Position numbers and translations under genes: made by a program. Of a stretch of 64,000 nt of DNA, positions 1-64,000 are shown one piece after another. The notes under the pieces are model-generated. The model saw nothing but the letters and a program-made list of their open reading frames with translations, was not told the origin of the DNA and did not search any database. Location of the stretch: positions 5,753 to 69,752 of the forward strand of contig CAZEAB010000001.1 of the NCBI GenBank assembly GCA_964510085.1, written 5' to 3'. The stretch comes from an uncultured Methanosarcinales archaeon. GTDB lineage: Archaea; Nanobdellota; Nanobdellia; Woesearchaeales; GW2011-AR9. The number at the start of each line of letters is the position of its first letter. Within the stretch, counting starts at the first letter, position 1.

Positions 1-1
1 T

Positions 2-2425
2 GTATCGTTTTCATCCATCATAGGAAAAGAATCAAAGAGTGATGATAAAACAATCATTTCAACAAAAGCTAACACTCTTAAAACATTACAACCTCTTTTA
101 CACAAATCCAAAATTGAAACACCTTTCATTATTTCAACAAGTGAATGGAAAACACAAAAAGAATTGGTTATTGATAAAATTCATAAACAATTCGTAAGTC
201 AAAAGATTGTTGTACGGAGTTCTGCGGTTTCAGAAGATACAGAGAATTGCTCAATGGCAGGATATTTTGAAAGTGTTTTAAATATTGATTCTTCATCAAA
301 AGAAGAAATTGAAAAAAGTATTACTACTGTGTTTAATTCTTATAAAGAAAAAAATGCAAATAGCTCATTTAATCAAGTTCTTATTCAGAAACAAACAACC
401 AATTCTGTAATAAGTGGAGTTGTTTTTACAAGAACTCTAGAAAAAAATGCACCTTATTATGTTATTAATTATGATGATTCTACCGGAAGTACGGATTCCG
501 TAACTTCTGGGAAAGAGAATAAATCAATGATGATATTACATAATGCTTCAACAATTCCGGATTCGATGAAACCTCTTATTGAGTCAATAAAAGAAATTGA
601 AGATTTAATCCCATTCATGCCGTTAGATATTGAATTCTCAATTAATAGTGAGGGTGTTGTAACCATCTTTCAAGTAAGACCTCTTGCAACAAATAAAGGA
701 ATTGAGATTAAAGATGAAGAATTTTATGATTTAACAAAAGGGATTAATAGTAAAGTGAGAGACTTAATGCAACCTGTTTCACATTTACAAGGCCAGAGTA
801 ATATTCTTGCCGACATGCCTGATTGGAACCCGGCTGAGATTATTGGTGATAAACCAAACCTTTTAGATTATTCTTTATATGACTACATTATAACAAACAC
901 GGCTTGGCATGAGGCGCGAACGTCTCAAGGATATTATAATGTGGCTCCAGCAAAATTAGTTGAGAGAATTGGCAATAAACCGTTTGTAAATGTAAGAAAC
1001 ACATTCAATTCTTTTATTATTTCTTCTATTCCACAGGAGTTACATACAAAATTGGTTGAGTTTTCAATTAATAAGTTAAAGAATAACCCTCATCTTCAAG
1101 ATAAAGTTGAGTTTGAAATTCTATTTACTTGTTATGATCTTACTTTCAATCAACGAGCTGACGAATTACGAAAAAATGAGTTTTCTGAAGAAGAAATCTC
1201 TATTTTAAGAGAAAAACTTCATGAATTTACCAACAATACTATTCAAAAAAGTTCATCTTCTATTGTAAGAGACTTAAATGAAATTAAGAGTTTGGAAGAA
1301 ATAAGAATTTCTATAAATAATACAAATCTAAACACAATTGAAGAGAAAATACGTGCTGTTCAAACACTCCTTGACTCTTGCAAAGAAAAGGGAACAGTCC
1401 AATTTTCAAGGCTAGCTAGGTTAGGATTTATTGCTAAAACCCTTCTTCGAGGATTTGTTCATCAGAAGGTTATTTCTTCTGAAGAGTTTAATGTCATTTA
1501 TAATTCAATTAATACCGTTGCAACAGAAATAAGTGAAGATTTCAAGAAAATTGGAAGACAAGAAATTTCAAAAGATATGTTCCTTAAAAAATATGGGCAT
1601 CTCAGACCAGGAACGTATAATATAACCTCCCCGCGATATGATAAAAATCCAAATTTGTTAGCACAAAGTCAATGGGTGGGTGATAGAAGTAATAACAATC
1701 AACCAATACTTACTACGTTTGAAGAAAAGTTTGATAGAATCTTGAAAGAAGAGAAGTTTGCAATTTCCGGAAAGGAATTTATTGAATTTGTTCAGAAAGC
1801 AACAGAAGCAAGAGAGAAAGCAAAATTTGAGTTCACAAAAAACCTTAGTGATGCTTTAGAGCTACTTGCAGATGCAGGACATTCATTAGGATTTACAAGA
1901 GAAGAGATTTCTAAATTAGACATTAATGATATACTTGAATCGAAAGAAGTGTCTGCGGAGGAAATAATAACAAACTGGAAACAGTTAATTTCGGAAGAAG
2001 AGAAAAGACAAAAAATTGGTCATCTTATTGAACTTCCTTCTATCATCAAAGATGTTTCTTCATTAGAAACAATACAACATTACATTGCAAGACCAAATTA
2101 TATTACTCAGAAAAAGATTCATGGAAAAGCTATCAACATAACACAAATGGACAATAAGAACATTCCAGAAATTGAGGGGAACATAGTAGTGTTAGAGAAT
2201 GGAGATCCTGGATTTGATTGGATTTTTACTCGAAATCCGGCAGGGCTTATTACAAAATATGGGGGGATTGCATCACATATGTCTATTAGATGTGCAGAAT
2301 TTGGAATACCTGCAGCCATAGGTTGTGGGGAAACAATATTTAGCAAAATCAAAGATGCAGAAAAAATTTTATTAGATTGTAGTGAAAGGAAAATTATGAG
2401 AGATGAAAACATAAAATGTTTGTAG
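2..2425 (+). CDS. PEP-utilising / pyruvate-phosphate-dikinase-like phosphotransferase (candidate L-glutamine kinase, Cj1418-like); 5' end probably outside the window
   Basis: The frame is open from base 2, with no stop and no ATG before the TTG at 164. The upstream residues (..TKANTLKTLQPLL..) already resemble the start of a PPDK_N ATP-grasp domain. 'VVRSSAVSEDTENCSMAGYFES' nucleotide-binding motif; C-terminal swivelling phosphohistidine motif 'GGIASHMSIRCAEFGIPAAIGCG'. Confidence 0.8.
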   Translation, partial: VSFSSIIGKESKSDDKTIISTKANTLKTLQPLLHKSKIETPFIISTSEWKTQKELVIDKIHKQFVSQKIVVRSSAVSEDTENCSMAGYFESVLNIDSSSKEEIEKSITTVFNSYKEKNANSSFNQVLIQKQTTNSVISGVVFTRTLEKNAPYYVINYDDSTGSTDSVTSGKENKSMMILHNASTIPDSMKPLIESIKEIEDLIPFMPLDIEFSINSEGVVTIFQVRPLATNKGIEIKDEEFYDLTKGINSKVRDLMQPVSHLQGQSNILADMPDWNPAEIIGDKPNLLDYSLYDYIITNTAWHEARTSQGYYNVAPAKLVERIGNKPFVNVRNTFNSFIISSIPQELHTKLVEFSINKLKNNPHLQDKVEFEILFTCYDLTFNQRADELRKNEFSEEEISILREKLHEFTNNTIQKSSSSIVRDLNEIKSLEEIRISINNTNLNTIEEKIRAVQTLLDSCKEKGTVQFSRLARLGFIAKTLLRGFVHQKVISSEEFNVIYNSINTVATEISEDFKKIGRQEISKDMFLKKYGHLRPGTYNITSPRYDKNPNLLAQSQWVGDRSNNNQPILTTFEEKFDRILKEEKFAISGKEFIEFVQKATEAREKAKFEFTKNLSDALELLADAGHSLGFTREEISKLDINDILESKEVSAEEIITNWKQLISEEEKRQKIGHLIELPSIIKDVSSLETIQHYIARPNYITQKKIHGKAINITQMDNKNIPEIEGNIVVLENGDPGFDWIFTRNPAGLITKYGGIASHMSIRCAEFGIPAAIGCGETIFSKIKDAEKILLDCSERKIMRDENIKCL

Positions 2426-3075
2426 CAATCTCCTTACGGCAAGAAAAGAATAAACATGGCAATTCCGTAGATGTGCTTGAATCAGCCTACACCACATTCT
2501 TCAATAATATGGGGATTACATTAATTCCAATCCCTAACGATACTCAAAATGTGAAAAAACTTTTAGAATCAATTCCTATTAAGGGCATTATTCTTTCTGG
2601 TGGGAACGATATTAACCCGACATCCTTTGGAGAAGAAGTTCAAGAAGGTCTTTCGCTTTCACTGAGAAGAGATCTAGTTGAAACAGAATTATTAAACATT
2701 GCAATTGAAAAAAAGTTGCCGGTTCTTGGAATCTGTCGAGGTATGCAATTTATTAATACGTTTTTTGGAGGAAAAGTAACCGATTTGCGAAAAAGGTATT
2801 CCCACTTGCCTAGTAAAAATCATCAAATTACAATAACAGCAAAGCAAGACCTTTTTGGAACAGAATCTTCAGTAAATTCTTATCATAACTGGGGAATTAC
2901 TCAGACTGAATTAGCAGAACCTCTCAAGATATTTGCAAAAAATGGAGAGATTATAGAGGGAATTTATCATCCTACTCTCCCGATTATAGGAATTCAATGG
3001 CATCCTGAACGTACTAGCCCAGATGAAGAATTAAATAAGAAAATAATAAAGTTTATTGTCGAGCATAATGCTTAA
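2416..3075 (+). CDS. Peptidase C26 / class-I glutamine-amidotransferase-like gamma-glutamyl hydrolase (Cj1417-like candidate)
   Basis: Nucleophile-elbow motif 'GICRGMQFIN' and 'IQWHPE' His/Glu motif. The start overlaps the preceding stop by 10 nt. Confidence 0.8.
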   Translation: MFVAISLRQEKNKHGNSVDVLESAYTTFFNNMGITLIPIPNDTQNVKKLLESIPIKGIILSGGNDINPTSFGEEVQEGLSLSLRRDLVETELLNIAIEKKLPVLGICRGMQFINTFFGGKVTDLRKRYSHLPSKNHQITITAKQDLFGTESSVNSYHNWGITQTELAEPLKIFAKNGEIIEGIYHPTLPIIGIQWHPERTSPDEELNKKIIKFIVEHNA

Positions 3076-3922
3076 GTGTGTCCATATTAAGATCCATTTG
3101 AGTTAAGTCTAATGAACCATTATCTTGCCTTGAGAACACTGCAGATTTGATTTTTTCATTATCTGTGTAAACATGCAACATTACACCACCGCCCATCCCA
3201 TAAGCACCACCTGCATTCTCAAAAAGCTCATTGGCATCTTTGCCTAAACCTTTTGCTAAAATAGCTGTAATTATCTCTAAATTTGGTTGATGTGTCGCTG
3301 AAAGAACAACATCATATTGTAATAAAGCTGGAATCAATTGTTGTAATGCTCTGTCTGCAACTGTTTTAGGATGTTCAGATCTTGAATCTCCTTCAAAACC
3401 TTTTTGGACCATCCACCTATAACCTGGAAAATCAGGATTAACTGTCTTAGAATATGCTTGCCCAACTAATTCATTAGCCCCATCTGGTTCTCCTTGTGAA
3501 TTAAGATATATAGTTTCAGCTAAACCACTAGCATGCTCAAAATCTGTGATAGCATGTAGACCATCTTCTGATAAGATTCTCTTTCCATCATGTGTAAGGT
3601 TATCTAAATCTACTCCTAAAACTGTCCTAGCATGTTCTCTCGCCATCCCTAAAAACATGTGTCGTGCAGTTTCATCTGCTCTTGCTAAAGGTGATGGGGC
3701 AATTAAAACTGAAGAAACACTATCAGGTAGATATAATTCTGAACCCATTTGTTCTGCCTTAGCATATTCACTTGCAACAAGATGAGCCTTCTTATCTGGG
3801 TGAACTCCATTTCCTAAAAAAGCACGTTCACCTTCTCCACCTAAAACTGCTGTAAATGGACCAACTAATAAAGAATCTCTTGCTGCTAAATGTCTTCTTA
3901 AATGTAATACGTGTTCTCTCAT
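3053..3922 (-). CDS. Histidine-phosphatase (phosphoglycerate-mutase-like) superfamily protein
   Basis: N-terminal 'LRRH', 'SPLARADETA' (SPLxRAxxTA-like) and 'SATHQPNLE' second-His motif. Amino-acid composition (G/A/H/L-rich, few K/N/I) differs from neighbouring genes. Confidence 0.55.
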   Translation of the reverse strand: MREHVLHLRRHLAARDSLLVGPFTAVLGGEGERAFLGNGVHPDKKAHLVASEYAKAEQMGSELYLPDSVSSVLIAPSPLARADETARHMFLGMAREHARTVLGVDLDNLTHDGKRILSEDGLHAITDFEHASGLAETIYLNSQGEPDGANELVGQAYSKTVNPDFPGYRWMVQKGFEGDSRSEHPKTVADRALQQLIPALLQYDVVLSATHQPNLEIITAILAKGLGKDANELFENAGGAYGMGGGVMLHVYTDNEKIKSAVFSRQDNGSLDLTQMDLNMDTLKHYARQ

Positions 3923-4005
3923 ATTACCTTATTTCGTAACTTTCTTTAAAAAGACTTCTGCTATTTTCATAAACAATTTAAACTCAAGTTTAAATCAAAC
4001 AACCC

Positions 4006-4791
4006 ATGAAAGCAATAATCCTTGCAGCAGGCATGGGAACTCGATTAGGGAAATACACTGAAAATCTTCCTAAATGTATGCTAAATTTTGCTGGAAAAAC
4101 TATTCTTGAAAGACAAGTGGAAACTCTTAGAAATGCTGGTATTACAGATATCACAATTGTAAAAGGATATATGCCAGAGGAAATAAATATTTTCGGAACA
4201 AAAACGTACATTAACAATGATTACAAGAATACAAACATGGTAGAAACACTTTTTTGTGCTGAGGAAGAGATGAATGAAGATATTCTTGTATGTTATGCCG
4301 ATATTATTTACGAACCAAAAGTGTTACAAAAAGTAATAGAAAGTACTGCAAAAGTTGGAGTTGTGGTTGACACAGATTATTGGGATTATTGGAGCGCAAG
4401 AGCTGACAATCCTGAAGAAGATATGGAGAGTCTTGTTATAGAAAACAACAAGATTATTGATCTTGGTAACACTACATGTTCAAAAGAAGAAGCAGAAGTG
4501 AGATATGTTGGATTAATTAAATTCTCTAAAGAGGGAATAGATGTATTAAAACGAGTATATCATGAGAATAAAGTAAGACATTTTCATGTAAATGAACCTT
4601 GGTTACGTTCAAAATCATTTAAGAAAGCATATATGACTTGTATGATACAAGCAATAATTAATTCTGGACAAGATGTAACACCAATCACTACTCAAAGAGG
4701 TTGGTTAGAGTTTGATACTGTTGAAGATTACGAAAGATATTCTTCTTGGAAAGAACAGAATACCTTAAATCGTTTTATTGGTGGTATTTAA
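4006..4791 (+). CDS. Nucleotidyltransferase (LicC / cytidylyltransferase-like; Cj1416-like candidate)
   Basis: N-terminal 'MKAIILAAGMGTRLG' NTP-transferase signature; about 260 aa, single domain. Confidence 0.8.
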   Translation: MKAIILAAGMGTRLGKYTENLPKCMLNFAGKTILERQVETLRNAGITDITIVKGYMPEEINIFGTKTYINNDYKNTNMVETLFCAEEEMNEDILVCYADIIYEPKVLQKVIESTAKVGVVVDTDYWDYWSARADNPEEDMESLVIENNKIIDLGNTTCSKEEAEVRYVGLIKFSKEGIDVLKRVYHENKVRHFHVNEPWLRSKSFKKAYMTCMIQAIINSGQDVTPITTQRGWLEFDTVEDYERYSSWKEQNTLNRFIGGI

Positions 4792-4877
4792 ACTTCTTTT
4801 TCACAACGTTTTTAAACGTTTTAAATCAAAAAATGAAATATTGTAATTGAAAAAATAACAGAGGAGTTATAAAAAAA

Positions 4878-7124
4878 GTGGCGAAAAAAACTGAAATAAT
4901 TGTTACTCTTGGTCCATCAACTAATAAGGAAGAAGATCTTCGAAAATTAAAGGATAAAGGAGTAAATTTTGTAAGAGTCAATATGTCTCATTCTTCTTTA
5001 GAAGATATGGAGTATTTTATGAAATTAGCTAAAAAGGTAGGTATACCTTTTGTAGTTGATTCACAAGGATCACAAGTAAGAACAGGAGATTTAAAAGAAA
5101 ATCAAATTAAACTTCAAGAAAATGATGTTGTTAAGATATATACAACTGAAATTGTTGGAGATAAAGAAGGAATGTGTCTCAAACCTGTTTCAGTAGTTCC
5201 CCAATTAGAAATTGGAGACTTAATTCATATTGATTTTGATTCAGTCACATTAAGAATTTCTGATATTTCAACAATTAATGAAGGTTATATTATAGCAAGA
5301 ACTATTACTGGTGGAACTTTAGGGAAAAACAAAGCAATTATCGTTGATACCTCTTCTCAGAAACCAATTGTGTTACCAACATTGTCAGAGAAGGATTATG
5401 GTGCAATCCAACTTGGTTTGAAGTATGGTGTAGGACACATTGCAGCATCTTTTATGAGATCAGGGAAAGCTGTTGATGAAGTCAGAAACGCAACTCAGAA
5501 TACTATGAAGATTATTTCTAAAGTAGAATGCATAGATGGACTAGAAAATCTTAATGAAATAATTGATAGATCTGATTATTTACTTATTGATAGAGGTGAT
5601 TTAAGTAAAGAGATTCCTATTGAAAAAATTCCTTTTACTCAAAAAATTATTCTTAACAGAGCTAGAAAAAAAAATACTGGGGTATTTGTTGCTACAAATT
5701 TGTTAGAATCTATGACAAATAATAGAATGCCTACTAGAGCTGAAGTTCATGATGTCATTAATACAATTATTGATGGTGCTACTGGATTGGCCTTAGCTGG
5801 AGAAACAGCTATAGGAAAATATCCTTTATCTTGTGTAAATATGATTAACAAATTAATAAAACATGCACAACTAGCTATTGATGTTGATGAAATAAGAGAG
5901 AAAGAAGATGCATTTGTAAATAAATTGGAAGAGAATAATTATCTCTTAGATTTTAATATGTCTTCTTCGTTAATCCCACCTCATGGAGGTAAATTAGTAA
6001 GTCGGGTTGCGAAGAAAGAATATGACACCTCAAACATGCCTACAGTTGTTTTAGATGACAACAGACAGAGAGATGTTGAACAGATTGGTATTGGAACCTA
6101 TAGTCCTATTGAAGGTTTCATGAATAAAAATGCATTTCAATCTGTTGTAAATGACATGCGATTACCAAATGGATTGCCTTGGCCTTTACCGATATATTTA
6201 GACGTGCCTGAGAACAAAGCAGATGAATTATCAATTGGACAGGATGTTGCTTTGTTAGATCATTCTGGTAACACTATGGCTATACTTCATTTAAGTGAAA
6301 AATACACCATAGATAAAGAAGATACATACAACAAAATGTATGGGACTAATGACTCTTCGCACCCAGGTGTAAGGAATATTATGAACATACATCCGATTAT
6401 TCTTGGAGGAAAAGTAACTCTTCTTCAAAGAAAAAAGAATGAAAACAAAGAATATGAAATAACACCAAAACAATCAAGAAGATTATTTGAAGAGAGGGGT
6501 TGGTCAAAAGTTGTTGGTTTCCACACTCGAAATGTCATTCATAAAGGGCATGAATTTATTCAAATAAATGCAATGGAAGAGAACAATTGTGATGGGTTAT
6601 TTGTACATCCTGTTGTTGGGAAGAAGAAAACGGGAGATTTTAATGCAAAATATATCATCAAATCTTATGAATTGATGAATAAAAATCATTACCCTAAAAA
6701 TAGAGTTCTATTTGGAACGTTCTCTACATATTCTCGTTATGCAGGTCCAAGAGAAGCTCTTTTCACAGCACTTTGTCGTAAGAATTTTGGGTGTAGCCAT
6801 TTTATCGTTGGAAGAGACCACACGGGCGTAGGTAGTTTTTACCATCCAAAAGCATCACACAATATCTTTGATAGATTTCCAGATTTAGGAATTACTCCAG
6901 TTAAATTTGACAATGTATTTTATTCTGAGAAATCACAATCACATGTGCATGAAATGGATGACGACACTCATGAAGAAACAGAGAAATTACATGTAAGTGG
7001 AACTCAAGCTAGGAAAATGTTTGAATCTGGAGAAAAACCCCCTGAATGGTTCATGAGACCGGAGATTTCTGAGATGATAGTGGGTTATGTTAATAAAGGC
7101 GAAGAGGTCTTTGTAAAAGAATGA
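4878..7124 (+). CDS. Fusion protein: pyruvate-kinase barrel domain (N) + sulfate adenylyltransferase / ATP sulfurylase (C)
   Basis: N-terminal half has PK motifs: 'IVTLGPS', 'VRVNMSHSS', 'SQGSQVRTG', 'ISKVECIDGLENL', 'IDRGDLSKEIP', 'MPTRAEVHDV', 'AGETAIGKYP'. C-terminal half has ATP-sulfurylase motifs: 'GFHTRNVIHKGHEF', 'YAGPREALFTALCRKNFGCSHFIVGRDHTGVG'. GTG start. Confidence 0.85.
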   Translation: MAKKTEIIVTLGPSTNKEEDLRKLKDKGVNFVRVNMSHSSLEDMEYFMKLAKKVGIPFVVDSQGSQVRTGDLKENQIKLQENDVVKIYTTEIVGDKEGMCLKPVSVVPQLEIGDLIHIDFDSVTLRISDISTINEGYIIARTITGGTLGKNKAIIVDTSSQKPIVLPTLSEKDYGAIQLGLKYGVGHIAASFMRSGKAVDEVRNATQNTMKIISKVECIDGLENLNEIIDRSDYLLIDRGDLSKEIPIEKIPFTQKIILNRARKKNTGVFVATNLLESMTNNRMPTRAEVHDVINTIIDGATGLALAGETAIGKYPLSCVNMINKLIKHAQLAIDVDEIREKEDAFVNKLEENNYLLDFNMSSSLIPPHGGKLVSRVAKKEYDTSNMPTVVLDDNRQRDVEQIGIGTYSPIEGFMNKNAFQSVVNDMRLPNGLPWPLPIYLDVPENKADELSIGQDVALLDHSGNTMAILHLSEKYTIDKEDTYNKMYGTNDSSHPGVRNIMNIHPIILGGKVTLLQRKKNENKEYEITPKQSRRLFEERGWSKVVGFHTRNVIHKGHEFIQINAMEENNCDGLFVHPVVGKKKTGDFNAKYIIKSYELMNKNHYPKNRVLFGTFSTYSRYAGPREALFTALCRKNFGCSHFIVGRDHTGVGSFYHPKASHNIFDRFPDLGITPVKFDNVFYSEKSQSHVHEMDDDTHEETEKLHVSGTQARKMFESGEKPPEWFMRPEISEMIVGYVNKGEEVFVKE

Positions 7125-7639
7125 ATAATGGAAGAGTGTTGTGGTTTACCGGATTAAGTGGGTCTGGAAAGACCACTATCTCTTTAAAATTACGTGAAGA
7201 ACTTGAGAATAAAGGACATAGTGTTTCTATATTAGACGGAGACGTTCTTAGAGAAGAGTTTGAGGAAAAACTTGGTTTCTCTCGAGAAGACATTAAAAAA
7301 AATAATGAACGAATTTCTCAACTTGCTCGTAAACATGCAGAATCACATGATATAGTTCTTGTTCCAATTATTTCTCCGTATCAAGAAGATAGAAAGAATG
7401 CTAGAGATGTTATTGGTTCAAATTTTATGGAAGTGTTCATTAATTCATCACTTAACGAATGCATTAAAAGAGATGTTAAAGGACTTTACAAAAAAGCGTT
7501 AGGTGGGGAGATAGATAATTTTATTGGAATTGCTGAATCTAATCCCTACGAAATACCGCTTAATCCTGAAATTGAAGTGACAACAGAAGGAAAAGAAGTT
7601 GAAGAAAGTGTTCAAGATATACTAAAAAGATTATCTTAG
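7121..7639 (+). CDS. cysC: Adenylylsulfate (APS) kinase family protein
   Basis: P-loop 'WFTGLSGSGKTTIS', 'LDGD' and 'ISPY' motifs; 4-nt ATGA overlap with the sulfurylase fusion. The family also includes the cytidine diphosphoramidate kinase Cj1415. Confidence 0.85.
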   Translation: MNNGRVLWFTGLSGSGKTTISLKLREELENKGHSVSILDGDVLREEFEEKLGFSREDIKKNNERISQLARKHAESHDIVLVPIISPYQEDRKNARDVIGSNFMEVFINSSLNECIKRDVKGLYKKALGGEIDNFIGIAESNPYEIPLNPEIEVTTEGKEVEESVQDILKRLS

Positions 7640-7657
7640 GATAGCTATTAAGATAAA

Positions 7658-8565
7658 TTATTCTTTACGTGCAAGAATTACTGTGCTATTTCCAATTTTT
7701 CGAAGTAATCGCCCTTTGCCAGAATCAACCTTCTTTTGAAGATATCTATCTAAAGCATGAAAAAATGAATAAAATATCTTGCTTTTTTTACTTAAGTATC
7801 CTGCACCTTGTGCACTAATAACATTAAGATGTCTTCCTAGTAATGTGTTAAGCCTCTTATATGACCATGCATTTTTCTTTACAAAACCAACAGATTTGTG
7901 ATCTTTATAGTACTTATATTTTTTTGTGATGAATTTTGAAAAAGGACTTAATGAAAATGTTATAAGAAGTGCTGGTTGCAATAAAATTGTGTCTTGCCAT
8001 CTGAATTCATAACGTCGGTTTGAAAGAACATAATAAAGAGACCTAGCCAGCTTAAGTGGTCCATCTAAACTACTAATACCAAACATATTACGTTGACCAA
8101 GAATAAAATGGCCCTTTTTCTTAAGAACGCGAGTAGATTCTAAAACACAACGCCCTGGTTTTTCAAGATATTGCATGAAGCCAAGTCCAATTACACAATC
8201 AAAACTTTCGTCAGGAAATGGTAATTCTTCAACATTTCCTTCAACAAATTTATAGGTCCCTTCTGATTTGATTGAAGCACAGTTTATTCGAGCAATATCA
8301 AGAAGTTTTTGTGATACATCTATACCAACAACAGAATATCCTCTTTGTAAAATTTTTGCCGAAGTAACTCCTGCACCACAACCAAGGTCTAATATTTTTG
8401 CTCCTTTTGGTAATGAAAGGGAATCGAAATACTGAAGTAATTTATTTCACGAGCTCTTAATCTGTTTCCATTATAATTATCTTGCTGATAAAAGTAATCC
8501 CATTGATTCAAATTAATTTCATTGTTCCACTTGTAAACAGAACGATCTAATTGGTTATACCCCAT
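7658..8565 (-). pseudogene. Class-I SAM-dependent methyltransferase interrupted by a 1-nt frameshift near 8447
   Basis: My translation upstream of the listed ORF gives '..KLLQYFDSLSLPKGAKILDLGCGAGVTS..VEELPFPDESFDCVIGLGFMQYLEKPG..', in frame with ORF 7658..8176. That stretch has no ATG and is closed by a TGA at 8447-8449. The natural N-terminus 'MGYNQLDRSVYKWN..RAREI' (ATG at 8565) lies in another frame. Confidence 0.7.
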
Positions 8566-8636
8566 ATTGCATTTTATTAAGGGGTGATATTTAAAGGTTA
8601 TCGAATTAAAGGCTACGTCTGGAATAGAGCGTTTTG

Positions 8637-8707
8637 GTATACTAGCGCCCTGTCGTAGACGAGGCGGGTACTCTGTAAGGGTACGAATCCGCCGTGCTCT
8701 AGTATAC
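8637..8707. other. GC-rich 71-nt imperfect hairpin / multi-stem element in a divergent intergenic region
   Basis: GTATACTAG(8637-8645) pairs with CTAGTATAC(8699-8707). Inner GGCGG/CCGCC and GTAC/GTAC stems. Locally far more GC-rich than the surroundings. Confidence 0.4.
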
Positions 8708-8788
8708 AAATTAGTGTTATTCCGGATGAAGCCTGAATTGAAGATAAAGATACATAACATTTAAAAGAGAAAATGTTAAAGCAAACTG

Positions 8789-9601
8789 ATGATGAATTGG
8801 AAAGAGCTAAAGTATGCATTTAGGGTGTACACACCAAAAAGTATCCTTTTTAACATGGCTTCAATAATTACAAGTGATTTTGTAATTGTATCCTTTCAAA
8901 AATGTGGAAAAACATGGGTACGAGTTATGCTTTCAAAGATTCTTCAGGAAAAATATAACATTAAGAATATTAAACTAAATCTTCAAGAAATGACTTGGTT
9001 TACAAAAGCACCAAACATTCTTATCTCTCATGGCGGAAGTACAAAAGATAATAATAAAATTAAGTTTGAGAAAATATTTAGAAACAAGAAAAAAATTCTT
9101 CTTTGTAGAGATCCACGAGATATTGTAGTTTCATTATTTCATGGTTCTAGAACTAGAGATAAAGTATATGATGGTGACAATATCTCTACATTTATACGAG
9201 ACCCTGCATGTGGTTTTCCAAAAATTATTGCCTTTATGAACAAATGGGCAGAAGAATATCAAAAAAGACCACAAGATTTTATTAGAGTAAGATATGAAGA
9301 TCTCAAAATTGATACAAAAAGTGAATTACAAAAAATGACACAATTTATGGGTATTAACGCGTCAGAAGAACTCTTACATAAAACGGTAGAGTTTGGTTCC
9401 TTTCAGAATATGAGAAAAATGGAAATGAAAGAAGAAATTAATGATTATAGAATGAAATCAGGGGACAAAAATGATCCAAACTCATTCAGAACACGTAAAG
9501 GAAAAGTAGGAGGATATAAGGACGAACTTTCACAAGAAGATCAAGATTATATTAATAATCAAGTGAAAGAAAACCTTGACAGATTTTATGGATATCACTA
9601 A
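8789..9601 (+). CDS. Sulfotransferase-fold protein (PAPS-dependent family)
   Basis: 5'-phosphosulfate-binding loop 'QKCGKTWVRVMLS' (PKSGTTW-like) and 3'-phosphate-binding 'RDPRDIVVSLFH' motif. Confidence 0.8.
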   Translation: MMNWKELKYAFRVYTPKSILFNMASIITSDFVIVSFQKCGKTWVRVMLSKILQEKYNIKNIKLNLQEMTWFTKAPNILISHGGSTKDNNKIKFEKIFRNKKKILLCRDPRDIVVSLFHGSRTRDKVYDGDNISTFIRDPACGFPKIIAFMNKWAEEYQKRPQDFIRVRYEDLKIDTKSELQKMTQFMGINASEELLHKTVEFGSFQNMRKMEMKEEINDYRMKSGDKNDPNSFRTRKGKVGGYKDELSQEDQDYINNQVKENLDRFYGYH

Positions 9602-9615
9602 ATTTTAAAGCCAGA

Positions 9616-11067
9616 TTATTTTTTACTTACTACGTTCGCATTTTTATTAAATATGCTCAGCAAGGTCTTTTTGTCTTCAGATGAAATCTCTTTAATCAAA
9701 AACAATATTCCAAAGTAAAGAATTAAGTAGAGAGCCATTCCAAGAATTACATTATTTAAACTAAAATAATGAGACATAATACCTATAATAACGCAGCTAA
9801 ACAATATATTTCTCAAAGATTTTTGTGGGATTATTCTTCCAAAGAAACGATAGATTACAACAATTGAAATTAAAAGACTGATTAAAGATCCAATTAACAA
9901 AGAAATTCCTGCTCCAATCATCCCTTGCATTGGAATTATAGTATAACTTATCAACACGGTAAAGATTAGAGACACTATGGATATTTTCATTGCTGTTCCT
10001 GGTTTTCCCACCGCAATAAAAAATGAGGCAAAAACCATAACGACAGAAAAAATAAAAAATGCCAAAACTAAGTAAGGAAGTACAGAAGATGCTGGCTGGA
10101 ATACATTAGAATAAAGCAATTCTATTATTGATTTTGAGTTTGTTATAGTAAGAATCACAAACGGTGCTAAAACAAGAAACATATAACGAAAAGATTTTTT
10201 AATATATTTTCTAACTAAGGGCATGTTTTTTGCTTCAAATGCGCTAGAGATAGAAGGGATCATAGTAAATACCAATGCTGAAGCAAGAGTAAAACTTACT
10301 CTTGCTAACGTCGTTGCTGAAGTATAATACCCAATAAGTGCATCATCTACCCAATAATGTTTTAAGAGGAACAATGGAATTTCCAGATTAACTGTGTTGA
10401 AAACATAAAATAAAGAAATAGGTACAGAGAAAAGAAACAGTTTTTTAGTATTTAATGCTAGCGGAGATTTATTCCTTCTAATTCTAAATATATAATATAT
10501 GGCTACAATCGTAGCTAGTAAAGGACCTAAAGCATATCCTGTTAATGCGCCAAGTATCCCATATCCAAAGTAAACTAGTAAAAGAGCAATAATTAATTTC
10601 ATTATAGAATGAAATGCTTCTAATAATGCTTGAGTTCTAAACCTTCTCTTACCTCCAAGATAACCCTTAGTAATAACTACATATGCACTCAAAGGTATCA
10701 AAATAAATGAAGAATAAAACATATTATTTGTTAAACTTGGGTCATTGAAATATCCACTTAACAAACCAGAAAAAAGATAGTAAAGAGCGATACAGATTGC
10801 TGTTAAGATGAACTGTAAATGTAAACCTGATTTCAGAATACCAACATCATTCCATTTTCCTTCTGAAACATATTTTGATACCGACCTGTTTACTCCTGTA
10901 GCAAAAATTGTCTTTGCGATTAGAAAAAAAGATAGTATTAAACCAAAATCACCATAAATAGAAGGCCCCATTAACCTTGCTAAGGCTATATGTACCCCAT
11001 AACCAGATAAAGAGGTTACAAACTGTGCAAGCATAAGAAAAAAAGTACCCCTAACAACAACCCCCAT
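9616..11067 (-). CDS. Polysaccharide/oligosaccharide flippase (MOP/Wzx-like)
   Basis: 483 aa, about 12-14 hydrophobic segments, typical Wzx-like N-terminus; lies in the glycan operon. Confidence 0.7.
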   Translation of the reverse strand: MGVVVRGTFFLMLAQFVTSLSGYGVHIALARLMGPSIYGDFGLILSFFLIAKTIFATGVNRSVSKYVSEGKWNDVGILKSGLHLQFILTAICIALYYLFSGLLSGYFNDPSLTNNMFYSSFILIPLSAYVVITKGYLGGKRRFRTQALLEAFHSIMKLIIALLLVYFGYGILGALTGYALGPLLATIVAIYYIFRIRRNKSPLALNTKKLFLFSVPISLFYVFNTVNLEIPLFLLKHYWVDDALIGYYTSATTLARVSFTLASALVFTMIPSISSAFEAKNMPLVRKYIKKSFRYMFLVLAPFVILTITNSKSIIELLYSNVFQPASSVLPYLVLAFFIFSVVMVFASFFIAVGKPGTAMKISIVSLIFTVLISYTIIPMQGMIGAGISLLIGSLISLLISIVVIYRFFGRIIPQKSLRNILFSCVIIGIMSHYFSLNNVILGMALYLILYFGILFLIKEISSEDKKTLLSIFNKNANVVSKK

Positions 11068-11766
11068 TTATACAATCTCCGTGTTTTTTCTTAGTTGACG
11101 ATAAAATTTTAGAATTAAATCTCCTGGCAGTGCAACCAAATACACCCACAACGAATAATGGGGAAACCCTAACAAAGATGCCCAAAATAAAAAATTAAAC
11201 AAATACTCAATCCTAAGAACCATATACACCACTTTTTTCCACGATGATATATGCTGAGACTTTATTGAAAAATTCATGAAGTTATGGCGACTTTTCTCCG
11301 AATACCAAAGAGGATTTAAGGTAATTGCTTTATTTAGAAGAAAAAAAAATGCACAAGCTATACCAATAACAATGTAAATCAAGTCAGAAGTATATCTGGC
11401 ACAACCAATACCCAACATTATAAACATCAAAGGGTTTGCAACATAATGGCCAACATAGTCTAAGTATACTCCTAAATTGCTTTGTTGTTTACGAAACCTA
11501 GCCATGATCCCATCCGTACAATCTAGCACGAAAAACAATTGAAACAATAATACTGAAAGAAATATTGATTTTTTTGTTCCAAAAATAGAAATACAAGAGG
11601 ATAAAATTTGTCCAATTATCCATATTACTGTTACTTGATTTGCAGTTATATTTGTAAATAAAAATATTTTTGCAGGGTAATATGCCAAGTAATCAACTAG
11701 AGAGTATAATAAATCTCCTCTTTTAACATATGTTTTTTCTTTAATTTCTTGTATTGAAAAAGTCAT
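11068..11766 (-). CDS. CDP-alcohol phosphatidyltransferase family membrane protein
   Basis: 'LDCTDGIMARF...GVYLDYVGH' matches DxxDGxxAR...GxxxD; the last Asp position reads His. Multi-pass membrane protein. Confidence 0.7.
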   Translation of the reverse strand: MTFSIQEIKEKTYVKRGDLLYSLVDYLAYYPAKIFLFTNITANQVTVIWIIGQILSSCISIFGTKKSIFLSVLLFQLFFVLDCTDGIMARFRKQQSNLGVYLDYVGHYVANPLMFIMLGIGCARYTSDLIYIVIGIACAFFFLLNKAITLNPLWYSEKSRHNFMNFSIKSQHISSWKKVVYMVLRIEYLFNFLFWASLLGFPHYSLWVYLVALPGDLILKFYRQLRKNTEIV

Positions 11767-11767
11767 T

Positions 11768-12433
11768 TTATCCTCTCATTACTAGATTTTTTACTAAGCC
11801 CATATATTTCTTTTCAAAACCAATAGTACAATTTCCTTGCTCTAGGTGGAATTGAACTGCTAAAATTTTTTTATTCAAATTAAAAATGCCTTCAATTTCT
11901 CCATCATCTGAAAAAATGAATGGGGTTAACCCACTTCCCAAAACATCAATTACTTTTCTGTGGTAACTATTAACGCTAGCTTTATTTATTCCTAACAAAC
12001 CTGTGATAGTTACATTATGTATATTAATATGTTTTCTAAAGACAAACCTCTTTGCTAGTGCAGATGTTAGAAATTTAATATTTCGCTTGCTATGGTTCTC
12101 ATTCCATTTAAGAGTACCTCCAAAAAATCCGTTTATACTCCACATCCCACAACAAACACCAAATAGTGGGAGGTTATTTTTAATAGCAAAGTCTATTGCT
12201 TTTAATTCAAATTTTCTAATTTCTTTAGTATAATATTGGTAACCTCCTGAGATTAGTAGTGCTTTAATACCAAGACTCTTAAAGAAATTATTAAAATCAA
12301 TATCTTCATGAAATGGGATCATTATTAATTCATAGCCATAACGTTTCCAAAAATCAACATATTTCTTTTCAATACAAAAAAAAGAACCGTCCTTATTAGA
12401 CATGTGCCTTGGAGTTATTGCTATCTTAATCAT
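11768..12433 (-). CDS. Second peptidase C26 / class-I GATase-like hydrolase
   Basis: 'GVCCGMWSINGFFGG' nucleophile elbow and 'VQFHLE'. I prefer the ATG at 12433 (MIKIAITP..), which removes the overlap with the upstream gene. Confidence 0.7.
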   Translation of the reverse strand: MIKIAITPRHMSNKDGSFFCIEKKYVDFWKRYGYELIMIPFHEDIDFNNFFKSLGIKALLISGGYQYYTKEIRKFELKAIDFAIKNNLPLFGVCCGMWSINGFFGGTLKWNENHSKRNIKFLTSALAKRFVFRKHINIHNVTITGLLGINKASVNSYHRKVIDVLGSGLTPFIFSDDGEIEGIFNLNKKILAVQFHLEQGNCTIGFEKKYMGLVKNLVMRG

Positions 12434-12965
12434 TTTTTTTACATATAAATAAAAGGTTATTTGCAAAATAGTGTCTAAAAATATTGTTAATAAAATTTTT
12501 TGACTTACGCATCCCCTTAAATTTTTTTATAATTCTATAATTATAACATGAAATTAAATAACTTAATGTATGCTCACAATACCAACAGGTGTGAAATTTA
12601 TTACATTTAAACGGGAGATAGCCAATTGATCTTGCATTTGGAGTTACAATAACCAATAACCCATCTTTTTTTAGATGACGAGACATATTTTCTAAGAATT
12701 TCCCTGGGTTGTGGATATGTTCAATTACATCTCCTGCAATAATAACATCAAATCTTTTTTTAAATGAAATGTTCTCTGCATTTCCTTTAATAATCTCTGG
12801 AGAGTTGCTTTCAATATCAACACCAACTACAGAATTTGCTCTCATTTTTATTTTTGAGTACAATGTCTTTGGTTTTATCAATGAGCCTTGCTCAGCACAA
12901 CTTCCAATATCTAAAACATTTTTTCCTTTTACAATATTTAGTATATAGTCTTCACAACTTTTCAT
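12426..12965 (-). CDS. Class-I SAM-dependent methyltransferase
   Basis: 'VLDIGSC' motif I-like, 'VIIAGDVIEHIHNP' motif, 'GLLVIVTPN'. Confidence 0.7.
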   Translation of the reverse strand: MKSCEDYILNIVKGKNVLDIGSCAEQGSLIKPKTLYSKIKMRANSVVGVDIESNSPEIIKGNAENISFKKRFDVIIAGDVIEHIHNPGKFLENMSRHLKKDGLLVIVTPNARSIGYLPFKCNKFHTCWYCEHTLSYLISCYNYRIIKKFKGMRKSKNFINNIFRHYFANNLLFICKKND

Positions 12966-14676
12966 TTTGTTGCCTCCAATATCCTAATTTTTGTGTAAAA
13001 AAACTTAACCCCAATAGAGGAATCATAATAAATAATTTAGGACTTCTCCAATATTTTTTAATCATATTTTTCGTACTCCACACACGGAGTTTGTAAAATG
13101 AACCAAGTGAACTTACATGTTGTTTAAAAAAATAACTTCCCCTCCCCCGTGTGTAATGCCAGTGTAAGAACGTCTTTAAATCTTTTCTGGGTTTATGATA
13201 CATAATCATTTGTGAGTTATATTTTATTTTAAGTCCATTTTCAAGAACTTTCATTGAAAGATATACATCATCCCCTGTAATTGTTAATTTCTCATTAAAC
13301 GCACCAAAACCAAGGATTGTTTCCTTTTTGAAAGCACAATTACCACCGGCTAAATGGTCTGTGTAACCTTCTTTACTAACATGCCACATATTTTCAAAAC
13401 CAAGATGGGCACCCCCAGGATATCCTAATCCAGAGATACAATCCCCAAGAAATGTTGAATGAGGTATTTTGGTATTTCCCGTAACAACAGTTTCTCCTTT
13501 TGTGTGTATTTGATTGTAAATTTCCTCAACCCAATTTGGTGATGCATAACAATCCGCATCAATAATTGCAACAATGTCTGCTTTGGAATTTGTAATTCCT
13601 ACATTTCTCGCTGCTGATAATCCTTGATGTTCCATGTCAATGACACGAGCTCCGTTCTTTCTTGCTATCTCTGCAGTCGCATCGGTAGAACCATCATTAG
13701 CTACTACAATTTCAAAGTCTGTAAATGATTGTTTTTTAAGAGAATCAAAAATTTTTTGTATACAACTTGCTGCATTATATGCACAAATTACTACTGAAAC
13801 CTTTGGTCGTTGCATACTAACTATTGTTTTCTGTAACCCTTGTTGTAACGTTGTTGTTGGCTTCCAATCTAGTTCTTTACTAATTTTTTCAATAGAGAAT
13901 ACACTTCTTTCTATGTCTCCTTCACGTTCTTCTTCATGCTTTGGTTTTATTTTAGTTCCAATGTTTGATTGAATTTTGTTAAATAGTTCTACTATGGTTA
14001 TTTCTTCTCCAGAGCCTACATTATATTGCCCCTCTCCCTTTTCTAAAGCCAAGACTATTACTCTCACAACATCACTTACATACACAAAATCCCTTGTTTG
14101 ATTCCCAGAACCAAAAATAAGAGGTGTTTTATTCTGTAACAACGCATGTGTAAATATTGCGACAACGCCACCCTCTCCAGAAAAATCCTGACCAGGACCA
14201 TAAACATTAGCTAAACGAAGTGAGATGTATGGAACCGTTGACTTTTTAAGTAATTGATAAAACTTATTTTTATTTGTACCATAAGGAGATACTGGATTAC
14301 ACGGATGTTCTTCATTTATAGGAAACTGGTATGGTTGACCAATTTCAGCTGCTGTATTTGTATAAATAAATTTCTTTACATTATATTTTTCTGCTAATCT
14401 TAACACATTAAGACTTCCTTCAAGATTTGTCTTTCTATCAAAATCTGGGTCTAATACTGAATTTGGAACACTTGTTTGAGCTGCAAGATGTATTACAGAA
14501 TCTACAGGAAATAGTCTTTCAATTTCTGGTGAGATTATGTCTTGAATAAAATATTTTGCTCTTTTATTATTACCTGTAAATAAATCTACTACTATTACCT
14601 CATGACCTTGCTGAACTAACTTGTTAACTACATGAGTTCCAATAAACCCGGCTCCTCCGGTTACAAGGATTCTCAT
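12952..14676 (-). CDS. Fusion: NAD-dependent nucleotide-sugar epimerase/dehydratase (N) + family-2 glycosyltransferase (C)
   Basis: 'MRILVTGGAGFIGTH' Rossmann motif, 'YGTNK' YxxxK; the C-terminal half has 'VSVVICAYNAA..', 'VANDGSTD', 'IIDADCY' GT2 motifs. Confidence 0.85.
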   Translation of the reverse strand: MRILVTGGAGFIGTHVVNKLVQQGHEVIVVDLFTGNNKRAKYFIQDIISPEIERLFPVDSVIHLAAQTSVPNSVLDPDFDRKTNLEGSLNVLRLAEKYNVKKFIYTNTAAEIGQPYQFPINEEHPCNPVSPYGTNKNKFYQLLKKSTVPYISLRLANVYGPGQDFSGEGGVVAIFTHALLQNKTPLIFGSGNQTRDFVYVSDVVRVIVLALEKGEGQYNVGSGEEITIVELFNKIQSNIGTKIKPKHEEEREGDIERSVFSIEKISKELDWKPTTTLQQGLQKTIVSMQRPKVSVVICAYNAASCIQKIFDSLKKQSFTDFEIVVANDGSTDATAEIARKNGARVIDMEHQGLSAARNVGITNSKADIVAIIDADCYASPNWVEEIYNQIHTKGETVVTGNTKIPHSTFLGDCISGLGYPGGAHLGFENMWHVSKEGYTDHLAGGNCAFKKETILGFGAFNEKLTITGDDVYLSMKVLENGLKIKYNSQMIMYHKPRKDLKTFLHWHYTRGRGSYFFKQHVSSLGSFYKLRVWSTKNMIKKYWRSPKLFIMIPLLGLSFFTQKLGYWRQQNEKL

Positions 14677-15947
14677 CTACCCACCCCATAATAGGTAAAT
14701 CCATTTGTTTGATTTTTGTGGTATATATTTCTGCCATCAAATAATACTTTATCTACCATGGTGTTACTTAATTCTGCAAAATTTATGTTTCTAAATTCAT
14801 CCCATTCCGTTGCAAGAATAATTGCGGATGCTCCGTTGGCCGCCTCTTGTGGTGAAGAATGATGAATAATTCTATCCCCAAATGATGTATTTGAAACAAT
14901 TGGATCATATACATTAACTCTAGCTCCATTATCTAATAGCCATTGAATTAAAAGAAATGAAGGTGCTTCTCGTACATCACTTGTCTTTGGTTTAAAACTT
15001 AAACCCCATACGGCAAAAGTCTTTCCTTGAATATGGCCAAAATGGTTTTGTATCTTTGTTGCAAGTATCTGTTTTTGTCGTTTGTTTAAATAATCTACTT
15101 CATGTAGTAATTTTGCTTCATAGCCCTTATTCTTTGCTACTGTTACTAACGCCCTAATATCCTTTGGGAAACAGCTTCCTCCATATCCAATACCTGCATT
15201 TAAAAATTTTGGACTTATTCTATAATCATTTCCCATCGCTTTTGATACCGTTTTAATATCGGCTCCAACAGTATCACAAATATTTGCAATTTCATTAATG
15301 AAACTAATCTTTGTTGCAAGAAATGAGTTGTTTGCATACTTTATCATTTCACTTGTTTCCCAATTTGTTTCAATTACTGGTAAATAAGGTCTTGCTAATC
15401 CAGAATACATCTTTCTAACAAGTTGAGTTGCTTCTTGGTTCTGTGAACCAATTACAATCATATCTGGATGTGTAAAATCATGAACGGCATTCCCCTCTTT
15501 AAGAAATTCTGGATTTGAAATAATATGTGTTTCAGAAGTTGGATTAATTTGTCTTATTCGTTCCTGGCAGTGATTAGCAGTTCCGGGAGGCACAGTACTT
15601 TTGTTAATAAGAACTTTAAATCCGCTTGACTTTGCAACAGTGTCAACTACAGATAAGACATATTGCAGATTAGCACTTCCATCTTCTGCCATTGGTGTTC
15701 CAACACAATTGAAAATAATTGGTTTAAGTGCTAAAGAAGTATCTGTAGAAAAATGTAATCTCCCCTTATTCTTATTTCTTTGAACTAACTCTTTCAGCCC
15801 AGGTTCATAGAATGGAATTTGTCCATTTTGAAGAGATTCAATCTTATTTTGATCAATATCTACACAATATACGGAGTGCCCAAGGTCTGCTAAACATGCA
15901 CCTGTTACAAGACCAACGTATCCAGTACCAAAAATACCTATTTCCAT
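14673..15947 (-). CDS. ugd: UDP-glucose 6-dehydrogenase
   Basis: 'IGIFGTGYVGLVTGACLA' and catalytic 'GGSCFPKD' motif; 424 aa. Confidence 0.9.
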   Translation of the reverse strand: MEIGIFGTGYVGLVTGACLADLGHSVYCVDIDQNKIESLQNGQIPFYEPGLKELVQRNKNKGRLHFSTDTSLALKPIIFNCVGTPMAEDGSANLQYVLSVVDTVAKSSGFKVLINKSTVPPGTANHCQERIRQINPTSETHIISNPEFLKEGNAVHDFTHPDMIVIGSQNQEATQLVRKMYSGLARPYLPVIETNWETSEMIKYANNSFLATKISFINEIANICDTVGADIKTVSKAMGNDYRISPKFLNAGIGYGGSCFPKDIRALVTVAKNKGYEAKLLHEVDYLNKRQKQILATKIQNHFGHIQGKTFAVWGLSFKPKTSDVREAPSFLLIQWLLDNGARVNVYDPIVSNTSFGDRIIHHSSPQEAANGASAIILATEWDEFRNINFAELSNTMVDKVLFDGRNIYHKNQTNGFTYYGVGR

Positions 15948-16001
15948 AGGTAAAATTGACTATAACGAGGTTAAAAAGGTTATGCAAAACAAGGAGTACT
16001 A

Positions 16002-16739
16002 TTATTCTTCCAAATACTCTATTTCTTCCTCAGAAACTCGTCTCACGGGCTTCTCAAACTTCAGTTCTTCATATGCCTGTGCTACTAATCCTGGAGTTCT
16101 TCCTATAATAAAAATACCTTTACCTAAAAGAGGGTCAAATCCCCAGTCAGATAATAAAATGGCAATTAATCCATCAACATTCATGTGAATTTTCTTACCC
16201 TTAACTTCTTCAAATGCTTGCTCTATTGCATCTTTGAAATGCAGATTCTGAGATGCATATCCTATTTCATTCATGGTTTTTAACAGCCATTGAACTCGAG
16301 GATCTCCTTGTTTGTAATGTTTATGACCAATCCCATAAATAACTTCACGATTGGTTAACATTTCTTTAAATTTTGATAATAGTTCATCTTTTGATACATC
16401 TTTAAGGGACGCAATCATCTTCATAGCATTTTCCATAGCACCACCATGATAATTTCCAATGCTTAATATCCCACCACCTACAGCTGTATTAAGTGAATTT
16501 CCACCAGAAGCTACAAATCGTGTAGCCATGCTTGAAGTCGTACCCATTCCATGATCAATAACACATGTAAGAATTTTTTCAAATAAGATACTCTCCTTTT
16601 CATTCGGCTTCCTTCCAGATAACTCTAAGAAAACTGCGTCTGTAAACCTACCTTGAATTAAACTAGACAATTTCTCTCCTCGAATGTCTACATCATTCTC
16701 TTCTATCTTTGATATTCTTGTTTTAAATTGCATTTTCAA
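16002..16739 (-). CDS. Citrate-synthase-fold protein of the citryl-CoA lyase / ATP-citrate-lyase C-terminal type
   Basis: 'HGGAMENA', 'GIGHKHYKQGDPRV', 'NVDGLIAILL', 'GRTPGLVAQAYEE'. At 245 aa it is shorter than a true citrate synthase. Confidence 0.65.
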   Translation of the reverse strand: MKMQFKTRISKIEENDVDIRGEKLSSLIQGRFTDAVFLELSGRKPNEKESILFEKILTCVIDHGMGTTSSMATRFVASGGNSLNTAVGGGILSIGNYHGGAMENAMKMIASLKDVSKDELLSKFKEMLTNREVIYGIGHKHYKQGDPRVQWLLKTMNEIGYASQNLHFKDAIEQAFEEVKGKKIHMNVDGLIAILLSDWGFDPLLGKGIFIIGRTPGLVAQAYEELKFEKPVRRVSEEEIEYLEE

Positions 16740-17619
16740 GCGCTTCTTTCATTAACTTACCAACATTGTGATGTACTTCTGCTATAATAACCCCTGCTTC
16801 TTTAAGAAGTTTTACTTTATTTTTTCGAGTTCCTTTATCTCCCTCAATAATAGCGCCAGCATGTCCCAAGGAAACATTATGAATTTTATACTTCTCAACA
16901 AATACTCCTGAGATAAAAGCCACAATAGGTTTTGTAAATTTTTTCTTCATCAAATACGCTGCAAGTTCTTCTTCAGCAGTTCCACCAATTTCCCCAAATA
17001 AAACTATCCCTTTCGTTTCTGGATCTTGTTCAAATTCATCCATTAATTCAGCAAACGTTGTTCCCATAATAATATCTGCACCAATCCCTAATACAGTAGA
17101 TTGTCCTAACCCTGCTTGTTTCAAAACAAGTGATGTTTCACACGCCATTCCACCACTTCGTGAAATCACTCCAATTGAACCAGGAGTAAACGCAATCTTT
17201 GACTTCCCACCTGCAATGGCACCACATTTTGATTTTCCAACGGAATAAATACCAACAGATGTTGCACCAATAATCCTACTTTCTTTCTGCTCTGCTAATG
17301 CAAAACAATATGCCATATCATGAACTGGAATATTTTCAGTAATAATATTAATTAACTTGATACCTGCTTCAATTGCTTCAACAATTGCCCCTTTTGCAAA
17401 TTTTGGTGGTACTAAAATAACTGTTGCATCAACTTCTGGAGCTTCTGAAATACTGTTAAATACAGGAACACCAAACACTTCCTGCCCACCTTTCCCGGGG
17501 GTTACTCCTGCAATAACCTTTGAACCTGCTTGTAACATCTCATCGCACGTTCTCTGTCCTTGCTTTCCAGTAATTCCCTGAATAAGGAATCTTGTATTTT
17601 CATTAATCAGTATTGCCAT
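16723..17619 (-). CDS. Succinyl-CoA synthetase alpha / citryl-CoA synthetase small-subunit-like (CoA-binding, phosphohistidine)
   Basis: 'FLIQGITGKQG', 'GVTPGKGG', 'SRSGGMA', and the phosphohistidine loop 'LGHAGAII'. Confidence 0.8.
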   Translation of the reverse strand: MAILINENTRFLIQGITGKQGQRTCDEMLQAGSKVIAGVTPGKGGQEVFGVPVFNSISEAPEVDATVILVPPKFAKGAIVEAIEAGIKLINIITENIPVHDMAYCFALAEQKESRIIGATSVGIYSVGKSKCGAIAGGKSKIAFTPGSIGVISRSGGMACETSLVLKQAGLGQSTVLGIGADIIMGTTFAELMDEFEQDPETKGIVLFGEIGGTAEEELAAYLMKKKFTKPIVAFISGVFVEKYKIHNVSLGHAGAIIEGDKGTRKNKVKLLKEAGVIIAEVHHNVGKLMKEALENAI

Positions 17620-19579
17620 AATTAATCCCTTTATAGTTCTTATATTTTTTTATTATTTCACTATGAATAAAGCCATTTGTTACAACTATACCATTTTTAT
17701 GAGATACATCTTTTGTATTGTACAATAATTCATTGCCTTCTAAATCAGTTATCATACCTCCTGCTTCTGTAATTATAATAGATGAAGCAGCAGTATCCCA
17801 TTGATTCATTTTATCAGTAGTTGTTAAATATAATTCGGCATCTCCTTCTGAAACTGCAATTACCTTAACGCTACTCCCTTTTGGACTCCATTCCTTAAGG
17901 GATAAATTTTGAAAAAATTGTTTTTCATATTCTATTAAATGACTTCTACTAACAACGGCTTTAGAATCAGATATGTCATTTATATCGCTAACCTTAAGAT
18001 GCCTCCATCTTCCATCTTTATATTGATATGCCCCCTTACCTTTTTGTGCTACACAAATACGATTTACAGCCGGTTGATATATTACTCCTAGAAAACACCT
18101 TCCTTCCTCAATTAGTCCAATCATAATAGTAAATTCATCATTCTTTTTTATAAAATCAGAAGTGCCATCAAGAGGATCAATTATCCAAATTCTACTATGA
18201 TTTAATCTATTTCCGTCATCCTTTATTTCTTCTGAAAGAATGGGGTAATTTGTTTTAGAGAGATGATTTATTAATATGGTGTTACTAGCAATGTCCGCTT
18301 CAGTTAAAGGTTCTTTTTTATCCTTGTAGGACACAGAAAATCCTTCATGGTATATCTTCATCATTGCATTACCTGCTTCTAAAGCTGCATCTACTGCAAT
18401 AGATGCTTCGGCAGATAATTGAGGCATTTCTGAATTTATTTTATAATTGTTTGATAATTCTACCATTTCTTTTGCTGTTTCTGTTAATGGAGTTTTATCA
18501 TCAAAGTAATGTATATCTAATCCGTGCTCTTCTTTTGCTTTCATCATAGCGTCTCGAGCTTTTTCCCATTCAACTCCAACTCTTCTTATTAAAATTGGAA
18601 ACGTAGGTTTCTTTTCAATTAAGACATTCAGAACCCCTTGTAATGTTTCATAAATATTAGTGAAATTAGCAACAACTCCTGCAACCAGTAAACCTTTTAA
18701 TCCTTCTTTCTCTAATACAATTCTTGTTAACTTTTCAACTTTCTCTTGGGGAGGATTTCCACTATATTCAGTTAAATTTGCTGGTTTACCCCCAAATTCT
18801 ATTAACGCATCCATCAAAGTCATAGTAGCGCCACCACCAGATGTAAGAATTGCAATATCACCATCCAAATCAATAAATGTCTTACCAGCAACACCTCTAT
18901 GATCATCTTTATCAATTAATCTCGCTCTAATTTCTCTATCTGTTGCTTTTCTATTATCAGTTCTTTCTTCAAATGGAATCTTCCATCGATGTTTTGCATC
19001 ATCATCTAATACAACAACTGCATCAACAGCAATGTACGAATTGTGAGATTGTACTAATGGGTTTATTTCAATCATACGACAATCATTCTCAATAAAACAA
19101 GTGTATAGTTTCTTCATCAATTCAATTAATTGAGGGTTCTCTGTTGGAAATTCTGTTAGACCTTTCAAATAATCAATTTCAATAGTCTTAATCTTACCTG
19201 TTTCACGAAGTTCTTCAATATCCACTCCACCTTCTTCACTAAAAATAAGAACTGGTTTTCGTGTACTGGTATCAAACATCATTCCTAAATACAGTTCATT
19301 TTCAATATTGATTTTTTCGTCGAGAAGTATTTCGGAGATTTCTTCGTTAAGAAAAGTATTTCCTAAGAATTGTTCTGCAACATGTTTTGCTTGTCCTTTG
19401 CTTGATACAGGGATTATTCCTCCAGCTTTTCCCCTACCACCAGCAAGAGTTTGCACTTTGAGGATTTTTTCTTCTGAGAATTCTGATATTTCAGAACTGT
19501 TTTTTATTAATATTCCCTTACTTATTGGAATACCTGCTGAAGAAATAACTTGTTTTGATTCAAATTCCTTTAGTTTCAT
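17603..19579 (-). CDS. Fusion: SucC / citryl-CoA synthetase large-subunit-like ATP-grasp (N) + CysQ/inositol-monophosphatase-family 3'(2'),5'-bisphosphate nucleotidase domain (C)
   Basis: N-terminal half: 'MKLKEFESKQ', 'QTLAGGRGKAGG', 'TSGGGATMTLMDAL..GGKPANLTEYSG'. C-terminal 260 aa: 'LSEE', 'WIIDPLDGTSDF', 'WDTAASSIIITEAGG' IMPase/CysQ metal-binding motifs. Confidence 0.8.
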   Translation of the reverse strand: MKLKEFESKQVISSAGIPISKGILIKNSSEISEFSEEKILKVQTLAGGRGKAGGIIPVSSKGQAKHVAEQFLGNTFLNEEISEILLDEKINIENELYLGMMFDTSTRKPVLIFSEEGGVDIEELRETGKIKTIEIDYLKGLTEFPTENPQLIELMKKLYTCFIENDCRMIEINPLVQSHNSYIAVDAVVVLDDDAKHRWKIPFEERTDNRKATDREIRARLIDKDDHRGVAGKTFIDLDGDIAILTSGGGATMTLMDALIEFGGKPANLTEYSGNPPQEKVEKLTRIVLEKEGLKGLLVAGVVANFTNIYETLQGVLNVLIEKKPTFPILIRRVGVEWEKARDAMMKAKEEHGLDIHYFDDKTPLTETAKEMVELSNNYKINSEMPQLSAEASIAVDAALEAGNAMMKIYHEGFSVSYKDKKEPLTEADIASNTILINHLSKTNYPILSEEIKDDGNRLNHSRIWIIDPLDGTSDFIKKNDEFTIMIGLIEEGRCFLGVIYQPAVNRICVAQKGKGAYQYKDGRWRHLKVSDINDISDSKAVVSRSHLIEYEKQFFQNLSLKEWSPKGSSVKVIAVSEGDAELYLTTTDKMNQWDTAASSIIITEAGGMITDLEGNELLYNTKDVSHKNGIVVTNGFIHSEIIKKYKNYKGINYGNTD

Positions 19580-20285
19580 AATATCTCCTTGATTCCTCTA
19601 ATTGGTCTATGCTTCCAATATCAAACCACTTTCCAATAACGTTCTTTCCATAAACAGTTTCCCTTTCAGATAAAAAGCTTATGAAATTACCCGGACTATC
19701 CCACTTATTTTCCTTAAGAGCTTCTGAGAACATGCAAAGATGATCTTTTGTTAAACCATAAACTAATGTAGAAGCTAAAGTTGATTCCGGTTGTTCTGGT
19801 TTCTCAACAAAATTAGATATTTGATTCTGTTCATTTAATGATACAATCCCCAACTTTTTTGCTAATTCTATATCTTTAACATCATTAAGTAATATTGAAG
19901 AACCTTTCTCTTGGAAAAATTGAATGAACTCTGTAAGATTATCTTCAAACAAATTATCCCCTCCTATAACCAATAAATCATCTTGAATATTATGTTGTTT
20001 TACAACAAATTCCATGTCCCCAATAGAACCTAATCTGTCTTCATTTGAATTAGTATTATCATTTACTAATGTAATGTTTTGATATGGATTCTTTTGTAAC
20101 CATTCACTAAATTGTGGGTAGAAAAAGTTATTTGTTACCACAAATATTTCATCCACCATTTGTAACTTATCTAAGATATGTCCTAAGATTGCCTTTCCAC
20201 CTACTTCCAGAAGCGGTTTAGGGGTGTTTAATGTTAATGGATATAGCCTAGTTGCGTATCCTGCACAAAGGATTAGTGCTTTCAT
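19560..20285 (-). CDS. Sugar-1-phosphate nucleotidyltransferase
   Basis: 'MKALILCAGYATRLYPLTLNTPKPLL' signature; first gene of the long minus-strand operon. Confidence 0.8.
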   Translation of the reverse strand: MKALILCAGYATRLYPLTLNTPKPLLEVGGKAILGHILDKLQMVDEIFVVTNNFFYPQFSEWLQKNPYQNITLVNDNTNSNEDRLGSIGDMEFVVKQHNIQDDLLVIGGDNLFEDNLTEFIQFFQEKGSSILLNDVKDIELAKKLGIVSLNEQNQISNFVEKPEQPESTLASTLVYGLTKDHLCMFSEALKENKWDSPGNFISFLSERETVYGKNVIGKWFDIGSIDQLEESRRYYETKGI

Positions 20286-20371
20286 GTACAGAAGTACTTT
20301 TATCTTGTTTAAAAGATTTGTGTAAAAGAATATACAATATAATTTTAATAACTATGTAATTAATAGTAGTT

Positions 20372-21034
20372 ATGAGAACAATATTTGTTATATTAGTATT
20401 CTTATTACTTTCTCTAAATGTGTCCACCTCTAGCGAATTTGATGTCATTCTTATTCCAGGACAGGGTTTGGATAAACATGGTGAAGTTCCAAGCGGAAAA
20501 GCAGGAGTTGATGTCAAAGATAGGTTACATTTAGCACTATATTTGTTTGAAATGCAAGAAGAAAAACCAGTTATTATAGTTTCAGGATATGGAAAGAGAT
20601 TTCTCCCTATAAAAAGAACTGAAGCTGAAGTAATGTATGAGTATATTAAAGAGAATGTGTCACAATTAGGCTATGATCCTAATGAGTATGTTGTTAAGGA
20701 AATGTCAAGTCACCAATCTATAGAAAATATATATTTCTCTAAAAAGTTACTTGATAAGGATAGTAAAGTATTAATTTTACCTGCAGCACGTTCTTTTCTA
20801 AGAGTAAAATATATTTCTAACCATTTCTTGTATGATTATGATATTTCATTCTATTCTTTAACCACTCAAACTGTGTCTGAAGTGATACATGATATCCCAG
20901 TAACCCTTTTTACTATTGCTGTTTTACAAGCTCCAACCGAGTATGGTAAATTTCTTGCTGCTCGAGGAGCTTTGATAATAATTGATAAAGTTGTAAATGG
21001 TAATATTCATTATGATTATCATTATAAAGAATAA
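20372..21034 (+). CDS. DUF218 (YdcF/SanA/ElyC-like) protein with N-terminal signal/anchor
   Basis: 'VILIPGQGL..', 'IIVSGYG' pattern typical of DUF218; hydrophobic N-terminus. Confidence 0.55.
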   Translation: MRTIFVILVFLLLSLNVSTSSEFDVILIPGQGLDKHGEVPSGKAGVDVKDRLHLALYLFEMQEEKPVIIVSGYGKRFLPIKRTEAEVMYEYIKENVSQLGYDPNEYVVKEMSSHQSIENIYFSKKLLDKDSKVLILPAARSFLRVKYISNHFLYDYDISFYSLTTQTVSEVIHDIPVTLFTIAVLQAPTEYGKFLAARGALIIIDKVVNGNIHYDYHYKE

Positions 21035-21035
21035 A

Positions 21036-21082
21036 GAAAAAAGAGTGGACAGCTTACCAACATTTCCTGACGCAGATGTCAC
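21036..21082 (-). repeat. Partial, diverged copy of the 3' end of the 5S rRNA gene plus its T-rich downstream flank
   Basis: AATAA(A)GAAAAAAGAGTGGACAGCTTACCAA at 21031-21062 recurs at 21117-21147, with weaker similarity continuing through 'ACGCAG'. It lacks the 5' half and the helix-I partner. Confidence 0.6.
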
Positions 21083-21129
21083 GCCATCTGAGAGGCGGAC
21101 ACTCATTTCATTCGTGAATAAGAAAAAAG

Positions 21130-21243
21130 AGTGGACAGCTTACCAATTTTCCCGCGAAACGCAGTACACATTGATACGGAAACGGTCTTAACTGCCAGGT
21201 TCGAGATGTGTCTGGGTGAACCCCGCCCCTATGGCCGTCCGAT
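21130..21243 (-). rRNA. rrf: 5S ribosomal RNA
   Basis: The minus strand reads GGACGGCCATAGGGGCGGGGTTCACCCAGACACATCTCGAACCTGGCAGTTAAGACCGTTTCCGTATCAATGTGTACTGCGTTTCGCGGGAAAATTGGTAAGCTGTCC. It carries archaeal 5S hallmarks (GGCCATAG, CATCTCGAAC, AGTTAAG, GTACTG, GGGAAA). Helix I is GGACGGC/GCTGTCC. It is followed by a T-run, ends are +/- 3 nt. Confidence 0.85.
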
Positions 21244-21262
21244 ATGCTTTGTAAAGAGGGAG

Positions 21263-21269
21263 TTTATAA
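21263..21269 (-). promoter_or_regulatory. Candidate TATA box for the 5S rRNA gene
   Basis: TTATAAA on the minus strand, about 22-25 nt upstream of the inferred 5S 5' end. Confidence 0.45.
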
Positions 21270-21335
21270 GGTTTTTGGTTGAATTTGGCATTCACAATCC
21301 TTATAAACCACAATTAAAGGATTCTACGAAAGAGA

Positions 21336-22781
21336 ATGGTTGATACAGCAATTATCTTAGCAGGTGGATTAGGTACAAGACTTAGACCGTTAACAAATAC
21401 TATTCCAAAACCTTTAGTTCCCATTTTAGGAAAACCACTTCTTCATCATATCATTACCAATCTAAAAAAACATAATGTAAAAAACATTATTCTCTCAATC
21501 GGATATAAGGCAGACATAATCCAAAATTATTTCGGAGATGGTTCTCAACTTGGTGTAAACATTTCTTATTGTGTTGAAAACGAACCATTAGGAACAGGAG
21601 GAGCTATTAAAGAAGCTGCTAAGAATCTAACAGAACCGTTCATCGCATTAAATGGGGATAACCTCTCTGATTTTAATTATACAGAATTAATACAGCAACA
21701 CAAAGAGAATCAAACCCCTATCACATTAACCCTATTTCCAGTAGAAGATGTAACTCAATTTGGTATTGCCGATCTCAACAACAACATCATCAAACAATTT
21801 ATTGAAAAACCAACCGTTGAAGAAGCTCCAACTAATTTAAACAACGCGGGAGGATACATAATTCATCCGGAGGCGCTCAAGATTCTCCCAGAAGGAAAAT
21901 CCTCAATAGAAAGAGATTGTTTTGAGAAACTTGCTCTAGAAGGAAAGTTAGGAGCATATACACATGAAAGCCAATGGTTCCCTACAGATAATATGGAACG
22001 ATACAGGAAGGCGTGTGAAGAGTTTACTCCAAATATAAACCTAAATAACAAAAGGGTAATAATTGCAGATGTTGATGAAACTATCTGTGAAACATGTCAA
22101 GAAATTTCTCCAGAAATGGCAAGTACAATTAATTCGTTGATACAAAAAGGATATCAGTTTGCATTTATTTCTGGAACAGGTGTAGGAGAATTACAACGAA
22201 TGTTATCTTCAAAATTACACCAAGAACACCACATTCTTGGTACTACAGGAACAAATTACACCCACATGAGATATAATCTAGGAAATGAAAAATATAATTA
22301 TTCTTTCACAGTAGAAGAAAAAGAAGAAATAATTACTGCATTCAATAAATTAATTTCCCACTTTAAGATAGAATCTATGACAACTAAAGAGGACCAATTA
22401 CAAGATAGAGATTCACAAATTACTTTGTCTGCTATTGGAAGAAAAGCGCCAATTGAACTAAAGAAACAATATGATCCTGATGGGAATAAACGCCAAGTAT
22501 GGGCGGAGTTTATGAGATGTGAACTAGGAGAAGACAAATATGATTTTAAAATTGGTGGAACAACATCATTAGATGTTACAAAGAAAGGGTTAGATAAAGA
22601 ATGGGGCATAAAGAAATTTGCAGAACACCATAACATTCCACTAAATTCTATATTATTCTTTGGAGATAAGATATATCCTGGAGGCAACGATTTCCCTGCT
22701 TCAAAAATAGTAGATTGTGTTTCTGTAAAATCTCCACAAGATACTTTAAAACATTTACAGCAATTAGACAATATGGATTAA
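21336..22781 (+). CDS. Fusion: sugar-1-phosphate (mannose-1-P-type) nucleotidyltransferase (N) + HAD-type phosphomannomutase-like domain (C)
   Basis: 'AIILAGGLGTRLRPLTNTIPKPLVPI'. C-terminal half: 'IIADVDETI' (DxDxT), 'GGTTSLDVTKKGLDK', 'FFGDKIYPGGNDFP', resembling eukaryote-type PMM. Confidence 0.8.
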   Translation: MVDTAIILAGGLGTRLRPLTNTIPKPLVPILGKPLLHHIITNLKKHNVKNIILSIGYKADIIQNYFGDGSQLGVNISYCVENEPLGTGGAIKEAAKNLTEPFIALNGDNLSDFNYTELIQQHKENQTPITLTLFPVEDVTQFGIADLNNNIIKQFIEKPTVEEAPTNLNNAGGYIIHPEALKILPEGKSSIERDCFEKLALEGKLGAYTHESQWFPTDNMERYRKACEEFTPNINLNNKRVIIADVDETICETCQEISPEMASTINSLIQKGYQFAFISGTGVGELQRMLSSKLHQEHHILGTTGTNYTHMRYNLGNEKYNYSFTVEEKEEIITAFNKLISHFKIESMTTKEDQLQDRDSQITLSAIGRKAPIELKKQYDPDGNKRQVWAEFMRCELGEDKYDFKIGGTTSLDVTKKGLDKEWGIKKFAEHHNIPLNSILFFGDKIYPGGNDFPASKIVDCVSVKSPQDTLKHLQQLDNMD

Positions 22782-22819
22782 CACAAACTATTTATACATC
22801 GTCTTCACCATTATACGAG

Positions 22820-23728
22820 ATGGATGAAAATACTTTAAACAAAATTAAGCGAATCGGTAAAATCGCAGCACAAGTTAGAAGAGAAGGTGCTGCCAAGTTT
22901 GTACCTGGTGCATCTGCTCTAGAGATAATGGATTTCTGTGAAGATAAGATTAAATCTTTAGGTGGGCAAATTGCATGGGCACAAATGGCTTTAAACGAAA
23001 CAGCTGCCCATTATTGTCCTGAAGAAGATGATACTACAACACTTAAAGAAGGAGATTTAGTAAAAATTGATATTGGAGTTCATGAAGATGGTATTATTGC
23101 AGATAATGCGATGACTGTTGAAGTTGGAAACACAAATAAGTACAAAGATATGATCAAAGCATCACAAAATGCGCTAAAAGCAGCAATTAAACTTGTTGAA
23201 CCCGGAAGACAATTATGGGAGATAGGAGAAGCACAATCGTCTGAAGCTGAAGCACTTGGATTTAAAACTGTTAAAAATCTTTGTGGGCATACTCTTGGCC
23301 CTTATCAAGTACATGCAGGAGTTTCAATACCCTCTTACAATAATAAAGATAAAACAGAATTACAAGAAGATTGGCAAATTGCAATTGAACCATTCGTTAC
23401 AGATGGAAGAGGTATGATTAAGGGAAAAGGAAAATCTACCGTTTGGATGGTGGAAAAAGAAAAGGGAACAAGGTCCCCATATGCAAAGAAAATTCTTGAA
23501 GAAGTAAAACCCTTAAATGGACTTCCTTTTACAAACAGGTGGCTTACCAGGAAGTTTGGAAAAGCTCCAACTGCACTTGGATTACGAGAATTGGAACGAT
23601 CTAACATTATTAATTCATTTCCACCTTTAGTTGAAGTAGATAAAGGGATGGTTGCACAGTTTGAACATTCTATGATTGTGAAGAGCAAGCCTCTTGTGTA
23701 TACAAGACATAAAGACGACAGTTGGTAA
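22820..23728 (+). CDS. map: Methionine aminopeptidase, type 2 (archaeal)
   Basis: 'KIDIGVHEDGIIAD', 'CGHTLG', 'IAIEPF', 'AQFEHSM' metal ligands. I prefer the start at 'MDENTLNKI', downstream of the previous gene's stop. Confidence 0.85.
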   Translation: MDENTLNKIKRIGKIAAQVRREGAAKFVPGASALEIMDFCEDKIKSLGGQIAWAQMALNETAAHYCPEEDDTTTLKEGDLVKIDIGVHEDGIIADNAMTVEVGNTNKYKDMIKASQNALKAAIKLVEPGRQLWEIGEAQSSEAEALGFKTVKNLCGHTLGPYQVHAGVSIPSYNNKDKTELQEDWQIAIEPFVTDGRGMIKGKGKSTVWMVEKEKGTRSPYAKKILEEVKPLNGLPFTNRWLTRKFGKAPTALGLRELERSNIINSFPPLVEVDKGMVAQFEHSMIVKSKPLVYTRHKDDSW

Positions 23729-23760
23729 AAGTTTAAATAGACATTAATCATTAAAATTAC

Positions 23761-24381
23761 ATGAATCTACGTTCTAGTCTAGCAGCTATTGTTCTTGCGG
23801 CAGCTATGTTGTATCCTTCTACATCTAATGGAAAAGAGAATCCAGGATATGCATCTGCAGAAGCAGGATATTTTGTTAGATCTGGAAGATGGTATACTAC
23901 AAAAGCAATTAATTTACAAACTACTAATTTTTGGGGAGGTCTTAGGTTCAGAGAAACATTAACCCCCCGATTTTCAGAAGATGAAAGAGATTTAGTTTTA
24001 GAAGATGTTCCAACAGAAGAAAAAACAGAAATCTTCCAAATTGCTGCTGTATTAGGAAGAGAAGAAGATAGGTTACGATTTATCAAAAAATATGTAGAAG
24101 GTGGTGTAACCATATACTTAAGTGGAGGAGTTAACTTCACATGGAATGTAGCAAATCCAGATGGCATAGATATTCGAATTACTGAACCAAACATGAGGTT
24201 TTTTACAGGAGGAGGTTTACGTGGCCATGCACATCATTCTTTACGATATCTTCCTTTTCCACTTAGTAGATTAGGTATTGGTTCAACACTTCTATTAGAA
24301 TACCAAGTTCCTTTTGGTGAAGGAAAGAGTGGTTTAGCATACTCATTAAATGCAACTATTTCGTATGGACACGGGGAATAA
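23761..24381 (+). CDS. Hypothetical secreted protein (signal peptide, beta-rich)
   Basis: 'MNLRSSLAAIVLAAAMLYPSTSNG' signal-like N-terminus; alternating hydrophobic/polar Gly/aromatic-rich segments; no recognisable motif. Confidence 0.45.
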   Translation: MNLRSSLAAIVLAAAMLYPSTSNGKENPGYASAEAGYFVRSGRWYTTKAINLQTTNFWGGLRFRETLTPRFSEDERDLVLEDVPTEEKTEIFQIAAVLGREEDRLRFIKKYVEGGVTIYLSGGVNFTWNVANPDGIDIRITEPNMRFFTGGGLRGHAHHSLRYLPFPLSRLGIGSTLLLEYQVPFGEGKSGLAYSLNATISYGHGE

Positions 24382-24511
24382 TCCAATACGCTACTACTGC
24401 TGAAAAAACTATCACTGCCCAGAATATACCGCTCCCAATAACTCTAAAAGAGAATAATAAAATATTTGCCACCATTATTACAATAAATATCCAAGATATT
24501 ATTTTTTTCAT
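24356..24511 (-). CDS. Possible 51-aa small membrane protein coupled to hisS
   Basis: My translation: MKKIISWIFIVIMVANILLFSFRVIGSGIFWAVIVFSAVVAYWIIPRVHTK. Its ATG overlaps the hisS TGA as ATGA. Two hydrophobic helices. Below the ORF-track size cutoff. Confidence 0.3.
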   Translation of the reverse strand: MKKIISWIFIVIMVANILLFSFRVIGSGIFWAVIVFSAVVAYWIIPRVHTK

Positions 24512-25770
24512 AATTTCTTCACCGCTTGTGAGACTGAAAGCAATTGTTCGTCTCCTGTTTTCATGTCTCGTAAAAGAACTTTCTTTTTCGCTAATTCTTT
24601 TTCGCCAATAATTGCAACGAAAGGAATACCTAAAGAATCTGCATATTGTAAATTCTTACTAACTCCCTTCTTTCCCATCGCAAAGTCAGTTTCTATTCCT
24701 TTAGACCTAAATTCTTCTGCAATTTGTAAAGATTCTTTTACAGTATTAATTGGAAGAACAAGTAACCTCGCTGGAGTCTTTATTCCTTCCTTATTCAAAG
24801 ATTCAATTATAGGAACTAAACCGAATGAAATCCCTACTGCAGGGATAACTCTTCCACCGCCCATAAAGTTACCAACCATATCATCATATCTTCCACCTGC
24901 AGCGATTGAAGAAGTTATTTCCCCCTTCTTGAGAAATACTTCAAAAACAGTTCCAGTATAATATGCAAGACCTCTTGCTAATGATACATCGTATTGAATT
25001 GATTTTATCCCCATACTCTTACAGTACAAAATAACATCTTGCATTTCTGCAATACCTTCCTTTCCTAAATCTGTTGTAATTTTCTTCTTTAAGTCTGAAA
25101 ATGTAACTTTTTCTGTAATAATTGAAAAGATTGATTTAATTTGTTTTGAAGAATATCCTCGTTCCCGTAATTCTTTTTCAACACCTTTCTTTCCAATCTT
25201 AGCAAGTTTATCTATTGCAATAATTGCATTTTCTTTCTTTTTTATTCCTGCTTGTTCTAAAATGCCGTTCAAGATTTTTCTATTGTTTACTTTAATTACT
25301 ACATTCATTCCTAATTTAGAAAAAGCAGTATTTGCTAATGCCAATAGTTCAGCTTCAGCAATCATGGATTTTGTTCCAACAGTATCTACATCCATTTGCC
25401 AGAACTCTCTTGTTCTTCCTAACTTAATTGGGCCGTCTCGATATACTCTTCCAACTTGAGACCGTTTAAATGGTAACTTTAGTGCTGGGTTCATTGCAAC
25501 ATATCTTGCTAAAGGCACAGTAAGATCAAAGCGCAATCCTAATTTCCTCTTACCTTGATCTGTTAATTTAAACACCTCTTTCATGACATCGCTTTCCTCA
25601 CCTGCAGCTTCTTTTGCAGATAAAGTTTCAATTCTTTCAATTAAAGGTGTTTCTAATGGTGCAAACCCATATAGATTGAATACTTCTTGTAGCGTATTCA
25701 CTACATTATTCTTCATTATTTTCTCTTCTGGTGTGAGGTCTTTTACTCCTCTTGCTGTTTGTAATTTCAT
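24508..25770 (-). CDS. hisS: Histidyl-tRNA synthetase
   Basis: Class-II motifs 'FRYERPQ-like: QVGRVYRDGPIKLGRTREFWQMDVD', 'AAGGRYDDM', 'GISFG'; 420 aa. Confidence 0.9.
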   Translation of the reverse strand: MKLQTARGVKDLTPEEKIMKNNVVNTLQEVFNLYGFAPLETPLIERIETLSAKEAAGEESDVMKEVFKLTDQGKRKLGLRFDLTVPLARYVAMNPALKLPFKRSQVGRVYRDGPIKLGRTREFWQMDVDTVGTKSMIAEAELLALANTAFSKLGMNVVIKVNNRKILNGILEQAGIKKKENAIIAIDKLAKIGKKGVEKELRERGYSSKQIKSIFSIITEKVTFSDLKKKITTDLGKEGIAEMQDVILYCKSMGIKSIQYDVSLARGLAYYTGTVFEVFLKKGEITSSIAAGGRYDDMVGNFMGGGRVIPAVGISFGLVPIIESLNKEGIKTPARLLVLPINTVKESLQIAEEFRSKGIETDFAMGKKGVSKNLQYADSLGIPFVAIIGEKELAKKKVLLRDMKTGDEQLLSVSQAVKKL

Positions 25771-25822
25771 TTTGTTTATCTCCTTGATTATTTTTTTATT
25801 TTATATATCTTACTTAAAAAAG

Positions 25823-25913
25823 GCCTGTTATCGAGAATTGAACTCGAACTTCTAGAGGGCTGTATAGAAATAAATATCACAGTCTAGCGTGCTACCTTTA
25901 CACTATAACAAGC
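25823..25913 (-). tRNA. tRNA-His(GUG), AU-rich acceptor stem, 19-nt intron at 37/38, no encoded CCA
   Basis: Manual fold. G-1; acceptor CUUGUUA/UAACAGG (U2-G71); U8; D arm GUGU/GCAC with GG. Anticodon stem CUAGA/UCUAG, loop CU-GUG-A|intron|C. 4-nt variable loop. T arm UCGAG-UUCAAUU-CUCGA; C73. Intron segment TATACAG pairs with the anticodon loop. Confidence 0.75.
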
Positions 25914-26070
25914 AAGAAATTATGTGGGCCTTACGGCTTATGATGATGATTTTTAATAGAAGTATAACTAGCGAAACTAACAGTGAATACAATCACTTCT
26001 GGTTTGTGCTATCATAATAGTTAGGAGACAAGCTAGTATATAAAACTTGCTACTGATTAGAAGTTAAAAA

Positions 26071-26187
26071 TGGGGCGACCGCCGAGAATTGAACTCGGAT
26101 CTCAAGCTTTCCGCAGGAAAGTTCCAAAAGTTAATGGACTTTTGATATTCCACAGGCTTGAATACTAACCGTTATACCACGGTCGCC
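26071..26187 (-). tRNA. tRNA-His(GUG), GC-rich acceptor stem, 41-nt intron at 37/38, encoded CCA
   Basis: Manual fold. G-1; acceptor GCGACCG/CGGUCGC; U8; D loop AACGGUUA. Anticodon stem CAAGC/GCUUG, loop CU-GUG-G|intron|A. 4-nt variable loop. T arm CCGAG-UUCAAUU-CUCGG; C73-CCA, followed by a T5 run. Confidence 0.8.
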
Positions 26188-26212
26188 ATAATAAATACTA
26201 AAACGATAACCC

Positions 26213-26221
26213 ATTTAAAAA
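26213..26221 (-). promoter_or_regulatory. Candidate TATA box for the tRNA-His (26071..26187) gene
   Basis: TTTTTAAAT on the minus strand, about 26 nt upstream of G-1. Confidence 0.4.
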
Positions 26222-26227
26222 GATTAC

Positions 26228-27655
26228 CTAAATCATCAATACTTTCTGACGTCTTCCCATAGTTACTTTAATTTTATGGGTATACCCTAAGAATTCTCCA
26301 GCAACTTGTAAAGGAAATTTGTTGTCGCATTCTATGATTAATTCGCTTGCTTTAAATGCTTTAAGAGGTGGTTTATACATACCAATTAAACCCATAAAGA
26401 AACTCATTAATCTCACAACTTTATTTGACCTCATTGAATGAACATTAATTGTAGCTAAACCAAGAAACTTTTTATCATCAGATTCTATAGATCCTAAAAG
26501 AGCACGCATTCCAAAACCCAAGTAAGGAATTTTACCTGCAGTTATTGTGACCACATTATCCCACTTTTGTTCTCTACCATCTATCTTTAATGAAAGGTCA
26601 TACCTAGATGGTTTTGATGCAAACATCTTTATTGTTGCAGAAACATAATCAGAAAAACCACCACCTACTGTTCGTTCTTGTTCATTAAATTTTACGACAT
26701 CAGCATCCATACCTAAACTAAGAAGGGTTGTTTCAACTGTACCTTTATCCCATTCTAAATTTAGTGCATCTAATTCAACTTCATCAAATGTAAATCTGTT
26801 CCTTAGATATTCGAACTTCTTACCTCGATAAAAATAGGAGTAAAACGCATTTCCAGCACCTAAAGGAAAGAATCCTAACGATTTATTATTGAAAATGGTA
26901 TGATTTAATGCAGCTTCAAAAGAACCATCTCCTCCTGCAATAATAACGTGGTCATACTCCTTAATCTTTGGACCAATTCCTGCAAACATATCTCCCTTCT
27001 TTGATAAAATAATTGTTTTTGCTTTTCTTTTTTTTGCAAATTTTCGTAATAACCGTCTTCGATATCTGTGTGCATATCCTCTCGATTTTGTATTTACTAA
27101 AATAACCATATTCTCATGTTCTACTTTTCTACCAGTTTTCCTTCTACGACGTAATTTCATTGTATAGACAAACGCATGATGAACGATTGATAGTACTGCC
27201 ATGACTGACGAGAAAAGTATGAAAATGATCTTCAAATTTGGGAAAACGAATAATGATAAATCAGTAAATAGAATACTAAATATAATCCCAAACTGTAAAT
27301 AAGTCATTACCTTGCTAAAGATATCAAACCTAACAATGGCATCATCTCGTGCTCCCATCCATTTAATCCACGTAACTACAATATCCCTTGCTACGAACAA
27401 TAAAAGAAATCCCCCATGAAATTCATTTTGTAAGTAAAATACCACCAGCAATCCAATGATAAATATTTTATGTGAGAACGGATCTAAGATTGACCGTATT
27501 TCACCTTTCTTATGAAGGTATTCATGAAGAAATTCTGATAGGAATGCAAGCACTAATAATGAAGTTGCTAACACAATTCTTCCTTGATTAAGGAAGTAAA
27601 TTATCACTGGTAATAGAAGAATCCTTACTATTGCGATTGTACTTGCTATACTCAT
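26228..27655 (-). CDS. Membrane-anchored lipid kinase: degenerate CDP-alcohol-phosphatidyltransferase-like N-domain + diacylglycerol-kinase catalytic (DAGK_cat/YegS-like) domain
   Basis: N-terminal TM region resembles PgsA-type proteins, but the DxxDGxxAR..D motif reads 'SEFLHEYLHKK...LDPFSHK'. The C-terminal half carries 'VIIAGGDGSFEAAL' (GGDG lipid-kinase signature). Confidence 0.6.
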   Translation of the reverse strand: MSIASTIAIVRILLLPVIIYFLNQGRIVLATSLLVLAFLSEFLHEYLHKKGEIRSILDPFSHKIFIIGLLVVFYLQNEFHGGFLLLFVARDIVVTWIKWMGARDDAIVRFDIFSKVMTYLQFGIIFSILFTDLSLFVFPNLKIIFILFSSVMAVLSIVHHAFVYTMKLRRRRKTGRKVEHENMVILVNTKSRGYAHRYRRRLLRKFAKKRKAKTIILSKKGDMFAGIGPKIKEYDHVIIAGGDGSFEAALNHTIFNNKSLGFFPLGAGNAFYSYFYRGKKFEYLRNRFTFDEVELDALNLEWDKGTVETTLLSLGMDADVVKFNEQERTVGGGFSDYVSATIKMFASKPSRYDLSLKIDGREQKWDNVVTITAGKIPYLGFGMRALLGSIESDDKKFLGLATINVHSMRSNKVVRLMSFFMGLIGMYKPPLKAFKASELIIECDNKFPLQVAGEFLGYTHKIKVTMGRRQKVLMI

Positions 27656-27694
27656 TTATGTAAAAAAGACGATTTTGTTTAAAAAACCTACCAC

Positions 27695-29236
27695 TCATTT
27701 CTTCCCAGCCAGTATAACATCATCTATCCGAAGAATCATTTCTGCGACATCTGTTGCTGATGTTAATGCCTGCGTTTTTACCTTCAACGGTTCCAAGATT
27801 CCTTTAGACCAAGCATCTATCATCTCTCCTGTAAAGACATCTATACCTATCCAAGACTTTTCAGAATGTGCTGAACGTAACTTTGTTATTACATCTATTG
27901 GATCTAATCCACCATTCTCTGCGAGAGTTCGAGGAATCATTTCTAATGTCTCTGCATATGCTTCTACAGCTAATTGCTCTCTTCCAGACAAACTACGTGC
28001 ATACAAACGTAACCCTTTTGCTACTTCCATTTCTACAGAACCTGCACCTGCAACTATCTTTCCATCTTTAATTGCAGATGAAACATCTCCAAGAGCGTCT
28101 GTTACAGCTCTTTTAATCTCCTCAGCAACATGTTCTGTACTTCCATTTAATAACAAGGTAACAGCTTTTGGGTTTGAACATTGTTCAATAAGAACCATTT
28201 CTTCTTCAGCGATTTTAACTTGCCTTACCATCCCAGCTTTTCCTAAATCACTAGCAGTAACTTCCTTCCAATTATTCACAATCTTTCCACCAGTTGCTCT
28301 TGCTAATCTTTCCATGTCACTTTTCTTGATACGTCTACACGCCATTATTCCCATTTTTGAAAGGAAATGTTGAGCTAGTTCATCTATACCCTTCTGAGAA
28401 CATACTACTCTCGCACCAGTTGATGCAATTGTATCAACCATCTGTCGTAACGATTTTTCTTCCTGTTCCAAAAATTGATTTAATTGAGAAGGGTCTGTGA
28501 TTTGTATCTTAGCATCTATTTCAGTATTTCGAATTTCTAAAGGCGAATTTAATAATACGATTGAAGCATGTTCAACAGAAGTAGGCATTTCTGGATGTAC
28601 CCGTTCTTTATCTAATACAATTCCCTCAACTAGTTGATGAGAACCTTCTCCAACAACGTACTCTACTTTAATGTCATCTAATTCAATATTTCGTTGTAAT
28701 GCTTTTACTACCAATTCAGCTAATGGCCCTTTACGAACTTCTGTTCCTTTTCCGGTCATTGCCGTCATTGCAATGTTTTGTAATAATTGCGTATCTTGAG
28801 AAGAAACTGGTTGTGCTAATGAACGCAAAATTCTCTGTGCTTCTGCTTCAGCTAACCTATAGCCTTTTGCAAGTACGGTTGGGTGAATTTTTTGATCTAA
28901 CAATAATTCTGCTTTCGTAAGCAATTCACCTGCAATAATAACTGCAGTAGTAGTTCCGTCACCTACCGCTGTTTCTTGCGTCTTTGCAACTTCTACCACC
29001 ATTTTCGCTGCAGGATGTTCTATATGCATTTCATTAAGGATAGTCACACCATCATTTGTAACAGTCACATCTCCTGCAGAATCTACTAACATTTTATCCA
29101 TTCCTTTAGGGCCAAGAGTAGTACGAACTGTTTGCGCTACAGCCTTCGCAGCCATTATGTTATTTCGTTGAGCGTCTTTCCCTGTTTCCCTCTTCGTATC
29201 TTCAGGAAGGATATAGATTGGTTGTGGTTCTGACAT
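27695..29236 (-). CDS. thsA: Thermosome subunit (group II chaperonin)
   Basis: '[13 protein letters not shown]', '[11 protein letters not shown]', '[10 protein letters not shown]', '[10 protein letters not shown]'. Confidence 0.95.
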
Positions 29237-29348
29237 AGTATTTTCGGGATATTTTAGTTATATAAAGATTGTGGATACACAAAATATCAATAGAACTACT
29301 ACATCCGATTACAACAATCTTTATTAACAAGAAAACGTAAAAAAATCC

Positions 29349-30155
29349 ATGTCTCGTATTATATTCTTAGGTACATCTGGAAGTATGGCTGTAACGTCTA
29401 AAGGATTACGTAAATCTGGAGGGATTATAATCCAAGCAAATGATGTTCAACTTCATATAGATCCAGGGCCAGGTTCTTTACAATCAGCAAAAGATTTTGG
29501 AGTTAACCCAAGCCATACACATGGCATATTAGTATCTCATAACCACATTAACCATTGTAATGATCTTAATGCTATGATTGATACCATTACTCATTCTGGA
29601 ATAGAACAACGAGGAGTTGTATTAGCAGCAAAGTCTGTTGTAAAGTCAACTGATGAGAGTATTCCATTTATTACTAAATATCATAAAAATCTTGTAGAGA
29701 AAATAATTCCTCTAGAAAAGAGCCATAAAGTTGGTATCGAACTAGTAGAAATTCATGCACTTCCTGCAGAACATTCAGACCCAAGCGCTATTGGGTTTAA
29801 GATACATTGTCCTAAATTTACAGTAAGTTATACTGGTGATACAAAATTAACAGATGATTTGTTACAAAGTTTGGCTGGAAGTGATTTTGTGATATTAAAC
29901 GTTCCATATCCTCGAGGAAGAGAATCTGAAAAGAGTCTTAATACAGATGATGCTATTAAAATAATCTCCCATGTACGTCCTAGATTAGCTATCATAACTC
30001 ATTTTGGATTAGAGATGATAAAAGCAGATCCGTTACAAGAAGCAAGAGATATTCAACGTATTACTGGCGTGCAAACCATTGCAGCGAAAGATGGATTAGC
30101 AATAGCACCTCAAGGGTATGGGGAATATAAAAGTCCTATTAAGGGATATGATTGA
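29349..30155 (+). CDS. MBL-fold metallo-hydrolase
   Basis: 'ILVSHNHINHCND' (HxHxDH-like), 'YTGDT', 'IITHF'. Confidence 0.65.
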   Translation: MSRIIFLGTSGSMAVTSKGLRKSGGIIIQANDVQLHIDPGPGSLQSAKDFGVNPSHTHGILVSHNHINHCNDLNAMIDTITHSGIEQRGVVLAAKSVVKSTDESIPFITKYHKNLVEKIIPLEKSHKVGIELVEIHALPAEHSDPSAIGFKIHCPKFTVSYTGDTKLTDDLLQSLAGSDFVILNVPYPRGRESEKSLNTDDAIKIISHVRPRLAIITHFGLEMIKADPLQEARDIQRITGVQTIAAKDGLAIAPQGYGEYKSPIKGYD

Positions 30156-30208
30156 GTAAGATTGTAAGCCGCTCCAATATGTGAGCGTTTCTAAGATTAA
30201 ACTTTAAT

Positions 30209-30243
30209 TGTGACAGGGGGAAGGCCCCTCCGGGGATGTCACA
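30209..30243. terminator. GC-rich hairpin between convergent genes
   Basis: TGTGACA-GGGGGAAGGCCCCTCCGGGGA-TGTCACA. The inner sequence can form either GGGG/CCCC or CCCC/GGGG. Confidence 0.4.
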
Positions 30244-30293
30244 TTAGAATTCCACCATACTGAAAGTGAACCGGAACTGCTTACAAAAGTAAG

Positions 30294-31160
30294 TTAAATC
30301 AACATCTGCAATATCCAAACAACTCCTAACCCAACAAAACAACCCACTCCAATAAAAGGCATAGCTGGATAAAATTTCTTCTCACTTCCAAACCATAAAA
30401 GATATGCTAAACCGCCCATTGCAAATAACGGAATAAGTAACGATTGCCATAAACCAACATCTTTCATAACAATACCTGCAAAGATTAACGGGAACGCTAT
30501 ATCTCCCCCACCAAGCATTGCTACTCTTACCTTTACTGGTGGACCTTTTCTCTTTACTTTCTTTTTTCTTTTAATAGAATACGGAACAAGTAAACCAGCA
30601 AAGACCTTTGCCTTAGATTGAGATTTCGCTAACGTAATCATATGTTTAGATTTCCAGACAGCGTATGCATCATAAATTGCGATTAGTATTAAAAGAATTG
30701 AAACCGATTGAAGATTAAACCACGGAAATACTAACGTAGCAATACCCCCATAAATAAATAATTCTGTTCCAGTATGAACCCAGAAGTTATCTCTAAACAC
30801 CTTCCAAATTGCAAATACTAACGCTATTAGAAATGCAATACCTTCTCCTACAAATGGTGCAAATGCAAACGTTAACGCACCAAGAACCGCTAACAGAAAC
30901 CAAATTCTCCAAATCCAATTAAGATTAAACTTGATGATAAGTAAAGCGATACCTGTTCCAATTAATATTAATATAATAAAGAAGAACGGCATGTTAGTAT
31001 CTGAAACAGGAGCTTCTACATCTGGTTCTAGGAATACTAAATTATCTGCAGAACTTTCTTGAAGATTTACATGATCATAATATACGATACCTAGACCAAT
31101 AAATTGTGCTAATAAGAATATAGCAAGCATGATTCCTACAATCTTCTTAGAATGTTTCAT
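30294..31160 (-). CDS. Presenilin / signal-peptide-peptidase homolog (A22 intramembrane aspartyl protease)
   Basis: 'AIYDAYAVW' (YD), 'MLGGGDIAFP' (GxGD), 'YPAMPFI' (PAL-like); about 9 TM segments. Confidence 0.8.
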   Translation of the reverse strand: MKHSKKIVGIMLAIFLLAQFIGLGIVYYDHVNLQESSADNLVFLEPDVEAPVSDTNMPFFFIILILIGTGIALLIIKFNLNWIWRIWFLLAVLGALTFAFAPFVGEGIAFLIALVFAIWKVFRDNFWVHTGTELFIYGGIATLVFPWFNLQSVSILLILIAIYDAYAVWKSKHMITLAKSQSKAKVFAGLLVPYSIKRKKKVKRKGPPVKVRVAMLGGGDIAFPLIFAGIVMKDVGLWQSLLIPLFAMGGLAYLLWFGSEKKFYPAMPFIGVGCFVGLGVVWILQMLI

Positions 31161-31190
31161 GAAGGAAGGAAGTTGGAGGGGGTTATAAAA

Positions 31191-32699
31191 TTATCCAAAA
31201 TAACTTCCATCCATTTCAAACGATTCCTTCTCAATCTTAGCATACTCCTTAAACAAGGGTATCTTAATCGGAACAGCAAACCGAGTAAAAGTACTAGAAA
31301 CTAACGCTTCACCTTTATCCAGCGATGCTATATTACGATTATCTGCACTTAAATCTTGTGGTGCTGATTCAATAATGGCTTGCCGTTCTGTATTCATTTC
31401 CATTCCTAAAATAATCTTCGTATTCATATTTGCTAAAATGTTCTTAGGAATTTCTGAAGGAATCTGTGTAATGGCAATTAACCCAACTTTAAACTTTCTA
31501 CCTTCTCGTGCTATGGAATCAAACACATTACTGCCTCTCTCCAACACTTTCTTACCCAATACTCGGGGGGCTTCTTCTAATACAACACTTACCACAGGTT
31601 TTTCATCTAACTGACCAATTCTTTTGTAATATTTATACTTATCAAAAATTTCTCCCGTAATTAAACTGCCAACTAAAACTTCAACAGCTCCAGAAAAGAA
31701 ACTAGTATCAATAATTACAATTTTACCCTCTTCTAAATCCTTACAAATATTTGAAATAGTATTCTCTCCAGCAATTGTATCAAATATTCCCGTACATTGC
31801 ATCTGCCCGTTTACAAAATCTAAACCTAATAAACCAATCAACTTTCTCTTCACAACAGCTAGTGTATCTTCATGGAATCGAACATTCTCTATTTTCTCTT
31901 CTCGTAATAACGCATCTATCCACTCTTCTCCAAATTTCTTGTAATAAACATGAAAACATTGACGTTGTGGGTCTGATAACGAAATAGCGCCAGCAAAATG
32001 TTCCGGTTTTAATCTCCGAACATTTATTTTCAAGCTCATAGCACCAGGAGGTGGATTAACAGGAGTATAATATCTAACATTTTCTTTCTTAAGATGGTCC
32101 TTCAACCCAAATCCCGTACGACCATAATATTCGTCATGAGGATCTAATACTAACATGCCAGTATAATTTTTATCAATCAAATTCCATAAAATACAACTCA
32201 TTAAATTACTCTTTCCTTTTCCAGTAGATGCTGGAATTAATACGTGATGACTTAATACTTCCTTCCCTGGAATAAAAATGTCGAAATCCATTTCCTTACT
32301 TCCACTTCGTAACTTTCCTAAATAAAAAGGATCTTGAGGTTTTGTAATAAATGCTAAATCTTCCTTTGTAATTTCCCGTACTTTTCTGAAGAATCCTGGT
32401 AATTTCTTACATGTTTTATTACCTTTCAAGTTTAAGATTGGTTTTAGAAACGCCAATTGATAATTACGTAAAGAAGAATCCATTATAGAGAAATCTCCTT
32501 CCTCAAGATTCATTCCAGCAACCATCTCCAGATTTTGAGAAGATATTTGACTCCCATATTCAAGGTCATACACTTGCAGAATGAATTTGTCTTGATTATC
32601 TTCAATAACAACTAACTCTCCCAGTTCAATACTATTTTCTTGCTTTACTCGCATGACAATCTTACTAAAATCTCCCGCAACTACTTGGCCTTTAATCAT
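31191..32699 (-). CDS. HerA/DUF87-type P-loop ATPase
   Basis: N-terminal barrel-like domain, Walker A '[11 protein letters not shown]', Walker B '[11 protein letters not shown]', 'VVLEEAP', '[11 protein letters not shown]'. Confidence 0.75.
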
Positions 32700-32775
32700 A
32701 GTGAAATTGAATTGATTTTGTTTTTAAGAATTTAGATAGTGAAGAGTTATAAAGTGACTAAAGAAAAATGAGATA

Positions 32776-33529
32776 ATGAGAACAGATCAAGAACAACTTG
32801 AAATTTACAGACAAATTGCGAAGGAAACATGGAGAAGTCCAGAAACATTTGTGTTACATTTAGGTAAATTTGGACATTTCTGGTATCCCGGACATAAAGG
32901 AAGGAAATTTACTGATGAAGATCACCCTCACTTTGGAAAATGTTTAGGTGGTATTACAGATCCTGGTGGAAGAATTTATTTTTGGAGATGATTCCCCAGA
33001 AAGAGAAGAAGCACGAGCAAATCTTGCAAAGGAGTATAAAATTCATTTAATGCCTCAACCAGAGTATACCTTTGCAGTGACAAGAAGAATATGTGAACAT
33101 TTGCGAGATGATTCAACGTTAAATGATGCAGTTGCGGGTTTTAAAGTCAAATTAAATCCTGACACAATTCAACATGGTGACCAAGTACTTCCAGTCGTTG
33201 TCATATATTCAATGTTAGGGAGAGATAATGCACAAGTAGTATTAGACAGAATATATCATGCATTCCCAGAACATAGAAGAATTGGGCGAAATGTAACACC
33301 GCGAGATAACAGACGGATTAATAATTTGATATATTGGGCTCAATCAGGTGGAGATTTAAAACATAAGTATCGTGGATTTAAGAAAAGAAACACACAATTT
33401 TCTGATACAGGAAGCCATTTTCGAGGCGAGGAAAATAGATTACGACATCCTGGAACAAAAGCAGAATGGTTAGTCCAAACCATTGTTGGGAGAATGTCAA
33501 GTGTATTTGCACAAACTTCACCAGAATAG
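32776..33529 (+). pseudogene. Hypothetical about 250-aa protein split by a +1 frameshift in a T5 run (32979-32983); weakly HopA1/phospholyase-like
   Basis: ORF 32776..32991 ends '..GGRIYFWR*'. ORF 32948..33529 continues as '..IFGDDSPEREE..'. Removing one T joins them as '..GGRIYFGDDSPE..'. Composition is less AT-rich than the neighbours. Confidence 0.5.
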
Positions 33530-33579
33530 GTATTGTTAAGAATATAAATTGTTATTAATCAAAATCTTTCATTTAGTGT

Positions 33580-33849
33580 ATGTTCAATAAGAAAATTGAC
33601 TTATTTCTAATGGGGTTGGTTTACTCAATAATTTTAGGATCATTAGTTTATATTTGGAAAGATTATAGAGATTTGTTTCTTTTTTTACAAATTATAACTC
33701 TTCCTGCAATATATTACATTGGTTATGAAATTTTAATGGAAAAGCAAAAGAAAAATTTTAAGAGTGGTTATAATAAAGTTAAAAAAGAGTTACAAATAAT
33801 TAATTTAAAACAAGAGTTATTGAAAGAAAAAACCAAAAAAATTAAATAA
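33580..33849 (+). CDS. Small membrane protein (2 TM + K-rich tail)
   Basis: Two hydrophobic helices followed by a lysine-rich helix; no recognisable motif. Confidence 0.4.
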   Translation: MFNKKIDLFLMGLVYSIILGSLVYIWKDYRDLFLFLQIITLPAIYYIGYEILMEKQKKNFKSGYNKVKKELQIINLKQELLKEKTKKIK

Positions 33850-34041
33850 ACTTTTATCTTCAATTATTAAAATGGTCCAAAAAACAAAAAAGAGAAGTAC
33901 TTTACGTGAAGATGTTCTGAAATTTCTTAGTGAAACGTCTGATTCTATGAAAACTATAAATAAAGAGATGGATAAACTTGGTCATTTAATCTCAAAATTA
34001 TAACCGTTACTTTTATAAAGAACTGCTAAACCTAGCTTTGT

Positions 34042-34299
34042 ATGAGTGAAGCAATCGTAATGCATTTCAGGCAAGGACGCCACCATGTTAATCCACATCA
34101 GATGATTCTAAAGGTAGCAGATACACCAGAAGAAGCTGAAAAAACTATTGGGAAAACTGTAACATGGACTTCTCCTGCTGGAAAAGTTATTACAGGTAAA
34201 ATTTCTGCTTTACATGGCCGAAAAGGTAATGTTCGAGCAATTTTCGCTGAAAAAGGTTTGCCTGGACAAGCTCTTGGCAAAAAAGTTACAGTTAATTAA
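34042..34299 (+). CDS. rpl35ae: Ribosomal protein eL33 (L35Ae)
   Basis: 'GKISALHGRKGNVRAIFAEKGLPGQALGKKV' is characteristic of the L35Ae C-terminus; 85 aa. Confidence 0.8.
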   Translation: MSEAIVMHFRQGRHHVNPHQMILKVADTPEEAEKTIGKTVTWTSPAGKVITGKISALHGRKGNVRAIFAEKGLPGQALGKKVTVN

Positions 34300-34358
34300 T
34301 TGTTTTTTATAGTGCATAAACTTATATACCTTAATTCTTTTTCTACAAGTGGTAATAG

Positions 34359-35984
34359 ATGGCAAAAAAGAGCCAAACGATATTCATCGTCCTAGTAGTA
34401 CTAGCAGTAATTGCAGTGGGAGCTCTCCAAATAAAGAACTTACCAAGCGGAGAACTACAAACTTTGCTCAATCTTGCTTCTTCAGGAACATTCTGGATAA
34501 ACTTTGCAATTATTGGAGTTTTAGCTTACGCATTTGCTAATTTCATACCACCATTAAACAAGAATAAAGAAACGAAGACGCAAGTAATAATTGGGATTAT
34601 TGTTGTTGGTTTTTCATTATTTATGGCATATTACCTTGGAAAATCTGAACCAAGCACGCTTGTATATAATTCTCAACACGTGAAATGGATTTTATTTGAT
34701 AGTAACGGAGATTTCACAATAAAACAGATTGCAAATATAGCATTCTTCTGGGGATTGTTTACAATTGCGGGTCCGTTTTTCTTTGACAAATTAAAACAAC
34801 TTAAAGATCAATCAAACGGAACGACAAATCTTGTATTTATAATTGTCATGATTGGATTAAGTATAGGAATGGCATCAAATATAGCACCAAATGCATTCTG
34901 GGAAGAACCTACATTTCTTGAAGCAGAACATTATTTGCTTGGAGCAAGACAAAGTGGTGCATTTCTAGGACATTCTGGGACATATACTGATGATGGAAAA
35001 ACAAAATTTGGAATTCTGTATCCAATGAAGATTACTGTAACAGAAAAAGGATTTTTTACTGATAGCACAAGTACCACAAGACCTATTGGAACATTCTTCT
35101 TAGGCCTTATTTCATTTGGTCTCATTTTTATGTTCATTAGTGCAAAATTTAACCTTGGAAATATGGGTGGGTTTCAAAAATTTGTTATTACCGTTGTTGC
35201 TGCAGAGTATGCAAATACAGGTTCGTCCTTTGGATTACTTTTCTGGATGGTGTGGTTAGGGATTGCGCTATCTGTGGGATTTGCTATTCAGAAATCTATC
35301 AAGATAAAATTAATAGCAACATGGGTTGGTTTAATGGCTGCAGACTTTGCATTTGAATTAATTCCATTTGATCTTGGAGTTGGATGGATTCCCCCAATAT
35401 TCCCAGAAAATCTTATTGCAAAGGCAGTCGTTTCGTTTATTGTAGCAATGGTTCTTACCGTTGCAATGGACACAGCAAAGTTTGGATATAAAGCAATAGC
35501 TAAAATTAGAATTTGTAAAGAATGTGGTCAGAAGGTTGAGAACAGAAAAATTAATGGTAAGTATGTTTGTTCTAAATGTAGTTATGAATGTCAAACATGT
35601 GGAGAAAGAGGAACATTACAAGTAACGCAAGGAAGAATTTGTGTTAATAGCAATTGTAACTTACATGGAAAAAATGTAAATCAAGCAACATGTCCTACGT
35701 GTGGTGTAGCAACGACACAACAAAATCAAGAACGTATTTGGTGTAACAAATGTAATAAGGCCATTATCAATGACATTGAAACAACCGAAGTAGAAGGGTT
35801 AGAAGTACTTGGAGCACAATGGGGAATGAAACTAGGTCCGGCAGCAGCAAGTGGAATTGTAAAAGGGGCGAAAAGTGCTGGAGGATTTTTTAAGAAGAAA
35901 GCTGCAAGTTTATGGAGTAAATTAAGAAAGAATAAAAATGCGCAAAGTGATGCTCTTACTAATATGCGGGGTGGTGTTGCATGA
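34359..35984 (+). CDS. Polytopic membrane protein with C-terminal cluster of zinc-ribbon (CxxC) motifs
   Basis: About 9 hydrophobic segments, then 'CKECG..CSKCSYECQTCG..CVNSNCNLHG..CPTCG..WCNKCNK' and a K-rich tail. Confidence 0.6.
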   Translation: MAKKSQTIFIVLVVLAVIAVGALQIKNLPSGELQTLLNLASSGTFWINFAIIGVLAYAFANFIPPLNKNKETKTQVIIGIIVVGFSLFMAYYLGKSEPSTLVYNSQHVKWILFDSNGDFTIKQIANIAFFWGLFTIAGPFFFDKLKQLKDQSNGTTNLVFIIVMIGLSIGMASNIAPNAFWEEPTFLEAEHYLLGARQSGAFLGHSGTYTDDGKTKFGILYPMKITVTEKGFFTDSTSTTRPIGTFFLGLISFGLIFMFISAKFNLGNMGGFQKFVITVVAAEYANTGSSFGLLFWMVWLGIALSVGFAIQKSIKIKLIATWVGLMAADFAFELIPFDLGVGWIPPIFPENLIAKAVVSFIVAMVLTVAMDTAKFGYKAIAKIRICKECGQKVENRKINGKYVCSKCSYECQTCGERGTLQVTQGRICVNSNCNLHGKNVNQATCPTCGVATTQQNQERIWCNKCNKAIINDIETTEVEGLEVLGAQWGMKLGPAAASGIVKGAKSAGGFFKKKAASLWSKLRKNKNAQSDALTNMRGGVA

Positions 35985-37219
35985 ACATCCCTGTAATATT
36001 AGAAAATGCAAAAGTACTTCAAACAGATATACAAAATAAAATTGACATTATCATCAACGAAACAGATAACGCAAGTGATATCCTATCACGATTACCAAAT
36101 AGAGAAGCGGATTATTTCCGTGGATTTAAGAAAGCAAGTCCTGAAGAACCAAATCCAACTCTCGCAAAAGCACGATATGCAGTAAATTTCAAACATTACC
36201 TGACAGAATTACTTCAAGGATTAGAAGATGATCCAGAGCAATGGATTCTTTCTTTTGAAAAAAATCAAGAGACTATTGGGAACATTATCAAAGAAAACGG
36301 GAAAATTGCTCCAATATTCTGGAAGAAAGTTAATTTACCAAAGATGAAAGCATTAGTTGCCGATATAACTGCGTTAGAAGATGCTCTTGAAAGTGCACAA
36401 CGAGCGGGAACACAATCAGCATTAGAAAAAGCAATAGAACCCGCTCTTGCAATAATCAAGGATATTAAAATTAGATCTGATTTACATCTTACAACAAAAC
36501 AACATGAAGAAGAGATTGCATTGTTTACAAACTTGTATAATCAATTAGCTGTTCTTGTACAACAATATAGAGATCCAAACACACCTGGACAACCAGAACA
36601 AGAAGTGTCTAAGATTAAAAAATATATGCGAGATGAACTTCCTTCTCAATTACAAGAATATGGTGATGAGGAATTACCAGGAAAATTAAAGAATTTCTTC
36701 AAGAAAAGTAAGAAAGTTCCATTATTACGTCCAGCTCCAATGTTAGCATTTGTAGAACGAGCATTACAATACTTAAAACAAGAAAATACAACACAATCTC
36801 GGTTTACTAAAACTCGAGAGAAGATTGTTGCCAAGATTCAATCTCATTTTAATGATAAAAAGAAAGATTTTACAAAAGAAATTGATAGATTACGAAGGTC
36901 TATTAGGTCTGTTATTAACATTGTAACAGAATTTGAAAACGTTGCGCATGATACTCTTGAAGCAACTATGAATAAAGATGAAATCATTGCCCATTTGTTA
37001 GAAAATTATTTTCATTGTTTGGAACTTATTTCAAAAATATCTGATGAATGTGCTAATGAGGGGAGATCCGAAGTTGTTCTTGCAGCCATTGCACAATATG
37101 AAAAATTAATAAAAGAACAAGATACACTAATTAAACAAGGTGAAAAAATAGATTCAGTAATTGGAACGTGGACAACAATTGCTGTTAAGAAATTAGAAAA
37201 AGTGAGGTTGCGTGCATGA
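35981..37219 (+). CDS. Hypothetical all-helical soluble protein
   Basis: ATGA overlap with the upstream gene; charged, helical composition; no recognisable motif. Confidence 0.55.
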   Translation: MNIPVILENAKVLQTDIQNKIDIIINETDNASDILSRLPNREADYFRGFKKASPEEPNPTLAKARYAVNFKHYLTELLQGLEDDPEQWILSFEKNQETIGNIIKENGKIAPIFWKKVNLPKMKALVADITALEDALESAQRAGTQSALEKAIEPALAIIKDIKIRSDLHLTTKQHEEEIALFTNLYNQLAVLVQQYRDPNTPGQPEQEVSKIKKYMRDELPSQLQEYGDEELPGKLKNFFKKSKKVPLLRPAPMLAFVERALQYLKQENTTQSRFTKTREKIVAKIQSHFNDKKKDFTKEIDRLRRSIRSVINIVTEFENVAHDTLEATMNKDEIIAHLLENYFHCLELISKISDECANEGRSEVVLAAIAQYEKLIKEQDTLIKQGEKIDSVIGTWTTIAVKKLEKVRLRA

Positions 37220-38514
37220 ACATTAAAAAAATTCTAAGTATATTACTATTATTCACCCTACTTAGTTTTTCTGTAACCGCTGATTTTGGAGACATCTTAA
37301 CTTCTGTGCAGAATGCATCAACTGGTCTTGATTTATATGATGATCACAAAGAAGCAATTGATATTGGTTTATTATTCCTATTTTTTACATCATTTTTCTG
37401 GGTAGGATTTCAACGTATGTTTAAAGATGCACAACAACAAAGTGGTGTAAAAGTTATGGCATTAGTGTTAGGAATCAGTTTTGCACTATCTTCATTTGTG
37501 GCAGGAATTAGTCCGTTATCTCCTGGACCGTTTATGAAAGCCTTCTTCTTTTTGTTTTTAACTGGAGCCATCTGGTGGATGTTAGTTAAAGTTTTCAAAG
37601 TTGAGAGTAGATGGGGACGTTTTTGGATGTTACCTATTGCGGGTTTATTAGCTCTCTTATTAGTCGCGGCTGTTGACAGCACTCTATTAGATGATGCACA
37701 CGATTTCCCTGGAAAAGAATATGTGGATAGAGCAATTGATTGGGTGAAAGATGTATGGAATAAGGCAGCTAGTTCTGTTCCTTCATTACCAGTAATTCCT
37801 ACTGACCAAGACGATGATGAGGGTGGTGTTGGTTTACCTGATGATCCAACATCCACAGATGGCGAAGGAGATGTAGAAGAAGCTGGTGGATATAGTTTTG
37901 TTTTACTAATACTCGGAATACTTGCTATTGTTCTTGTTATGGTGATTGTTGCAAGAAAGGCCATAGCCAGTAGACGTGGAAGACCTGCACCACCAAGTTC
38001 ACCTCCTTCTGAACCTCCGAGTACTCCTCCTAGTTCGCCCCCTAGCTCTCCGCCGCCACCTGATGAACCTTCTAGACCAACTCCTACTCCTGATAGACCA
38101 ATTGTAGCTGAAACTCCATCTACAACAACTGCTCGTGAAGCTGTAAGACGTGCAGAAGAACCAGTTAGAGAATATGAAGAACGTGCTGCTGAGATTGAAA
38201 GGACCGGTCCATCAAAAGAAACAATGTGGAGTGATGAAGCAAAAGAAGATAGAAAAGCAAGAGCTAAAGAAAGGAAGAAAAGAGAAAGAAAAAAAGGTCG
38301 TGGAACAAGATTTAAAGCAAATTTATTAGGAAAATCAAAACCCAAGAAAGGAATATTCTCAAAATTAAAATTTTGGGAGAAGGATGACGATGAAGAAGAT
38401 AGGCCTTCATTCTCTGAATCAAGAGCACATTTCAAAAAATTATCTGACCCGGTAGAAATGAAAAGAGTACAAGAATTCGATGCATTCGAAGATAACTTGC
38501 GGAGATTACCATGA
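37216..38514 (+). CDS. Membrane protein with acidic loop, Pro/Ser-rich linker and K/R/E-rich tail
   Basis: Signal-like N-terminus, 4-5 TM, 'DQDDDEGG..DGEGDVEE', another TM, 'PPSSPPSEPPSTPPSSPPSSPPPPDEPSRPTPTPDRP', then 'KERKKRERKKGRG'. ATGA overlap on both sides. Confidence 0.6.
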   Translation: MNIKKILSILLLFTLLSFSVTADFGDILTSVQNASTGLDLYDDHKEAIDIGLLFLFFTSFFWVGFQRMFKDAQQQSGVKVMALVLGISFALSSFVAGISPLSPGPFMKAFFFLFLTGAIWWMLVKVFKVESRWGRFWMLPIAGLLALLLVAAVDSTLLDDAHDFPGKEYVDRAIDWVKDVWNKAASSVPSLPVIPTDQDDDEGGVGLPDDPTSTDGEGDVEEAGGYSFVLLILGILAIVLVMVIVARKAIASRRGRPAPPSSPPSEPPSTPPSSPPSSPPPPDEPSRPTPTPDRPIVAETPSTTTAREAVRRAEEPVREYEERAAEIERTGPSKETMWSDEAKEDRKARAKERKKRERKKGRGTRFKANLLGKSKPKKGIFSKLKFWEKDDDEEDRPSFSESRAHFKKLSDPVEMKRVQEFDAFEDNLRRLP

Positions 38515-39872
38515 GCGAAGAGCCAACAAAAAAGTTTCCTGCAAAACATATGCTAGAACTACATTATGTTGTAAAAAGAAAACATTTCCATAGAATTGAA
38601 GAGATTGCATCAGATTATGAAGACGAATTAGCTTCAATTGGTTTAACTCCAGCACAATATGTTACATTAGTTAAAGAATACAAAGCATGGCATGATGGCA
38701 TGATTAGACATTTGCCTAGTTTAATTGACTATTTTGAAAGGAATAACTTTAACCCATTCGAAGATGAAAGAGGGTTTGAAATATCAAACGTCCAAATATT
38801 ATCGTGGCTTCATGCATTACAGAATAAAATTAGAGACGGAAGTGACCCAAATACATATGAAAAATTGATGAAAAAAGTACAAGAGTTTTTAGATAATTAT
38901 GAAAAACACCTTTATTCACTTCCAATGGCAGAAGAGCCAAAAGAAGATAAGGAGATGGAAGAGTATTGGAAGAGAGTACATGATGTCTTGGGCAAAGATT
39001 ATCCATCTTATGAATTAAAAGAAGTAGATACTGTAGAAGAAGCATTACAAGGGTTACAAAGTCTAATTAATGCCCTATTAAATCCACTATGGTTAGAAGC
39101 ACTTCCAGTTCTTCAAGAATTTGAACAGAATTTAGTTGTTCACATTCCAAGAATGGAAGCACCCATAAATTGGACACAAACATACATCACAAGCGTTATT
39201 AGAAAATTAGATGGGTTAATCGACGAGAATACCACTAAGAGTGCAATGTTATTATTTCATTCCTGGTATGCCCAACTTAGCTGGATAATAAAGTATGACG
39301 ATATTTTCAACAAAGAGTTTGAAGGTTATATGGGGATTAGTGAAATGTACAATCAAATCGGATTAGTTTCTGACCACCTGAATTACGCTCCAGATTATGA
39401 AAGAACAGTAGAAGGATTACGTGCATTATTACATTATATTGGTGAAGTGAAGAAACAAAAAACAATTGAAGAAACAGAAGAGTACAAGAGAGTTGTTGCA
39501 TTAGCAAAAGAAACAGAAATAATTGATACTCAACAAATACATGAGTTTTTCAACATTAGTATTGGAGATCAGTTTTCAGCAATGGGTTATTTTGAAGCAC
39601 TAGTTAAAAATAAGATTTTAATTGAAATTAGGAGAGACCAATTTAGTGCTATTGGTTCTACTAAAGCAGTGAAAGATACTAACTTATACGCACAAGCTGT
39701 TGCCATTTATGAAAAAGATAAAAAACAAAAGGAAAAATCATACCAAGGAGACTATTCTGGAATTAGTAGTTACCAACTTACTAAATTAGATATTCCTTAT
39801 CAAATAAAAGACATTCTTTTAGAAGAACTTGAAAGAAATGGAATGAAAGTTCAAGCTAAAAGCCAATTTTAA
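38511..39872 (+). CDS. Hypothetical helical soluble protein
   Basis: ATGA overlap with the upstream gene; 453 aa; no recognisable motif. Confidence 0.55.
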   Translation: MSEEPTKKFPAKHMLELHYVVKRKHFHRIEEIASDYEDELASIGLTPAQYVTLVKEYKAWHDGMIRHLPSLIDYFERNNFNPFEDERGFEISNVQILSWLHALQNKIRDGSDPNTYEKLMKKVQEFLDNYEKHLYSLPMAEEPKEDKEMEEYWKRVHDVLGKDYPSYELKEVDTVEEALQGLQSLINALLNPLWLEALPVLQEFEQNLVVHIPRMEAPINWTQTYITSVIRKLDGLIDENTTKSAMLLFHSWYAQLSWIIKYDDIFNKEFEGYMGISEMYNQIGLVSDHLNYAPDYERTVEGLRALLHYIGEVKKQKTIEETEEYKRVVALAKETEIIDTQQIHEFFNISIGDQFSAMGYFEALVKNKILIEIRRDQFSAIGSTKAVKDTNLYAQAVAIYEKDKKQKEKSYQGDYSGISSYQLTKLDIPYQIKDILLEELERNGMKVQAKSQF

Positions 39873-39888
39873 ATAAATACCAAGAAGT

Positions 39889-40422
39889 CTAAAGAGTTTC
39901 CAAATATTTCAAAAAATCAATGTACTTCTCCTCTTCTACTTCAGTACCCCAAACCATTCTAAGAATGTAATCAATATCTTTGACAGTTGCATCTGCCTTA
40001 GCACGAGCACCTGCGTTATCCTTTGCTTTAAACAGCTTTTTAGCTTCATCAATATCTTGCCGTAACTTTCCTCTTGATCGAGATAATCCTTTAACAAGTG
40101 TATTCAAACCTACATGAATTTTTGTATCAATATCCTTTAAGACTTTTACTAATTTAGCTGGAAGACAACTTTCTAATTCTTTAATATCTTCTTCTTCTTT
40201 CTTTTCTTCACGATTAACATATCGTTCAGTTCTTCCAAGACTTCGACGAACTATCTTCTCTTCGTGTTTCAAGTCTTTTTCTGCTTTATCAAATAAACCG
40301 TGGTCTAAATCATAAATTTCTTTGAGAACTTCTTTCTTCAAATCATCTAGATATTTACTCTCAGCAGCTAATTGACCTAATAGCTTCTCTGCGTGAGCTT
40401 GCATATCTTTTATCTCAGTCAT
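39889..40422 (-). CDS. Hypothetical coiled-coil protein
   Basis: 177 aa, heptad-like K/E-rich composition; convergent with the four-gene operon. Confidence 0.5.
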   Translation of the reverse strand: MTEIKDMQAHAEKLLGQLAAESKYLDDLKKEVLKEIYDLDHGLFDKAEKDLKHEEKIVRRSLGRTERYVNREEKKEEEDIKELESCLPAKLVKVLKDIDTKIHVGLNTLVKGLSRSRGKLRQDIDEAKKLFKAKDNAGARAKADATVKDIDYILRMVWGTEVEEEKYIDFLKYLETL

Positions 40423-40529
40423 ACATTAAACAATCAAAATGCCATATATAAAGTTAACGTGAATTGACTATCTAATTCGTAGAATATAAGCGTAAGCTTT
40501 ATAAACACACCCAATCCCAAACCTACAAA

Positions 40530-40967
40530 ATGACACATATATTAGTCGCTGACCCTCAAGAGCTTATTACCAAAGCTGCTGTAGAGTTAAAGAAGCAAAA
40601 GCTCGTAGAACCTCTTGAATGGGCACAATTTGTAAAAACTGGATCACATAAAGAGAGACTTCCAGATAGTCCAGATTGGTGGTATGCACGATCTGCAGCT
40701 ATATTACGAGCAATAGCAAGACTTGGTCCAATCGGAACACAGAAATTACGTACTAAGTACGGTGGGAAGAAAGATAGAGGACACAAACCAGAAAGATTTC
40801 AAAAAGCATCAGGTTCAATCATTAGAAAAATTTTACAACAACTTGAAAAAGCAGAATTAATCAAACAAACAGAAAAAGGAGTTCACAAAGGAAGAGTATT
40901 AACACCAAAAGGAACTTCATTCTTAGATAAAATTGCTGTACAAGTTGTAAAAGCAAACAAAGAGTAA
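40530..40967 (+). CDS. rps19e: Ribosomal protein eS19
   Basis: 'PDWWYARSAAILRAIARLGPIG', 'KYGG..RG..P', 'GSIIRKILQQLE'. Confidence 0.9.
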   Translation: MTHILVADPQELITKAAVELKKQKLVEPLEWAQFVKTGSHKERLPDSPDWWYARSAAILRAIARLGPIGTQKLRTKYGGKKDRGHKPERFQKASGSIIRKILQQLEKAELIKQTEKGVHKGRVLTPKGTSFLDKIAVQVVKANKE

Positions 40968-40971
40968 GACA

Positions 40972-41145
40972 ATGGCACGACACAAACATCCTTCAAAAAA
41001 GAAACGATTAATTAAGTTAAACAAACAGACAAAGTGGGCTCCTTTTTGGACTGTATTCAAGATTTATGGAAAAGGACAGAGAGTACATCCTTCTCGACAT
41101 ACTGAAGTAAAACGTTCATGGAGACGAACTAAAACTAAAGCATAA
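40972..41145 (+). CDS. rpl39e: Ribosomal protein eL39
   Basis: My translation: MARHKHPSKKKRLIKLNKQTKWAPFWTVFKIYGKGQRVHPSRHTEVKRSWRRTKTKA (57 aa). Not in the ORF track because of its size. TAATG overlap with L31e. Confidence 0.85.
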   Translation: MARHKHPSKKKRLIKLNKQTKWAPFWTVFKIYGKGQRVHPSRHTEVKRSWRRTKTKA

Positions 41146-41552
41146 TGGCAGCAGCAAAAGAAATTGAGAGAACATATAATGTACCTTTACGAAAAGAGTA
41201 CAGAAAAGTACCTCGATGGAGAAAAACTAAGAAAGCTGCTAAAGCATTACGTGAATTTCTTGTAAAACATATGAAATCAGACAATGTTAAGTTAGGAATT
41301 GATGTAAATGATGAATTATGGAAACATGGTATTCGAAATCCACCACACCACATTAAAGTTATTGCAAAGAAAGATGATAAAGGCGAAGTTAAAGTATCAT
41401 TATTTGCTCCAAATAAATCTTTAAAAGTTCCTAAAGCAAAAAAAACAGAACCAAAGAAAGCTTCTGAAAAGAAAGAAGAAGTAAAAGCTGAAGAGAAAAA
41501 GGAAGAAAACAAACCCGAAGCAAAACCTGCTGAAGAACCTAAAACCAAATAA
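41145..41552 (+). CDS. rpl31e: Ribosomal protein eL31 with K/E-rich C-terminal extension
   Basis: 'ERTYNVPLRKEY..PRWRKTKKAAKALREF', 'NDELWKHGIRNPPHHIKV'. Confidence 0.9.
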   Translation: MAAAKEIERTYNVPLRKEYRKVPRWRKTKKAAKALREFLVKHMKSDNVKLGIDVNDELWKHGIRNPPHHIKVIAKKDDKGEVKVSLFAPNKSLKVPKAKKTEPKKASEKKEEVKAEEKKEENKPEAKPAEEPKTK

Positions 41553-41595
41553 TTCTCACAAACTTTTTTAATGTATTACTCTTATTCAAATTCTC

Positions 41596-42528
41596 ATGAA
41601 ACAAATCTTTGTAAAAAAAGAAGAACAAGGAACCTTTGGCAAATTGCCAGAAGAACGTACTACAGAAGAACTTATCAATTATGGAATTGTTAATATTGAT
41701 AAACCAAGAGGACAGACTTCCCATCAGACTTCTGATTATGTAAAGAAAATCCTCAATATATCAAAAGCAGGACACTCTGGAACATTAGACCCTAATGTAA
41801 CCGGCGTACAACCGGTTGCCCTAGGAAATGCGACAAGAATTACTCAATTTCTCTTAACAGCTCCAAAAGAGTATATCTGTCTAATGCATATTCATAAACC
41901 TGTTGAAAAAAAAGATATAGAAGAGATGTTCGAAAAATTTAAAGGAAAAATACGCCAAAGACCTCCAGTAAAGAGCGCAGTAAAACGTGTTGAAAGAACA
42001 AGGGAAGTATATGAATTAGAAATTCTAGAGATTGTCAATCAAGATGTGTTATTTAGAGTTAAATGTCAAGCCGGAACGTACATTCGAGTATTATGCCATA
42101 AAATGGGAGAAGAACTGAAAGTTGGCGCACATATGGCTGAATTACGAAGAACGCAAGCAGGCCCATTTACCGAAGAAGATAATCTTGTTACATTACATGA
42201 ATTACAAGATGCATTTCATTATTATAAAGAAGAGAAACAAGAAAAATTTTTACGGCATTGTATTCAACCTATTGAAAAAGCATTACGACACATCTCAAAA
42301 TGTTGGGTATTTGATACAACTATTGCAAGTGTAAGCCACGGAAGAGATGTCGCAATTCCCGGAATTAGTAAATTAGAGAATTTTAAGAAGGGAGAATATG
42401 TTGCCATCATGACTTTAAAAGAAGAATTAGTTGCAATTGGTGAAGCAGTAATATCTGCTGTTGAGATTAATTCAAAAGAAAAAGGAATCGCTATTACTAC
42501 AAAGAAAGTTTTTATAGAGGCTCAGTAG
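41596..42528 (+). CDS. cbf5: H/ACA RNP pseudouridine synthase Cbf5 (TruB family with PUA domain)
   Basis: 'GHSGTLDPNVTGVQPVALGNATR', 'GTYIRVLCHKMG', C-terminal PUA-like region. Confidence 0.9.
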   Translation: MKQIFVKKEEQGTFGKLPEERTTEELINYGIVNIDKPRGQTSHQTSDYVKKILNISKAGHSGTLDPNVTGVQPVALGNATRITQFLLTAPKEYICLMHIHKPVEKKDIEEMFEKFKGKIRQRPPVKSAVKRVERTREVYELEILEIVNQDVLFRVKCQAGTYIRVLCHKMGEELKVGAHMAELRRTQAGPFTEEDNLVTLHELQDAFHYYKEEKQEKFLRHCIQPIEKALRHISKCWVFDTTIASVSHGRDVAIPGISKLENFKKGEYVAIMTLKEELVAIGEAVISAVEINSKEKGIAITTKKVFIEAQ

Positions 42529-42811
42529 GTTTTACTGTATAACCACAACATACAGCTCTCCATCGATCTACTCCTTCTAAATTTTCAGCAACATTACTTG
42601 GTTCTATATAGAATGAAGATATAACAAGAGCTGAATAGCCTTTTTGTTCTCCTATTTGGTGAAGTGATGCGCGTAAATCTGCTTCCGTACATTGAGATGT
42701 TGGAATTGTTCTAACAAATACTGTAGGAACATATCGTAAACCCTCTTCTAGTGAAGGCAATCTATCTTTTACAGTTTCATGTTCATTAAGATCTTCTATA
42801 ATTAGTACCAT
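42512..42811 (-). CDS. Hypothetical protein
   Basis: 99-aa ORF abutting the metallophosphoesterase gene; no recognisable motif. Confidence 0.35.
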   Translation of the reverse strand: MVLIIEDLNEHETVKDRLPSLEEGLRYVPTVFVRTIPTSQCTEADLRASLHQIGEQKGYSALVISSFYIEPSNVAENLEGVDRWRAVCCGYTVKPTEPL

Positions 42812-43408
42812 TTACTTCAACTCAATAACCTTCCCATCCCATCCAGGATTGACAAGAACTGTTTTTCCTACCTTATCAAAAACTCCAACGGTTTCGTGTA
42901 AATGGCCTGAGACAGAAACCTTTGGTTTTATTCTTTCAATAAATTTACGATAATCAATATTCCCAACATGTCTTTCATCAATTTTATCCAACTTTGTACC
43001 TGCGGGAGGTCCGTGAGTTACTAAAAGAATTTTTTTATCTTTATACTTTCCATACCAACCACGGGCTACTTTTCTAAATGAAGGATCTTCAACTGAGAAA
43101 CCATCTCCACCATATCCTAACATCATGTACTCTCCAATTTTAATTGCTTTTTTATGAAAATTGGTACAGTATTCATAATCTTTTACAATACCATCAAATG
43201 AAGCACCCTCCTCATGATTCCCAGGAATTACATAGAATGGTTTCTTTATGTCATTAAATGACTTAAGAACGTAACGAAGACCTCTACCAAATGTTGATAA
43301 ATCTCCACAACATATCACAAAATCAATGTCTTTCTCCTTTGCTCGAGAAACTAGTTTTTTGATTGCCGATTTATCTTCATGAATATCTGTAAATGCCAGA
43401 AATTTCAT
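42812..43408 (-). CDS. Calcineurin-like metallophosphoesterase
   Basis: 'FLAFTDIHED', 'CCGDLS', 'IPGNHEE', 'LLVTHGPP', 'SGHLHE'. Confidence 0.8.
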   Translation of the reverse strand: MKFLAFTDIHEDKSAIKKLVSRAKEKDIDFVICCGDLSTFGRGLRYVLKSFNDIKKPFYVIPGNHEEGASFDGIVKDYEYCTNFHKKAIKIGEYMMLGYGGDGFSVEDPSFRKVARGWYGKYKDKKILLVTHGPPAGTKLDKIDERHVGNIDYRKFIERIKPKVSVSGHLHETVGVFDKVGKTVLVNPGWDGKVIELK

Positions 43409-44124
43409 TATTCCTCAGCTGACTCTTCCTTAGTTTCTTCAACTTCCGGTTCAGCTTCCTTTTGAACATCTTCCTCTTCAGTAGCTGTTTCAACAACCTT
43501 CTCAGCTTTAGGGCTTTTAACATCATCAAGTTTTTCTGCCTTCTCATCAGATTGTAACTGTAAAAATCGAACTGCAACTTCCTTAACTGGATGAATTTTC
43601 TGCAACTTTTTCTTTGCTGCTGATTGAATTTTCTTATTCACAAGAGTACTTACGAAAGTGCTAAAATCTGTTTTTGATAATTCTTCCTGTAAAAATGATT
43701 CTAAAGCTACACGTAACGCACTTCGTGTTGATCTTTGTGTTCTTCCAAGAGTTACCATAAGAGTCTTAAGAACTACTTTATTTCCGTTCTGAAGAGATAA
43801 TTCAAAGTAATCATCTAACCTGTTTGTATTCTTCCGAACCATTCGTTTAATGTACGTTGGCAATAATCTGTATCCAATTGTAGATGTTTGAAGTGTTGAA
43901 CCTTGAACACCAGAAATTTTGAAAGTGATGTACACATTCTGATCCCGAATGCTTCCTGATAAATTACGTAAATTTACACCCATTGTTCTTCCTACAGCCG
44001 CATCAGCTGCTGGTAAGTATGATTCACCAATTTCTTTTGAACCAAACAATTTAGGTGCAACTATTTTAAACCATGATTTTTTCTTAATTTTGATTTTACT
44101 TACTTTTCTCTTAACTTTTGCCAT
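43408..44124 (-). CDS. rps3ae: Ribosomal protein eS1 (S3Ae) with acidic C-terminal tail
   Basis: 'KKKSWFKIVAPKLFG', 'VGRTMGVNLRNLSG', 'YIKRMVRK'. Confidence 0.9.
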   Translation of the reverse strand: MAKVKRKVSKIKIKKKSWFKIVAPKLFGSKEIGESYLPAADAAVGRTMGVNLRNLSGSIRDQNVYITFKISGVQGSTLQTSTIGYRLLPTYIKRMVRKNTNRLDDYFELSLQNGNKVVLKTLMVTLGRTQRSTRSALRVALESFLQEELSKTDFSTFVSTLVNKKIQSAAKKKLQKIHPVKEVAVRFLQLQSDEKAEKLDDVKSPKAEKVVETATEEEDVQKEAEPEVEETKEESAEE

Positions 44125-44445
44125 TATGTGCTCCTAGATACCCTATTGTGCTTGTGGAGATAGGGTGTTTATAAATGTTACGGGTAAAAACTAATACCTA
44201 TGACGTTCCAAAAAATCTTTGTTTTTTTATAGGTTTTTTAAAAAATACTACTTTTAACTAAAACAAAATAACTCAATTTCTTGCTTCTTTTTAAAATAAA
44301 TAACTAAAAAGCACCTAAAAACAGGAATCAACATTATTTTATTGCCCCACATTACTAAAAAAAGAGAGAAATATTAATTCAAATAAACAAAAACAGGAAC
44401 TTTTGTAGAAACATTTTTATAAACCAAGACATTTACAAAAATAAG

Positions 44446-44967
44446 ATGGAGTATCAACTTAGAAAAACAGGGATCGGGAGCGAGGGTGGTAGAAACTTTT
44501 TTCTAGCTAGATCAGGAAGAAATTTGGAATATGGTCCAGACATAGTCCACGTTTTACACGATGTTTTTAATGGATCTCCTGCACAGTTAAAAATTGACGA
44601 TAAAAGCCATGTTTCGGGAACATATAAAGCAGTGGTGGGATTAATTGAAGAGGGACACCAATTAAGTCTATCAGGTACACACCACCAAAGGACAGCAGGC
44701 ACAGAGTATACAATAAAAAGAGTTGACCCAGATGAAAGCCCAGCATATTTAGCACAAAGTTCAAAGAACATACACGTTCGTCACGATTTCATGCAGGTCT
44801 TAGGAGATGTTTTCAAAGCTAACCAAACTACACCAGTTTATATTAAAGCAGACACATTACCTGCAAAATATGCACGAGTTGCTCAACTTGCACAAAGAGG
44901 ACATAACGCACGAGTTTTAGGAGGGATTGAAATGATTGTTAGTGAGGAAGCAGAACAAGTACATTAG
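44446..44967 (+). CDS. Hypothetical protein with internal two-fold repeat
   Basis: The two halves share a pattern ('HVLHDVFNG..LKID..' versus 'MQVLGDVFKAN..YIKAD..'). More GC-rich than the flanks. Confidence 0.45.
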   Translation: MEYQLRKTGIGSEGGRNFFLARSGRNLEYGPDIVHVLHDVFNGSPAQLKIDDKSHVSGTYKAVVGLIEEGHQLSLSGTHHQRTAGTEYTIKRVDPDESPAYLAQSSKNIHVRHDFMQVLGDVFKANQTTPVYIKADTLPAKYARVAQLAQRGHNARVLGGIEMIVSEEAEQVH

Positions 44968-45026
44968 TTTCTTTTTAATTACACAAACTCACAAAACTTT
45001 ATTAACCATAATCCTATACCAACAAT

Positions 45027-45623
45027 ATGCAACCATACACACCAACAACAGACCACACAACCGCAGTCTGTTCATTAATGTCAATTATTAATTTCTTTAA
45101 TCCCAATTTCAAACTAAACCAAGATAACGAGTTTAAAATATGGAAAAATACAGTAAATGTCCCCACAAAAGGTGCGTCTGTTTACGGCCTTGCAATTCAA
45201 GCAAAAGAACAGGGACTAAAACCAATAATAATAGTCGAAGATACAGAATACGAATTTCCAGACTATAGGTTTTACCGTTACACAAAAAAAGATATTGAAG
45301 ACGCATCATTCTCAGAGAAACAATATGTTAAACAAGCCAATAAAGAACAGATAGAAATCATAACGAGAGACATTACATTAAATGAAATTAAACCCCTTCT
45401 TGAAAAAGCAATCATTCTTTTACGAATTAACATAAAACCTTTCACAAATGACAAAAATTCTTCACAGTATATTGTGATAGAGAAATATGAGAACCAAGAA
45501 TACACCATAATAGAACCTTCTCAAGGCAAACTCCAAGTAACTGAAGAACAGTTTGAAGAAGCATTTGAATCTCTTGAAACCAAGAAACACAGAGGTTATA
45601 GAATGGTCATATTTGAAAAGTAG
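45027..45623 (+). CDS. Papain-fold peptidase C39-like protein
   Basis: N-terminal 'TTAVCSLMSIINFF' resembles the catalytic-Cys region of C39-like domains; size about 200 aa. Assignment is tentative. Confidence 0.4.
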   Translation: MQPYTPTTDHTTAVCSLMSIINFFNPNFKLNQDNEFKIWKNTVNVPTKGASVYGLAIQAKEQGLKPIIIVEDTEYEFPDYRFYRYTKKDIEDASFSEKQYVKQANKEQIEIITRDITLNEIKPLLEKAIILLRINIKPFTNDKNSSQYIVIEKYENQEYTIIEPSQGKLQVTEEQFEEAFESLETKKHRGYRMVIFEK

Positions 45624-45839
45624 GTTTTTGTATACTGATACCTTTTTCTGCAAAGTGAGACAAATAAATAAACAACAAAATAGTTGGGAAACTCAAAATA
45701 AATGCAAAAATAAGCCCCATTTATAAAACCACAACCATAGACTGCCCCCAAAAACAACAAAATGACAAATACTTCCAAAAATCGCAACATTTAAATAGTT
45801 TTACCATTTACTTTTTCATGAAAAGAGGTTTTTCATTCT

Positions 45840-47087
45840 ATGACACAACGACAAACACACACTACTGCAGGCGATGAACTGGAATTAATGCTTACAACTC
45901 CAGAGGGAGTTATCACAAATCGTGCTCCAGAAATTCTTAATGCAATAAAAGGAACGCCAATGGAAAAATGGATAGTAAAGGAGTTACTAGATTCACAATT
46001 AGAAGTTATCACAGACCCCCATACAACCATAACAGGGCTCTACAATGACCTTGCATTTCGATTACAGGCATTAGAAGAACTTTGTGCACCTTATGGAGTT
46101 GTTCCAGTTCCTGTAAGTGAAATGGGTGCAGGAAGAGGTGCTATAAATAAAGAACACCTAAGAGGACCAATGTATAATGTGGTTCTTGGAAGCGACGCAC
46201 CGCCAATTTTCTCTTTCAGTGGAACACATACAAACCATGGTTGGCCCGTAGATCCAAAATTAAGACACCATTTTTACAACATCCAACAAGCCATTGATTC
46301 AGCATACGCATTCACCTCGACATCACCAATCTCTCCTGAAGGACTTACAGGAATGAATTCATGGAGAGTATTTACTTTTCGACACGGAGCCCAGAGCCCG
46401 TATGGAGACGATGTTTTAGGAAACAGATTACAAGAATATGTAACATCAATGGAAGAAGTAAATCAACGAGCGTTAGCAAAATGGATACAATGGAGAGAGA
46501 TTGCACAAAAACAAGGAAAATCAACATCATTCGAAAAGCTATTTCAACCAGAGAATACAGGATACATTCCTGTTCGTAAAAAAGAAGCATGGAACGAGAG
46601 TAGAGGAAACGACACCACAACATTTCCTCTAACAATAGCTGCTACCGCATATGTAAAAGGAGTTCTTGACCACGTCCTGAGAGAGGGCATTCCAATAACC
46701 TATGCAACAGAAGATAACGCCTGGCAGTTTCAAACTGGTAAAAGAATAATCCTTCCTAATTACACAACAAGAGTAGCACTAGACCAACAAGCAATGAAAT
46801 ACGGGATGGAAAAGAGGGGAGATCCAAGGTTACGAGATTTTCATGCAGAAGTTTTAGCATTTGCAAAGGCAGGATTGAAAGATGAAGCACATTATCTAAA
46901 TCCATTTCAACATATTTACAATACTGGAGAAAATCCTTCAACAAGGGTAATGAAAGAACTTAGAAGTGAAACATATATAAATGGAAGCGCTTCACATGTT
47001 GATGCGGCGAAGGCAAATAGACTTCTACGCCGCGACTATCGGAACAGTTTACCTGTTCAGAGAGACATTCAACGATGTGCCGCATGA
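45840..47087 (+). CDS. Carboxylate-amine ligase, GCS2 (YbdK / glutamate-cysteine ligase family 2)
   Basis: 'GDELELMLT', 'SQLEVITDPHT', 'SGTHTNHG', 'AFTSTSPISPEGLTGMNSWRVFTF', matching the GCS2 pattern. Confidence 0.65.
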   Translation: MTQRQTHTTAGDELELMLTTPEGVITNRAPEILNAIKGTPMEKWIVKELLDSQLEVITDPHTTITGLYNDLAFRLQALEELCAPYGVVPVPVSEMGAGRGAINKEHLRGPMYNVVLGSDAPPIFSFSGTHTNHGWPVDPKLRHHFYNIQQAIDSAYAFTSTSPISPEGLTGMNSWRVFTFRHGAQSPYGDDVLGNRLQEYVTSMEEVNQRALAKWIQWREIAQKQGKSTSFEKLFQPENTGYIPVRKKEAWNESRGNDTTTFPLTIAATAYVKGVLDHVLREGIPITYATEDNAWQFQTGKRIILPNYTTRVALDQQAMKYGMEKRGDPRLRDFHAEVLAFAKAGLKDEAHYLNPFQHIYNTGENPSTRVMKELRSETYINGSASHVDAAKANRLLRRDYRNSLPVQRDIQRCAA

Positions 47088-47842
47088 TTTTAGTTGTAGG
47101 GAAAATGAACCTTGGTCCAGTAATAGATAGTTTAATTCTTATGGCAAAAGACGACACCAAATCGCATGAATTAAATACTGAACGAGGAAAAGGGAGTTGG
47201 GTTCATCCCGATGGATGGGGAATCGCATATCTCCGAGATGGAAAATTTGTTATTAAGAAATCAATCAAACCAATTTGGGAAGATCCAGAAATAGAAAATT
47301 ATAAAGAACTCAACACACCCATTGCAATATTACACGTACGAAGAAAAACAATGGGCACACCCCATATTGAGAATACACACCCATTCATAGTCAATAACGA
47401 AGAAGAATTTGTATTTTGCCATAATGGAACAGTAGAAGACGAAATTCCATTCTCTCCACTTTTTACACCAACGGGTTCAACAGATTCTGAAAGACTTTTT
47501 TATTCTATAATGACAGATATTAAAAATCATTCGACACCACATTTTATTACAAATAAAATAAAGGCGTTTACAATTAGTAGTGGTTCAAATATTGTTCTTG
47601 TAAATAAAGAAAAATCTGTTGTGGGAGTTAATTACAATAGATACGAAAATTACTATAAGATGTCTCTGGCAAAACTTCCAGAAGGAGTTGTAGTTAGTTC
47701 TGAAGAACTCCCTTATTTAACCGATGTAGAATGGACTAAAGTAGATGATAGCATGATAGTTACAATTAACAACAATTCACAAGAATATAATATTGAAACT
47801 GTAAAAGAACCTATCCTTGAACAACAAAACCTTTCGCATTGA
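47075..47842 (+). CDS. Class-II (Ntn) glutamine amidotransferase-like protein (YafJ/EgtC type)
   Basis: 'MCRMILVVG' with Cys2 nucleophile, 'HPDGWGIAY', 'ILHVRRKTMG..ENTHPF', 'FCHNGTV'. 13-nt overlap with the ligase gene. Confidence 0.7.
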   Translation: MCRMILVVGKMNLGPVIDSLILMAKDDTKSHELNTERGKGSWVHPDGWGIAYLRDGKFVIKKSIKPIWEDPEIENYKELNTPIAILHVRRKTMGTPHIENTHPFIVNNEEEFVFCHNGTVEDEIPFSPLFTPTGSTDSERLFYSIMTDIKNHSTPHFITNKIKAFTISSGSNIVLVNKEKSVVGVNYNRYENYYKMSLAKLPEGVVVSSEELPYLTDVEWTKVDDSMIVTINNNSQEYNIETVKEPILEQQNLSH

Positions 47843-48902
47843 AAATTCTTCGTAAAGAATCATCTATTTGTTCTTCAGAAATTTTTCCTTCTTCAACCGC
47901 TTTTGCAACTACTTTAATCATCCGGTATACTTCATTAGGATCTCTGTCAAAATTTAATACAATATCATTTCCTGCATTAAATACGGCAACATACATCTCA
48001 TCAACAGTATCAAAAAATGTTTTTAACCCAAGCATGTGAATTTCATCCGAAATTAAAAGCCCATTATACCCTTCACGCAATTGGTTAAATACTGGTTTAG
48101 AAACTACTGCAGGAACTCCTTGGGAATCAACTTCTCCGGTGCTTATAACATGACTCACCATAATTGCTTGAACCTCGTCGTTCATAAACCGATAAGGATA
48201 TACATCCTCTTTCCCAATTTCTGCTGCAACAAGGAATTTATGGGGATCTTTAACAACTAACGTTTTTCCAGGATAATGTTTTGCTGTCGCAATAACATTG
48301 TGAGATTGTAATCCCTTTACATAAGATGTAGCTAATTCCCCAATTCTCTTTTCGTCACCTTGAAAACTTCGACATTTCCATATAGAATCTTCTAAATCTA
48401 CAACTGGAGCAAAGTTAAGGTTAAATCCCAACTTCTTAAGATATGCTCCATCATTAACACCTTTTTCAAACGCTTCTGTTTGCGTAGTTATGTCTGAAAC
48501 TGAAATAAAATCTCGAAGATGCGAAAATGGACCAACACAACCCTCTAAATCTGCCGTAATAAAATAAGGTATGTCAACAGTTTTCTGAAACTCGGCTATT
48601 TGAGTAGAAAAAACATCTTCAGTTTGTCGAGCAAAAAAATGGACTCCACCAAGATGCATTTTACTCCAAATATCAATATATGTTGGTTCTGCCTGAACTA
48701 CAACCATCTGAGATATTTTCTGGTCAAGTGTTAACCCATTTAAGTTAATTACACCATCTTCAACAAATATTGGTTCTTGATCTGGAATAAATAAACCTCT
48801 TGCTTGTGCTACATTTAATGAAGCAAGAAATAAGACAACAGTAAGTAAGAAAAGAAATAAATGTTCTTGAGTCACTTTACCACTTTTCTTTTTTTGTTTC
48901 AT
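47811..48902 (-). CDS. Glycoside hydrolase family 3 (beta-N-acetylhexosaminidase/NagZ-like), membrane-anchored/secreted
   Basis: 'ITADLEG', 'KHYPGKT', 'MVSHV', 'LISDEIHMLG'. Start chosen at 'MKQKKKSGK' (TAATG coupling to the upstream ORF). Confidence 0.7.
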   Translation of the reverse strand: MKQKKKSGKVTQEHLFLFLLTVVLFLASLNVAQARGLFIPDQEPIFVEDGVINLNGLTLDQKISQMVVVQAEPTYIDIWSKMHLGGVHFFARQTEDVFSTQIAEFQKTVDIPYFITADLEGCVGPFSHLRDFISVSDITTQTEAFEKGVNDGAYLKKLGFNLNFAPVVDLEDSIWKCRSFQGDEKRIGELATSYVKGLQSHNVIATAKHYPGKTLVVKDPHKFLVAAEIGKEDVYPYRFMNDEVQAIMVSHVISTGEVDSQGVPAVVSKPVFNQLREGYNGLLISDEIHMLGLKTFFDTVDEMYVAVFNAGNDIVLNFDRDPNEVYRMIKVVAKAVEEGKISEEQIDDSLRRIFNAKGFVVQG

Positions 48903-49234
48903 TATTTGCTCCAATACGGTTGCTGTGTACAATACGAGTATGCATCATTATTTAACCAAATTTTTATTTTGTCTGTTGAAGAACAGACTTTAGTGAAATC
49001 TTCCATCCTTTCAGAATTACAATCTAATTGTTGAGTTGCTTGCAAACAACATCTATCAATATCTGGCCATAAGGATACTTCACCATTAGATTCCACCGCA
49101 CAAATAAGGTTATCACCAGAAATTATCGCCTGACCTAAAGAAGGCACGTTAACATGAAACAAATTTAGTGTTAATAATAAGACAATTCCTAGTAATGAAG
49201 CATTGATAACAACCCATTGCCGTTCTGAGACCAT
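48902..49234 (-). CDS. Small Cys-rich exported protein
   Basis: N-terminal TM/signal, 6 Cys in 80 aa; coupled to the GH3 gene. Confidence 0.4.
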   Translation of the reverse strand: MVSERQWVVINASLLGIVLLLTLNLFHVNVPSLGQAIISGDNLICAVESNGEVSLWPDIDRCCLQATQQLDCNSERMEDFTKVCSSTDKIKIWLNNDAYSYCTQQPYWSK

Positions 49235-49283
49235 GCAAAAATAAATGAAAAAGTATATATAAAACTATTCTTATTAAGCAAGA

Positions 49284-49526
49284 ATGGTCAGGAAAAAAGT
49301 AAAGATGTATATGACACCAAAATGCGAATGGTGCAAGAAAGCTAAAATTTGGTTTAAGAAAAAAAGAATCAAAGTAGAAGATTTAGATATCGTTGAACCA
49401 CAACATCAACCATTACGAGATGAAATTCTTCACAAAACAGGACAATTTATCACACCAACGTTCGATATTGAAGGAAAAATAATTGTTGGGTTTGATGAAG
49501 AAGAATTAGAAAAAGCGTTGGCATAA
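49284..49526 (+). CDS. Glutaredoxin/NrdH-like thioredoxin-fold protein
   Basis: 'YMTPKCEWCKKAK' CxxC active site; 80 aa; 'TPTFDIEGKIIVGF'. Confidence 0.75.
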   Translation: MVRKKVKMYMTPKCEWCKKAKIWFKKKRIKVEDLDIVEPQHQPLRDEILHKTGQFITPTFDIEGKIIVGFDEEELEKALA

Positions 49527-50393
49527 TCACTTCGTCAACGTAATCGACTTTTTCTTAGTAAATACATAATCGTAACTAAAATCTAATGCAACAGTAGTCA
49601 CATAAGGGCTTCGAGAATCAATTAAAGCTCTACATACGAGAGTTGCATCTTTATTATCCTCAAAATCAAACAATTTATCGTTGTCTGCACTATTTTGAAA
49701 TTTACAACCCATATCCTTACTTCCCATACGAGCAATTCCTAAAGCAACTTTACCAACCTCTCCTTTCCCTCTATTTTTAAGAGTAAACCTAAATTCCACT
49801 TCCGCACCCTCACCTGGGAATGTAATCTGTTCTAATTTAGTTACAGCTAATGGAGACCCTTGTCCAGAATAACTTTTTGTATCATCTACACGACAACTCT
49901 CTTTTTTTCCAATAGTATAAATTCCAGGATGAATACAGACAGTATCAAAATAATCTGAAGTGGACTTATATGAGGCAGTAAGAATAAAATTGTCTTTAAT
50001 TTCCTTTTCATTATCATTTAACGTGCCGGTTCGTACATCAAAAGAAACGAGTTGTCTATCGCCCACAGGGTTTGTAACACTTCTTCCTTGTAATCTATCA
50101 ATTTCTTGTTTTGAATCTGCAATAAAAAAGTGAGTTTCATCTAATCCAATAAGCCTCATATCTACATCAAAAACATCATACGCTGCTTCGTTCTCAACAT
50201 CAATTATTAATTTAAGTGGAGAATCTTGAAATACTTTTGATGGAGGAGATCCTTTAACAAAATCAAATGAGACTTCTTTTACACCTCTTTGATAATTCAC
50301 ATCAGAAACACTCCTACTACCTCCACTAGTACAACCAACTATAATAATAACTAGCATCAATAATAGTACTGTAAATAAAAACTTCCTATTCAT
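49527..50393 (-). CDS. Putative surface lipoprotein
   Basis: 'MNRKFLFTVLLLMLVIIIVGC' signal plus lipobox-like Cys; beta-rich remainder. Confidence 0.5.
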   Translation of the reverse strand: MNRKFLFTVLLLMLVIIIVGCTSGGSRSVSDVNYQRGVKEVSFDFVKGSPPSKVFQDSPLKLIIDVENEAAYDVFDVDMRLIGLDETHFFIADSKQEIDRLQGRSVTNPVGDRQLVSFDVRTGTLNDNEKEIKDNFILTASYKSTSDYFDTVCIHPGIYTIGKKESCRVDDTKSYSGQGSPLAVTKLEQITFPGEGAEVEFRFTLKNRGKGEVGKVALGIARMGSKDMGCKFQNSADNDKLFDFEDNKDATLVCRALIDSRSPYVTTVALDFSYDYVFTKKKSITLTK

Positions 50394-52053
50394 CTTGAAA
50401 CACCGTTATTGCTTTTTTAGCATGTAGTTCATAATCATATAATAAAGTGCCTTCTATTTTGGATTCAATGTAGTCTTCTTCTGGCTCTTCTAAATGATAA
50501 GGCAAATTACTCACTCCACAAGAAGCAAACTGAACCACATCTGTTTTAAGTTTCTTTGAAGAAATATCTATATCTCCTCCTGACGAACATGGTGCACCAA
50601 AACTTTCCATGTTTGAAGTGAATTGTGAAAGTCTAAGCAGTTTTCCTTTTCCCTTATTCTCAGCATAAAAAATTAATTTTAATTTTTCTGTGCCAGCGAT
50701 TACAGTATTTGATGTTGATCCCTGTCCCAAACCAATTCCAAGAGTAACATAATCTTTAGGAACGTCAGCAGAACCAAATTTAGATGTTAATTTTTCTTCC
50801 ATACGAACTAATGAATCATCTTTTGAAGCACGGCTTGCTTCACTTTCTAAGATCCGTTCCAATATTGGGCGAGTTCTTTCTTTAATGAAAAAACGAGTTA
50901 ATGTCGCATCTGTTTTCATTCCATGAAGGGTTACATTAAAAATAAGGTCATATTTTCCCTCTAATTCCTCTGATGTTGTACATTCAAAAGTATCAGATTC
51001 TTCTTCTACTCGTCCATCTCGTTTAGGTATAATTAATTGCTCTGGAGAGATTGTACCAGTAATTGTTTCTTTCTTTCCTTTAAATTGGCATACGGCGGTC
51101 ATCCCAATATCTGCATCCGTTGGATTCTTATATGTGATTCGTATAGGAAATTCTTGATTTCCTAAGAATGAACCTTTATACCATGCTTTATCAAAATCTA
51201 ATTCTACTTTAATCGGTTCCTTTCGTGACGTTTTTTTAACAGTAAGAGGGATATTACCTTGAGTTCTTGTTTTGATACATTCCTTTTGTAATATTTCATC
51301 ATCTTTAAATTTCTCTTTACAATACCTTTGTGCCTTCTTTTCCTCTAAACATTCTCCAGAACTAGAATCGCCATAATTGGATAAGACAATTCCGCACGTA
51401 ATTAAATCGCCAAACGTGTTTTTTGTTTCTTCATACCCCTTTTGCACTTGTTGAATCCCTTTTTCAGTGGTTTCTTTATATTCTTGAAAAGCTTGATCTT
51501 GATATGTATCTGCAAATGCATCCGTGCCTGCAACCAATGACATAAGGAGGAAGAATATAATTGAAAGAAATATAACCAATAATATTTTAGCTGGCCACCC
51601 TAAAGGCTTCTGCTGTTTTAAATTGTCTATTACACCTAAAATAAATAAGCTTAATGCAAGAATAACCCACACAAAGATATGTAAATTTAAGATAACAGAT
51701 TGCATAGCGTCTGGAATAATGCCTAATTTGAAAAATGGAAGTAGATCTACAATTATAGCTAATACAACAACCCATATGCCAAAACTTTTTTCAGGTGTAC
51801 TTTTTACTGCTACAAAAAATATAAACCCTACAACAAGTGAAATAACTATTGAGATTGATTTTGGGAATCCAATAAATCCCTTTACAAAAAATGCTGCTCC
51901 TGCTAATAATAAAAGTAAGATGTATAACCCCATACCTGCTGCATTTGGTGTTGATGAACTTGATGTAGAACCAGAACCAAGAGATATTGAAATGTTTCTT
52001 TTAGATTTACTCTTACCACTACCTTTATCGTCTTTTGTATCTGCCATCATCAA
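50386..52053 (-). CDS. Membrane protein with Ser-rich N-terminus, about 5 TM and large extracellular domain
   Basis: Hydrophobicity pattern. The extracellular part is Cys-containing and beta-rich. 8-nt overlap with the downstream lipoprotein gene. Confidence 0.5.
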   Translation of the reverse strand: MMMADTKDDKGSGKSKSKRNISISLGSGSTSSSSTPNAAGMGLYILLLLLAGAAFFVKGFIGFPKSISIVISLVVGFIFFVAVKSTPEKSFGIWVVVLAIIVDLLPFFKLGIIPDAMQSVILNLHIFVWVILALSLFILGVIDNLKQQKPLGWPAKILLVIFLSIIFFLLMSLVAGTDAFADTYQDQAFQEYKETTEKGIQQVQKGYEETKNTFGDLITCGIVLSNYGDSSSGECLEEKKAQRYCKEKFKDDEILQKECIKTRTQGNIPLTVKKTSRKEPIKVELDFDKAWYKGSFLGNQEFPIRITYKNPTDADIGMTAVCQFKGKKETITGTISPEQLIIPKRDGRVEEESDTFECTTSEELEGKYDLIFNVTLHGMKTDATLTRFFIKERTRPILERILESEASRASKDDSLVRMEEKLTSKFGSADVPKDYVTLGIGLGQGSTSNTVIAGTEKLKLIFYAENKGKGKLLRLSQFTSNMESFGAPCSSGGDIDISSKKLKTDVVQFASCGVSNLPYHLEEPEEDYIESKIEGTLLYDYELHAKKAITVFQDE

Positions 52054-52116
52054 CTCTTTTTACAGTATTAAAGAAGAAGTGTATAAAAAGGTTTTCTCTA
52101 TATTAGGCCTCTACTA

Positions 52117-53310
52117 TTAATCCTCAATTAATTCAACTGTTAATTCACGAACTTCAAGAGTTCTTCGAGGTTTAATCTTAACCGCATTATTACCCTTAAC
52201 AATATCATCACTTAAATCAATTCTATACCTATACTTATCTGTATCAAAACTAGACATATGCCCATTGAATAAAATATCTCCCTGTTGGTTCTCAGAAACA
52301 TCAACAAAGTTAAGTTCTAATTCTAAATTTTTATCTCCATCATCAACTGAATCAAACTGTTCTTGAGATAATTCAAAGTAATATGTTGGGAAGTCTACTT
52401 CATTAAGTTCTGATTCTATTGTAATCCCATTTAATTGATATGTTCCTTTCGCTGTAATAAATTCTAATTGGTTATTCCCCTCATATAACTGGTCTGGTGA
52501 AAATTCGATTGGAACCATCTTAAGAGCACAATCGGGGATTGCATTGTAAATCTCTTTTGCGTTTAATAAGATACGTAACTTCCCCACTTCAGTTAATTTA
52601 CAATCTGGTTGAAATCGTAATCGTGTTTCTTTTAAATTTCGTTTTTCTGTAGTTCCTACAATAAATACATTTCTAGACGATTGTGCACCTATATCTGTAA
52701 TATCTGCGACTAAAAGAACATTTTCAAGAGTTGCGCTATTTGTATGCCAAAATGCTGCACCAGGAGATGCAGACATAAACACAATAATATTGTCCTTTTG
52801 CAACTGATTTCGAGGGATTATTACTGGAGAAGTTTGCTCTTCAGATCTTTCTGCAATTTGTTCTCCATTCAAGTAAATGAATAATCCTCCCTCAATATCT
52901 TTAATATCAAAACCTAAAACTGCATTCTCTGTATTTTTTAAATCTTCAACAATAAATGGAAGTTCTCCCATTTTTTCTTCAAAAGCACCTTTCTTAATTG
53001 AAATAAAAGATTTTTCTGCAAGAATTTTACTCTCGTCTTTTGTATATATAGTTACAACAGGAATTTGGTGTTCCAACTTCTTTTGGGCAAGATAATCAAT
53101 TCTTCCTGGTTTTGCTTCAAGTAACACTTCATCAGGAACTGTTGTAGATTTTGAAACTGATGTTGATGAAGAACTTGTACTTATATTCTCATCTAATAAT
53201 TCAGCTCGTTCTCCAGGAGGGATGAGAATAATAAATAGAACTAACATGCCTGCAATTATCGCAAGTAGAATCGCTGCACCTGCCGCCGCCTGCCCTTTTT
53301 TTCGTTCCAT
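52117..53310 (-). CDS. Surface protein with archaeal class-III (type IV pilin-like) signal peptide
   Basis: 'MERKKG|QAAAGAAILLAIIAGMLVLFIILI': basic residues, Gly at -1, Gln at +1, and a roughly 22-residue hydrophobic helix. Confidence 0.5.
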   Translation of the reverse strand: MERKKGQAAAGAAILLAIIAGMLVLFIILIPPGERAELLDENISTSSSSTSVSKSTTVPDEVLLEAKPGRIDYLAQKKLEHQIPVVTIYTKDESKILAEKSFISIKKGAFEEKMGELPFIVEDLKNTENAVLGFDIKDIEGGLFIYLNGEQIAERSEEQTSPVIIPRNQLQKDNIIVFMSASPGAAFWHTNSATLENVLLVADITDIGAQSSRNVFIVGTTEKRNLKETRLRFQPDCKLTEVGKLRILLNAKEIYNAIPDCALKMVPIEFSPDQLYEGNNQLEFITAKGTYQLNGITIESELNEVDFPTYYFELSQEQFDSVDDGDKNLELELNFVDVSENQQGDILFNGHMSSFDTDKYRYRIDLSDDIVKGNNAVKIKPRRTLEVRELTVELIED

Positions 53311-53447
53311 CTACTTCTAAGAAATATTTGTCATATATAAATTATACTGTTGCTAGGTACAATTGTTAGAGATAATTATAAAAAATTAGTTTAATTTATA
53401 ATTGAAGTTATAACAATGTTTAAATAAGTGCTTATTTTATTTTAATC

Positions 53448-53837
53448 ATGATAAAGAAAATGCTCATTGTGATTTTTTTAATATTTTTAGTTCCTACAGC
53501 ACTAGCTGAAATTTCTCCTCGTTACATTGCAATGGAATTTTGTGAAGCTCAAGGATTTGTTGTTGAGCAAGGGAATGAGATACCTGATGAGAACTATAAT
53601 TTTTATGATTTATGTGTTTTTGATAATGGAAATAAATGTAACACCTATGAATTTCAATCTGGGGAGTGTGGAGAAGAACATAAAAAAGAATTATCTTGTG
53701 CTAAAGAGGGAGAAAGTCCAAGATTTAGAGGATGTTGCTTTGGTTTATACTCTCCTCCCATTATTGGTCCACCTGCTGCTTGTGAAAAAGTTGGATTCTT
53801 TCAAAGCATTATAAACTGGTTATTTTCTATATTATGA
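53448..53837 (+). CDS. Small secreted Cys-rich protein (DUF333-like N-terminal half)
   Basis: Signal peptide, then 'FCEAQGFVVEQ..YDLCVFDNGNKCNTYEFQSGECG'. Confidence 0.4.
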   Translation: MIKKMLIVIFLIFLVPTALAEISPRYIAMEFCEAQGFVVEQGNEIPDENYNFYDLCVFDNGNKCNTYEFQSGECGEEHKKELSCAKEGESPRFRGCCFGLYSPPIIGPPAACEKVGFFQSIINWLFSIL

Positions 53838-53883
53838 ACATCACACACTAATCTTTTTATAGTCAACCACTCTAACCAATAAA

Positions 53884-54930
53884 ATGCACATCGTAAAGAA
53901 AGACTTTCGAAAGGGAACAATCAAAATACGTATTGATGACCCAGACGACCTTTGGTACCTAAACACTATAATAGAAACAGGAGATTTAGTTAAAGGGAAA
54001 ACCACGCGAAAAGTTCGTATTGGAGATGGAGATAATGCAAAAGTTACCAAAAAGACTCTTACTTTACAGATTGAAGTAGAAACTGTAGAATTTACATCAA
54101 CTTCATTACGAGTTAATGGAAAAATTAAAGAGGGGCCAGAAGATATCCCACGAGACAGTTACCATGCTATTTCATTAGAAATTAAAGGAGAATACACAAT
54201 CCACAAAGATAACTGGTTTTCATATCATAAACAAAAACTTGAAGAAGCTACATCAAAAAAGTATAATTACCTTCTTTGTCTTCTAGATAGAGAAGAAGCA
54301 ATTTTTGCAATAACAAAAAAATATGGGTATAAAGTATTAACAAAACTAAAAGGAACTGTTCCAAAGAAAAGTAGAGAAATTTCTGGAACAAAAGATTTCC
54401 AAAAAGAAATTATTACACAAATTGAAGAATACAACACGAGATTTACTCCAGATGCTATTATTATTGCGTCTCCAGCTTTCTATAAAGATGAAATTTCAAA
54501 GCGAATTTCCAATAAAGAAATTAAAAAGAAGATTGTTCTTGCGATATCTTCATCCGTTACAGAAAGGGCGTTGGACGAAGTAATAAAACGTCCAGAATTG
54601 GCATCAATCTTAAAGGACAGTAGAGCAAGACAAGAACAGATGTTGGTTGAAGAGCTGTTAAGCGCAATCAAAAAAGGGAACCTTGCATCGTATGGTTTTG
54701 AACATGTTACTGAAGCTGTAGAAGCTGGTGCAATAAGCACATTATTATTTACAGATAAATTTATACAAAAAAGAAAAGAAAGTGGTGAATTTGTCGACGT
54801 AGAAGAACTTCTTAAAAAAATAGATTCATTGCAAGGAAACATTCACATTATTTCTTCTGAACACGAAGGTGGAAAAAAGCTAGATGGTCTTGGTGGAATT
54901 GCCGCGTTACTTCGTTTCAAGATACATTGA
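53884..54930 (+). CDS. pelA: Pelota (Dom34 homolog), mRNA surveillance factor
   Basis: 'GTIKIRIDDPDDLWYLNTIIETGDLV' N-domain and eRF1-like C-terminal domains ('GAISTLLFTD'). Confidence 0.85.
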   Translation: MHIVKKDFRKGTIKIRIDDPDDLWYLNTIIETGDLVKGKTTRKVRIGDGDNAKVTKKTLTLQIEVETVEFTSTSLRVNGKIKEGPEDIPRDSYHAISLEIKGEYTIHKDNWFSYHKQKLEEATSKKYNYLLCLLDREEAIFAITKKYGYKVLTKLKGTVPKKSREISGTKDFQKEIITQIEEYNTRFTPDAIIIASPAFYKDEISKRISNKEIKKKIVLAISSSVTERALDEVIKRPELASILKDSRARQEQMLVEELLSAIKKGNLASYGFEHVTEAVEAGAISTLLFTDKFIQKRKESGEFVDVEELLKKIDSLQGNIHIISSEHEGGKKLDGLGGIAALLRFKIH

Positions 54931-55014
54931 GTTGCTATTTTGGAAAACCACAACCTTTTAATAGTAGTTGACTTTACTGATGTATTAGTAACAAAAAGAG
55001 GGAGGGTGTTAAAA

Positions 55015-55809
55015 ATGATAGTAAAAGATGATTTGTTAAGCCAACTACGAAGATATTTTGATTTGAATTTATATGAAGTAAAGTTATGGACAGCACTATT
55101 AAGCCGAGGTGTTTCTACTGCAGGAGAATTGTCCGATATTGCAGACGTTCCACGAAGTAGGAGTTATGATGTTCTTGAATCTTTAGAGAAGAAAGGATTT
55201 GTTGTAATGAAATTGGGAAAACCAATAAAATATATTGCAATTCCTCCAACAGAAGTTGTTTCTAGAGTAAAAAAGAATATGCACGAAGTTGCACAAGAAA
55301 AAGTTAAGAGATTAGAAAGTGTAAAAGATTCAGAATTAATGAATGAGCTTACCACACTACATACTCAAGGAGTAGCATTAATTGATCCGGCAGATATTAG
55401 TGGATGTTTACGAGGAAGAAACAATCTTTACAACCATATGGATTTGTTAATTAAAGAAGCGAAAAGTTCCGTTAACATTATTACCTCTGATAAAGGATTT
55501 ATGAGAAAAGCAGAAGGATTAAAGCCAGCTCTTACAAAAGCAAATAAAAGAGGAGTAAAAGTAAGAATTTTAGCACCCCTTACAAAAGAGAACAAGAAGA
55601 TGGCAGAACAACTTAAGAATATTGCCGAAGTTAAACATCACAACAAGTTAAATTCTCGATTTATAACTGTTGATAGTAAAGACTTAGTGTTTATGGCTTT
55701 AAATGATAAAGAAGTTCACCCTTCATACGATTTAGGTATTTGGGTAAAGACACCGTACTTTACAAGTGCTATGGATCATATGTTCAATAATGTATGGGGA
55801 ATGAAGTAA
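55015..55809 (+). CDS. TrmB-family transcriptional regulator
   Basis: 'LNLYEVKLWTALLSRGVSTAGELSDIADVPRSRSYDVLESLEKKGFV' wHTH. ATG at 55015 is preceded by GGAGGGTG. The upstream TTG start in the ORF track is unlikely. Confidence 0.75.
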   Translation: MIVKDDLLSQLRRYFDLNLYEVKLWTALLSRGVSTAGELSDIADVPRSRSYDVLESLEKKGFVVMKLGKPIKYIAIPPTEVVSRVKKNMHEVAQEKVKRLESVKDSELMNELTTLHTQGVALIDPADISGCLRGRNNLYNHMDLLIKEAKSSVNIITSDKGFMRKAEGLKPALTKANKRGVKVRILAPLTKENKKMAEQLKNIAEVKHHNKLNSRFITVDSKDLVFMALNDKEVHPSYDLGIWVKTPYFTSAMDHMFNNVWGMK

Positions 55810-55902
55810 TTCGTTCCTAAATATTTATTTTTTCTTAATATTTTCTATTAATACATAATATTTCTCGTTAATTTTATAAATGAATTCTCTTTGAAGATGT
55901 AA

Positions 55903-57414
55903 ATGGATTTATCTAATCTTATAGCAAAATTACATCCACTTGAAAGACAAGTGTTACCACATTTGCTAGAGAATAGTACTCTTCCAACCATTATTTCTGC
56001 TTCTGGGATGAAAGAAATCGAAATTACTCGGGCATTACAATGGCTTGAGAACAAAGAAGCGCTTAAAATTCATGTTAACAAAAGAAAGGTAGTATCATTA
56101 GATACAAACGGATTTCGATATCAAAGAGAAGGGTTACCTGAAAAGAAATTTTTAGAAGTACTTGAAGACGAGTTTAAAGGATTAAATGTAATTACAAAAA
56201 AATCAAGATTATCTCGAGAGGAAATTAATGCATGTATTGGTTTATTAAAACGAAAGAATGCAATTGATGTACAGAAAGAAGAGATATTACAAATTAAAAT
56301 TACTGAAGATGGGAAGAAACTATTACAAGACACATCACCAGAAGAAACTTTTCTTAAAAATGAATTCCCCGCAGATATTGAAAAACTTGACAACAACATA
56401 TTAAACGAACTTAAGAAACGTAAAAACTTTGTTAAAGTAGATGAAATCAAAGATGTTTCAATCACCTTAACTGAGTTAGGAAAAGAATTATCAAAAGCTG
56501 ATTTAAAAGCGCCAGTTGTCAACAGATTAACAACAGCAATGCTAAAAGATGGGTCTTGGAAAGACAAGGTTTTTCGTGCGTATGATGTAGAAATCAATGT
56601 ACCTGCAAAGTTTGGTGGGAAAAAACATTTTGTTAATGAAGCTCTGGAATATGTTAAAAAAATATGGCTTGAGATGGGTTTCAAAGAAGTTACAGGTAAT
56701 TATGTTCAATCCGCTTTTTGGGATTTAGATGCATTATTTGTTCCACAAGATCATCCAGCAAGAGAAATGCAAGACACATATTACATTCCTGGAAAAGCAA
56801 AACTTCCTGAAGTATGGAAAAAAATTAAAGATGTTCATGAAAATGGGGGAGATACTGGAAGTACTGGATGGAAATATGAATTTTCTGAAGATGAAACTTC
56901 TAAAATCTTATTGCGAACACATACAACCGTACTCTCAGCTCAAGTTCTCTCTAAACTAACAAAAGAAGATCTTCCTGCAAAATTCTTTTTTGTAGATAAA
57001 GTATTTAGAAACGAGGCACTTGATTGGAAACATCTCTTCGAATTTTATCAAGTAGATGGAATTGTAGTGGACCCAAATGCAAATTTAACTCACTTAAAAG
57101 GATACTTAACACAATTTTATAAGAAAATGGGGTATGAAAAAGTAAGAATGAGACCTGCACATTTCCCATATACTGAACCAAGTTTAGAGGTAGATGTATT
57201 TCATCCTGTCAAAAAAGAATGGATTGAATTAGGCGGTGCGGGTATTTTTAGGCCAGAAGTTGTGAAACCATTACTTGGATTTGAATGTCCAGTACTTGCG
57301 TGGGGACAAGGAATGGGAAGAATTATTTCAGAATATTGGAACATTACAGACATTCGAGATTTGTATAGGAATGACATTAAACAACTACGAGAAATGAGGG
57401 TGTGGTTAAAATGA
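55903..57414 (+). CDS. pheS: Phenylalanyl-tRNA synthetase alpha subunit (archaeal type)
   Basis: 'HPAREMQDTYY', 'LLRTHTT', 'FRNE', 'FPYTEPS', 'GAGIFRPEV'. Confidence 0.9.
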   Translation: MDLSNLIAKLHPLERQVLPHLLENSTLPTIISASGMKEIEITRALQWLENKEALKIHVNKRKVVSLDTNGFRYQREGLPEKKFLEVLEDEFKGLNVITKKSRLSREEINACIGLLKRKNAIDVQKEEILQIKITEDGKKLLQDTSPEETFLKNEFPADIEKLDNNILNELKKRKNFVKVDEIKDVSITLTELGKELSKADLKAPVVNRLTTAMLKDGSWKDKVFRAYDVEINVPAKFGGKKHFVNEALEYVKKIWLEMGFKEVTGNYVQSAFWDLDALFVPQDHPAREMQDTYYIPGKAKLPEVWKKIKDVHENGGDTGSTGWKYEFSEDETSKILLRTHTTVLSAQVLSKLTKEDLPAKFFFVDKVFRNEALDWKHLFEFYQVDGIVVDPNANLTHLKGYLTQFYKKMGYEKVRMRPAHFPYTEPSLEVDVFHPVKKEWIELGGAGIFRPEVVKPLLGFECPVLAWGQGMGRIISEYWNITDIRDLYRNDIKQLREMRVWLK

Positions 57415-57423
57415 ATATGTTAA

Positions 57424-59079
57424 ATGGAGGAACAATATAAATTGCCAACTGTAACATTAAACAAAACTGTATTTGAAAAATTAGTTGGAAAAGAACTTCC
57501 TCTTGAAGAATTGAAAGATCGTATTAGTATGCTTGGGACGGATCTTGAAAGTATTGAAAATGATGAGATTCATGTAGAAATATTCCCAAATAGGCCAGAT
57601 TTATTATCGGAACAAGGATTCGCACGTGCGTTCTCATCTTTTATTGGAGTTCAGCCAGGATTAAGAAATTATAAAGTACAATCAAGCGGACAAAAAGTTA
57701 TTGTTGACTCTTCCGTCACCATGAGACCTTATACAGCATGTGCAATAGTTAGAAATCTTTCATTAAATGATGAACGTATTAGAGAGTTAATGCAAGTACA
57801 AGAGAAATTAGCAACAACACACGGAAGAAATAGAAAAAAATCTGCATACGGGGTTTATCCATTAAACCCTATTGTATTTCCTATTAATTACATTGCAAAA
57901 AAACCAAAAGAGGTTACGTTCAGGCCCTTAGGGTTTGAACAAGAAGTTGTTGCATCAGACGTTCCAGAAAATCATCCAAAAGGAAAAACCTTTGCCCATT
58001 TAACCAAAGATTGGAACGAGTATCCTTTTTTTATTGATGGAGCTGATAACGTAATGTGCATGCTTCCATTTACAAACTCCCATGATACTGGAAAGGTAGA
58101 TGAAACAACAAAGGATGTATTTGTAGAATGTACAGGAAATGATTTAGATAACGTTCAAGTTGCATTAAACATACTTGTTACCACATTAGCTGACATGGGT
58201 GGTGAGATTTATTCTCTCGAAATTGAATATCCTGATAAAAAAATTACAACACCTAACTTAGAACCAAGAATAATGAAATTTGATATAGATTACATTAACA
58301 AACGCTTAGGATTAACATTATCTGATAATGAGGCAAAAAAACTTCTTGAAAAAATGGGTTTTGGATATGAGCAAGGTAATGTACTTATACCTGCATATAG
58401 AGCAGACATTCTTCATCAAGTTGATTTTGCGGAAGATATTGCAATTGCATATGGATATGAAAACTTTCACGCAGAGATTCCACAAGTTGCAACAATAGGA
58501 GAAAGTGATCCTCTTGAAAATTTTGTGGACAAATTACGGGAAATTCTTGTTGGAGCAAAGTTATTAGAAGCAAAAAATTATCATATAACTACTACACATG
58601 ATTTGAATGAGAAAATGTTGCAAGAAAATAAAGTAATAGAATTACTAAATGCAGTTGGTGAACATAATACCCTACGTAATTCCATCATCCCAGGATTACT
58701 CAAAAATCTCTCACAAAATCAACATCACGAATATCCTCAAAACTTATTTGAAGTTGGGAAAATATTTACATCAGGTGATACAGAAACTGGAGTACAAGAA
58801 ACCCACAAATTAGGACTCGTATTGTGCCATGAAAAAACTGACTTCACTGAAATAAAACAAATTTTGGGTATTCTCTGTGAATCTTTGGGATTACAATACA
58901 GTGTTACAGAACATGAACAAAGCTCTTGCATTATGGGAAGGTCTGGTCAGATTATAATTAATAATAAGAAAATTGGTTTTATTGGAGAGATACATCCACA
59001 AGTTCTTACAAATTGGGAGTTGATAGTACCAGTAGTTGTTTTAGAATTAAATGTTGAAAAATTATTAATAAAAAAATAA
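57424..59079 (+). CDS. pheT: Phenylalanyl-tRNA synthetase beta subunit (archaeal type)
   Basis: B3/4-B5 architecture, 'IPAYRADILHQVDFAEDIAIAYGY'; immediately follows pheS. Confidence 0.9.
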   Translation: MEEQYKLPTVTLNKTVFEKLVGKELPLEELKDRISMLGTDLESIENDEIHVEIFPNRPDLLSEQGFARAFSSFIGVQPGLRNYKVQSSGQKVIVDSSVTMRPYTACAIVRNLSLNDERIRELMQVQEKLATTHGRNRKKSAYGVYPLNPIVFPINYIAKKPKEVTFRPLGFEQEVVASDVPENHPKGKTFAHLTKDWNEYPFFIDGADNVMCMLPFTNSHDTGKVDETTKDVFVECTGNDLDNVQVALNILVTTLADMGGEIYSLEIEYPDKKITTPNLEPRIMKFDIDYINKRLGLTLSDNEAKKLLEKMGFGYEQGNVLIPAYRADILHQVDFAEDIAIAYGYENFHAEIPQVATIGESDPLENFVDKLREILVGAKLLEAKNYHITTTHDLNEKMLQENKVIELLNAVGEHNTLRNSIIPGLLKNLSQNQHHEYPQNLFEVGKIFTSGDTETGVQETHKLGLVLCHEKTDFTEIKQILGILCESLGLQYSVTEHEQSSCIMGRSGQIIINNKKIGFIGEIHPQVLTNWELIVPVVVLELNVEKLLIKK

Positions 59080-59083
59080 AAAA

Positions 59084-59992
59084 TTATTCCTTCTTTTCTT
59101 CTTCAAACAAACTTTCTGCAAAAGGTGTTTCTTTAATTAAATCGCCCTTTTTATCAAACGCTTCTTTAGTTGCTTTGATTAAATCTGCTGCAGTAGGAAG
59201 GTCTTCGTCTGATTCTTCTTTAACCGGTTCCTTTGGTTTCTCTTCTTCAGCAGGTGCGTCTTCCTTTGGCCGTTCTTCAACAGGTTCTGCAGGTTCTTGT
59301 GTTGATTCTTCAACAGGAGCTTCTGGTTCAGCTACTGGAGCTTCCTCTGCTGGAGCTGCTTCCGGGCATACGTGATCTGGAGTTAATTCTCCACCACATT
59401 TCTCGCATGTAGCTGGTTCCTCGCTTGGTTCTACTACTGAAACTTCTTTAGGTTCCGCTGGGGATTCTTCAACTGATCCAGTAGTTTCTTCTTTTTGTTC
59501 TTCAGCAACCTCTACAGCTTCCTCAGCTTTATCAAGAACAGTTTCTTCATTCTCAGCTACAGGGACCTTTTCTTCCTTCTTTTCTTGTGCCTTAGCTTCT
59601 TCTACCAAATCTTCTACTTTCTTCTCAACAGCTTTCTCTTCCTTCTTTTCTTCCTTCTTAGGTTTAGAAATTTTCTTTTGCTTTTCTGCTGGTTTCTTAT
59701 CTGAAGATTTTGCTTTCTGCTTCTTAGGTCTCTCTGTTGGCTTTTTTGCTTTTGTTTCCCACATTGGCAAATTTAATTTATCAAAAGCTTTCTTCACATC
59801 TGAATGGCTTGCACCTGATTTAATATCAACGGTTTGAGAAAGAGGTTCAAGATGTTTTACATTAACTTTCTTTCGTCGAACGTTTCCATCAATTGTTACA
59901 AAACCTTTGTCTCCTGATTCCACAACCACACATTTTCGTCCTGCATCTCGTCCTGCGATTTTCACACAAAGTCTTCCTACATCAAAAATCAT
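59084..59992 (-). CDS. rpl14e: Ribosomal protein eL14 (KOW) with about 200-aa low-complexity K/E/A/P-rich C-terminal extension containing a CxxC...C element
   Basis: 'GRLCVKIAGRDAGRKCVVVE' KOW/L14e core in the first about 95 aa. Then EKK/EEK repeats, 'TCEKCGGELTPDHVCPE', and AP/EP repeats. Confidence 0.8.
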   Translation of the reverse strand: MIFDVGRLCVKIAGRDAGRKCVVVESGDKGFVTIDGNVRRKKVNVKHLEPLSQTVDIKSGASHSDVKKAFDKLNLPMWETKAKKPTERPKKQKAKSSDKKPAEKQKKISKPKKEEKKEEKAVEKKVEDLVEEAKAQEKKEEKVPVAENEETVLDKAEEAVEVAEEQKEETTGSVEESPAEPKEVSVVEPSEEPATCEKCGGELTPDHVCPEAAPAEEAPVAEPEAPVEESTQEPAEPVEERPKEDAPAEEEKPKEPVKEESDEDLPTAADLIKATKEAFDKKGDLIKETPFAESLFEEEKKE

Positions 59993-60264
59993 TGTGATTC
60001 ACCTCGTGCTTTCTCACGTAACAATTCTCGTGTACACTTTGAACATAGAACTCCACCGTATGGCCTATCTGGCCTTTTCTGGGTTTTTGGCATGTTAACC
60101 ATCTTAGCTGGTCGCTCCCGTGGAACTCCTGCTAATTGTGTCTTACATCGTCCGCAAGCTGCTTTGCTTGGTTTTCTCTCTCGAAAGTGGACGTTAGTCT
60201 TACTTCCGGGAGTTTTGACAAATATTTTTCTATATCTTCCTGATTTATGTTTTCCTGCTGGCAT
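59989..60264 (-). CDS. rpl34e: Ribosomal protein eL34
   Basis: 'GRYRKIFVKTPG', 'CGRCKTQLAGVP', 'RPYGGVLCSKC'. Start at 'MPAGKHKS'; ATGA overlap with L14e. Confidence 0.85.
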   Translation of the reverse strand: MPAGKHKSGRYRKIFVKTPGSKTNVHFRERKPSKAACGRCKTQLAGVPRERPAKMVNMPKTQKRPDRPYGGVLCSKCTRELLREKARGESQ

Positions 60265-60404
60265 CTTATTTATTCTCCAGACAACGTTAGAATAAGCGAT
60301 TAATAATCTCACTTGATTCGAGTTGCCTCAAAATCTATCCCAATGGGATATAAAGTGTTAGAATGTGGTTTGTTTATAAAGTTTACTAGGAAAAATGTAA
60401 GAAA

Positions 60405-61172
60405 TCAATACACCTTAAACCATTTCCGTAACACTATACTAAAAATTATTGAGAAAATAATATATGTCCCTAACCACCCTGGTTTCCAACCAAAAAAGCT
60501 ACCATCCCATACTTCTGAAAATGGCTCAAACTTATCATGCTTTACAATGATTTTTGTGATATCAGATTTATCAAATTCAGATACTGGTTCAATATATTTC
60601 TGTTCTGTTGTTACAAGAACTTCCCTGCTTCTTTCATCACCGGGTGTTTTTACTATGAGTGTATGCAACCCTTCTGTTCCCGTCAACCTCCAAGTAGCTT
60701 TACTATTAATCTTTTGCTCAGACGTTGCAACTACTTTCTCTCCTGTTTTTATTTCTAATGTTGCCATTCCTGTTATTCCTTCAGCAAATTCTGCCTGAAC
60801 TTCATATTTATCGCCGGGCATTATTGGGTCGTATACTAAATGAGCTGACATCCAGCCAAAGATTAAGATTATTGGAATAAATGTATAAATCATTGCTTTA
60901 AATGAATGCTTCATATATTCCATGTTAGCACCCATTGCTTCTTTTTGAACCTTCATCATTTGTTCAGGTTCACTTCGAAGTGTTTTCATTCGTTTTTGAT
61001 ATTCTTTTTGCCGTTCTTTAAGACGTTTCATTTCATCTTGATTTGTTGCATATTTATACACTAATGTAATAATAAGAGAAATAATAAGAGCCAAGATAAC
61101 TAATCCCCAAAATGGACTAAAGTTTAGTAAAGGTTGAAATAATGGATTTAATATTGGATCTAATAATGCCAT
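60405..61172 (-). CDS. DUF106 / EMC3-TMCO1-like (archaeal YidC/Oxa1-like) membrane protein with an inserted about 110-aa beta-rich domain
   Basis: TM1 plus 'DEMKRLKERQKEYQKRMKTLR' coiled coil plus TM2, typical of DUF106. A long hydrophilic insert precedes the last TM. Its position between secY and L34e is the conserved one. Confidence 0.65.
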   Translation of the reverse strand: MALLDPILNPLFQPLLNFSPFWGLVILALIISLIITLVYKYATNQDEMKRLKERQKEYQKRMKTLRSEPEQMMKVQKEAMGANMEYMKHSFKAMIYTFIPIILIFGWMSAHLVYDPIMPGDKYEVQAEFAEGITGMATLEIKTGEKVVATSEQKINSKATWRLTGTEGLHTLIVKTPGDERSREVLVTTEQKYIEPVSEFDKSDITKIIVKHDKFEPFSEVWDGSFFGWKPGWLGTYIIFSIIFSIVLRKWFKVY

Positions 61173-61219
61173 TTTACAGTTACCTTATCCTTCATTTATA
61201 AATTTGTTGTTTCATTCTT

Positions 61220-61408
61220 CTATACTCTTTCTTTACTTGTTTCTTGAACATTATGAATATCTTCCTTATCAACTTCAATAAAAAATGTGTTTATATGCCC
61301 ACAAGAAGAACATTCGTATTTTGGTGGTAATCCATATCCCCATACTGCGTGGTTTGAGAAATCTACATGTACATCCTCTGATTTGCACTTTGGACAAATC
61401 TTAACCAT
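61220..61408 (-). CDS. Small zinc-ribbon protein
   Basis: 'CPKCKS...CSSCGH' two CxxC pairs; 62 aa. Confidence 0.5.
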   Translation of the reverse strand: MVKICPKCKSEDVHVDFSNHAVWGYGLPPKYECSSCGHINTFFIEVDKEDIHNVQETSKERV

Positions 61409-61410
61409 TT

Positions 61411-62799
61411 TTATTCCATAAACTTTCTCATAGCAGGATGCATGTCCATCATATGTTGTTTTGCAATTTCTTCATATAATTTGTATACAATCATAACTGC
61501 TAATAAAATACCGGTTCCATTACTCAATGTGCCTGTAAGATCTGCTATTGCTGCTAATAAACCAACTGCTGCCCCACCAACAATTGTTAGAGGCCATATG
61601 TATCTACTTAAAATTTTCTCTAAAACTCGTTCATCCCGTCTAAAACCAGGAATTTGTAATCCTGAAGACATAATTTGTTTTGCTTGACTTTTAGCATCCA
61701 TACCAGCAGTTTGCATCCAAAAAATACTAAATACAACTGAACCAATAATAAAAAGAAGAGAATATGTAGCTGCCTGGCCTAATTGAATCAATGTAAAACT
61801 TCCCTGAATAAAACTTTCTACAACATTCGGAGGAGTTGTCCAAAATACTAACCCACTTACAGGAGTTGTGTTTGAAAAAGTTCCTAAAAGAGGATATCCC
61901 CAATTTTCTAATAATCGTGCAAATAATTGAATGTTTGCCATTAATGCTGCAACTAAAATAACTGGGATGTTTGATGTATAAAAGAAATTCAGAGGCCATC
62001 TCATTCCATATCCTCTTACTCGTCCAAATGATAATGGTATTTCAACCTTCATTGCTTGACCAAATACACAAATGGCAAAAACAGCAACTGTGGCCACTAC
62101 TGCAGCAAATTGTAAACTAGCACCAGTAACATTTCCTAATGCGAATGATTGGAATAATGCGGGAATTGCTCCTGCTGAAATATCTGGGTTACTCGGACTT
62201 GGCAAGAAATTTAATGCTCTTATAAAAATTTGCTGAGATACTCCTGCTGCAATAAAAAGGCTTATACCTGAACCAAAACCCCATTTACTAACTACTTCAT
62301 CCATAAACATAATCAAAATACCACCTAAAATCAACTGAAAAATTAAAACTCCTTGTAATTGTGCATATACTGGTGTTCCTATTAATCCTTGTGATGGAGC
62401 TAGACCCCCCATAATAACATAAATAATTCCCTCTAAAACAATAAAGAAAACTGAAGAAACTTTTTGAAGCCCTTGGAACTTCTTCTTTCCTTCTGCTGTG
62501 GTCATATCCATATTAAGGATACCTGTTCCCGACAATAATTGTAATACAATAGATGCTGTTACAATAGGACCAATACCTAAACTAATAATGCTTCCAAACG
62601 ATGCCCCTAAAATGATTGAAAGAAATTCAAACTGTTGTAATGCGTTCTCACCAAGACCAAATAAAGGTACAAAACCAAGAACATAGAATAATACAAGAAT
62701 TACTAATGTCCACTTTAACTTCTCCTTAAAAGGTAACCTCTTCTGTTGTGGACCTCTTACTTCAGGAAAGTAAGAAGTGATGGTCTCAAGTAATCCCAT
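61411..62799 (-). CDS. secY: Preprotein translocase subunit SecY
   Basis: 10-TM pattern, 'LGIGPIVTASIVLQLL', 'ISLFIAAGV'. Start at 'MGLLETI' avoids overlap with L15. Confidence 0.9.
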   Translation of the reverse strand: MGLLETITSYFPEVRGPQQKRLPFKEKLKWTLVILVLFYVLGFVPLFGLGENALQQFEFLSIILGASFGSIISLGIGPIVTASIVLQLLSGTGILNMDMTTAEGKKKFQGLQKVSSVFFIVLEGIIYVIMGGLAPSQGLIGTPVYAQLQGVLIFQLILGGILIMFMDEVVSKWGFGSGISLFIAAGVSQQIFIRALNFLPSPSNPDISAGAIPALFQSFALGNVTGASLQFAAVVATVAVFAICVFGQAMKVEIPLSFGRVRGYGMRWPLNFFYTSNIPVILVAALMANIQLFARLLENWGYPLLGTFSNTTPVSGLVFWTTPPNVVESFIQGSFTLIQLGQAATYSLLFIIGSVVFSIFWMQTAGMDAKSQAKQIMSSGLQIPGFRRDERVLEKILSRYIWPLTIVGGAAVGLLAAIADLTGTLSNGTGILLAVMIVYKLYEEIAKQHMMDMHPAMRKFME

Positions 62800-62803
62800 T
62801 TTG

Positions 62804-63280
62804 TTAGTTTTCCGATGGAGCTTGTGCGTCTGCAACTGTTTCTGCTACAGCAAGTTCAACAACTTGCCCGCCCGCTTCTTTAATTTTTGCTGCTGCAGTA
62901 TCACTACATGCACCAACTAATTTAAGCTTTACGGAAAGTGTACCAGCGCCAAGTACTTTTTGAATACGTAATTTTGCTAAATCTATCACAAATAAATCTC
63001 CTTCCTTAGAGACTTTTCCTTTTTGTTCAAGTAAGGTTAATTTTGTAAGGGTAAAATGTCCAACATTTAATGAAGTTGTCTTTGAAGTATGTCTTCCTCG
63101 AGGTTTAAATCCGCTTCTACCAAGAACAACGCCTCTTCTCTTATGGCCCGCTCGTTTTCCTGTTCCTGCATTTCCTCTTCCTCCTCGCGAACCTGCTCCT
63201 CGACGTTTCTTTCGATGACCGCCACCATGCGTTGTGTGAGATCTGTACTTCCCAACTTTTTTCTTTCGATGAACTACCAT
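62804..63280 (-). CDS. rpl15: Ribosomal protein uL15
   Basis: 'HGGGHRKKRRGAGSRGGRGNAGTGK' Gly/Arg-rich N-terminus; lies upstream of secY. Confidence 0.9.
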   Translation of the reverse strand: MVVHRKKKVGKYRSHTTHGGGHRKKRRGAGSRGGRGNAGTGKRAGHKRRGVVLGRSGFKPRGRHTSKTTSLNVGHFTLTKLTLLEQKGKVSKEGDLFVIDLAKLRIQKVLGAGTLSVKLKLVGACSDTAAAKIKEAGGQVVELAVAETVADAQAPSEN

Positions 63281-63711
63281 TATAGCATCCTCTTAATCAA
63301 ATCATCCATTTTATCAGCTCGATCACCAAGACCGCCACCTAATTTGAAAGGCATTTTGATACCTTTTCTTCCAAATCCTTTTCGTGGAGGATTTAACCTA
63401 AAATATCTTTTATACTTTTTTCCATCTACTTCAAGAGATTTGTAAGTATATTTTTTCTTAGAATCTTCTACACGACCTTTCCATTCCTCACCACGTTTTG
63501 CAACAAGTTCTTTGAAAACTTCTTCACTTATAGGTCCCCAGGTAATGTAATCTTTTGCTTTCTTAATCATACCTACATTAATTGGATTATTTGGAATAAC
63601 AACACAATGATTCTTCCTAGTTAGACCTAACATACTAAGAGTATCTTTTACATCTTGACGAACTCCTACAAGTCCACGTACTAAGATGATTGCTATTTTT
63701 TCATTTGCCAT
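63280..63711 (-). CDS. rpl30: Ribosomal protein uL30
   Basis: 'IAIILVRGLVGVRQDVKDTLSMLGL'; conserved S5-L30-L15 order. Confidence 0.9.
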   Translation of the reverse strand: MANEKIAIILVRGLVGVRQDVKDTLSMLGLTRKNHCVVIPNNPINVGMIKKAKDYITWGPISEEVFKELVAKRGEEWKGRVEDSKKKYTYKSLEVDGKKYKRYFRLNPPRKGFGRKGIKMPFKLGGGLGDRADKMDDLIKRML

Positions 63712-64000
63712 TATGATTCTGCCTCTGTAGGAATATCTCGAAGTTTTCCTTCTACAATTCCAAGTTGCTCAACATGATGAGGTAATACTTTTACTTCAGA
63801 AAGTTTTCGTAATGCATCTAATAACGCACTTATTAAATTTAATTTGGTTTTAGTTTGACCTTTAGTTGTACTCCAAATATCTTTAATTCCTGCTAATTCT
63901 AATATTTTTGCACATTCTTTTTCAATACATAAACCCTTGCCTCTCGGTGCAGGCATTAGTTTAATTATTACTGAACCACATTTTCCTTCTACCGCAAATG
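63711..64000 (-). CDS. rps5: Ribosomal protein uS5 (C-terminal part; gene continues beyond the window)
   Basis: 'PAPRGKGL..AGIKDIWSTTKGQTKTKLNLISA'. The frame stays open to the window edge. Confidence 0.85.
   Translation of the reverse strand, partial: FAVEGKCGSVIIKLMPAPRGKGLCIEKECAKILELAGIKDIWSTTKGQTKTKLNLISALLDALRKLSEVKVLPHHVEQLGIVEGKLRDIPTEAES

Follow-up and report, generated by a model that had tools for sequence, protein, structure and literature searches.

Gene content of the locus

The window analysed here, a 64,000-nucleotide stretch of DNA from a tiny, uncultured Woesearchaeota-like DPANN archaeon, opens with a truncated PPDK-like gene, followed by genes for a C26 hydrolase, a LicC-like nucleotidyltransferase, sulfate-activating enzymes and membrane proteins (Table 1). 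The positions given in a first-pass annotation of this DNA were borne out save for two corrections, concerning a methyltransferase and the first gene; that annotation did not mention the second C26 paralogue, the CDP-alcohol phosphotransferase-like gene, the sulfotransferase or the histidine-phosphatase-fold gene. Since the kinase, C26 and LicC-like transferase genes at the start of the window lie side by side in 59 of 68 related loci, the arrangement is far above chance.

Table 1. Features of the locus, with positions in the window
Feature	Position	Strand	Basis
Cytidylyltransferase-like/L-glutamine-kinase fusion, Cj1418 family (C-terminal 807 codons of 951 aa)	2..2425	+	
C26/class-I GATase hydrolase, Cj1417-like (gamma-glutamyl-CDP-amidate hydrolase)	2416..3075	+	Peptidase_C26 E = 2.7e-33
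Histidine-phosphatase (phosphoglycerate-mutase-like) fold protein, conserved, DPANN-only	3053..3922	-	AF2 + Foldseek
LicC-like nucleotidyltransferase, putative CTP:phosphoglutamine cytidylyltransferase (Cj1416 equivalent)	4006..4791	+	NTP_transf_3, 1jyk
Pyruvate-kinase barrel + PUA_2 + ATP sulfurylase fusion, 748 aa	4878..7124	+	Domain and NCBIfam matches
Canonical APS kinase, CysC type	7121..7639	+	TIGR00455, tree, motifs
Class-I SAM methyltransferase pseudogene, frameshift near 8443-8447	7658..8565	-	Methyltransf_11, two-frame tblastn
PAPS-type sulfotransferase	8789..9601	+	Sulfotransfer_1 E = 3e-26, motifs
Wzx/MurJ-type polysaccharide flippase	9616..11067	-	Polysacc_synt E = 2.3e-22
CDP-alcohol phosphotransferase-like membrane protein	11068..11766	-	PF01066 E = 2.9e-9
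Second C26/GATase paralogue	11768..12466	-	Peptidase_C26 E = 6e-19
179-aa class-I SAM methyltransferase	12426..12965	-	Methyltransf_23 E = 4.7e-14
ATP-grasp/citrate-binding protein + C-terminal inositol-monophosphatase (CysQ-like) domain	17603..19579	-	Inositol_P E = 7e-50

The glutamine-kinase, C26 and transferase trio

The first ORF, described in the first-pass annotation as a three-domain PPDK-like enzyme, has the location claimed for it and carries PPDK_N and PEP-utilizers domains but is open at the window start. The complete gene on the parent contig (locus L093) begins 431 nt upstream of the window edge and encodes 951 aa, its first ~143 codons upstream of the window holding a PF01467 cytidylyltransferase-like (CTL) domain with an HxGH motif, which resembles ethanolamine-phosphate and Fom1-type cytidylyltransferases. 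The profile-HMM comparison proposed in that annotation gave an end-to-end match to the glutamine-kinase model NF004508 (838 bits, cutoff 501) versus at most 65 bits for the PEP synthase, PigC and Rph models, and an identity as PEP synthase or rifampicin phosphotransferase was rejected on these scores. The phospho-histidine loop GGIASH is invariant across the family, members of which were found in no fewer than 414 GTDB species genomes, and a 91%-identical protein (P0001) carries the JGI label 'glutamine kinase'. On profile and motif grounds, we classify the PPDK-like protein as a member of the glutamine-kinase family. Other loci hold triple fusions of kinase, CTL and glutamine kinase, and L001 shows a fusion of the glutamine kinase with an APS-kinase-like domain.

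The C26/GATase ORF was confirmed, together with its 10-nt overlap with the glutamine-kinase gene, directly downstream of which C26 genes lie in the 59 contiguous loci. Its best NCBIfam model is NF045546, with 98.7 bits, a score below the equivalog cutoff of 250 and inside the range of the C26 proteins of bacterial four-gene clusters (75-127 bits), and it has both a Cys (GICRGMQ) and a His-x-Glu (WHPE) motif. NF045546 is also the best NCBIfam model for the second C26 paralogue (63.6 bits; GVCCGMW and FHLE in the translation), which sits between the CDP-alcohol phosphotransferase and methyltransferase genes. The third member of the trio is, as annotated, LicC-like, with LicC (1jyk) as its top PDB match, and in some other loci it is fused with the C26 protein into one ORF. 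The trio occurs in DPANN, Nitrosopumilaceae, CPR, Planctomycetota, Leptospira, Firmicutes and Proteobacteria, including bacterial clusters that also have a Cj1415-type kinase and methyltransferases. Judged by NCBIfam models, database names and synteny (Cj1416 has no model), the three proteins look like orthologues of Cj1418, Cj1417 and Cj1416.

The histidine-phosphatase-fold gene, which adjoins the trio in seven loci, had no match in Pfam and NCBIfam searches, and its 33 homologues are all hypothetical proteins. The AF2 model (pLDDT 94) matched PGM-like phosphatases in a Foldseek search of the PDB (probability 1.0, E = 4e-7), and R10, H11 and H211 are invariant in the family; on this modelled fold, the protein may act as a phosphatase on some by-product of the pathway.

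Sulfation module, transferase and methyltransferases

The sulfurylase fusion matched the pyruvate-kinase (E = 2.9e-71), PUA_2 (E = 1.2e-46) and ATP-sulfurylase (E = 1.9e-78) domains and the sulfate adenylyltransferase model NF003166 (439 bits, cutoff 387), and it lies downstream of the trio also in L085, L086, L096, L097 and the bacterial L040. The first-pass annotation had listed the sulfurylase without the fused pyruvate-kinase barrel. Overlapping the stop of the sulfurylase fusion is the ORF of the only APS-kinase-like gene in the 64 kb. This kinase passed TIGR00455 (184.9 bits, cutoff 138.7) and failed PRK05541 (114.2 bits, cutoff 127), on which glutamine-kinase-linked kinases elsewhere score 141-185 bits; in a neighbour-joining tree it grouped with E. 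coli CysC and ATP-sulfurylase-linked kinases, and its LGFS and IISP motifs are intact. By these criteria it is a canonical APS kinase outside the Cj1415/PRK05541 subfamily. Thus, of the "full homolog set" of the Campylobacter pathway claimed previously, the Cj1418, Cj1417 and Cj1416 types hold but the kinase is of APS type, and while the coupling of a single kinase ORF to an ATP sulfurylase stands, its equivalence to Cj1415 does not.

The sulfotransferase can be aligned with SULTs of plants and animals in its 5'-PSB (QKCGKTW), 3'-PB (CRDPRDIVVSL) and RKGxxGG motifs. The ATP-grasp protein combines ATP-grasp_2, Citrate_bind and Inositol_P domains, and its region 17636-18406 is 42% identical to a stand-alone Inositol_P gene adjoining the sulfotransferase in L085; this CysQ-like domain is likely the PAP phosphatase of the sulfation module. 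The sulfation block recurs in L085, L086, L096 and L097, and from its gene content we conclude that kinase, sulfurylase fusion, sulfotransferase and CysQ-like domain make up a complete PAPS module.

The CDP-alcohol phosphotransferase-like protein has AF2299 (4o6m) as its top PDB match, and in its motif, DCTDGIMAR...GVYLDYVGH, His stands in place of the fourth signature Asp, a variant common to most linked CDP-alcohol phosphotransferases, including those of bacterial L044 and L045, where the gene directly follows the transferase. Such genes are overrepresented beside CTL-fused kinases (14/29 versus 2/23) and are anti-correlated with a nearby kinase, in counts that ignore phylogeny. An A. vitis plasmid operon has the order kinase-C26-transferase-LysE-CDP-alcohol phosphotransferase, in Vibrio a TagF-like CDP-dependent transferase takes the last enzyme's place, and a flippase adjoins the CDP-alcohol phosphotransferase in L084, L085, L096 and L099. 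The synteny expected in related genomes was found for the trio but not for the kinase, which is absent within 10 kb in 24 of the 29 CTL-fused loci. Since most archaeal relatives lack a nearby kinase and often have a CDP-alcohol phosphotransferase, we infer that this protein could transfer phosphoramidate directly; alternatively, the extra cytidylyltransferase domain might make a CDP-alcohol that serves as its substrate.

The methyltransferase gene next to the APS kinase was correctly placed and assigned to its family previously, but it lies on the minus strand and is frameshifted, so that residues 1-40 and residues 42-305 are read in different frames. Its C-terminal piece matched Methyltransf_11 (E = 9e-23), two-frame tblastn gave 48-49% identity to intact orthologues of 305/306 aa, and the broken sequence is 100% identical across three independent metagenome assemblies, all of which mark it, as read from the sequence, as a pseudogene. 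The 179-aa methyltransferase, also annotated previously, is a candidate O-methyltransferase; 32 loci, L001 among them, have a homologue of it close to the glutamine kinase.

Predicted pathway and alternatives

In Campylobacter, a rare phosphorus-nitrogen decoration of sugars depends on a donor that is made by four genes. The archaeal locus resembles this system in its Cj1418-, Cj1417- and Cj1416-type genes and differs from it in that the kinase belongs to the neighbouring sulfation pathway and the glutamine kinase has the extra N-terminal domain. Taken as a whole, the following explanation is probably correct: the window's first ~13 kb would be part of a surface glycan or lipid decoration island with two donor-making modules. 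The trio most likely makes cytidine diphosphoramidate (CDP-amidate), in what looks like a kinase-free variant of the known pathway. By orthology to Cj1418, Cj1416 and Cj1417, the glutamine-kinase domain would use ATP and a phospho-histidine to phosphorylate L-glutamine on its amide nitrogen, the LicC-like transferase would add CMP from CTP to give CDP-glutamine, and the C26 hydrolase would remove glutamate to leave CDP-amidate. The CDP-alcohol phosphotransferase-like protein would then place phosphoramidate directly on a lipid or sugar hydroxyl with release of CMP, and the 179-aa enzyme may O-methylate the product. In the second module, the fused sulfurylase would form APS and the APS kinase PAPS, which the sulfotransferase would consume while the CysQ-like domain clears PAP.

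A full Campylobacter-like pathway, in which a bifunctional APS kinase also 3'-phosphorylates CDP-amidate for a transferase that might be the sulfotransferase-fold protein, could be read from the adjacency of the four folds. The kinase slot of the block holds unrelated types (APS kinase, AAA_33, PRK05541), an AAA_33 kinase occurs once as a fusion with the sulfotransferase, L001 has its APS-kinase-like fusion, and L084 has a PRK05541-type kinase that overlaps the beginning of a sulfotransferase orthologue (62% identical) and lacks an ATP sulfurylase within 10 kb, an arrangement that would allow for a PAPS-like phosphoramidate donor in this clade. However, the window kinase is canonical by score, motifs and tree, the sulfurylase, CysQ-like domain and intact PAPS motifs account for both kinase and sulfotransferase, most CTL-fused loci have no kinase nearby, and bacterial kinase-type clusters have no sulfotransferase homologues, so we regard this pathway as unlikely here.

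We give similarly little credence to another CDP-linked head group, be it CDP-glutamine moved as phosphoglutamine or a different phosphorylated amide or amine, with a final decoration that is no phosphoramidate. The extra N-terminal domain makes the archaeal system no copy of the Campylobacter one, the C26 scores fall under the equivalog cutoff, and the second C26 paralogue, which shares an operon with the CDP-alcohol phosphotransferase, would fit hydrolysis after transfer; yet such hydrolysis would still yield a phosphoramidate, the NF004508 match is strong and end to end, and the same trio accompanies Cj1415-type kinases and methyltransferases in bacteria. That the likeness is superficial, the first protein being a PEP synthase or rifampicin phosphotransferase among unrelated housekeeping or glycan genes, draws on domains common to those enzymes and is effectively refuted by the model scores, by a match to PDB PEP synthases limited to the ~90-residue swivel domain, and by the synteny of the trio.

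The novelty claimed in the first-pass annotation was overstated, given the breadth of the family, its JGI naming and a 2024 preprint in which this pathway was predicted for the archaeal elements called Borgs; our literature search found no chemical evidence of P-N groups in archaea. Because a glutamine-kinase-family protein is syntenic with a C26 hydrolase and a LicC-like transferase, a phosphoramidate-type decoration is a reasonable prediction for this archaeon.

Genes predicted to make the phosphoramidate donor

The first-pass annotation had claimed that this glycan locus holds homologs of all four Campylobacter jejuni enzymes, Cj1415-Cj1418, that make the donor of O-methyl phosphoramidate (MeOPN). 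Domain matches confirmed the open reading frames that it had listed, namely the PPDK-like gene, the overlapping C26 gene, the NTP_transf_3 and APS_kinase genes and the shorter methyltransferase gene. Using family models, we found that the PPDK-like protein scored 837.9 bits with NF004508/PRK05849 (cutoff 501; model positions 4-786 of 789), which we take to be the family containing Cj1418 itself. The next best NCBIfam model gave 65.6 bits, and the models for PEP synthase, PigC and rifampicin phosphotransferase all stayed at about 65 bits or less, which separates the protein from the relatives it might have been confused with. Moreover, PEP synthases in the PDB align to it over the swivel domain only, the GGxASH phospho-histidine motif is invariant in the 9 diverse members compared, and JGI gives the label "glutamine kinase" to a 91%-identical relative (P0001) and to several further ones. 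By sequence, the PPDK-like protein is thus predicted to be a member of the L-glutamine kinase (Cj1418) family, EC 2.7.3.13.

Predicted features of the window, with their positions in nucleotides
Feature	Position	Strand	Remarks
Glutamine kinase	2-2425	+	Open at the window edge; PPDK_N and PEP-utilizers domains
C26 hydrolase	2416-3075	+	Peptidase_C26/GATase; 10-nt overlap with the glutamine-kinase gene
Histidine-phosphatase-fold protein	3053-3922	-	Conserved family, predicted structure
LicC-like transferase	4006-4791	+	NTP_transf_3 domain; LicC is the best PDB match
Pyruvate-kinase barrel, PUA_2 and ATP sulfurylase fusion	4878-7124	+	Domain matches
APS kinase	7121-7639	+	APS_kinase domain
Class-I methyltransferase pseudogene, 302 aa	7658-8565	-	Frameshift near 8443-8447
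Sulfotransferase	8789-9601	+	Intact PAPS-binding motifs
Flippase	9616-11067	-	Domain match
CDP-alcohol-phosphotransferase-like protein	11068-11766	-	PF01066, 37.9 bits (cutoff 22)
Second C26 paralogue	11768-12466	-	Abuts the CDP-alcohol phosphotransferase, overlaps the 179-aa methyltransferase
179-aa methyltransferase	12426-12965	-	Methyltransf_23
ATP-citrate-lyase-like or citryl-CoA-synthetase-like gene set	16002-19579	-	Within the glycan island
CysQ-like inositol-monophosphatase domain	17636-18406	-	Part of the ATP-grasp/citrate-binding protein
Fusion of CDP-alcohol phosphatidyltransferase, diacylglycerol-kinase catalytic and YegS C-terminal domains, 475 aa	26228-27655	-	Unusual lipid enzyme
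Four consecutive, tightly packed ORFs (541, 412, 432, 453 aa)	34359-39872	+	No Pfam match at E <= 0.001

Homologues of the glutamine kinase are 950-1000 aa long, with an additional PF01467 cytidylyltransferase-like (CTL) domain at the N-terminus. On the parent contig (ENA ERZ23498963 scaffold_83; 187 kb, identical to the window), the full gene has its start 431 nt before window position 1 and encodes 951 aa, an HxGH-motif domain coming first. The CTL domain resembles ethanolamine-phosphate cytidylyltransferase, the cytidylyltransferase domain of Fom1, and TagD. That this domain is the true equivalent of Cj1416, the LicC-like gene being unrelated, was rejected because the LicC-like gene is the sole transferase in unfused bacterial clusters and is kept in 48 of the 52 well-flanked loci. 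The LicC-like protein has the fold and the place in gene order of a CTP:phosphoglutamine cytidylyltransferase (Cj1416), which is its predicted function.

The best NCBIfam model for the C26 hydrolase is NF045546 (gamma-glutamyl-CDP-amidate hydrolase), at 98.7 bits under a cutoff of 250. Since C26 proteins from bacterial clusters with a Cj1415-type kinase score just 75-127 bits, the model appears narrow, and by this measure the archaeal protein is no further from it than they are. Its alignment contains the class-I GATase Cys-His-Glu triad with the GICRGMQ and WHPE motifs, and its position directly beside the glutamine kinase is conserved across related loci. Scanning one genome per GTDB species, we found relatives of the glutamine kinase in at least 414 species genomes, spanning DPANN, Nitrosopumilaceae, CPR, Planctomycetota, Omnitrophota, Leptospira, Firmicutes, Bacteroidota and Proteobacteria; the closest carry Woesearchaeota or Nanoarchaeota labels, and Campylobacter is absent among the best 80 loci, which were fetched. 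Of these 80 loci, 68 have enough downstream sequence, and in 59 of them the kinase, hydrolase and transferase genes (the trio) adjoin one another, so that a lack of synteny in related genomes, which the first-pass annotation had named as a refutation, does not count against the first three genes of the claimed set; in some loci the hydrolase and the transferase form a single fused ORF. The remainder of the window, with thermosome, HerA and HisRS genes, is consistent with an archaeal host.

Other genes surround the trio. The minus-strand ORF between the hydrolase and the transferase has no Pfam or NCBIfam match. Its 33 homologues, all hypothetical, are apparently confined to DPANN-type archaea and always lie within the glutamine-kinase cluster; R10, H11 and H211 are invariant, and the predicted structure (pLDDT 94) has a histidine-phosphatase (phosphoglycerate-mutase-like) fold. 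A spurious ORF was rejected on the strength of this conserved family and confident fold. The methyltransferase gene beside the APS kinase, taken as intact in the first-pass annotation, in fact lies on the minus strand and is frameshifted: residues 1-40 of intact orthologues match one reading frame and residues 42-305 a second one, and the gene is intact on the P0001 contig. Three assemblies from independent metagenomes (ENA ERZ23498963, JGI 3300009008 and JGI 3300007504) agree at 100% identity on the broken sequence, which makes an assembly error unlikely and argues for a real pseudogene. Upstream of the window, the parent contig (1-7100) encodes a GT2 protein, a fused 5-formyl-THF cyclo-ligase/methylene-THF dehydrogenase-cyclohydrolase, a formyltransferase, another GT2 and a PMT_2 glycosyltransferase, and these genes suggest that the glycan includes an N-formylated sugar; at 27 of the examined loci, Formyl_trans_N-like genes lie near the glutamine kinase. 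A search of the window for SGNH-like, sulfatase-like, TagF-like and AAA_33 kinase families found none.

The APS-kinase-family enzyme and the sulfation module

While models and synteny match three enzymes of the claimed set, the fourth, the kinase, proved to be of the canonical APS type when judged by TIGR00455, PRK05541 and an NJ tree. It is the single APS-kinase-like gene in the whole 64 kb. The protein passes TIGR00455 (184.9 bits, cutoff 138.7) and falls below the cutoff of PRK05541/NF004041 (114.2 bits against 127); its top model is PRK00889 at 190 bits, with TIGR00455 the second named at 185, and its top PDB matches are APS kinases at 117-137 bits. We also scored ten kinases adjoining glutamine kinases against PRK05541 and TIGR00455. 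PRK05541 was the best model, above its cutoff (141-185 bits), for six of the ten, which come from Leptospira, Omnitrophota, Peribacteria, Maridesulfovibrio, a Rhodospirillaceae MAG and the archaeal locus L028/L084, and all but one of which are under the TIGR00455 cutoff. In the NJ tree, glutamine-kinase-linked kinases form a separate clade, with LS(L/I)F in place of FISP and LGHT in place of LGFS, and the window kinase, which keeps LGFS and IISP, clusters with E. coli CysC and ATP-sulfurylase-linked kinases. We infer that Cj1415 belongs to the PRK05541 subfamily, which we delimit here by linkage to glutamine kinase; the window enzyme is predicted to be a canonical APS kinase (CysC) and not of the Cj1415 type. 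A third, divergent clade unites kinases of L024, L039 and L040 with the kinase domain of a DPANN relative (L001, 10001-13393), in which a 1130-aa triple fusion joins APS-kinase-like, CTL and glutamine-kinase domains; this clade is missing the ISP motif, and ATP sulfurylase was not seen in the 10 kb flanks of the fusion.

The neighbourhood accounts for such a kinase. The ATP sulfurylase exceeds its NCBIfam cutoff (439 bits against 387), and the APS-kinase gene overlaps its stop by 4 nt. By predicted function, the ATP sulfurylase, APS kinase, sulfotransferase and CysQ-like domain make up a complete sulfation pathway, so that all four activities of the PAPS pathway (sat, CysC, sulfotransferase, CysQ) are encoded in the window, and the APS kinase is best explained by this adjacent module. 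Consequently, the Campylobacter scheme is not simply transferable to this archaeon. The module departs from the standard pathway in its fusions, of ATP sulfurylase with a pyruvate-kinase barrel and of the CysQ-like domain with an ATP-citrate-lyase-like subunit, and in the non-homologous kinases that take the kinase slot in sister loci. The sulfation block is repeated in the sister loci L085, L086, L096 and L097, and an unrelated AAA_33 kinase can occupy the slot, once fused to the sulfotransferase.

Several features of this block were observed in passing. Beside the sulfotransferase, the kinase slot of sister loci holds a canonical APS kinase, a PRK05541-type or an AAA_33/KTI12-type enzyme (L084, 17251-18566; L085, 16693-17277; L097, 10036-11436; L099, 9194-10921), with an AAA_33-sulfotransferase fusion in L097 and a sulfotransferase-Inositol_P fusion in L099; a stand-alone Inositol_P gene also occurs beside the sulfotransferase in sister loci. 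The pyruvate-kinase barrel of the window lacks the C-terminal regulatory domain, and the PK-PUA_2-ATP-sulfurylase fusion, of which we know of no description, is found behind the trio at several loci of DPANN and at a single bacterial one (L040); local ATP regeneration by this fusion might pull the unfavourable sulfurylase reaction. In the citrate-lyase-like set, a 245-aa citrate synthase C-terminal domain and a 298-aa CoA-binding/ligase protein accompany an ATP-grasp_2 plus Citrate_bind protein that has the CysQ-like Inositol_P domain at its C-terminus.

A candidate route for phosphoramidate transfer

Co-occurrence was counted, for features within 10 kb, at the 52 loci flanked on each side by 5 kb or more. 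An APS-kinase-like gene accompanied 5 of the 29 CTL-fused glutamine kinases as against 13 of the 23 unfused ones (Fisher p 0.004), whereas a CDP-alcohol phosphotransferase accompanied 14 of 29 and 2 of 23, respectively (Fisher p 0.0025), both p values ignoring phylogeny. Independent bacterial clusters point the same way: in L044 and L045 the transferase is followed directly by a CDP-alcohol phosphotransferase, and the plasmids of Agrobacterium vitis and Vibrio alfacsensis described below pair the trio with other CDP-dependent transferases. When we looked for the PF01066 signature D1xxD2GxxAR...GxxxD3xxxD4 in the window protein, D1, D2, G, AR, G and D3 were present and D4 was replaced by His (DCTDGIMAR...GVYLDYVGH), a change common to most glutamine-kinase-linked CDP-alcohol phosphotransferases. 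This GxxxDxxxH subfamily adjoins glutamine-kinase clusters in archaea as well as in bacteria (L044, L045, L009, L028 and others), and a search outward from it recovered the same super-block wherever contigs were long enough.

In the reactions of CDP-alcohol phosphotransferases, the beta-phosphorus of the CDP-X donor is attacked and CMP leaves. Acting on CDP-amidate, such an enzyme would yield R-O-P(O)(O-)NH2 without any 3'-phosphorylation; this direct transfer is a tentative hypothesis, which we consider less likely than not. If CDP-glutamine were the donor instead, the second C26 paralogue would trim the product later, and its removal of glutamate after transfer is speculative. The fuller reading would be a kinase-independent branch, in DPANN and some bacteria, in which CDP-amidate or CDP-glutamine passes to the His-variant membrane enzyme and on to a phosphoramidate surface lipid or glycan, the branch being co-transcribed with the PAPS module in this clade; we consider it unlikely as a whole. 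Given such co-transcription, sulfation might extend to the same glycan, or even to the phosphoramidate nitrogen. Another route was suggested by L084, where a PRK05541-type kinase overlaps the start of the sulfotransferase and ATP sulfurylase is absent within 10 kb: the sulfotransferase-fold protein could be a general phosphoramidate transferase using 3'-phospho-CDP-amidate. We rejected this role because the sulfotransferase occurs in only 4 of about 80 loci, its PAPS motifs are all kept and its usual partners are ATP sulfurylase and CysQ; use of that donor by the sulfotransferase survives solely within a minor rival explanation.

Relation to known systems

In Campylobacter, MeOPN shapes interactions with phage and host. 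The window resembles the Campylobacter pathway in its glutamine kinase family (NF004508 above cutoff), the adjacent C26 hydrolase, the LicC-like transferase just downstream, the methyltransferases nearby and the setting in a surface-polysaccharide locus, the likeness to Cj1416-Cj1418 being judged by family models, database names and gene order and not by Campylobacter sequences. It differs in its archaeal host, in the N-terminal PF01467 domain, in having a canonical APS kinase within a PAPS module as its sole kinase in place of a PRK05541-type enzyme, and in the added CDP-alcohol-phosphotransferase-like and histidine-phosphatase-fold proteins. Bacterial clusters of Azospirillum sp. TSA2s (plasmid p2), Deltaproteobacteria Smac51 (plasmid) and Leptospira ilyithenensis encode trio proteins 31-46% identical to those of the window. 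However, their kinase is a PRK05541-type 'adenylyl-sulfate kinase' (141-185 bits), methyltransferases are present, and ATP sulfurylase, the CTL fusion and a CDP-alcohol phosphotransferase are absent; on the Azospirillum and deltaproteobacterial plasmids the kinase is thus of the Campylobacter-like type.

Two further plasmids have the trio without a Cj1415- or APS-type kinase. On Agrobacterium vitis pRvVAT039a, the trio, LysE and then a CDP-alcohol phosphatidyltransferase form one operon, although this enzyme keeps the canonical fourth Asp; the neighbours (L091, 4700-13100) are an aminoacyl-tRNA-ligase-related gene, a TauD dioxygenase and an asparaginase, and the region looks like a small-molecule cluster, perhaps for a phosphoramidate natural product, rather than a glycan locus. 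On Vibrio alfacsensis pYa108, a TagF-like CDP-glycerol glycerophosphotransferase comes after the trio, and sulfate adenylyltransferase (cysDN) is adjacent, of the CysDN and not the sat type. There (L087, 3700-14000), cysD, cysN and an SLC13 permease, with no cysC, are divergent from the cluster of a 966-aa glutamine-kinase fusion, a third, independent link of sulfate activation to this pathway.

The first-pass annotation had regarded the modification as undescribed in archaea. The basic idea is, however, not new, since a 2024 preprint on Borgs, extrachromosomal elements of the archaeon Methanoperedens, predicts in silico the equivalents of Cj1418, Cj1417 and Cj1416 in a glycoconjugate region (bioRxiv 10.1101/2024.11.05.622173), and the family is annotated automatically. 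The Borg cluster belongs to another lineage and is linked to PEP-mutase/phosphonate genes, and the accessible part of the preprint makes no mention of a sulfation module, a CTL fusion or a link to CDP-alcohol phosphotransferase (bioRxiv 10.1101/2024.11.05.622173). Our literature search found no paper linking the phosphoramidate pathway to DPANN, and no description of the CTL fusion, of the absence of a dedicated kinase, of an association with a CDP-alcohol phosphotransferase of the His variant, of the histidine-phosphatase-fold gene or of the repeated pairing with sulfate activation. A 2019 review reports chemical detection of O-methyl phosphoramidate in Campylobacter only.

Genes predicted to make the donor occur commonly among the ultrasmall archaea of DPANN and across many bacterial phyla, and they come in at least two architectures, a Campylobacter type with a PAPS-like 3'-kinase and a kinase-free type tied to CDP-dependent phosphotransferases. 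These loci supply concrete candidate enzymes for new phosphoramidate-transfer chemistry. If the prediction is true, P-N decorations would be a widespread, overlooked feature of microbial surfaces, present also on episymbiotic archaea, whose cell-cell contact relies on their surfaces.

Follow-up and report, generated by a model that had tools for sequence, protein, structure and literature searches.

A pyruvate-kinase core fused to ATP sulfurylase: a widespread gene architecture and a candidate ATP-regeneration module for PAPS synthesis

What could a pyruvate-kinase (PK) barrel contribute when it is joined in a single polypeptide to an ATP sulfurylase (ATPS) and followed immediately by the gene for an APS kinase? 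This question is raised by a locus in the window, i.e., the whole 64-kb stretch of DNA that was analyzed, and was addressed by combining domain, structural, and comparative genomic analyses of the fusion gene and its relatives. The features considered are the following:

4006..4791, + strand: NTP-transferase (PF12804 and PF00483), directly upstream of the fusion gene
4878..7124, + strand: fusion gene, GTG start, 748 aa, composed of the PK A and B core, a linker, PUA_2, and ATP sulfurylase
4884..5837, + strand: pyruvate-kinase barrel (A domain) with the inserted B/lid domain and without the C-domain, aa 3-320
5838..5972, + strand: end of the A domain and linker helix (DSSP on the AF2 model, conserved columns), at the site where the C-domain starts in an ordinary PK
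5973..7082, + strand: homo-oligomeric-type ATP sulfurylase, composed of PUA_2 (aa 366-518) and the catalytic domain (aa 525-735)
7121..7639, + strand: APS kinase, 172 aa, with its start overlapping the stop of the fusion gene (ATGA, 7121-7124, 4 nt)
8789..9601, + strand: PAPS-dependent sulfotransferase, 270 aa (PF00685, 92.8 bits)
17639..18406, - strand: CysQ-like PAP phosphatase domain, aa 392-647 of a 658-aa ORF (17603..19579)

Organization of the fusion gene

The first-pass annotation had described a 748-aa open reading frame composed of a PK barrel and an ATP sulfurylase, and this description held when the ORF was read and searched against Pfam. The N-terminal half matched PF00224 with 240.7 bits (aa 3-320, profile positions 2-328 of 328), while the C-terminal half matched PF14306 (PUA_2, 158.7 bits) and PF01747 (ATP-sulfurylase, 263.1 bits). 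A Shine-Dalgarno-like GAGGAG is located approximately 10 nt 5' of the GTG, and all the motifs quoted in that annotation (NMSHSS, SKVE, DRGDL, MPTRAE, GETAIGKYP, TRNVIHKGH, and GRDHTG) were found in the translation. The PK C-terminal domain is absent, as had been noted: the PK_C alpha/beta regulatory domain (PF02887) gave no match in the fusion protein or anywhere in the 64-kb window, and PUA_2 starts at aa 366. The PK barrel and PUA_2 are connected by a linker of approximately 45 residues, which contains a helix (aa 336-352 according to DSSP on the AF2 model) and in which Y355 is invariant and L350 and L356 are conserved in at least 90% of the fusion family. The AF2 model of the fusion protein had a mean pLDDT of 90.7 and a pTM of 0.88; its ATPS half superposed on 8a8d with a TM-score of 0.92 (normalized to the target), and its PK half on E. 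coli PykF with an rmsd of about 3.1-3.4 Å over about 347 columns.

Regarding the junction, where a stop or frameshift had been named as a possible flaw, the PK and ATPS halves lie in one uninterrupted frame in all of the best 80 loci, which come from different GTDB species and span GC contents from 0.27 to 0.67. An assembly or frameshift artefact is therefore ruled out.

The ATPS half scored above the curated cutoffs of NF003166 (439.1 bits, cutoff 387) and TIGR00339 (364.3, cutoff 322.95), and its closest solved structure was the ATPS of M. thermolithotrophicus (8a8d, E 1e-97). Both active-site motifs, HTRNVIHKGH and GRDHTG, are intact, in agreement with the earlier reading, and invariant in the fusion family, although the xTRNxxHxxH motif starts with His where Gln is usual. 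With the expected domains and both motifs, this half has what defines a homo-oligomeric Sat.

Residues and family signature of the pyruvate-kinase half

Alignment of the PK half with PykF and the G. stearothermophilus PK, proposed earlier as a check on the catalytic Lys, Arg, and Glu, revealed that all catalytic and metal-binding positions are kept. The equivalents (fusion/PykF) are R33/R32, N35/N34, S37/S36, D61/D66, S62/T67 (S62 standing at the Thr position), R68/R73, K152/K156, K215/K220, E217/E222, D241/D246, T273/T278, and E309/E314, which cover phosphoryl transfer and the metal and K+ ligands. The fusion therefore shares with the canonical enzymes (PykF, 1pky; G. stearothermophilus PK, 2e28) the fold made up of the TIM-barrel A domain and the B/lid (PF00224), the catalytic Lys and Thr, the Mg2+-binding Glu and Asp, the K+-binding Asn, Ser, Asp, and Thr, and the phosphate-binding Args.

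These residues are conserved across the family. In a set of 55 divergent fusion representatives, with PK halves 33-60% identical to the query (the window protein), R33, N35, S37, D61, R68, K152, K215, E217, D241, T273, and E309 were invariant or nearly invariant; the catalytic Lys and both Mg2+ ligands were invariant, and the catalytic Thr was present in 52 representatives and replaced by S in 3. The median identity to the query was 40% in the PK half and 40% in the ATPS half, indicating equal conservation. This pattern bears on the reading of the PK half as a regulatory or oligomerization domain without catalysis, such as a PEP or ADP sensor. Such a role has a parallel in fungal ATPS, which is regulated by a degenerate enzyme domain (the APS-kinase-like C-terminal domain; PMC2275785), and loss of the PK C-domain alters oligomer interfaces. 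However, pseudoenzymes normally lose catalytic residues, as has happened in the stand-alone relative P0254, whereas in the fusions the Lys, the Thr, and both Mg2+ ligands are kept down to 33% identity and the PK half has not diverged faster than the ATPS half. We consider a non-catalytic role very improbable.

The PK half also carries a signature of its own. All NCBIfam PK models scored below their own cutoffs for the fusion protein, including TIGR01064 (284.2, cutoff 306.4), and family variants occur at positions lining the active site: DTKGPEIR is replaced by DTEG[AS]Q[IV]R, ARGDLG by DRGDLS, ATQML by ATNLL, and SGETA by AAETA. In rabbit-PK numbering, converted via the PykF alignment, these presumably correspond to K114E, P116A/S, E117Q, Q328N, S361A, and G362A. 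Together with the missing C-domain and the location in sulfation clusters, these private motifs set the fusion PK apart from canonical PK, and because near-universal motifs are replaced throughout the family, its cation dependence or acceptor specificity may differ from that of the standard enzyme.

A further reading is that the PK-like half is active as a phosphotransferase but has changed in substrate or role, that is, another acceptor, donor, or cation, or oxaloacetate decarboxylation. It is consistent with the family-specific replacements beside the K+/nucleotide site and with nearby citryl-CoA synthetase/lyase genes that yield oxaloacetate. Nevertheless, all known PEP-phosphate, Mg2+, K+, and nucleotide-phosphate contacts (PykF R32, R73, K156, K220, E222, D246, and T278) are kept, as is the B/lid domain, and the tight linkage to the sole ADP-producing step makes ADP the simplest phosphoryl acceptor. 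A changed role therefore appears rather unlikely.

Genomic setting and distribution

The gene following the fusion was confirmed as an APS kinase by PF01583 (173 bits) and TIGR00455 (184.9, cutoff 138.7), with the P-loop GLSGSGKTT, and the ATGA overlap indicated in the first-pass annotation was read in the sequence. In the window it is a separate ORF and thus not part of the same chain, as it would be in a bifunctional PAPS synthase. Among the 80 loci, the APS kinase was fused in frame after the ATPS in 24 and was encoded elsewhere in the locus in another 31, namely downstream on the same strand in 27 (within 40 bp in 15) and upstream in 4. In the other 25, none was found in the available flanks of up to 10 kb, which in 5 of these loci extended less than 1.8 kb downstream. 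Additionally, a PK–APS kinase protein without the ATPS domain occurred on 5 contigs, within a sulfotransferase/glycosyltransferase cluster.

The co-occurrence of PK and ATPS that the annotation had suggested looking for turned out to be widespread, with both halves in 80/80 of the best loci. Hosts include DPANN archaea, CPR bacteria, Chloroflexota, Acidobacteriota, Latescibacterota, and Myxococcota, among others. Some of these genomes are large (a 10.4 Mb contig in Chloroflexota and 3.8 Mb in Latescibacterota), and the fusions of the large-genome Chloroflexota, Latescibacterota, Acidobacteriota, and Myxococcota share the same private PK signature. A restriction to energy-poor symbionts is ruled out by this spread, and since the fusion is also present in genomes that reach at least 10 Mb, the earlier rationale of a weak energy metabolism was not supported.

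Other arrangements were rare. The reversed order, ATPS–PK, is not a common form, as a dedicated search gave a single cluster (90%) of 4 members; a full-length PK with PK_C fused to ATPS was present on a single contig. The PK parts of both belong to another lineage, which has DLPG[KP]KIR in place of the DTEG[AS]QxR of the main family, so PK and ATPS were apparently fused more than once. The NTP-transferase upstream of the fusion gene is conserved in related Woesearchaeota-type loci, and in P0021 an NTP-transferase is fused in frame to PK–ATPS.

When considering the wider neighbourhood, the sulfotransferase at 8789..9601 is the likely consumer of the PAPS; its KCGKTW and RDPRDIVVS motifs resemble the 5'-phosphosulfate and 3'-phosphate binding motifs of this family. 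The CysQ-like domain, which forms one fused ORF with a citryl-/succinyl-CoA synthetase beta-like domain, matched PF00459 with 170 bits and TIGR01331 with 196.7 bits, the latter below the cutoff of 228.8. Stand-alone CysQ-like homologues adjoin the fusion gene in 16 of the 80 loci, downstream of its stop in 15 of them. The fusion occurs together with sulfotransferases, glycan genes, and CysQ in the window, in loci L001-L003 and L084, and in 16 GTDB loci, a setting that suggests sulfation and not glycolysis. Citryl-CoA synthetase/lyase genes, which yield oxaloacetate, were also observed in the neighbourhood of the fusion gene. An upstream 753-aa 'PEP-utilising' protein was considered as a source of PEP and rejected, as it is without a PEP/pyruvate barrel and belongs to the uncharacterized PRK05849 family.

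In this setting, the possibility that the PK half is a housekeeping glycolytic enzyme merely fused to the ATPS, with kinetically uncoupled activities, can be weighed. The intact catalytic residues are compatible with it, as are the reduced genomes of DPANN and CPR lineages and the practice of annotation pipelines, which already enter genes of this type as 'pyruvate kinase' (JGI names). An HMM search of the six-frame translation of the 64-kb window also found no second PK in this short stretch. In contrast, the same family with the same signature occurs in large-genome phyla that presumably have a PK of their own, the regulatory C-domain is lost in the fusion gene, the surroundings are always sulfation and glycan clusters, the APS kinase is often fused too, and without functional coupling there is little reason to expect a PK–APS kinase fusion or one in reversed order. 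A purely glycolytic role is thus unlikely.

Predicted role in PAPS synthesis

The reading we favour is that the PK domain is probably a dedicated PEP:ADP phosphotransferase that recycles the ADP of the APS kinase and thereby relieves ADP·APS dead-end inhibition. According to this model, which builds on the observed architecture, residue conservation, gene linkage, and phyletic spread, the fusion and the translationally coupled APS kinase would form a PAPS-synthesis module. The C-terminal half would catalyze the usual reaction of a Sat-type ATP sulfurylase (sulfate + ATP -> APS + PPi), the coupled kinase would convert APS + ATP to PAPS + ADP, and the N-terminal half, a predicted competent PK core that has lost the allosteric/tetramerization C-domain, would use PEP to return this ADP to ATP. 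Low ADP at the enzyme would prevent formation of the enzyme·ADP·APS complex, the dead end by which APS kinases are throttled, and a poorly driven pathway would gain the free energy of PEP, with a putative net reaction of sulfate + ATP + PEP -> PAPS + PPi + pyruvate. ADP might possibly be handed over directly between the APS-kinase and PK sites. The PAPS would pass to the neighbouring sulfotransferase and the surface-glycan/lipid biosynthesis cluster, and the resulting PAP could be cleared by the CysQ-like phosphatase.

Published work is in line with this reading: in vitro PAPS synthesis by PAPSS1 nearly fails without PK/PEP ATP regeneration, owing to the E·ADP·APS dead-end complex (PMC9885120; PMC3734648), and ATPS–pyrophosphatase fusions indicate that a 'pulling' enzyme has been joined to ATPS earlier in evolution (PMC2275785). 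The initial proposal that a PEP-dependent ADP-to-ATP domain pulls PAPS synthesis thus stands in part. The kept catalytic residues, the APS-kinase fusions and operons, and the engineered precedent (PMC9885120) argue for it, but what would be pulled thermodynamically, through the removal of ADP, is the APS-kinase step and not adenylylation as such.

Compared to known systems, bifunctional PAPS synthases (metazoan PAPSS1/2; Aquifex aeolicus Sat/CysC, 2gks) likewise carry sulfate-activation enzymes in one chain and have a homologous ATPS, but none of their described forms includes a PK domain, and in the window the APS kinase is separate and translationally coupled. Stramenopiles and haptophytes have ATPS–PPase and APSK–ATPS–PPase fusions (PMC2275785; PMC3734648), in which a by-product-removing enzyme is likewise joined to ATPS to drive the pathway. 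There, PPi is removed at adenylylation, whereas the PK fusion would remove ADP at the kinase step, regenerating ATP from PEP. The accessory domain families differ, no pyrophosphatase family was among the Pfam matches of the PK fusion protein, and the hosts of the PK fusion are prokaryotes. In the GTPase-coupled ATP sulfurylase CysD/CysN, a second nucleotide-dependent activity overcomes the energetics of sulfate activation by conformational coupling. CysD (PAPS-reductase-like) and CysN (EF-Tu-like GTPase) are unrelated to the PK fusion, which would couple through substrate regeneration. Finally, engineered PK/PEP regeneration for PAPS (PMC9885120) unites the same three activities and avoids ADP build-up and the ADP·APS complex; it is an artificial mix of separate enzymes, while the putative natural counterpart is genetically fused and widespread.

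The first-pass annotation had not recognized the fusion as a described architecture. Full-text literature searching indeed found no description of it, yet hundreds of database entries carry the architecture, named just 'sulfate adenylyltransferase' or 'pyruvate kinase'. Because either name may be applied, the fused gene may be miscounted. A Pacearchaeota DPANN-HV MAG (L035) carries the fusion, and its isolate name fits a set of MAGs for which one study scored PYK and Sat as two separate entries.

The PK–ATPS fusion is a widespread, uncharacterized design. We regard it as about an even chance that it constitutes a built-in ATP-regeneration module, in which a stripped PK core was recruited (apparently more than once) to PAPS synthesis, PEP replaces the second ATP, and ADP is recycled in situ. 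If so, this would be the first description of a glycolytic kinase that has been turned into a domain dedicated to cofactor recycling within a biosynthetic enzyme, and a ready-made single-chain PK–ATPS–APSK catalyst for PAPS would be available to a biotechnology that now combines separate enzymes. It would also represent a new evolutionary answer to the energetics of PAPS synthesis and to ADP/APS inhibition, in addition to the fusion of a PPase and to coupling with a GTPase. In DPANN and CPR reconstructions, many calls of 'pyruvate kinase' and of 'Sat' would then be one sulfation gene, and genome-based metabolic inference would be corrected where the fused gene may pass as a glycolytic ATP gain or as dissimilatory sulfur metabolism; the gene context points to surface-glycan sulfation rather than to either of these roles.

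Domain organization and recurrence of the fusion gene

As the first-pass annotation had proposed, ORF calls and Pfam placed a pyruvate kinase (PK) barrel and an ATP sulfurylase (ATPS) in one 748-aa ORF with the APS kinase next, and every motif that it had quoted was found in the translation. A GAGGAG motif lies 5' of the GTG start, and the ATG of the APS kinase ORF shares bases with the TGA of the fusion ORF (ATGA overlap).

Features of the fusion ORF and the APS kinase gene
4878..7124, + strand: fusion ORF, GTG start, 748 aa
aa 3-320 of the fusion: pyruvate-kinase barrel, Pfam 240.7 bits, profile positions 2-328 of 328 (full length)
aa 366-518: PUA_2 (Pfam)
aa 525-735: ATP-sulfurylase (Pfam)
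7121..7639, + strand: APS kinase ORF, 172 aa, Pfam 173 bits

No Pfam match to the C-terminal domain of PK (PK_C) was found on the fusion ORF. The ATPS half exceeded the curated NCBIfam cutoffs for sulfate adenylyltransferase while all NCBIfam PK models fell below their own, which explains why relatives are named only 'sulfate adenylyltransferase' by the NCBI pipeline and 'pyruvate kinase' by JGI. The AlphaFold2 model of the fusion was confident (pLDDT 90.7, pTM 0.88); its ATPS half superposed on the solved ATPS 8a8d with a TM-score of 0.92 (normalised to the target) and its PK half on PK structures with an rmsd of about 3.1-3.4 Å, and the structure comparison found no solved structure covering both halves. 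In the ATPS motif, HTRN stands in place of the usual QTRN (aa 549, window 6522..6524); in the yeast enzyme, the Gln contacts the sulfate group. The residue is His in 78 of 110 fused proteins and in 14 of 35 unfused relatives, the latter including the ATPS halves of the rare reversed-order and full-length-PK fusions.

The co-occurrence of PK and ATPS proved to be wide. Word-indexed searching gave more than 120 clusters, each with PK, PUA_2 and ATPS, at 59-75% identity; when 1.84 billion cluster representatives (50% identity) were searched exhaustively, about 110 of the best 150 matches carried both PK and ATPS domains, at identities to the window protein down to about 32%. Among GTDB species, each represented by one genome, 309 had a relative; for the best 80 of these, the alignment spanned both halves in every case, and PK and ATPS shared a single uninterrupted frame in 80/80 loci (GC 0.27 to 0.67), leaving no trace of the stop or frameshift between the halves contemplated earlier. 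The archaeal hosts belong to DPANN (Woesearchaeota, Pacearchaeota, Nanoarchaeia), and the bacterial ones include many CPR/Patescibacteria lineages, Chloroflexota (among them Ardenticatenaceae, on a 10.4-Mb contig), NC10, Acidobacteriota, Acidimicrobiia, Omnitrophota, Latescibacterota, Myxococcota, Planctomycetales, Elusimicrobia and others, host names being those of the database records, in which some 'uncultured X' names of third-party assemblies may be unreliable. This distribution gives no support to the earlier rationale that the fusion serves an organism with weak energy metabolism. The gene content of the window is archaeal (thermosome, Cbf5-type pseudouridine synthase, HerA, presenilin-type peptidase; ~33% GC), and the nearest relatives of its fusion protein are Woesearchaeota-type sequences.

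Catalytic residues and private signature of the PK half

The PK half was aligned with E. coli PK (PykF) and G. stearothermophilus PK, and conservation was assessed in 55 divergent full-length fusions, in which the PK half shares 33-60% identity with that of the window. The functional PK positions, which the first-pass annotation had wanted verified by alignment, were invariant or nearly so: R33 (PykF R32), N35 (N34), S37 (S36), H38 (H37), D61 (D66), R68 (R73), K152 (K156; K or R in the family), K215 (K220), E217 (E222), D241 (D246), T273 (T278; T or S in the family), E289 (E294) and E309 (E314). Among them, as established for PK structures, are the residues that bind K+ and both of those that bind Mg2+, the catalytic Lys, the Thr that donates the proton, and the Arg/Lys side chains holding the phosphates of PEP and of the nucleotide. 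The fusion also keeps the B/lid domain (Pfam, AlphaFold2 model). Since the median identity to the window protein is 40% in both halves across the 55 fusions, the two halves are equally constrained. That the PK half is a non-catalytic domain with a regulatory or scaffold role is very improbable given the invariance of all catalytic residues in the fusions; catalytic-site decay was seen in P0254, a stand-alone relative, unlike the fusions.

At PK motifs that are otherwise near-universal, the fusion family carries a private signature: DTKGPEIR becomes DTEG[AS]Q[IV]R, ARGDLG becomes DRGDLS, ATQML becomes ATNLL and SGETA becomes AAETA. This signature marks a specialised paralogue rather than housekeeping PKs fused repeatedly, and it leaves room for changed cation dependence or acceptor preference. 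An active phosphotransferase with an altered substrate or role is unlikely, although the motif substitutions close to the K+/nucleotide site permit such a shift.

Linkage to APS kinase and to sulfation genes

In the best 80 of the 309 species, APS kinase was fused in frame behind ATPS in 24 loci; as a separate gene it followed the fusion on the same strand in 27 (≤40 bp away in 15 of these) and lay upstream in 4; none was seen in the other 25, 5 of which have <1.8 kb of available sequence downstream of the fusion. The proteins P0198 and P0274 (five contigs, different samples) join PK to APS kinase without an ATPS domain and are encoded among clustered genes for sulfotransferase, glycosyltransferase and epimerase. 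This form shows that PK stays beside the ADP-producing step even without ATPS in the chain. The reversed order, ATPS–PK, occurs in one cluster of four members (P0189), and a dedicated search found no further such cluster, while a full-length PK including PK_C is fused to ATPS on a single contig (P0142). Their PK domains read DLPG[KP]KIR where the main family has DTEG[AS]QxR and thus derive from a different PK lineage, which argues for more than one fusion event. Further domains are added to PK–ATPS: an NTP-transferase in frame at the N-terminal side (P0021), and a Phosphodiest/alkaline-phosphatase-superfamily domain before it (P0158) or after ATPS (P0260). At locus L001, a Sulfatase/Phosphodiest gene (8748..10004) overlaps the fusion gene at its start. 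Hydrolysis of PPi or PAP is among the candidate roles of these additions. In five Chloroflexota and NC10 loci (L020, L022, L031, L032, L033), PK–ATPS is adjoined by a second ATPS-like segment, a more distant one, and then APS kinase, so that two side-by-side sulfate-activation systems may exist in those genomes.

The fusion operon of the window sits inside a surface-glycan/lipid biosynthesis island that also contains a Wzx-type flippase, a CDP-alcohol phosphatidyltransferase, a methyltransferase, an epimerase–GT2 fusion and a UDP-glucose dehydrogenase.

Other genes of the window
164..2425, + strand: PRK05849-family protein (family uncharacterised), 753 aa, 800 bits
2416..3075: C26 amidotransferase
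4006..4791: NTP-transferase, same island
8789..9601: sulfotransferase, same island, motifs KCGKTW and RDPRDIVVS
12952..14676, - strand: NAD-dependent epimerase/dehydratase + GT2 glycosyltransferase, 574 aa
16002..16739, - strand: citryl-CoA lyase gene
16723..17619, - strand: CoA-ligase alpha-like gene
17603..19579, - strand: synthetase–CysQ fusion, 658 aa, succinyl-/citryl-CoA synthetase beta-like domain at aa 1-376
17639..18406, - strand: CysQ-like PAP phosphatase domain of that fusion, same island
21336..22781, + strand: NTP-transferase + phosphomannomutase-like HAD, 481 aa
26228..27655, - strand: CDP-alcohol phosphatidyltransferase + diacylglycerol-kinase catalytic domain + YegS_C, 475 aa
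34359..39872, + strand: four consecutive, closely spaced ORFs (541, 412, 432, 453 aa), no Pfam match at E ≤ 1e-5

The two sulfotransferase motifs resemble the PAPS-binding motifs of the family. Related loci contain sulfotransferases, sulfatase/Phosphodiest proteins, glycosyltransferases and epimerases, and a stand-alone CysQ homologue adjoins the fusion gene in 16/80 loci; in 15 of the 16 it lies beyond the fusion's stop codon. The locus is a PAPS-donor (sulfation) module and not a sulfate-reduction or glycolysis locus. It is quite unlikely that the PK half is a housekeeping PK fused by chance: its private signature, its missing C-domain, its sulfation surroundings and its occurrence in bacteria with large genomes all speak against this. 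No second PK was found elsewhere in the 64-kb window.

The synthetase–CysQ ORF, about 10 kb from PK–ATPS and followed by the CoA-ligase alpha-like and citryl-CoA lyase genes, is a second fusion of central-metabolism and sulfation-pathway enzymes; its CysQ-like 3'(2'),5'-bisphosphate nucleotidase (aa 396-634) scored 197 bits with TIGR01331 against a cutoff of 229. The PRK05849-family protein combines a PPDK_N ATP-grasp fragment with a PEP-utilizers swivel domain at its C terminus but lacks a PEP/pyruvate barrel, hence its rifampicin-phosphotransferase-like layout. It is kept with the amidotransferase at six fusion loci (L007, L008, L011, L013, L016, L060), upstream of the fusion in five and accompanied by the NTP-transferase in all except L011.

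Proposed PEP-dependent ADP recycling, and annotation

We consider that the PK domain probably acts as a PEP-dependent ADP recycler for PAPS synthesis. The ATPS half would form APS and PPi, the APS kinase would yield PAPS and ADP, and the PK domain would convert ADP and PEP into ATP and pyruvate, possibly with channelling. APS kinases are characteristically inhibited through an enzyme·ADP·APS dead-end complex (PMC3734648), and human PAPSS1 in vitro makes almost no PAPS unless PK/PEP regeneration removes ADP (PMC9885120); the natural fusion thus mirrors the system added by enzymologists. The 1:1 fusion and the translational coupling fit one ADP made per PAPS. For the joining of a 'pulling' enzyme to ATPS, stramenopile ATPS–pyrophosphatase fusions are an established precedent (PMC2275785). 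Without its C-domain, the PK would lack sugar-phosphate/AMP allostery and tetramerisation, as would be expected of a module that has ceased to control glycolytic flux. The ATP regeneration proposed in the first-pass annotation is retained as the best-supported reading, with a pull that would act chiefly on the APS kinase reaction.

Sulfate-activating enzymes that combine several domains are a familiar class. For the fusion of a PK core to ATPS, no description was found in the searchable literature, in line with the earlier remark on its novelty; it is nonetheless abundant in databases and widespread, and apparently arose more than once. The finding is relevant to the enzymology of sulfate activation, PAPS biocatalysis and annotation-based metabolic reconstruction. 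For example, the Pacearchaeota MAG at locus L035 (JAAOYK010000067.1), isolate DPANNHV_H1.bin.39, has the fusion, and its name fits the DPANN-HV set of a hydrothermal-vent DPANN study in which PYK was counted towards glycolytic substrate-level phosphorylation and Sat, separately, towards sulfur dissimilation (PMC8091004). In genomes like this one, both marks may stem from a single sulfation gene.

Follow-up and report, generated by a model that had tools for sequence, protein, structure and literature searches.

Why should a reduced DPANN archaeon carry what look like the genes of a citrate-splitting enzyme inside a glycan operon, and why should one of these genes be fused to a nucleotidase of the CysQ type? 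We addressed this question for a 64-kb stretch of DNA (hereafter the window), in which the first-pass annotation had described three consecutive, overlapping minus-strand ORFs; their coordinates proved to be exactly as described, and the motifs WIIDPLDGT, WDTAA, and GHAGAII are all present in the translations. Our explanation, which is probably correct as a whole, is that the three genes encode a citrate-splitting trio that would provide acetyl-CoA for glycans, while the CysQ fusion would close a PAPS cycle. The relevant features of the window, with functions predicted from sequence, are as follows (CCS, citryl-CoA synthetase; CCSL and CCSS, its large and small subunits; CCL, citryl-CoA lyase):

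4878-7124, plus strand: pyruvate-kinase-barrel::PUA::ATP-sulfurylase fusion (NF003166, 439 bits vs cutoff 387)
7121-7639, plus strand: APS kinase (TIGR00455, 185 bits vs cutoff 139)
8789-9601, plus strand: PAPS-dependent sulfotransferase, convergent with the operon end (PF00685, 92.8 bits)
9616-11067, minus strand: Wzx/MurJ-type flippase
11068-11766, minus strand: CDP-alcohol phosphatidyltransferase
11768-12466, minus strand: class-I glutamine amidotransferase
12426-12965, minus strand: methyltransferase
12952-14676, minus strand: epimerase::GT2 fusion
14673-15947, minus strand: UDP-glucose 6-dehydrogenase (TIGR03026, 454 bits vs cutoff 190)
16002-16739, minus strand: CCL, short citrate-synthase fold (NF004869; 245 aa from TTG 16739)
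16723-17619, minus strand: CCSS, 298 aa, CoA-binding domain and phosphohistidine loop SLGHAGAII (PF02629, PF00549)
17603-19579, minus strand: CCSL::CysQ fusion gene, 658 aa
17603-18427, minus strand: CysQ-type 3'(2'),5'-bisphosphate nucleotidase module, residues 385-658 (PF00459, 170 bits)
18428-18439, minus strand: four-codon linker INSE at the fusion junction, in frame and without a stop codon
18440-19579, minus strand: CCSL module, residues 1-380, ATP-grasp and ACL-type citrate-binding domain (PF08442, PF16114)
19560-20285, minus strand: sugar-1-phosphate nucleotidyltransferase, 241 aa, first gene of the operon (PF00483, 113 bits)

Identity of the Trio

The trio is very probably a Hydrogenobacter-type system that carries out the ATP-citrate-lyase reaction in two steps, with the large and small subunits of CCS accompanied by CCL. 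Its domain matches have E-values of 1e-22 to 1e-88, and chance matching is not an issue. The Pfam domains of the 658-aa protein are ATP-grasp_2 (residues 2-176, 124 bits), Citrate_bind (PF16114, residues 234-371, 80.7 bits, cutoff 26.8), which stands in place of Ligase_CoA, and Inositol_P (residues 392-647, 170 bits). The large subunit scores below the cutoffs of both SucC models (217 < 375.6 and 208 < 370), and its best solved structure is 6HXQ_B, the large subunit of H. thermophilus CCS, at 198.8 bits versus 135.7 for the best SCS-beta. As to citrate versus succinate, a choice for which the first-pass annotation had pointed to the substrate-binding residues, the equivalents of the ACLY citrate site are conserved: EYSG, ANFTN, and RRxG of the large subunit align with ACLY G309, N346, T348, and R379, and these positions are invariant across the family (alignment A1).

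The product of the third gene, described earlier as a short protein of the citrate-synthase fold, indeed aligns with the citrate-synthase model over the C-terminal part alone (153-353 of its 357 positions), and at 233 bits it exceeds the cutoff of 212 for NF004869, the curated model of citryl-CoA lyase. Its best structure is 6HXP, the H. thermophilus CCL (185.5 bits versus 61.7 for the best citrate synthase), with which its motifs HGGA, GHKHYK..DPR, NVDG, and IGRTPG are aligned, the His/His/Asp/Arg motifs being conserved. An alternative start at ATG 16733, as called in the related locus L004, would give a protein of 243 aa. The small subunit is below the SCS-alpha equivalog cutoffs (294 < 336), its GHAGA loop is conserved, and its gene sits between those for CCSL and CCL in 80 of 80 loci. 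Hence the proposal of a CCS/CCL arrangement rather than ordinary SucCD is borne out by Citrate_bind, NF004869, and the best matches to 6HXQ_B and 6HXP. The accompanying caution that the subunits might group with SCS applies to the small subunit, which is slightly nearer SCS-alpha (2YV2, 253 bits) than CcsB (6HXQ_A, 210 bits), but not to the large subunit or CCL, both of which match CCS/CCL best. Ordinary SucCD is disfavored for the trio by the failed SucC models, the Citrate_bind domain, and the CCS/CCL best structures.

Among known systems, CcsA/CcsB and Ccl of Hydrogenobacter thermophilus (6HXQ, 6HXP) have the same three-protein architecture with separate genes, and share with the trio the citrate-binding domain, the phosphohistidine loop, and the lyase catalytic residues. 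Unlike that system, the window trio belongs to a reduced DPANN archaeon, lies inside a glycan operon, and gives no indication of an rTCA context, and its large subunit has a C-terminal CysQ; moreover, its small subunit lacks the C-terminal extension of CcsB (298 aa versus 353 aa) and is nearer SCS-alpha, and its citrate loop is ANFT, as in ACL, rather than ANNT. ATP-citrate lyase (AclAB; eukaryotic ACLY) has its overall chemistry and citrate-site residues in common with the trio; however, its CoA-binding small subunit and its lyase module form one fused protein, whereas the window lyase is a separate gene. SucCD belongs to the same superfamily and has a very similar small subunit, but its large subunit has DIGGG/NIFGGIT/MRVAG where that of the window has EYSG/ANFTN/RRxG.

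The Operon and the PAPS Cycle

The first-pass annotation had placed the trio in an 11-gene operon with continuous overlaps from 20285 to 9616. This span holds 10 ORFs. CCL (16002) and the dehydrogenase (15947) are 54 nt apart, and at 11766/11768 and 11067/11068 the neighboring ORFs abut without overlap; the other overlaps stand, including one of 20 nt between the nucleotidyltransferase stop and the start of the large-subunit gene. From this layout we predict that, in this Woesearchaeota-like archaeon, the trio shares a transcript with the genes for a sulfated, uronic-acid-containing glycan and is coupled to them in translation. The top curated matches of the nucleotidyltransferase are rmlA_long, AglF, and Arch_glmU, all below cutoff. 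Twelve close Woesearchaeota loci have an orthologue of it at 40-73% identity, which in four of them immediately precedes CCSL. The dehydrogenase scores 454 bits against TuaD, 374 against AglM, and 190 against UDP-ManNAc dehydrogenase, and is matched by UDP-glucose dehydrogenases in the PDB at 393 bits.

The CysQ module scores best against TIGR01331 of all IMPase-family models (196.7 bits, below the 228.8 cutoff), has the Bacteroides CysQ 3B8B as its best structure, and has close relatives that are fused to APS kinase or sulfotransferase. It has in common with CysQ of E. coli and Bacteroides the fold and all the metal-ligand motifs (LSEE, DPLDGT, and WDTAA), the loss of which the first-pass annotation had considered. 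Since the window has an ATP sulfurylase, an APS kinase, and a sulfotransferase, the module would in all likelihood hydrolyse the pAp from the sulfotransferase at 8789-9601 and so complete a PAPS cycle for which the window has all the genes, in agreement with its earlier assignment to that cycle. In contrast to the known CysQ fusions to APS kinase, the partner here is a CoA ligase subunit, outside the PAPS cycle.

Gene Neighborhoods and the Proposed Role

Members of the trio family occur in 421 species genomes from DPANN and CPR. We compared 80 species loci; since these are phylogenetically related, their counts are higher than the number of independent events. The gene order CCSL-CCSS-CCL is conserved in 77, and nucleotide-sugar or glycan genes lie near the trio in 56, none being seen near it in the other 24. 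An acetyltransferase is encoded within -7/+9 kb in 40 of the 80 loci, and in 31 of those 40 an acetyl-CoA-dependent enzyme of the GNAT or GlmU type lies no more than 1.5 kb upstream. There are several architectures: CCSL may follow a stand-alone GlmU acetyltransferase domain or a bifunctional GlmU of the archaeal type, or it may end the series GlmU-N, GlmS, HAD, YvcK, GNAT, CCSL. Archaeal trios adjoin either UDP-Glc or UDP-ManNAc dehydrogenases, UppP, and STT3, or a GT4 HexNAc-1-P transferase, a GT2, and a deacetylase; a GNAT is nearby in just 2 of 18 close archaeal loci. The UDP-glucose dehydrogenase, to which the first-pass annotation had drawn attention, is present beside the trio, but this link is clade-specific (12/18 close loci, 0/62 distant loci). 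While the trio was already known from DPANN and CPR, its glycan/acetyltransferase neighborhood appears to be new.

In the proposed mechanism, the large (ATP-grasp and citrate-binding) and small (CoA-binding, phosphohistidine) subunits would convert citrate, ATP, and CoA to citryl-CoA, which CCL would split into acetyl-CoA and oxaloacetate. The earlier suggestion of a glycan link through acyl-CoA supply gains comparative support from the 80 related loci. The related genomes suggest acetyl-CoA supply for cell-envelope sugars rather than carbon fixation, and we infer, with the chances about evenly balanced, that the trio turns scavenged citrate into acetyl-CoA for the biosynthesis of the envelope and of nucleotide sugars; running a reductive TCA cycle is less likely. 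Eukaryotic ACLY is a biosynthetic supplier of acetyl-CoA, the same role as that proposed here. Several observations run counter to this role: the window dehydrogenase is predicted to act on UDP-glucose and not on an acetamido sugar, there is no acetyltransferase gene in the operon or in the whole 64-kb window, few of the close archaeal loci have a GNAT nearby, and 24 of the 80 loci have no glycan gene near the trio.

It is unlikely that the trio serves ordinary central carbon metabolism (rTCA citrate cleavage or anaplerosis) and that genome compaction placed it in a glycan operon by chance. This is the context in which CCS/CCL of DPANN and CPR have so far been read (PMC8091004; bioRxiv 10.1101/2022.10.25.513756; PMC11606122), and it is consistent with the fully canonical look of the enzymes and with the 24 loci that have no nearby glycan gene. 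However, the same literature finds few of these taxa to have complete TCA or rTCA gene sets (PMC8091004; bioRxiv 10.1101/2022.10.25.513756), and no TCA gene (aconitase, IDH, MDH, OGOR, or fumarase) was found among the recurrent neighbor clusters of the 80 loci or in the window. The position of the acetyltransferase is also strongly non-random, and the glycan/acetyltransferase association recurs in different architectures and in two domains.

The CysQ Fusion

The fusion of the SucC-like protein to CysQ is genuine and not an assembly artefact, because the identical 658-aa protein is encoded on seven contigs (NCBI, JGI, ENA, and Logan), one of them from an independent Logan assembly of SRR8062318, with no stop codon at the junction. 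Searches of 1.84 billion representatives and 5.8 billion clusters gave no second or diverged example, and the fusion is apparently unique to one population; the first-pass annotation knew of no such fusion, and there is no described or database example outside the window's population. Comparison with 30 unfused homologues shows that the large-subunit module has kept the whole of its ancestral C-terminal tail (...MVELSNNYK), which is followed by INSE and then by the CysQ module, beginning at its own Met and ending in ...YGNTD and the stop codon. The final 17 nt of the module overlap the start of the small-subunit gene, an overlap that is kept despite the fusion.

In the closest relative, L001 (88% identity), a stand-alone CysQ gene overlaps the orthologous sulfotransferase gene, the sulfotransferases being 83% and the CysQs 47% identical to those of the window; no such CysQ gene is present at the corresponding window site. 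A relative at 69% identity has a separate, unfused CysQ gene between both subunit genes, the likely precursor of the fusion; the order CCSL, 5 nt, CysQ, overlap, CCSS is that of the P0006/P0007 lineage. In the unfused relative L093, the equivalent of the junction is KEK-TAA and a 5-nt spacer, out of frame. Based on these arrangements, a cysQ gene may have ended up between the genes for the two subunits, the position that the unfused copy of a relative occupies to this day. Loss of the stop codon and spacer in the window lineage would then have created a 74-kDa bifunctional protein, whose CysQ would functionally replace the stand-alone cysQ retained next to the sulfotransferase gene in the nearest relative. 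The large-subunit C-terminus would be naturally tolerant of extensions. A HAD phosphatase domain is fused to this same C-terminus in P0092 and P0076, and SuhB-like IMPase genes adjoin the trio in L075 and L008.

Most likely, the fusion reflects co-expression within one glycan island and not substrate channelling between the two activities. The first-pass annotation had seen in it a physical link between the trio and the PAPS cycle; CysQ does belong to that cycle, but the fusion alone shows no coupling, because it is confined to one population and the CysQs of relatives are separate (beside the sulfotransferase or between the subunit genes). Mechanistic coupling of the pAp phosphatase and the CoA ligase is quite unlikely. 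Under it, the tethered CysQ might remove pAp, a mimic of the 3'-phospho-ADP moiety of CoA that would compete at the CoA site, or might act on a CoA-derived 3'-phosphonucleotide. Two lineages that are not sisters have CysQ at precisely the CCSL/CCSS boundary, as a fusion in the window and as a gene of its own in P0006/P0007, a hint that co-expression may not be the whole story, and the P0006 trio has no sulfotransferase within 11 kb downstream; the phosphatases of P0092, P0076, L075, and L008 would fit as well. On the other hand, the L075 and L008 genes and the P0092 HAD domain belong to different phosphatase families, most family members have no nearby phosphatase, the nearest relative has its CysQ beside the sulfotransferase instead, diverged copies of the fusion are lacking, and the complete PAPS cycle in the window by itself explains CysQ.

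Further Alternatives

ATP-citrate lyase is reported to run as an ATP-conserving citrate synthase in Desulfobacter, and the trio could similarly work in reverse, from acetyl-CoA and oxaloacetate via citryl-CoA to citrate and ATP. The reactions are reversible in principle, flux direction is not readable from sequence, and fermentative members of DPANN and CPR depend on substrate-level phosphorylation. We nevertheless consider this direction very unlikely, as co-transcription with acetyl-CoA-consuming acetyltransferases would make the two activities work against one another and no citrate-using aconitase or IDH gene lies in any of the neighborhoods.

It is highly improbable that, as the first-pass annotation also suggested, the SucCD-like pair activates another carboxylate (glycan-linked or a sugar acid) for transfer onto the glycan. 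The genes do adjoin a uronic-acid-forming dehydrogenase in a glycan operon, and scores below the SCS cutoffs imply a specificity that is not that of SucCD; yet the four ACLY citrate-site positions are conserved here and throughout the family, and the pair is accompanied (77/80 loci) by a CCL with an intact catalytic set that passes the curated model, a lyase that has no acyl-transfer role and is sensible solely with citryl-CoA or a very close analogue as the intermediate. Finally, that the fusion arose by misassembly or sequencing error and the two proteins are really separate is barely conceivable, for although the seven copies are identical, could derive from related samples, and have no diverged counterpart, the same ORF came from four independent assembly sources, the junction differs from that of an unfused relative by a different 12-nt sequence replacing 17 nt and not by a single-base error, and both halves are full length with their motifs intact.

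Layout of the Window and the Trio Operon

The window is archaeal and AT-rich (~33% GC); it encodes eRF1, ribosomal protein S3Ae, the thermosome, Cbf5 and SecY, and the closest relatives of its proteins are found in Woesearchaeota and Nanoarchaeota MAGs. The three consecutive minus-strand ORFs reported in the first-pass annotation were confirmed, with each overlap being 17 nt. We refer to their products as the trio, comprising the putative large and small subunits of citryl-CoA synthetase (CCS), CCSL and CCSS, and a putative citryl-CoA lyase, CCL.

17603-19579 (-): CCSL::CysQ, 658 aa; ATP-grasp domain, PF16114 citrate-binding domain and a full-length inositol-monophosphatase-family domain
16723-17619 (-): CCSS, 298 aa; CoA-binding and CoA-ligase domains, SucD-like, with an SLGHAGAII loop
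16002-16739 (-): CCL, 245 aa; similarity to citrate synthase limited to the C-terminal two-thirds of the latter

The trio belongs to a minus-strand operon running from 20285 down to 9616, which also encodes a sugar-1-phosphate nucleotidyltransferase, UDP-glucose 6-dehydrogenase, an epimerase::GT2 fusion, a methyltransferase, a glutamine amidotransferase, a CDP-alcohol phosphatidyltransferase and a flippase. This operon had been described as 11 genes joined by continuous start/stop overlaps. We found 10 ORFs, some of whose junctions merely abut rather than overlap, and there is one exception to both arrangements, a 54-nt gap after CCL.

Identity of the Trio

The trio is very probably a citryl-CoA synthetase/citryl-CoA lyase, a biochemical identity predicted from profile matches, solved structures and conserved site residues. 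The best solved structure for CCSL was the large subunit of Hydrogenobacter thermophilus CCS (6HXQ_B, 198.8 bits), as compared with 135.7 bits for the best SCS-beta structure and 134 for Chlorobium ACL-beta, and its homologs carry the JGI label "citryl-CoA synthetase large subunit". CCSL matched PF08442 (124 bits) and PF16114 (Citrate_bind; 80.7 bits, cutoff 26.8), and a Pfam search of the 658-aa protein gave no match to PF00549 (Ligase_CoA), Citrate_bind being present instead. When the C-terminal domain alone was aligned with human ACLY (3MWD_A, on which the numbering was checked), the residues that we take from Sun et al. (2010) to be the ACLY citrate site, G309, N346, T348 and R379, aligned with G274, N305, T307 and R333 of the window protein. 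These residues sit in the motifs EYSG, ANFTN and RRxG, at positions where SCS-beta has DIGGG, NIFGGIT and MRVAG, and all four were invariant in an alignment of 14 family members.

The CCL passed the curated model NF004869 (233.2 bits, cutoff 212) and scored 185.5 bits against the H. thermophilus CCL (6HXP), versus 61.7 bits for the best citrate synthase. It covers positions 153–353 of the 357 in PF00285, which corresponds to a citrate-synthase fold without the N-terminal ~150 residues, and it retains the catalytic His/His/Asp and the oxaloacetate-binding Arg, with HGGA, GHKHYK..DPR, NVDG and IGRTPG all aligning with 6HXP. In ATP-citrate lyase (AclAB or ACLY) the lyase module is fused to the CoA-binding subunit, whereas in the window CCSS and CCL are separate, overlapping genes. 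Because the lyase is a separate gene, the arrangement is that of CCS/CCL and not of ACL.

CCSS matched PF02629 (84.7 bits) and PF00549 (65.8 bits), and its SLGHAGAII aligns with the SCS-alpha phosphohistidine loop, RMGHAGAII. Its best PDB matches were to SCS-alpha (253 bits, versus 210 for CcsB), and we assign it as a CCS subunit because of its partners, as it is flanked by CCSL and CCL in 80 of 80 related loci. A SucCD identity was rejected because both subunits missed the corresponding cutoffs (CCSL, 217 against 375.55 for TIGR01016 and 208 against 370 for NF001913; CCSS, 294 against 336 for NF004230 and 293 against 353 for TIGR01019) and because Citrate_bind replaces Ligase_CoA. The CCS/CCL identity proposed in the first-pass annotation is thus largely upheld by the structure matches, the conserved citrate-site residues and the NF004869 result, but its secondary suggestion, that a SucCD-like pair activates a carboxylate, is very unlikely to be right. 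The trio enzymes are of known kinds, and the presence of the family in DPANN and CPR genomes is already known.

The CysQ Module and a Local PAPS Cycle

The C-terminal module of the fusion matched PF00459 over positions 6–267 of 271 (170 bits), with the metal-ligand motifs LSEE, DPLDGT and WDTAA intact. TIGR01331 was by far the best of the IMPase-family models (196.7 bits, below its cutoff of 228.8; positions 6–248 of 250), as compared with 127 bits for HisN and 74 for SuhB, and the best structure was 3B8B, a Bacteroides protein annotated as CysQ. In a library of 1.84 billion proteins, relatives of the module were found fused to APS kinase (P0138, P0140, P0206 and P0244) and, in the 810-aa P0209, to a capsule-synthesis domain and a sulfotransferase. 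A further CysQ fusion in public data, P0255, joins a nucleotidyltransferase to CysQ (506 aa). The remainder of the PAPS cycle is encoded in the window:

4878-7124 (+): ATP sulfurylase fused to a pyruvate-kinase barrel; NF003166 439 bits, cutoff 387
7121-7639 (+): APS kinase; TIGR00455 185 bits, cutoff 139; 4-nt overlap with the ATP-sulfurylase gene
8789-9601: sulfotransferase

Based on the CysQ relatives and the presence of the rest of the cycle in the window, the best explanation of the module is that it serves a local sulfation pathway as its pAp phosphatase, and we predict this function with high confidence. The earlier linking of the CysQ half to the PAPS cycle was therefore largely right, given the ATP sulfurylase, APS kinase and sulfotransferase genes at 4878-9601. 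In the window, a DPANN archaeon is seen to encode both a sulfated-glycan island and a PAPS cycle that is self-contained.

The 748-aa ATP-sulfurylase fusion comprises a pyruvate-kinase barrel (residues 3–320, 241 bits), PUA_2 and ATP sulfurylase, and such a pairing of pyruvate kinase with ATP sulfurylase is unusual. Through this fusion, sulfate activation might be coupled to ATP regeneration driven by PEP.

Reality and Origin of the CCS::CysQ Fusion

The identical 658-aa protein was found on seven contigs (from NCBI, JGI, ENA and Logan), one of which is an independent Logan assembly of SRR8062318 in which the gene order is unchanged, and we consider it virtually certain that the fusion is real. 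It is also so far the only one of its kind in our searches. The best 120 CCSL homologs are all unfused (378–434 aa), except for two with a C-terminal HAD domain. Neither a second CCS::CysQ fusion nor a diverged copy of it was found in an exhaustive phmmer search of 1.84 billion representatives with the entire fusion as query, in a search of the CysQ half against 5.8 billion clusters, or with a junction-spanning query over metagenome contigs. One apparent junction-spanning match, P0150, is actually a tandem double CysQ of 552 aa.

Unfused CCSL homologs end in MVELSxxYK followed by a variable tail of 3–40 residues that is often lysine-rich. In the window, the complete tail MVELSNNYK is followed by four codons, INSE, and then by a full CysQ starting from its own Met; the CysQ end of the gene overlaps the CCSS start by the usual 17 nt. 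The P0006/P0007 lineage (69% identity) has a separate 276-aa Inositol_P gene placed exactly between the CCSL and CCSS genes. It starts 5 nt past the CCSL stop (YKKEK, stop, caaaa, ATG), is out of frame with CCSL, overlaps CCSS by 17 nt, and its N-terminus belongs to the CysQ family of the window module. This arrangement is the unfused precursor of the fusion, the 17-nt stop-plus-spacer of the unfused relative corresponding to 12 nt without a stop in the window. The fusion together with its unfused precursor is new, and the pair is a clean natural example of how translationally coupled genes fuse when the stop codon separating them is lost.

The window and P0006/P0007 are not sisters in a neighbor-joining tree of the large subunits, and in their respective nearest relatives (P0001–P0004; and P0005, P0009, P0010 and P0013) CCSS directly follows CCSL. 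Together, the non-sister placement and the CysQ-less nearest relatives imply either two independent placements of cysQ at this junction or a single gain and four or more losses. The CysQs of the window and the P0006 lineage are 41% identical, over the N-terminal fragment available (49 codons from the L093 DNA).

The simplest reading of the fusion is one of co-expression followed by loss of the stop and spacer. The trio would be the constant core of the glycan island of this clade, and a cysQ gene that landed inside this core would be co-expressed with the sulfated-glycan genes. In one population the stop codon and spacer would then have been lost, fusing cysQ to CCSL, whose naturally extendable C-terminus would tolerate CysQ as it does the HAD domain in P0092 and P0076.

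Two other origins were considered and discarded. The closest relative, L001 (88% identity), has a syntenic operon with a 378-aa CCSL and a 280-aa CysQ that overlaps the orthologous sulfotransferase gene at the far end of the operon, and this ~830-nt CysQ gene is absent from the matching site in the window. The fused CysQ is not a relocated ortholog of this stand-alone gene, as the two CysQs are only 47% identical, as compared with 83% for the sulfotransferases and 88% for CCS. An in-frame insertion retaining the last five CCSL codons was dropped, since it is the overlap with the CCSS start that sets the YGNTD-stop tail, and the full ancestral MVELSNNYK is present.

Phosphatases at the Trio Operon

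Phosphatases recur at the trio operon: two non-sister lineages have CysQ at the CCSL/CCSS junction, HAD domains are fused to CCSL in others, and SuhB-like genes abut the trio in L075 and L008. A second reading of the fusion is that CysQ serves the citrate-cleaving CoA ligase as a functional accessory, the mechanistic link being pAp in the role of a CoA mimic. CoA has pAp as its 3'-phospho-adenosine core, so that in a heavily sulfating cell pAp could block the CoA site of the synthetase; a tethered or co-translated CysQ would then prevent such a blockage, or would act on a 3'-phosphonucleotide derived from CoA. Selection for such an accessory, if real, would explain why CysQ lies exactly at the CCSL/CCSS junction in two non-sister lineages, why it is fused in one of them, and why HAD and SuhB-like phosphatases are repeatedly attached to or abut the operon. 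We regard this mechanistic link as unlikely, and favor co-expression with subsequent loss of the stop and spacer.

P0092 (L008 7361-9046) and P0076 (44% identity) are CCSLs with a C-terminal HAD-family phosphatase domain at residues ~392–549, and the genes that follow in the L008 operon encode CutA1, CCL, a SuhB-like IMPase and a GNAT. The HAD domain of P0092 has no similarity to the HAD of the CPR GlmS operons, so a Rosetta-stone link between them was rejected. The IMPase genes of L008 and L075 were likewise rejected as additional CysQ–CCS links, as they are SuhB-like with 28–29% identity.

The trio neighborhood of another woesearchaeotal locus, L007 (15269-19206), includes an ACPS phosphopantetheinyl transferase, carrier-protein domains, an AMP-binding enzyme, a MaoC dehydratase and a 2-oxoacid-dehydrogenase acyltransferase, a set that constitutes a small CoA- and carrier-dependent acyl pathway. 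The ACPS reaction releases pAp from CoA.

Trio Neighborhoods across DPANN and CPR

CCS/CCL homologs in DPANN and CPR genomes have already been reported, always as rTCA genes (PMC8091004; bioRxiv 10.1101/2022.10.25.513756; PMC11606122), in organisms mostly without the rest of the rTCA cycle (PMC8091004; bioRxiv 10.1101/2022.10.25.513756). We assembled 80 species-level loci from 421 matched genomes, spanning Woesearchaeota, Nanoarchaeota, Iainarchaeota, Nanohaloarchaea and many CPR phyla, and clustered all ORFs within -7/+9 kb of the trio without prior labels. The loci are phylogenetically related rather than independent and the counts in this section are raw; with that reading, the gene order CCSL-CCSS-CCL is kept in 77 of the 80, and at least one nucleotide-sugar or glycan-type neighbor is present in 56.

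The most frequent neighbors beyond the trio are nucleotidyltransferases (38 of 80 loci), followed by small GNAT acetyltransferases (21), GlmU-type left-handed-beta-helix acetyltransferases (19), and GlmS, nucleotide-sugar dehydrogenases and the UDP-GlcNAc-binding regulator YvcK (12 each; for YvcK, TIGR01826 211 bits, cutoff 196); GT2 enzymes occur in 8 loci, and STT3 and HAD proteins in 7 each. There were no TCA-cycle genes among the recurrent neighbors of the 80 loci. An acetyltransferase is present somewhere in the 16-kb span in 40 loci, and in 31 of these (31/80) an acetyl-CoA-dependent acetyltransferase is encoded no more than 1.5 kb upstream of CCSL. The upstream gene varies in kind: in Curtissbacteria it is a stand-alone GlmU acetyltransferase domain (GlmU positions 249–438) or a divergent GNAT, in Daviesbacteria-like genomes an archaeal-type bifunctional GlmU, and Magasanikbacteria-like genomes have GlmU-N, GlmS, HAD, YvcK and GNAT, in this order, ahead of the trio. 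Several loci stand back to back with what we take, by eye, to be the mraZ-rsmH cell-wall cluster.

Two patterns were seen in archaea. In the first, either a nucleotidyltransferase and UDP-glucose dehydrogenase flank the trio, which is the arrangement of the clade of the window (L001, L005, L007, L010, L012, L015 and L019), or a UDP-ManNAc-dehydrogenase-type enzyme (4R16 283 bits, versus 138 for UDP-glucose dehydrogenase) precedes the trio and is translationally coupled to it, with UppP and STT3 downstream. In the second, the genes downstream of the trio encode a GT4 HexNAc-1-P transferase, GT2, DUF2304 and a polysaccharide deacetylase. Linkage to UDP-glucose dehydrogenase is confined to close relatives (12 of 18 close loci and 0 of 62 distant ones).

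We rejected the possibility that one orthologous NTP-transferase group lies upstream of CCSL in both DPANN and CPR, as orthologs of the window gene occur only in 12 close archaeal loci and the CPR genes are GlmU-derived. The CPR GlmU itself is apparently split into genes for a stand-alone acetyltransferase (~204 aa) and a stand-alone uridylyltransferase (~254 aa) in L037, L040 and L048 (Curtissbacteria) and in L072, L079, L080, L084, L085 and L089, some of which have an operon of GlmU-N, GlmS, HAD, YvcK and GNAT immediately before the trio.

A Proposed Biosynthetic Role for Citrate Cleavage

That citrate cleavage is embedded in nucleotide-sugar and glycan operons across the family appears to be new. 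It is routine to record CCS/CCL and aclAB matches from CPR and DPANN genomes as "rTCA / carbon-fixation potential". Based on their glycan-type neighbors (GlmU acetyltransferase domains, GNATs, GlmS, YvcK, UDP-sugar dehydrogenases, STT3 and GT4), the trio neighborhoods point to a biosynthetic role, the provision of acetyl-CoA for amino-sugar and envelope-glycan synthesis, and not to the rTCA cycle. We infer that the trio is a biosynthetic source of acetyl-CoA because acetyl-CoA is the one metabolite common to citrate cleavage and the neighboring pathways; eukaryotic ACLY has this same role. This acetyl-CoA-supply role for envelope sugars is, judged from the neighborhoods, about as likely as not. 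The first-pass suggestion of glycan synthesis through acyl-CoA supply is plausibly right in light of the 80 loci, but in the window it meets the difficulty that no acetyltransferase is encoded in the operon or in the whole 64 kb, and the dehydrogenase present is the UDP-glucose enzyme. If the biosynthetic reading is true, CCS/CCL genes would be read differently in metabolic reconstructions, these ultra-small symbionts would depend on host or environmental citrate, and their citrate cleavage would be comparable in role to eukaryotic ACLY.

Other Features of the Window

Consecutive large ORFs without any Pfam match are located at 34359-39872 (+; 541, 412, 432 and 453 aa) and 49527-53310 (-; 288, 555 and 397 aa). 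Three further fusions were identified:

12952-14676 (-): epimerase::GT2, NAD-dependent epimerase and GT2 glycosyltransferase, 574 aa
21336-22781 (+): nucleotidyltransferase::phosphomannomutase, 481 aa
26228-27655 (-): CDP-alcohol phosphatidyltransferase, diacylglycerol-kinase catalytic domain and YegS_C, 475 aa

Orthologs of the second in the two closest relatives (L001 7160-8935; L092 6403-8175) are 590–591 aa and contain a mannose-6-phosphate isomerase (cupin) domain in addition. A lone 5S rRNA gene and two tRNA genes, at 21130-21242 (-), 25822-25912 (-) and 26074-26186 (-), were also found, the 5S gene being placed among the glycan genes. Both tRNA genes are unusually long (90 and 113 nt) and presumably contain introns; ARAGORN detected one of the two, with an odd four-base anticodon.

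Three genes at 164-4791 (+) encode a PRK05849 PEP-utilizing enzyme (800 bits, cutoff 501), a C26 amidotransferase and a MobA-like nucleotidyltransferase. They resemble the Campylobacter O-methyl-phosphoramidate pathway genes Cj1418, Cj1417 and Cj1416. The amidotransferase best matches gamma-glutamyl-CDP-amidate hydrolase (98.7 bits, below the cutoff of 250), and a second amidotransferase of the C26 kind lies with a methyltransferase in the operon at 11768-12965 (-). The glycan of this organism may carry phosphoramidate besides sulfate. In L001 a carbamoyltransferase (15775-17463) takes the place of the methyltransferase and amidotransferase at 11768-12965, such that glycan-decorating enzymes are swapped between populations that are 88% identical.
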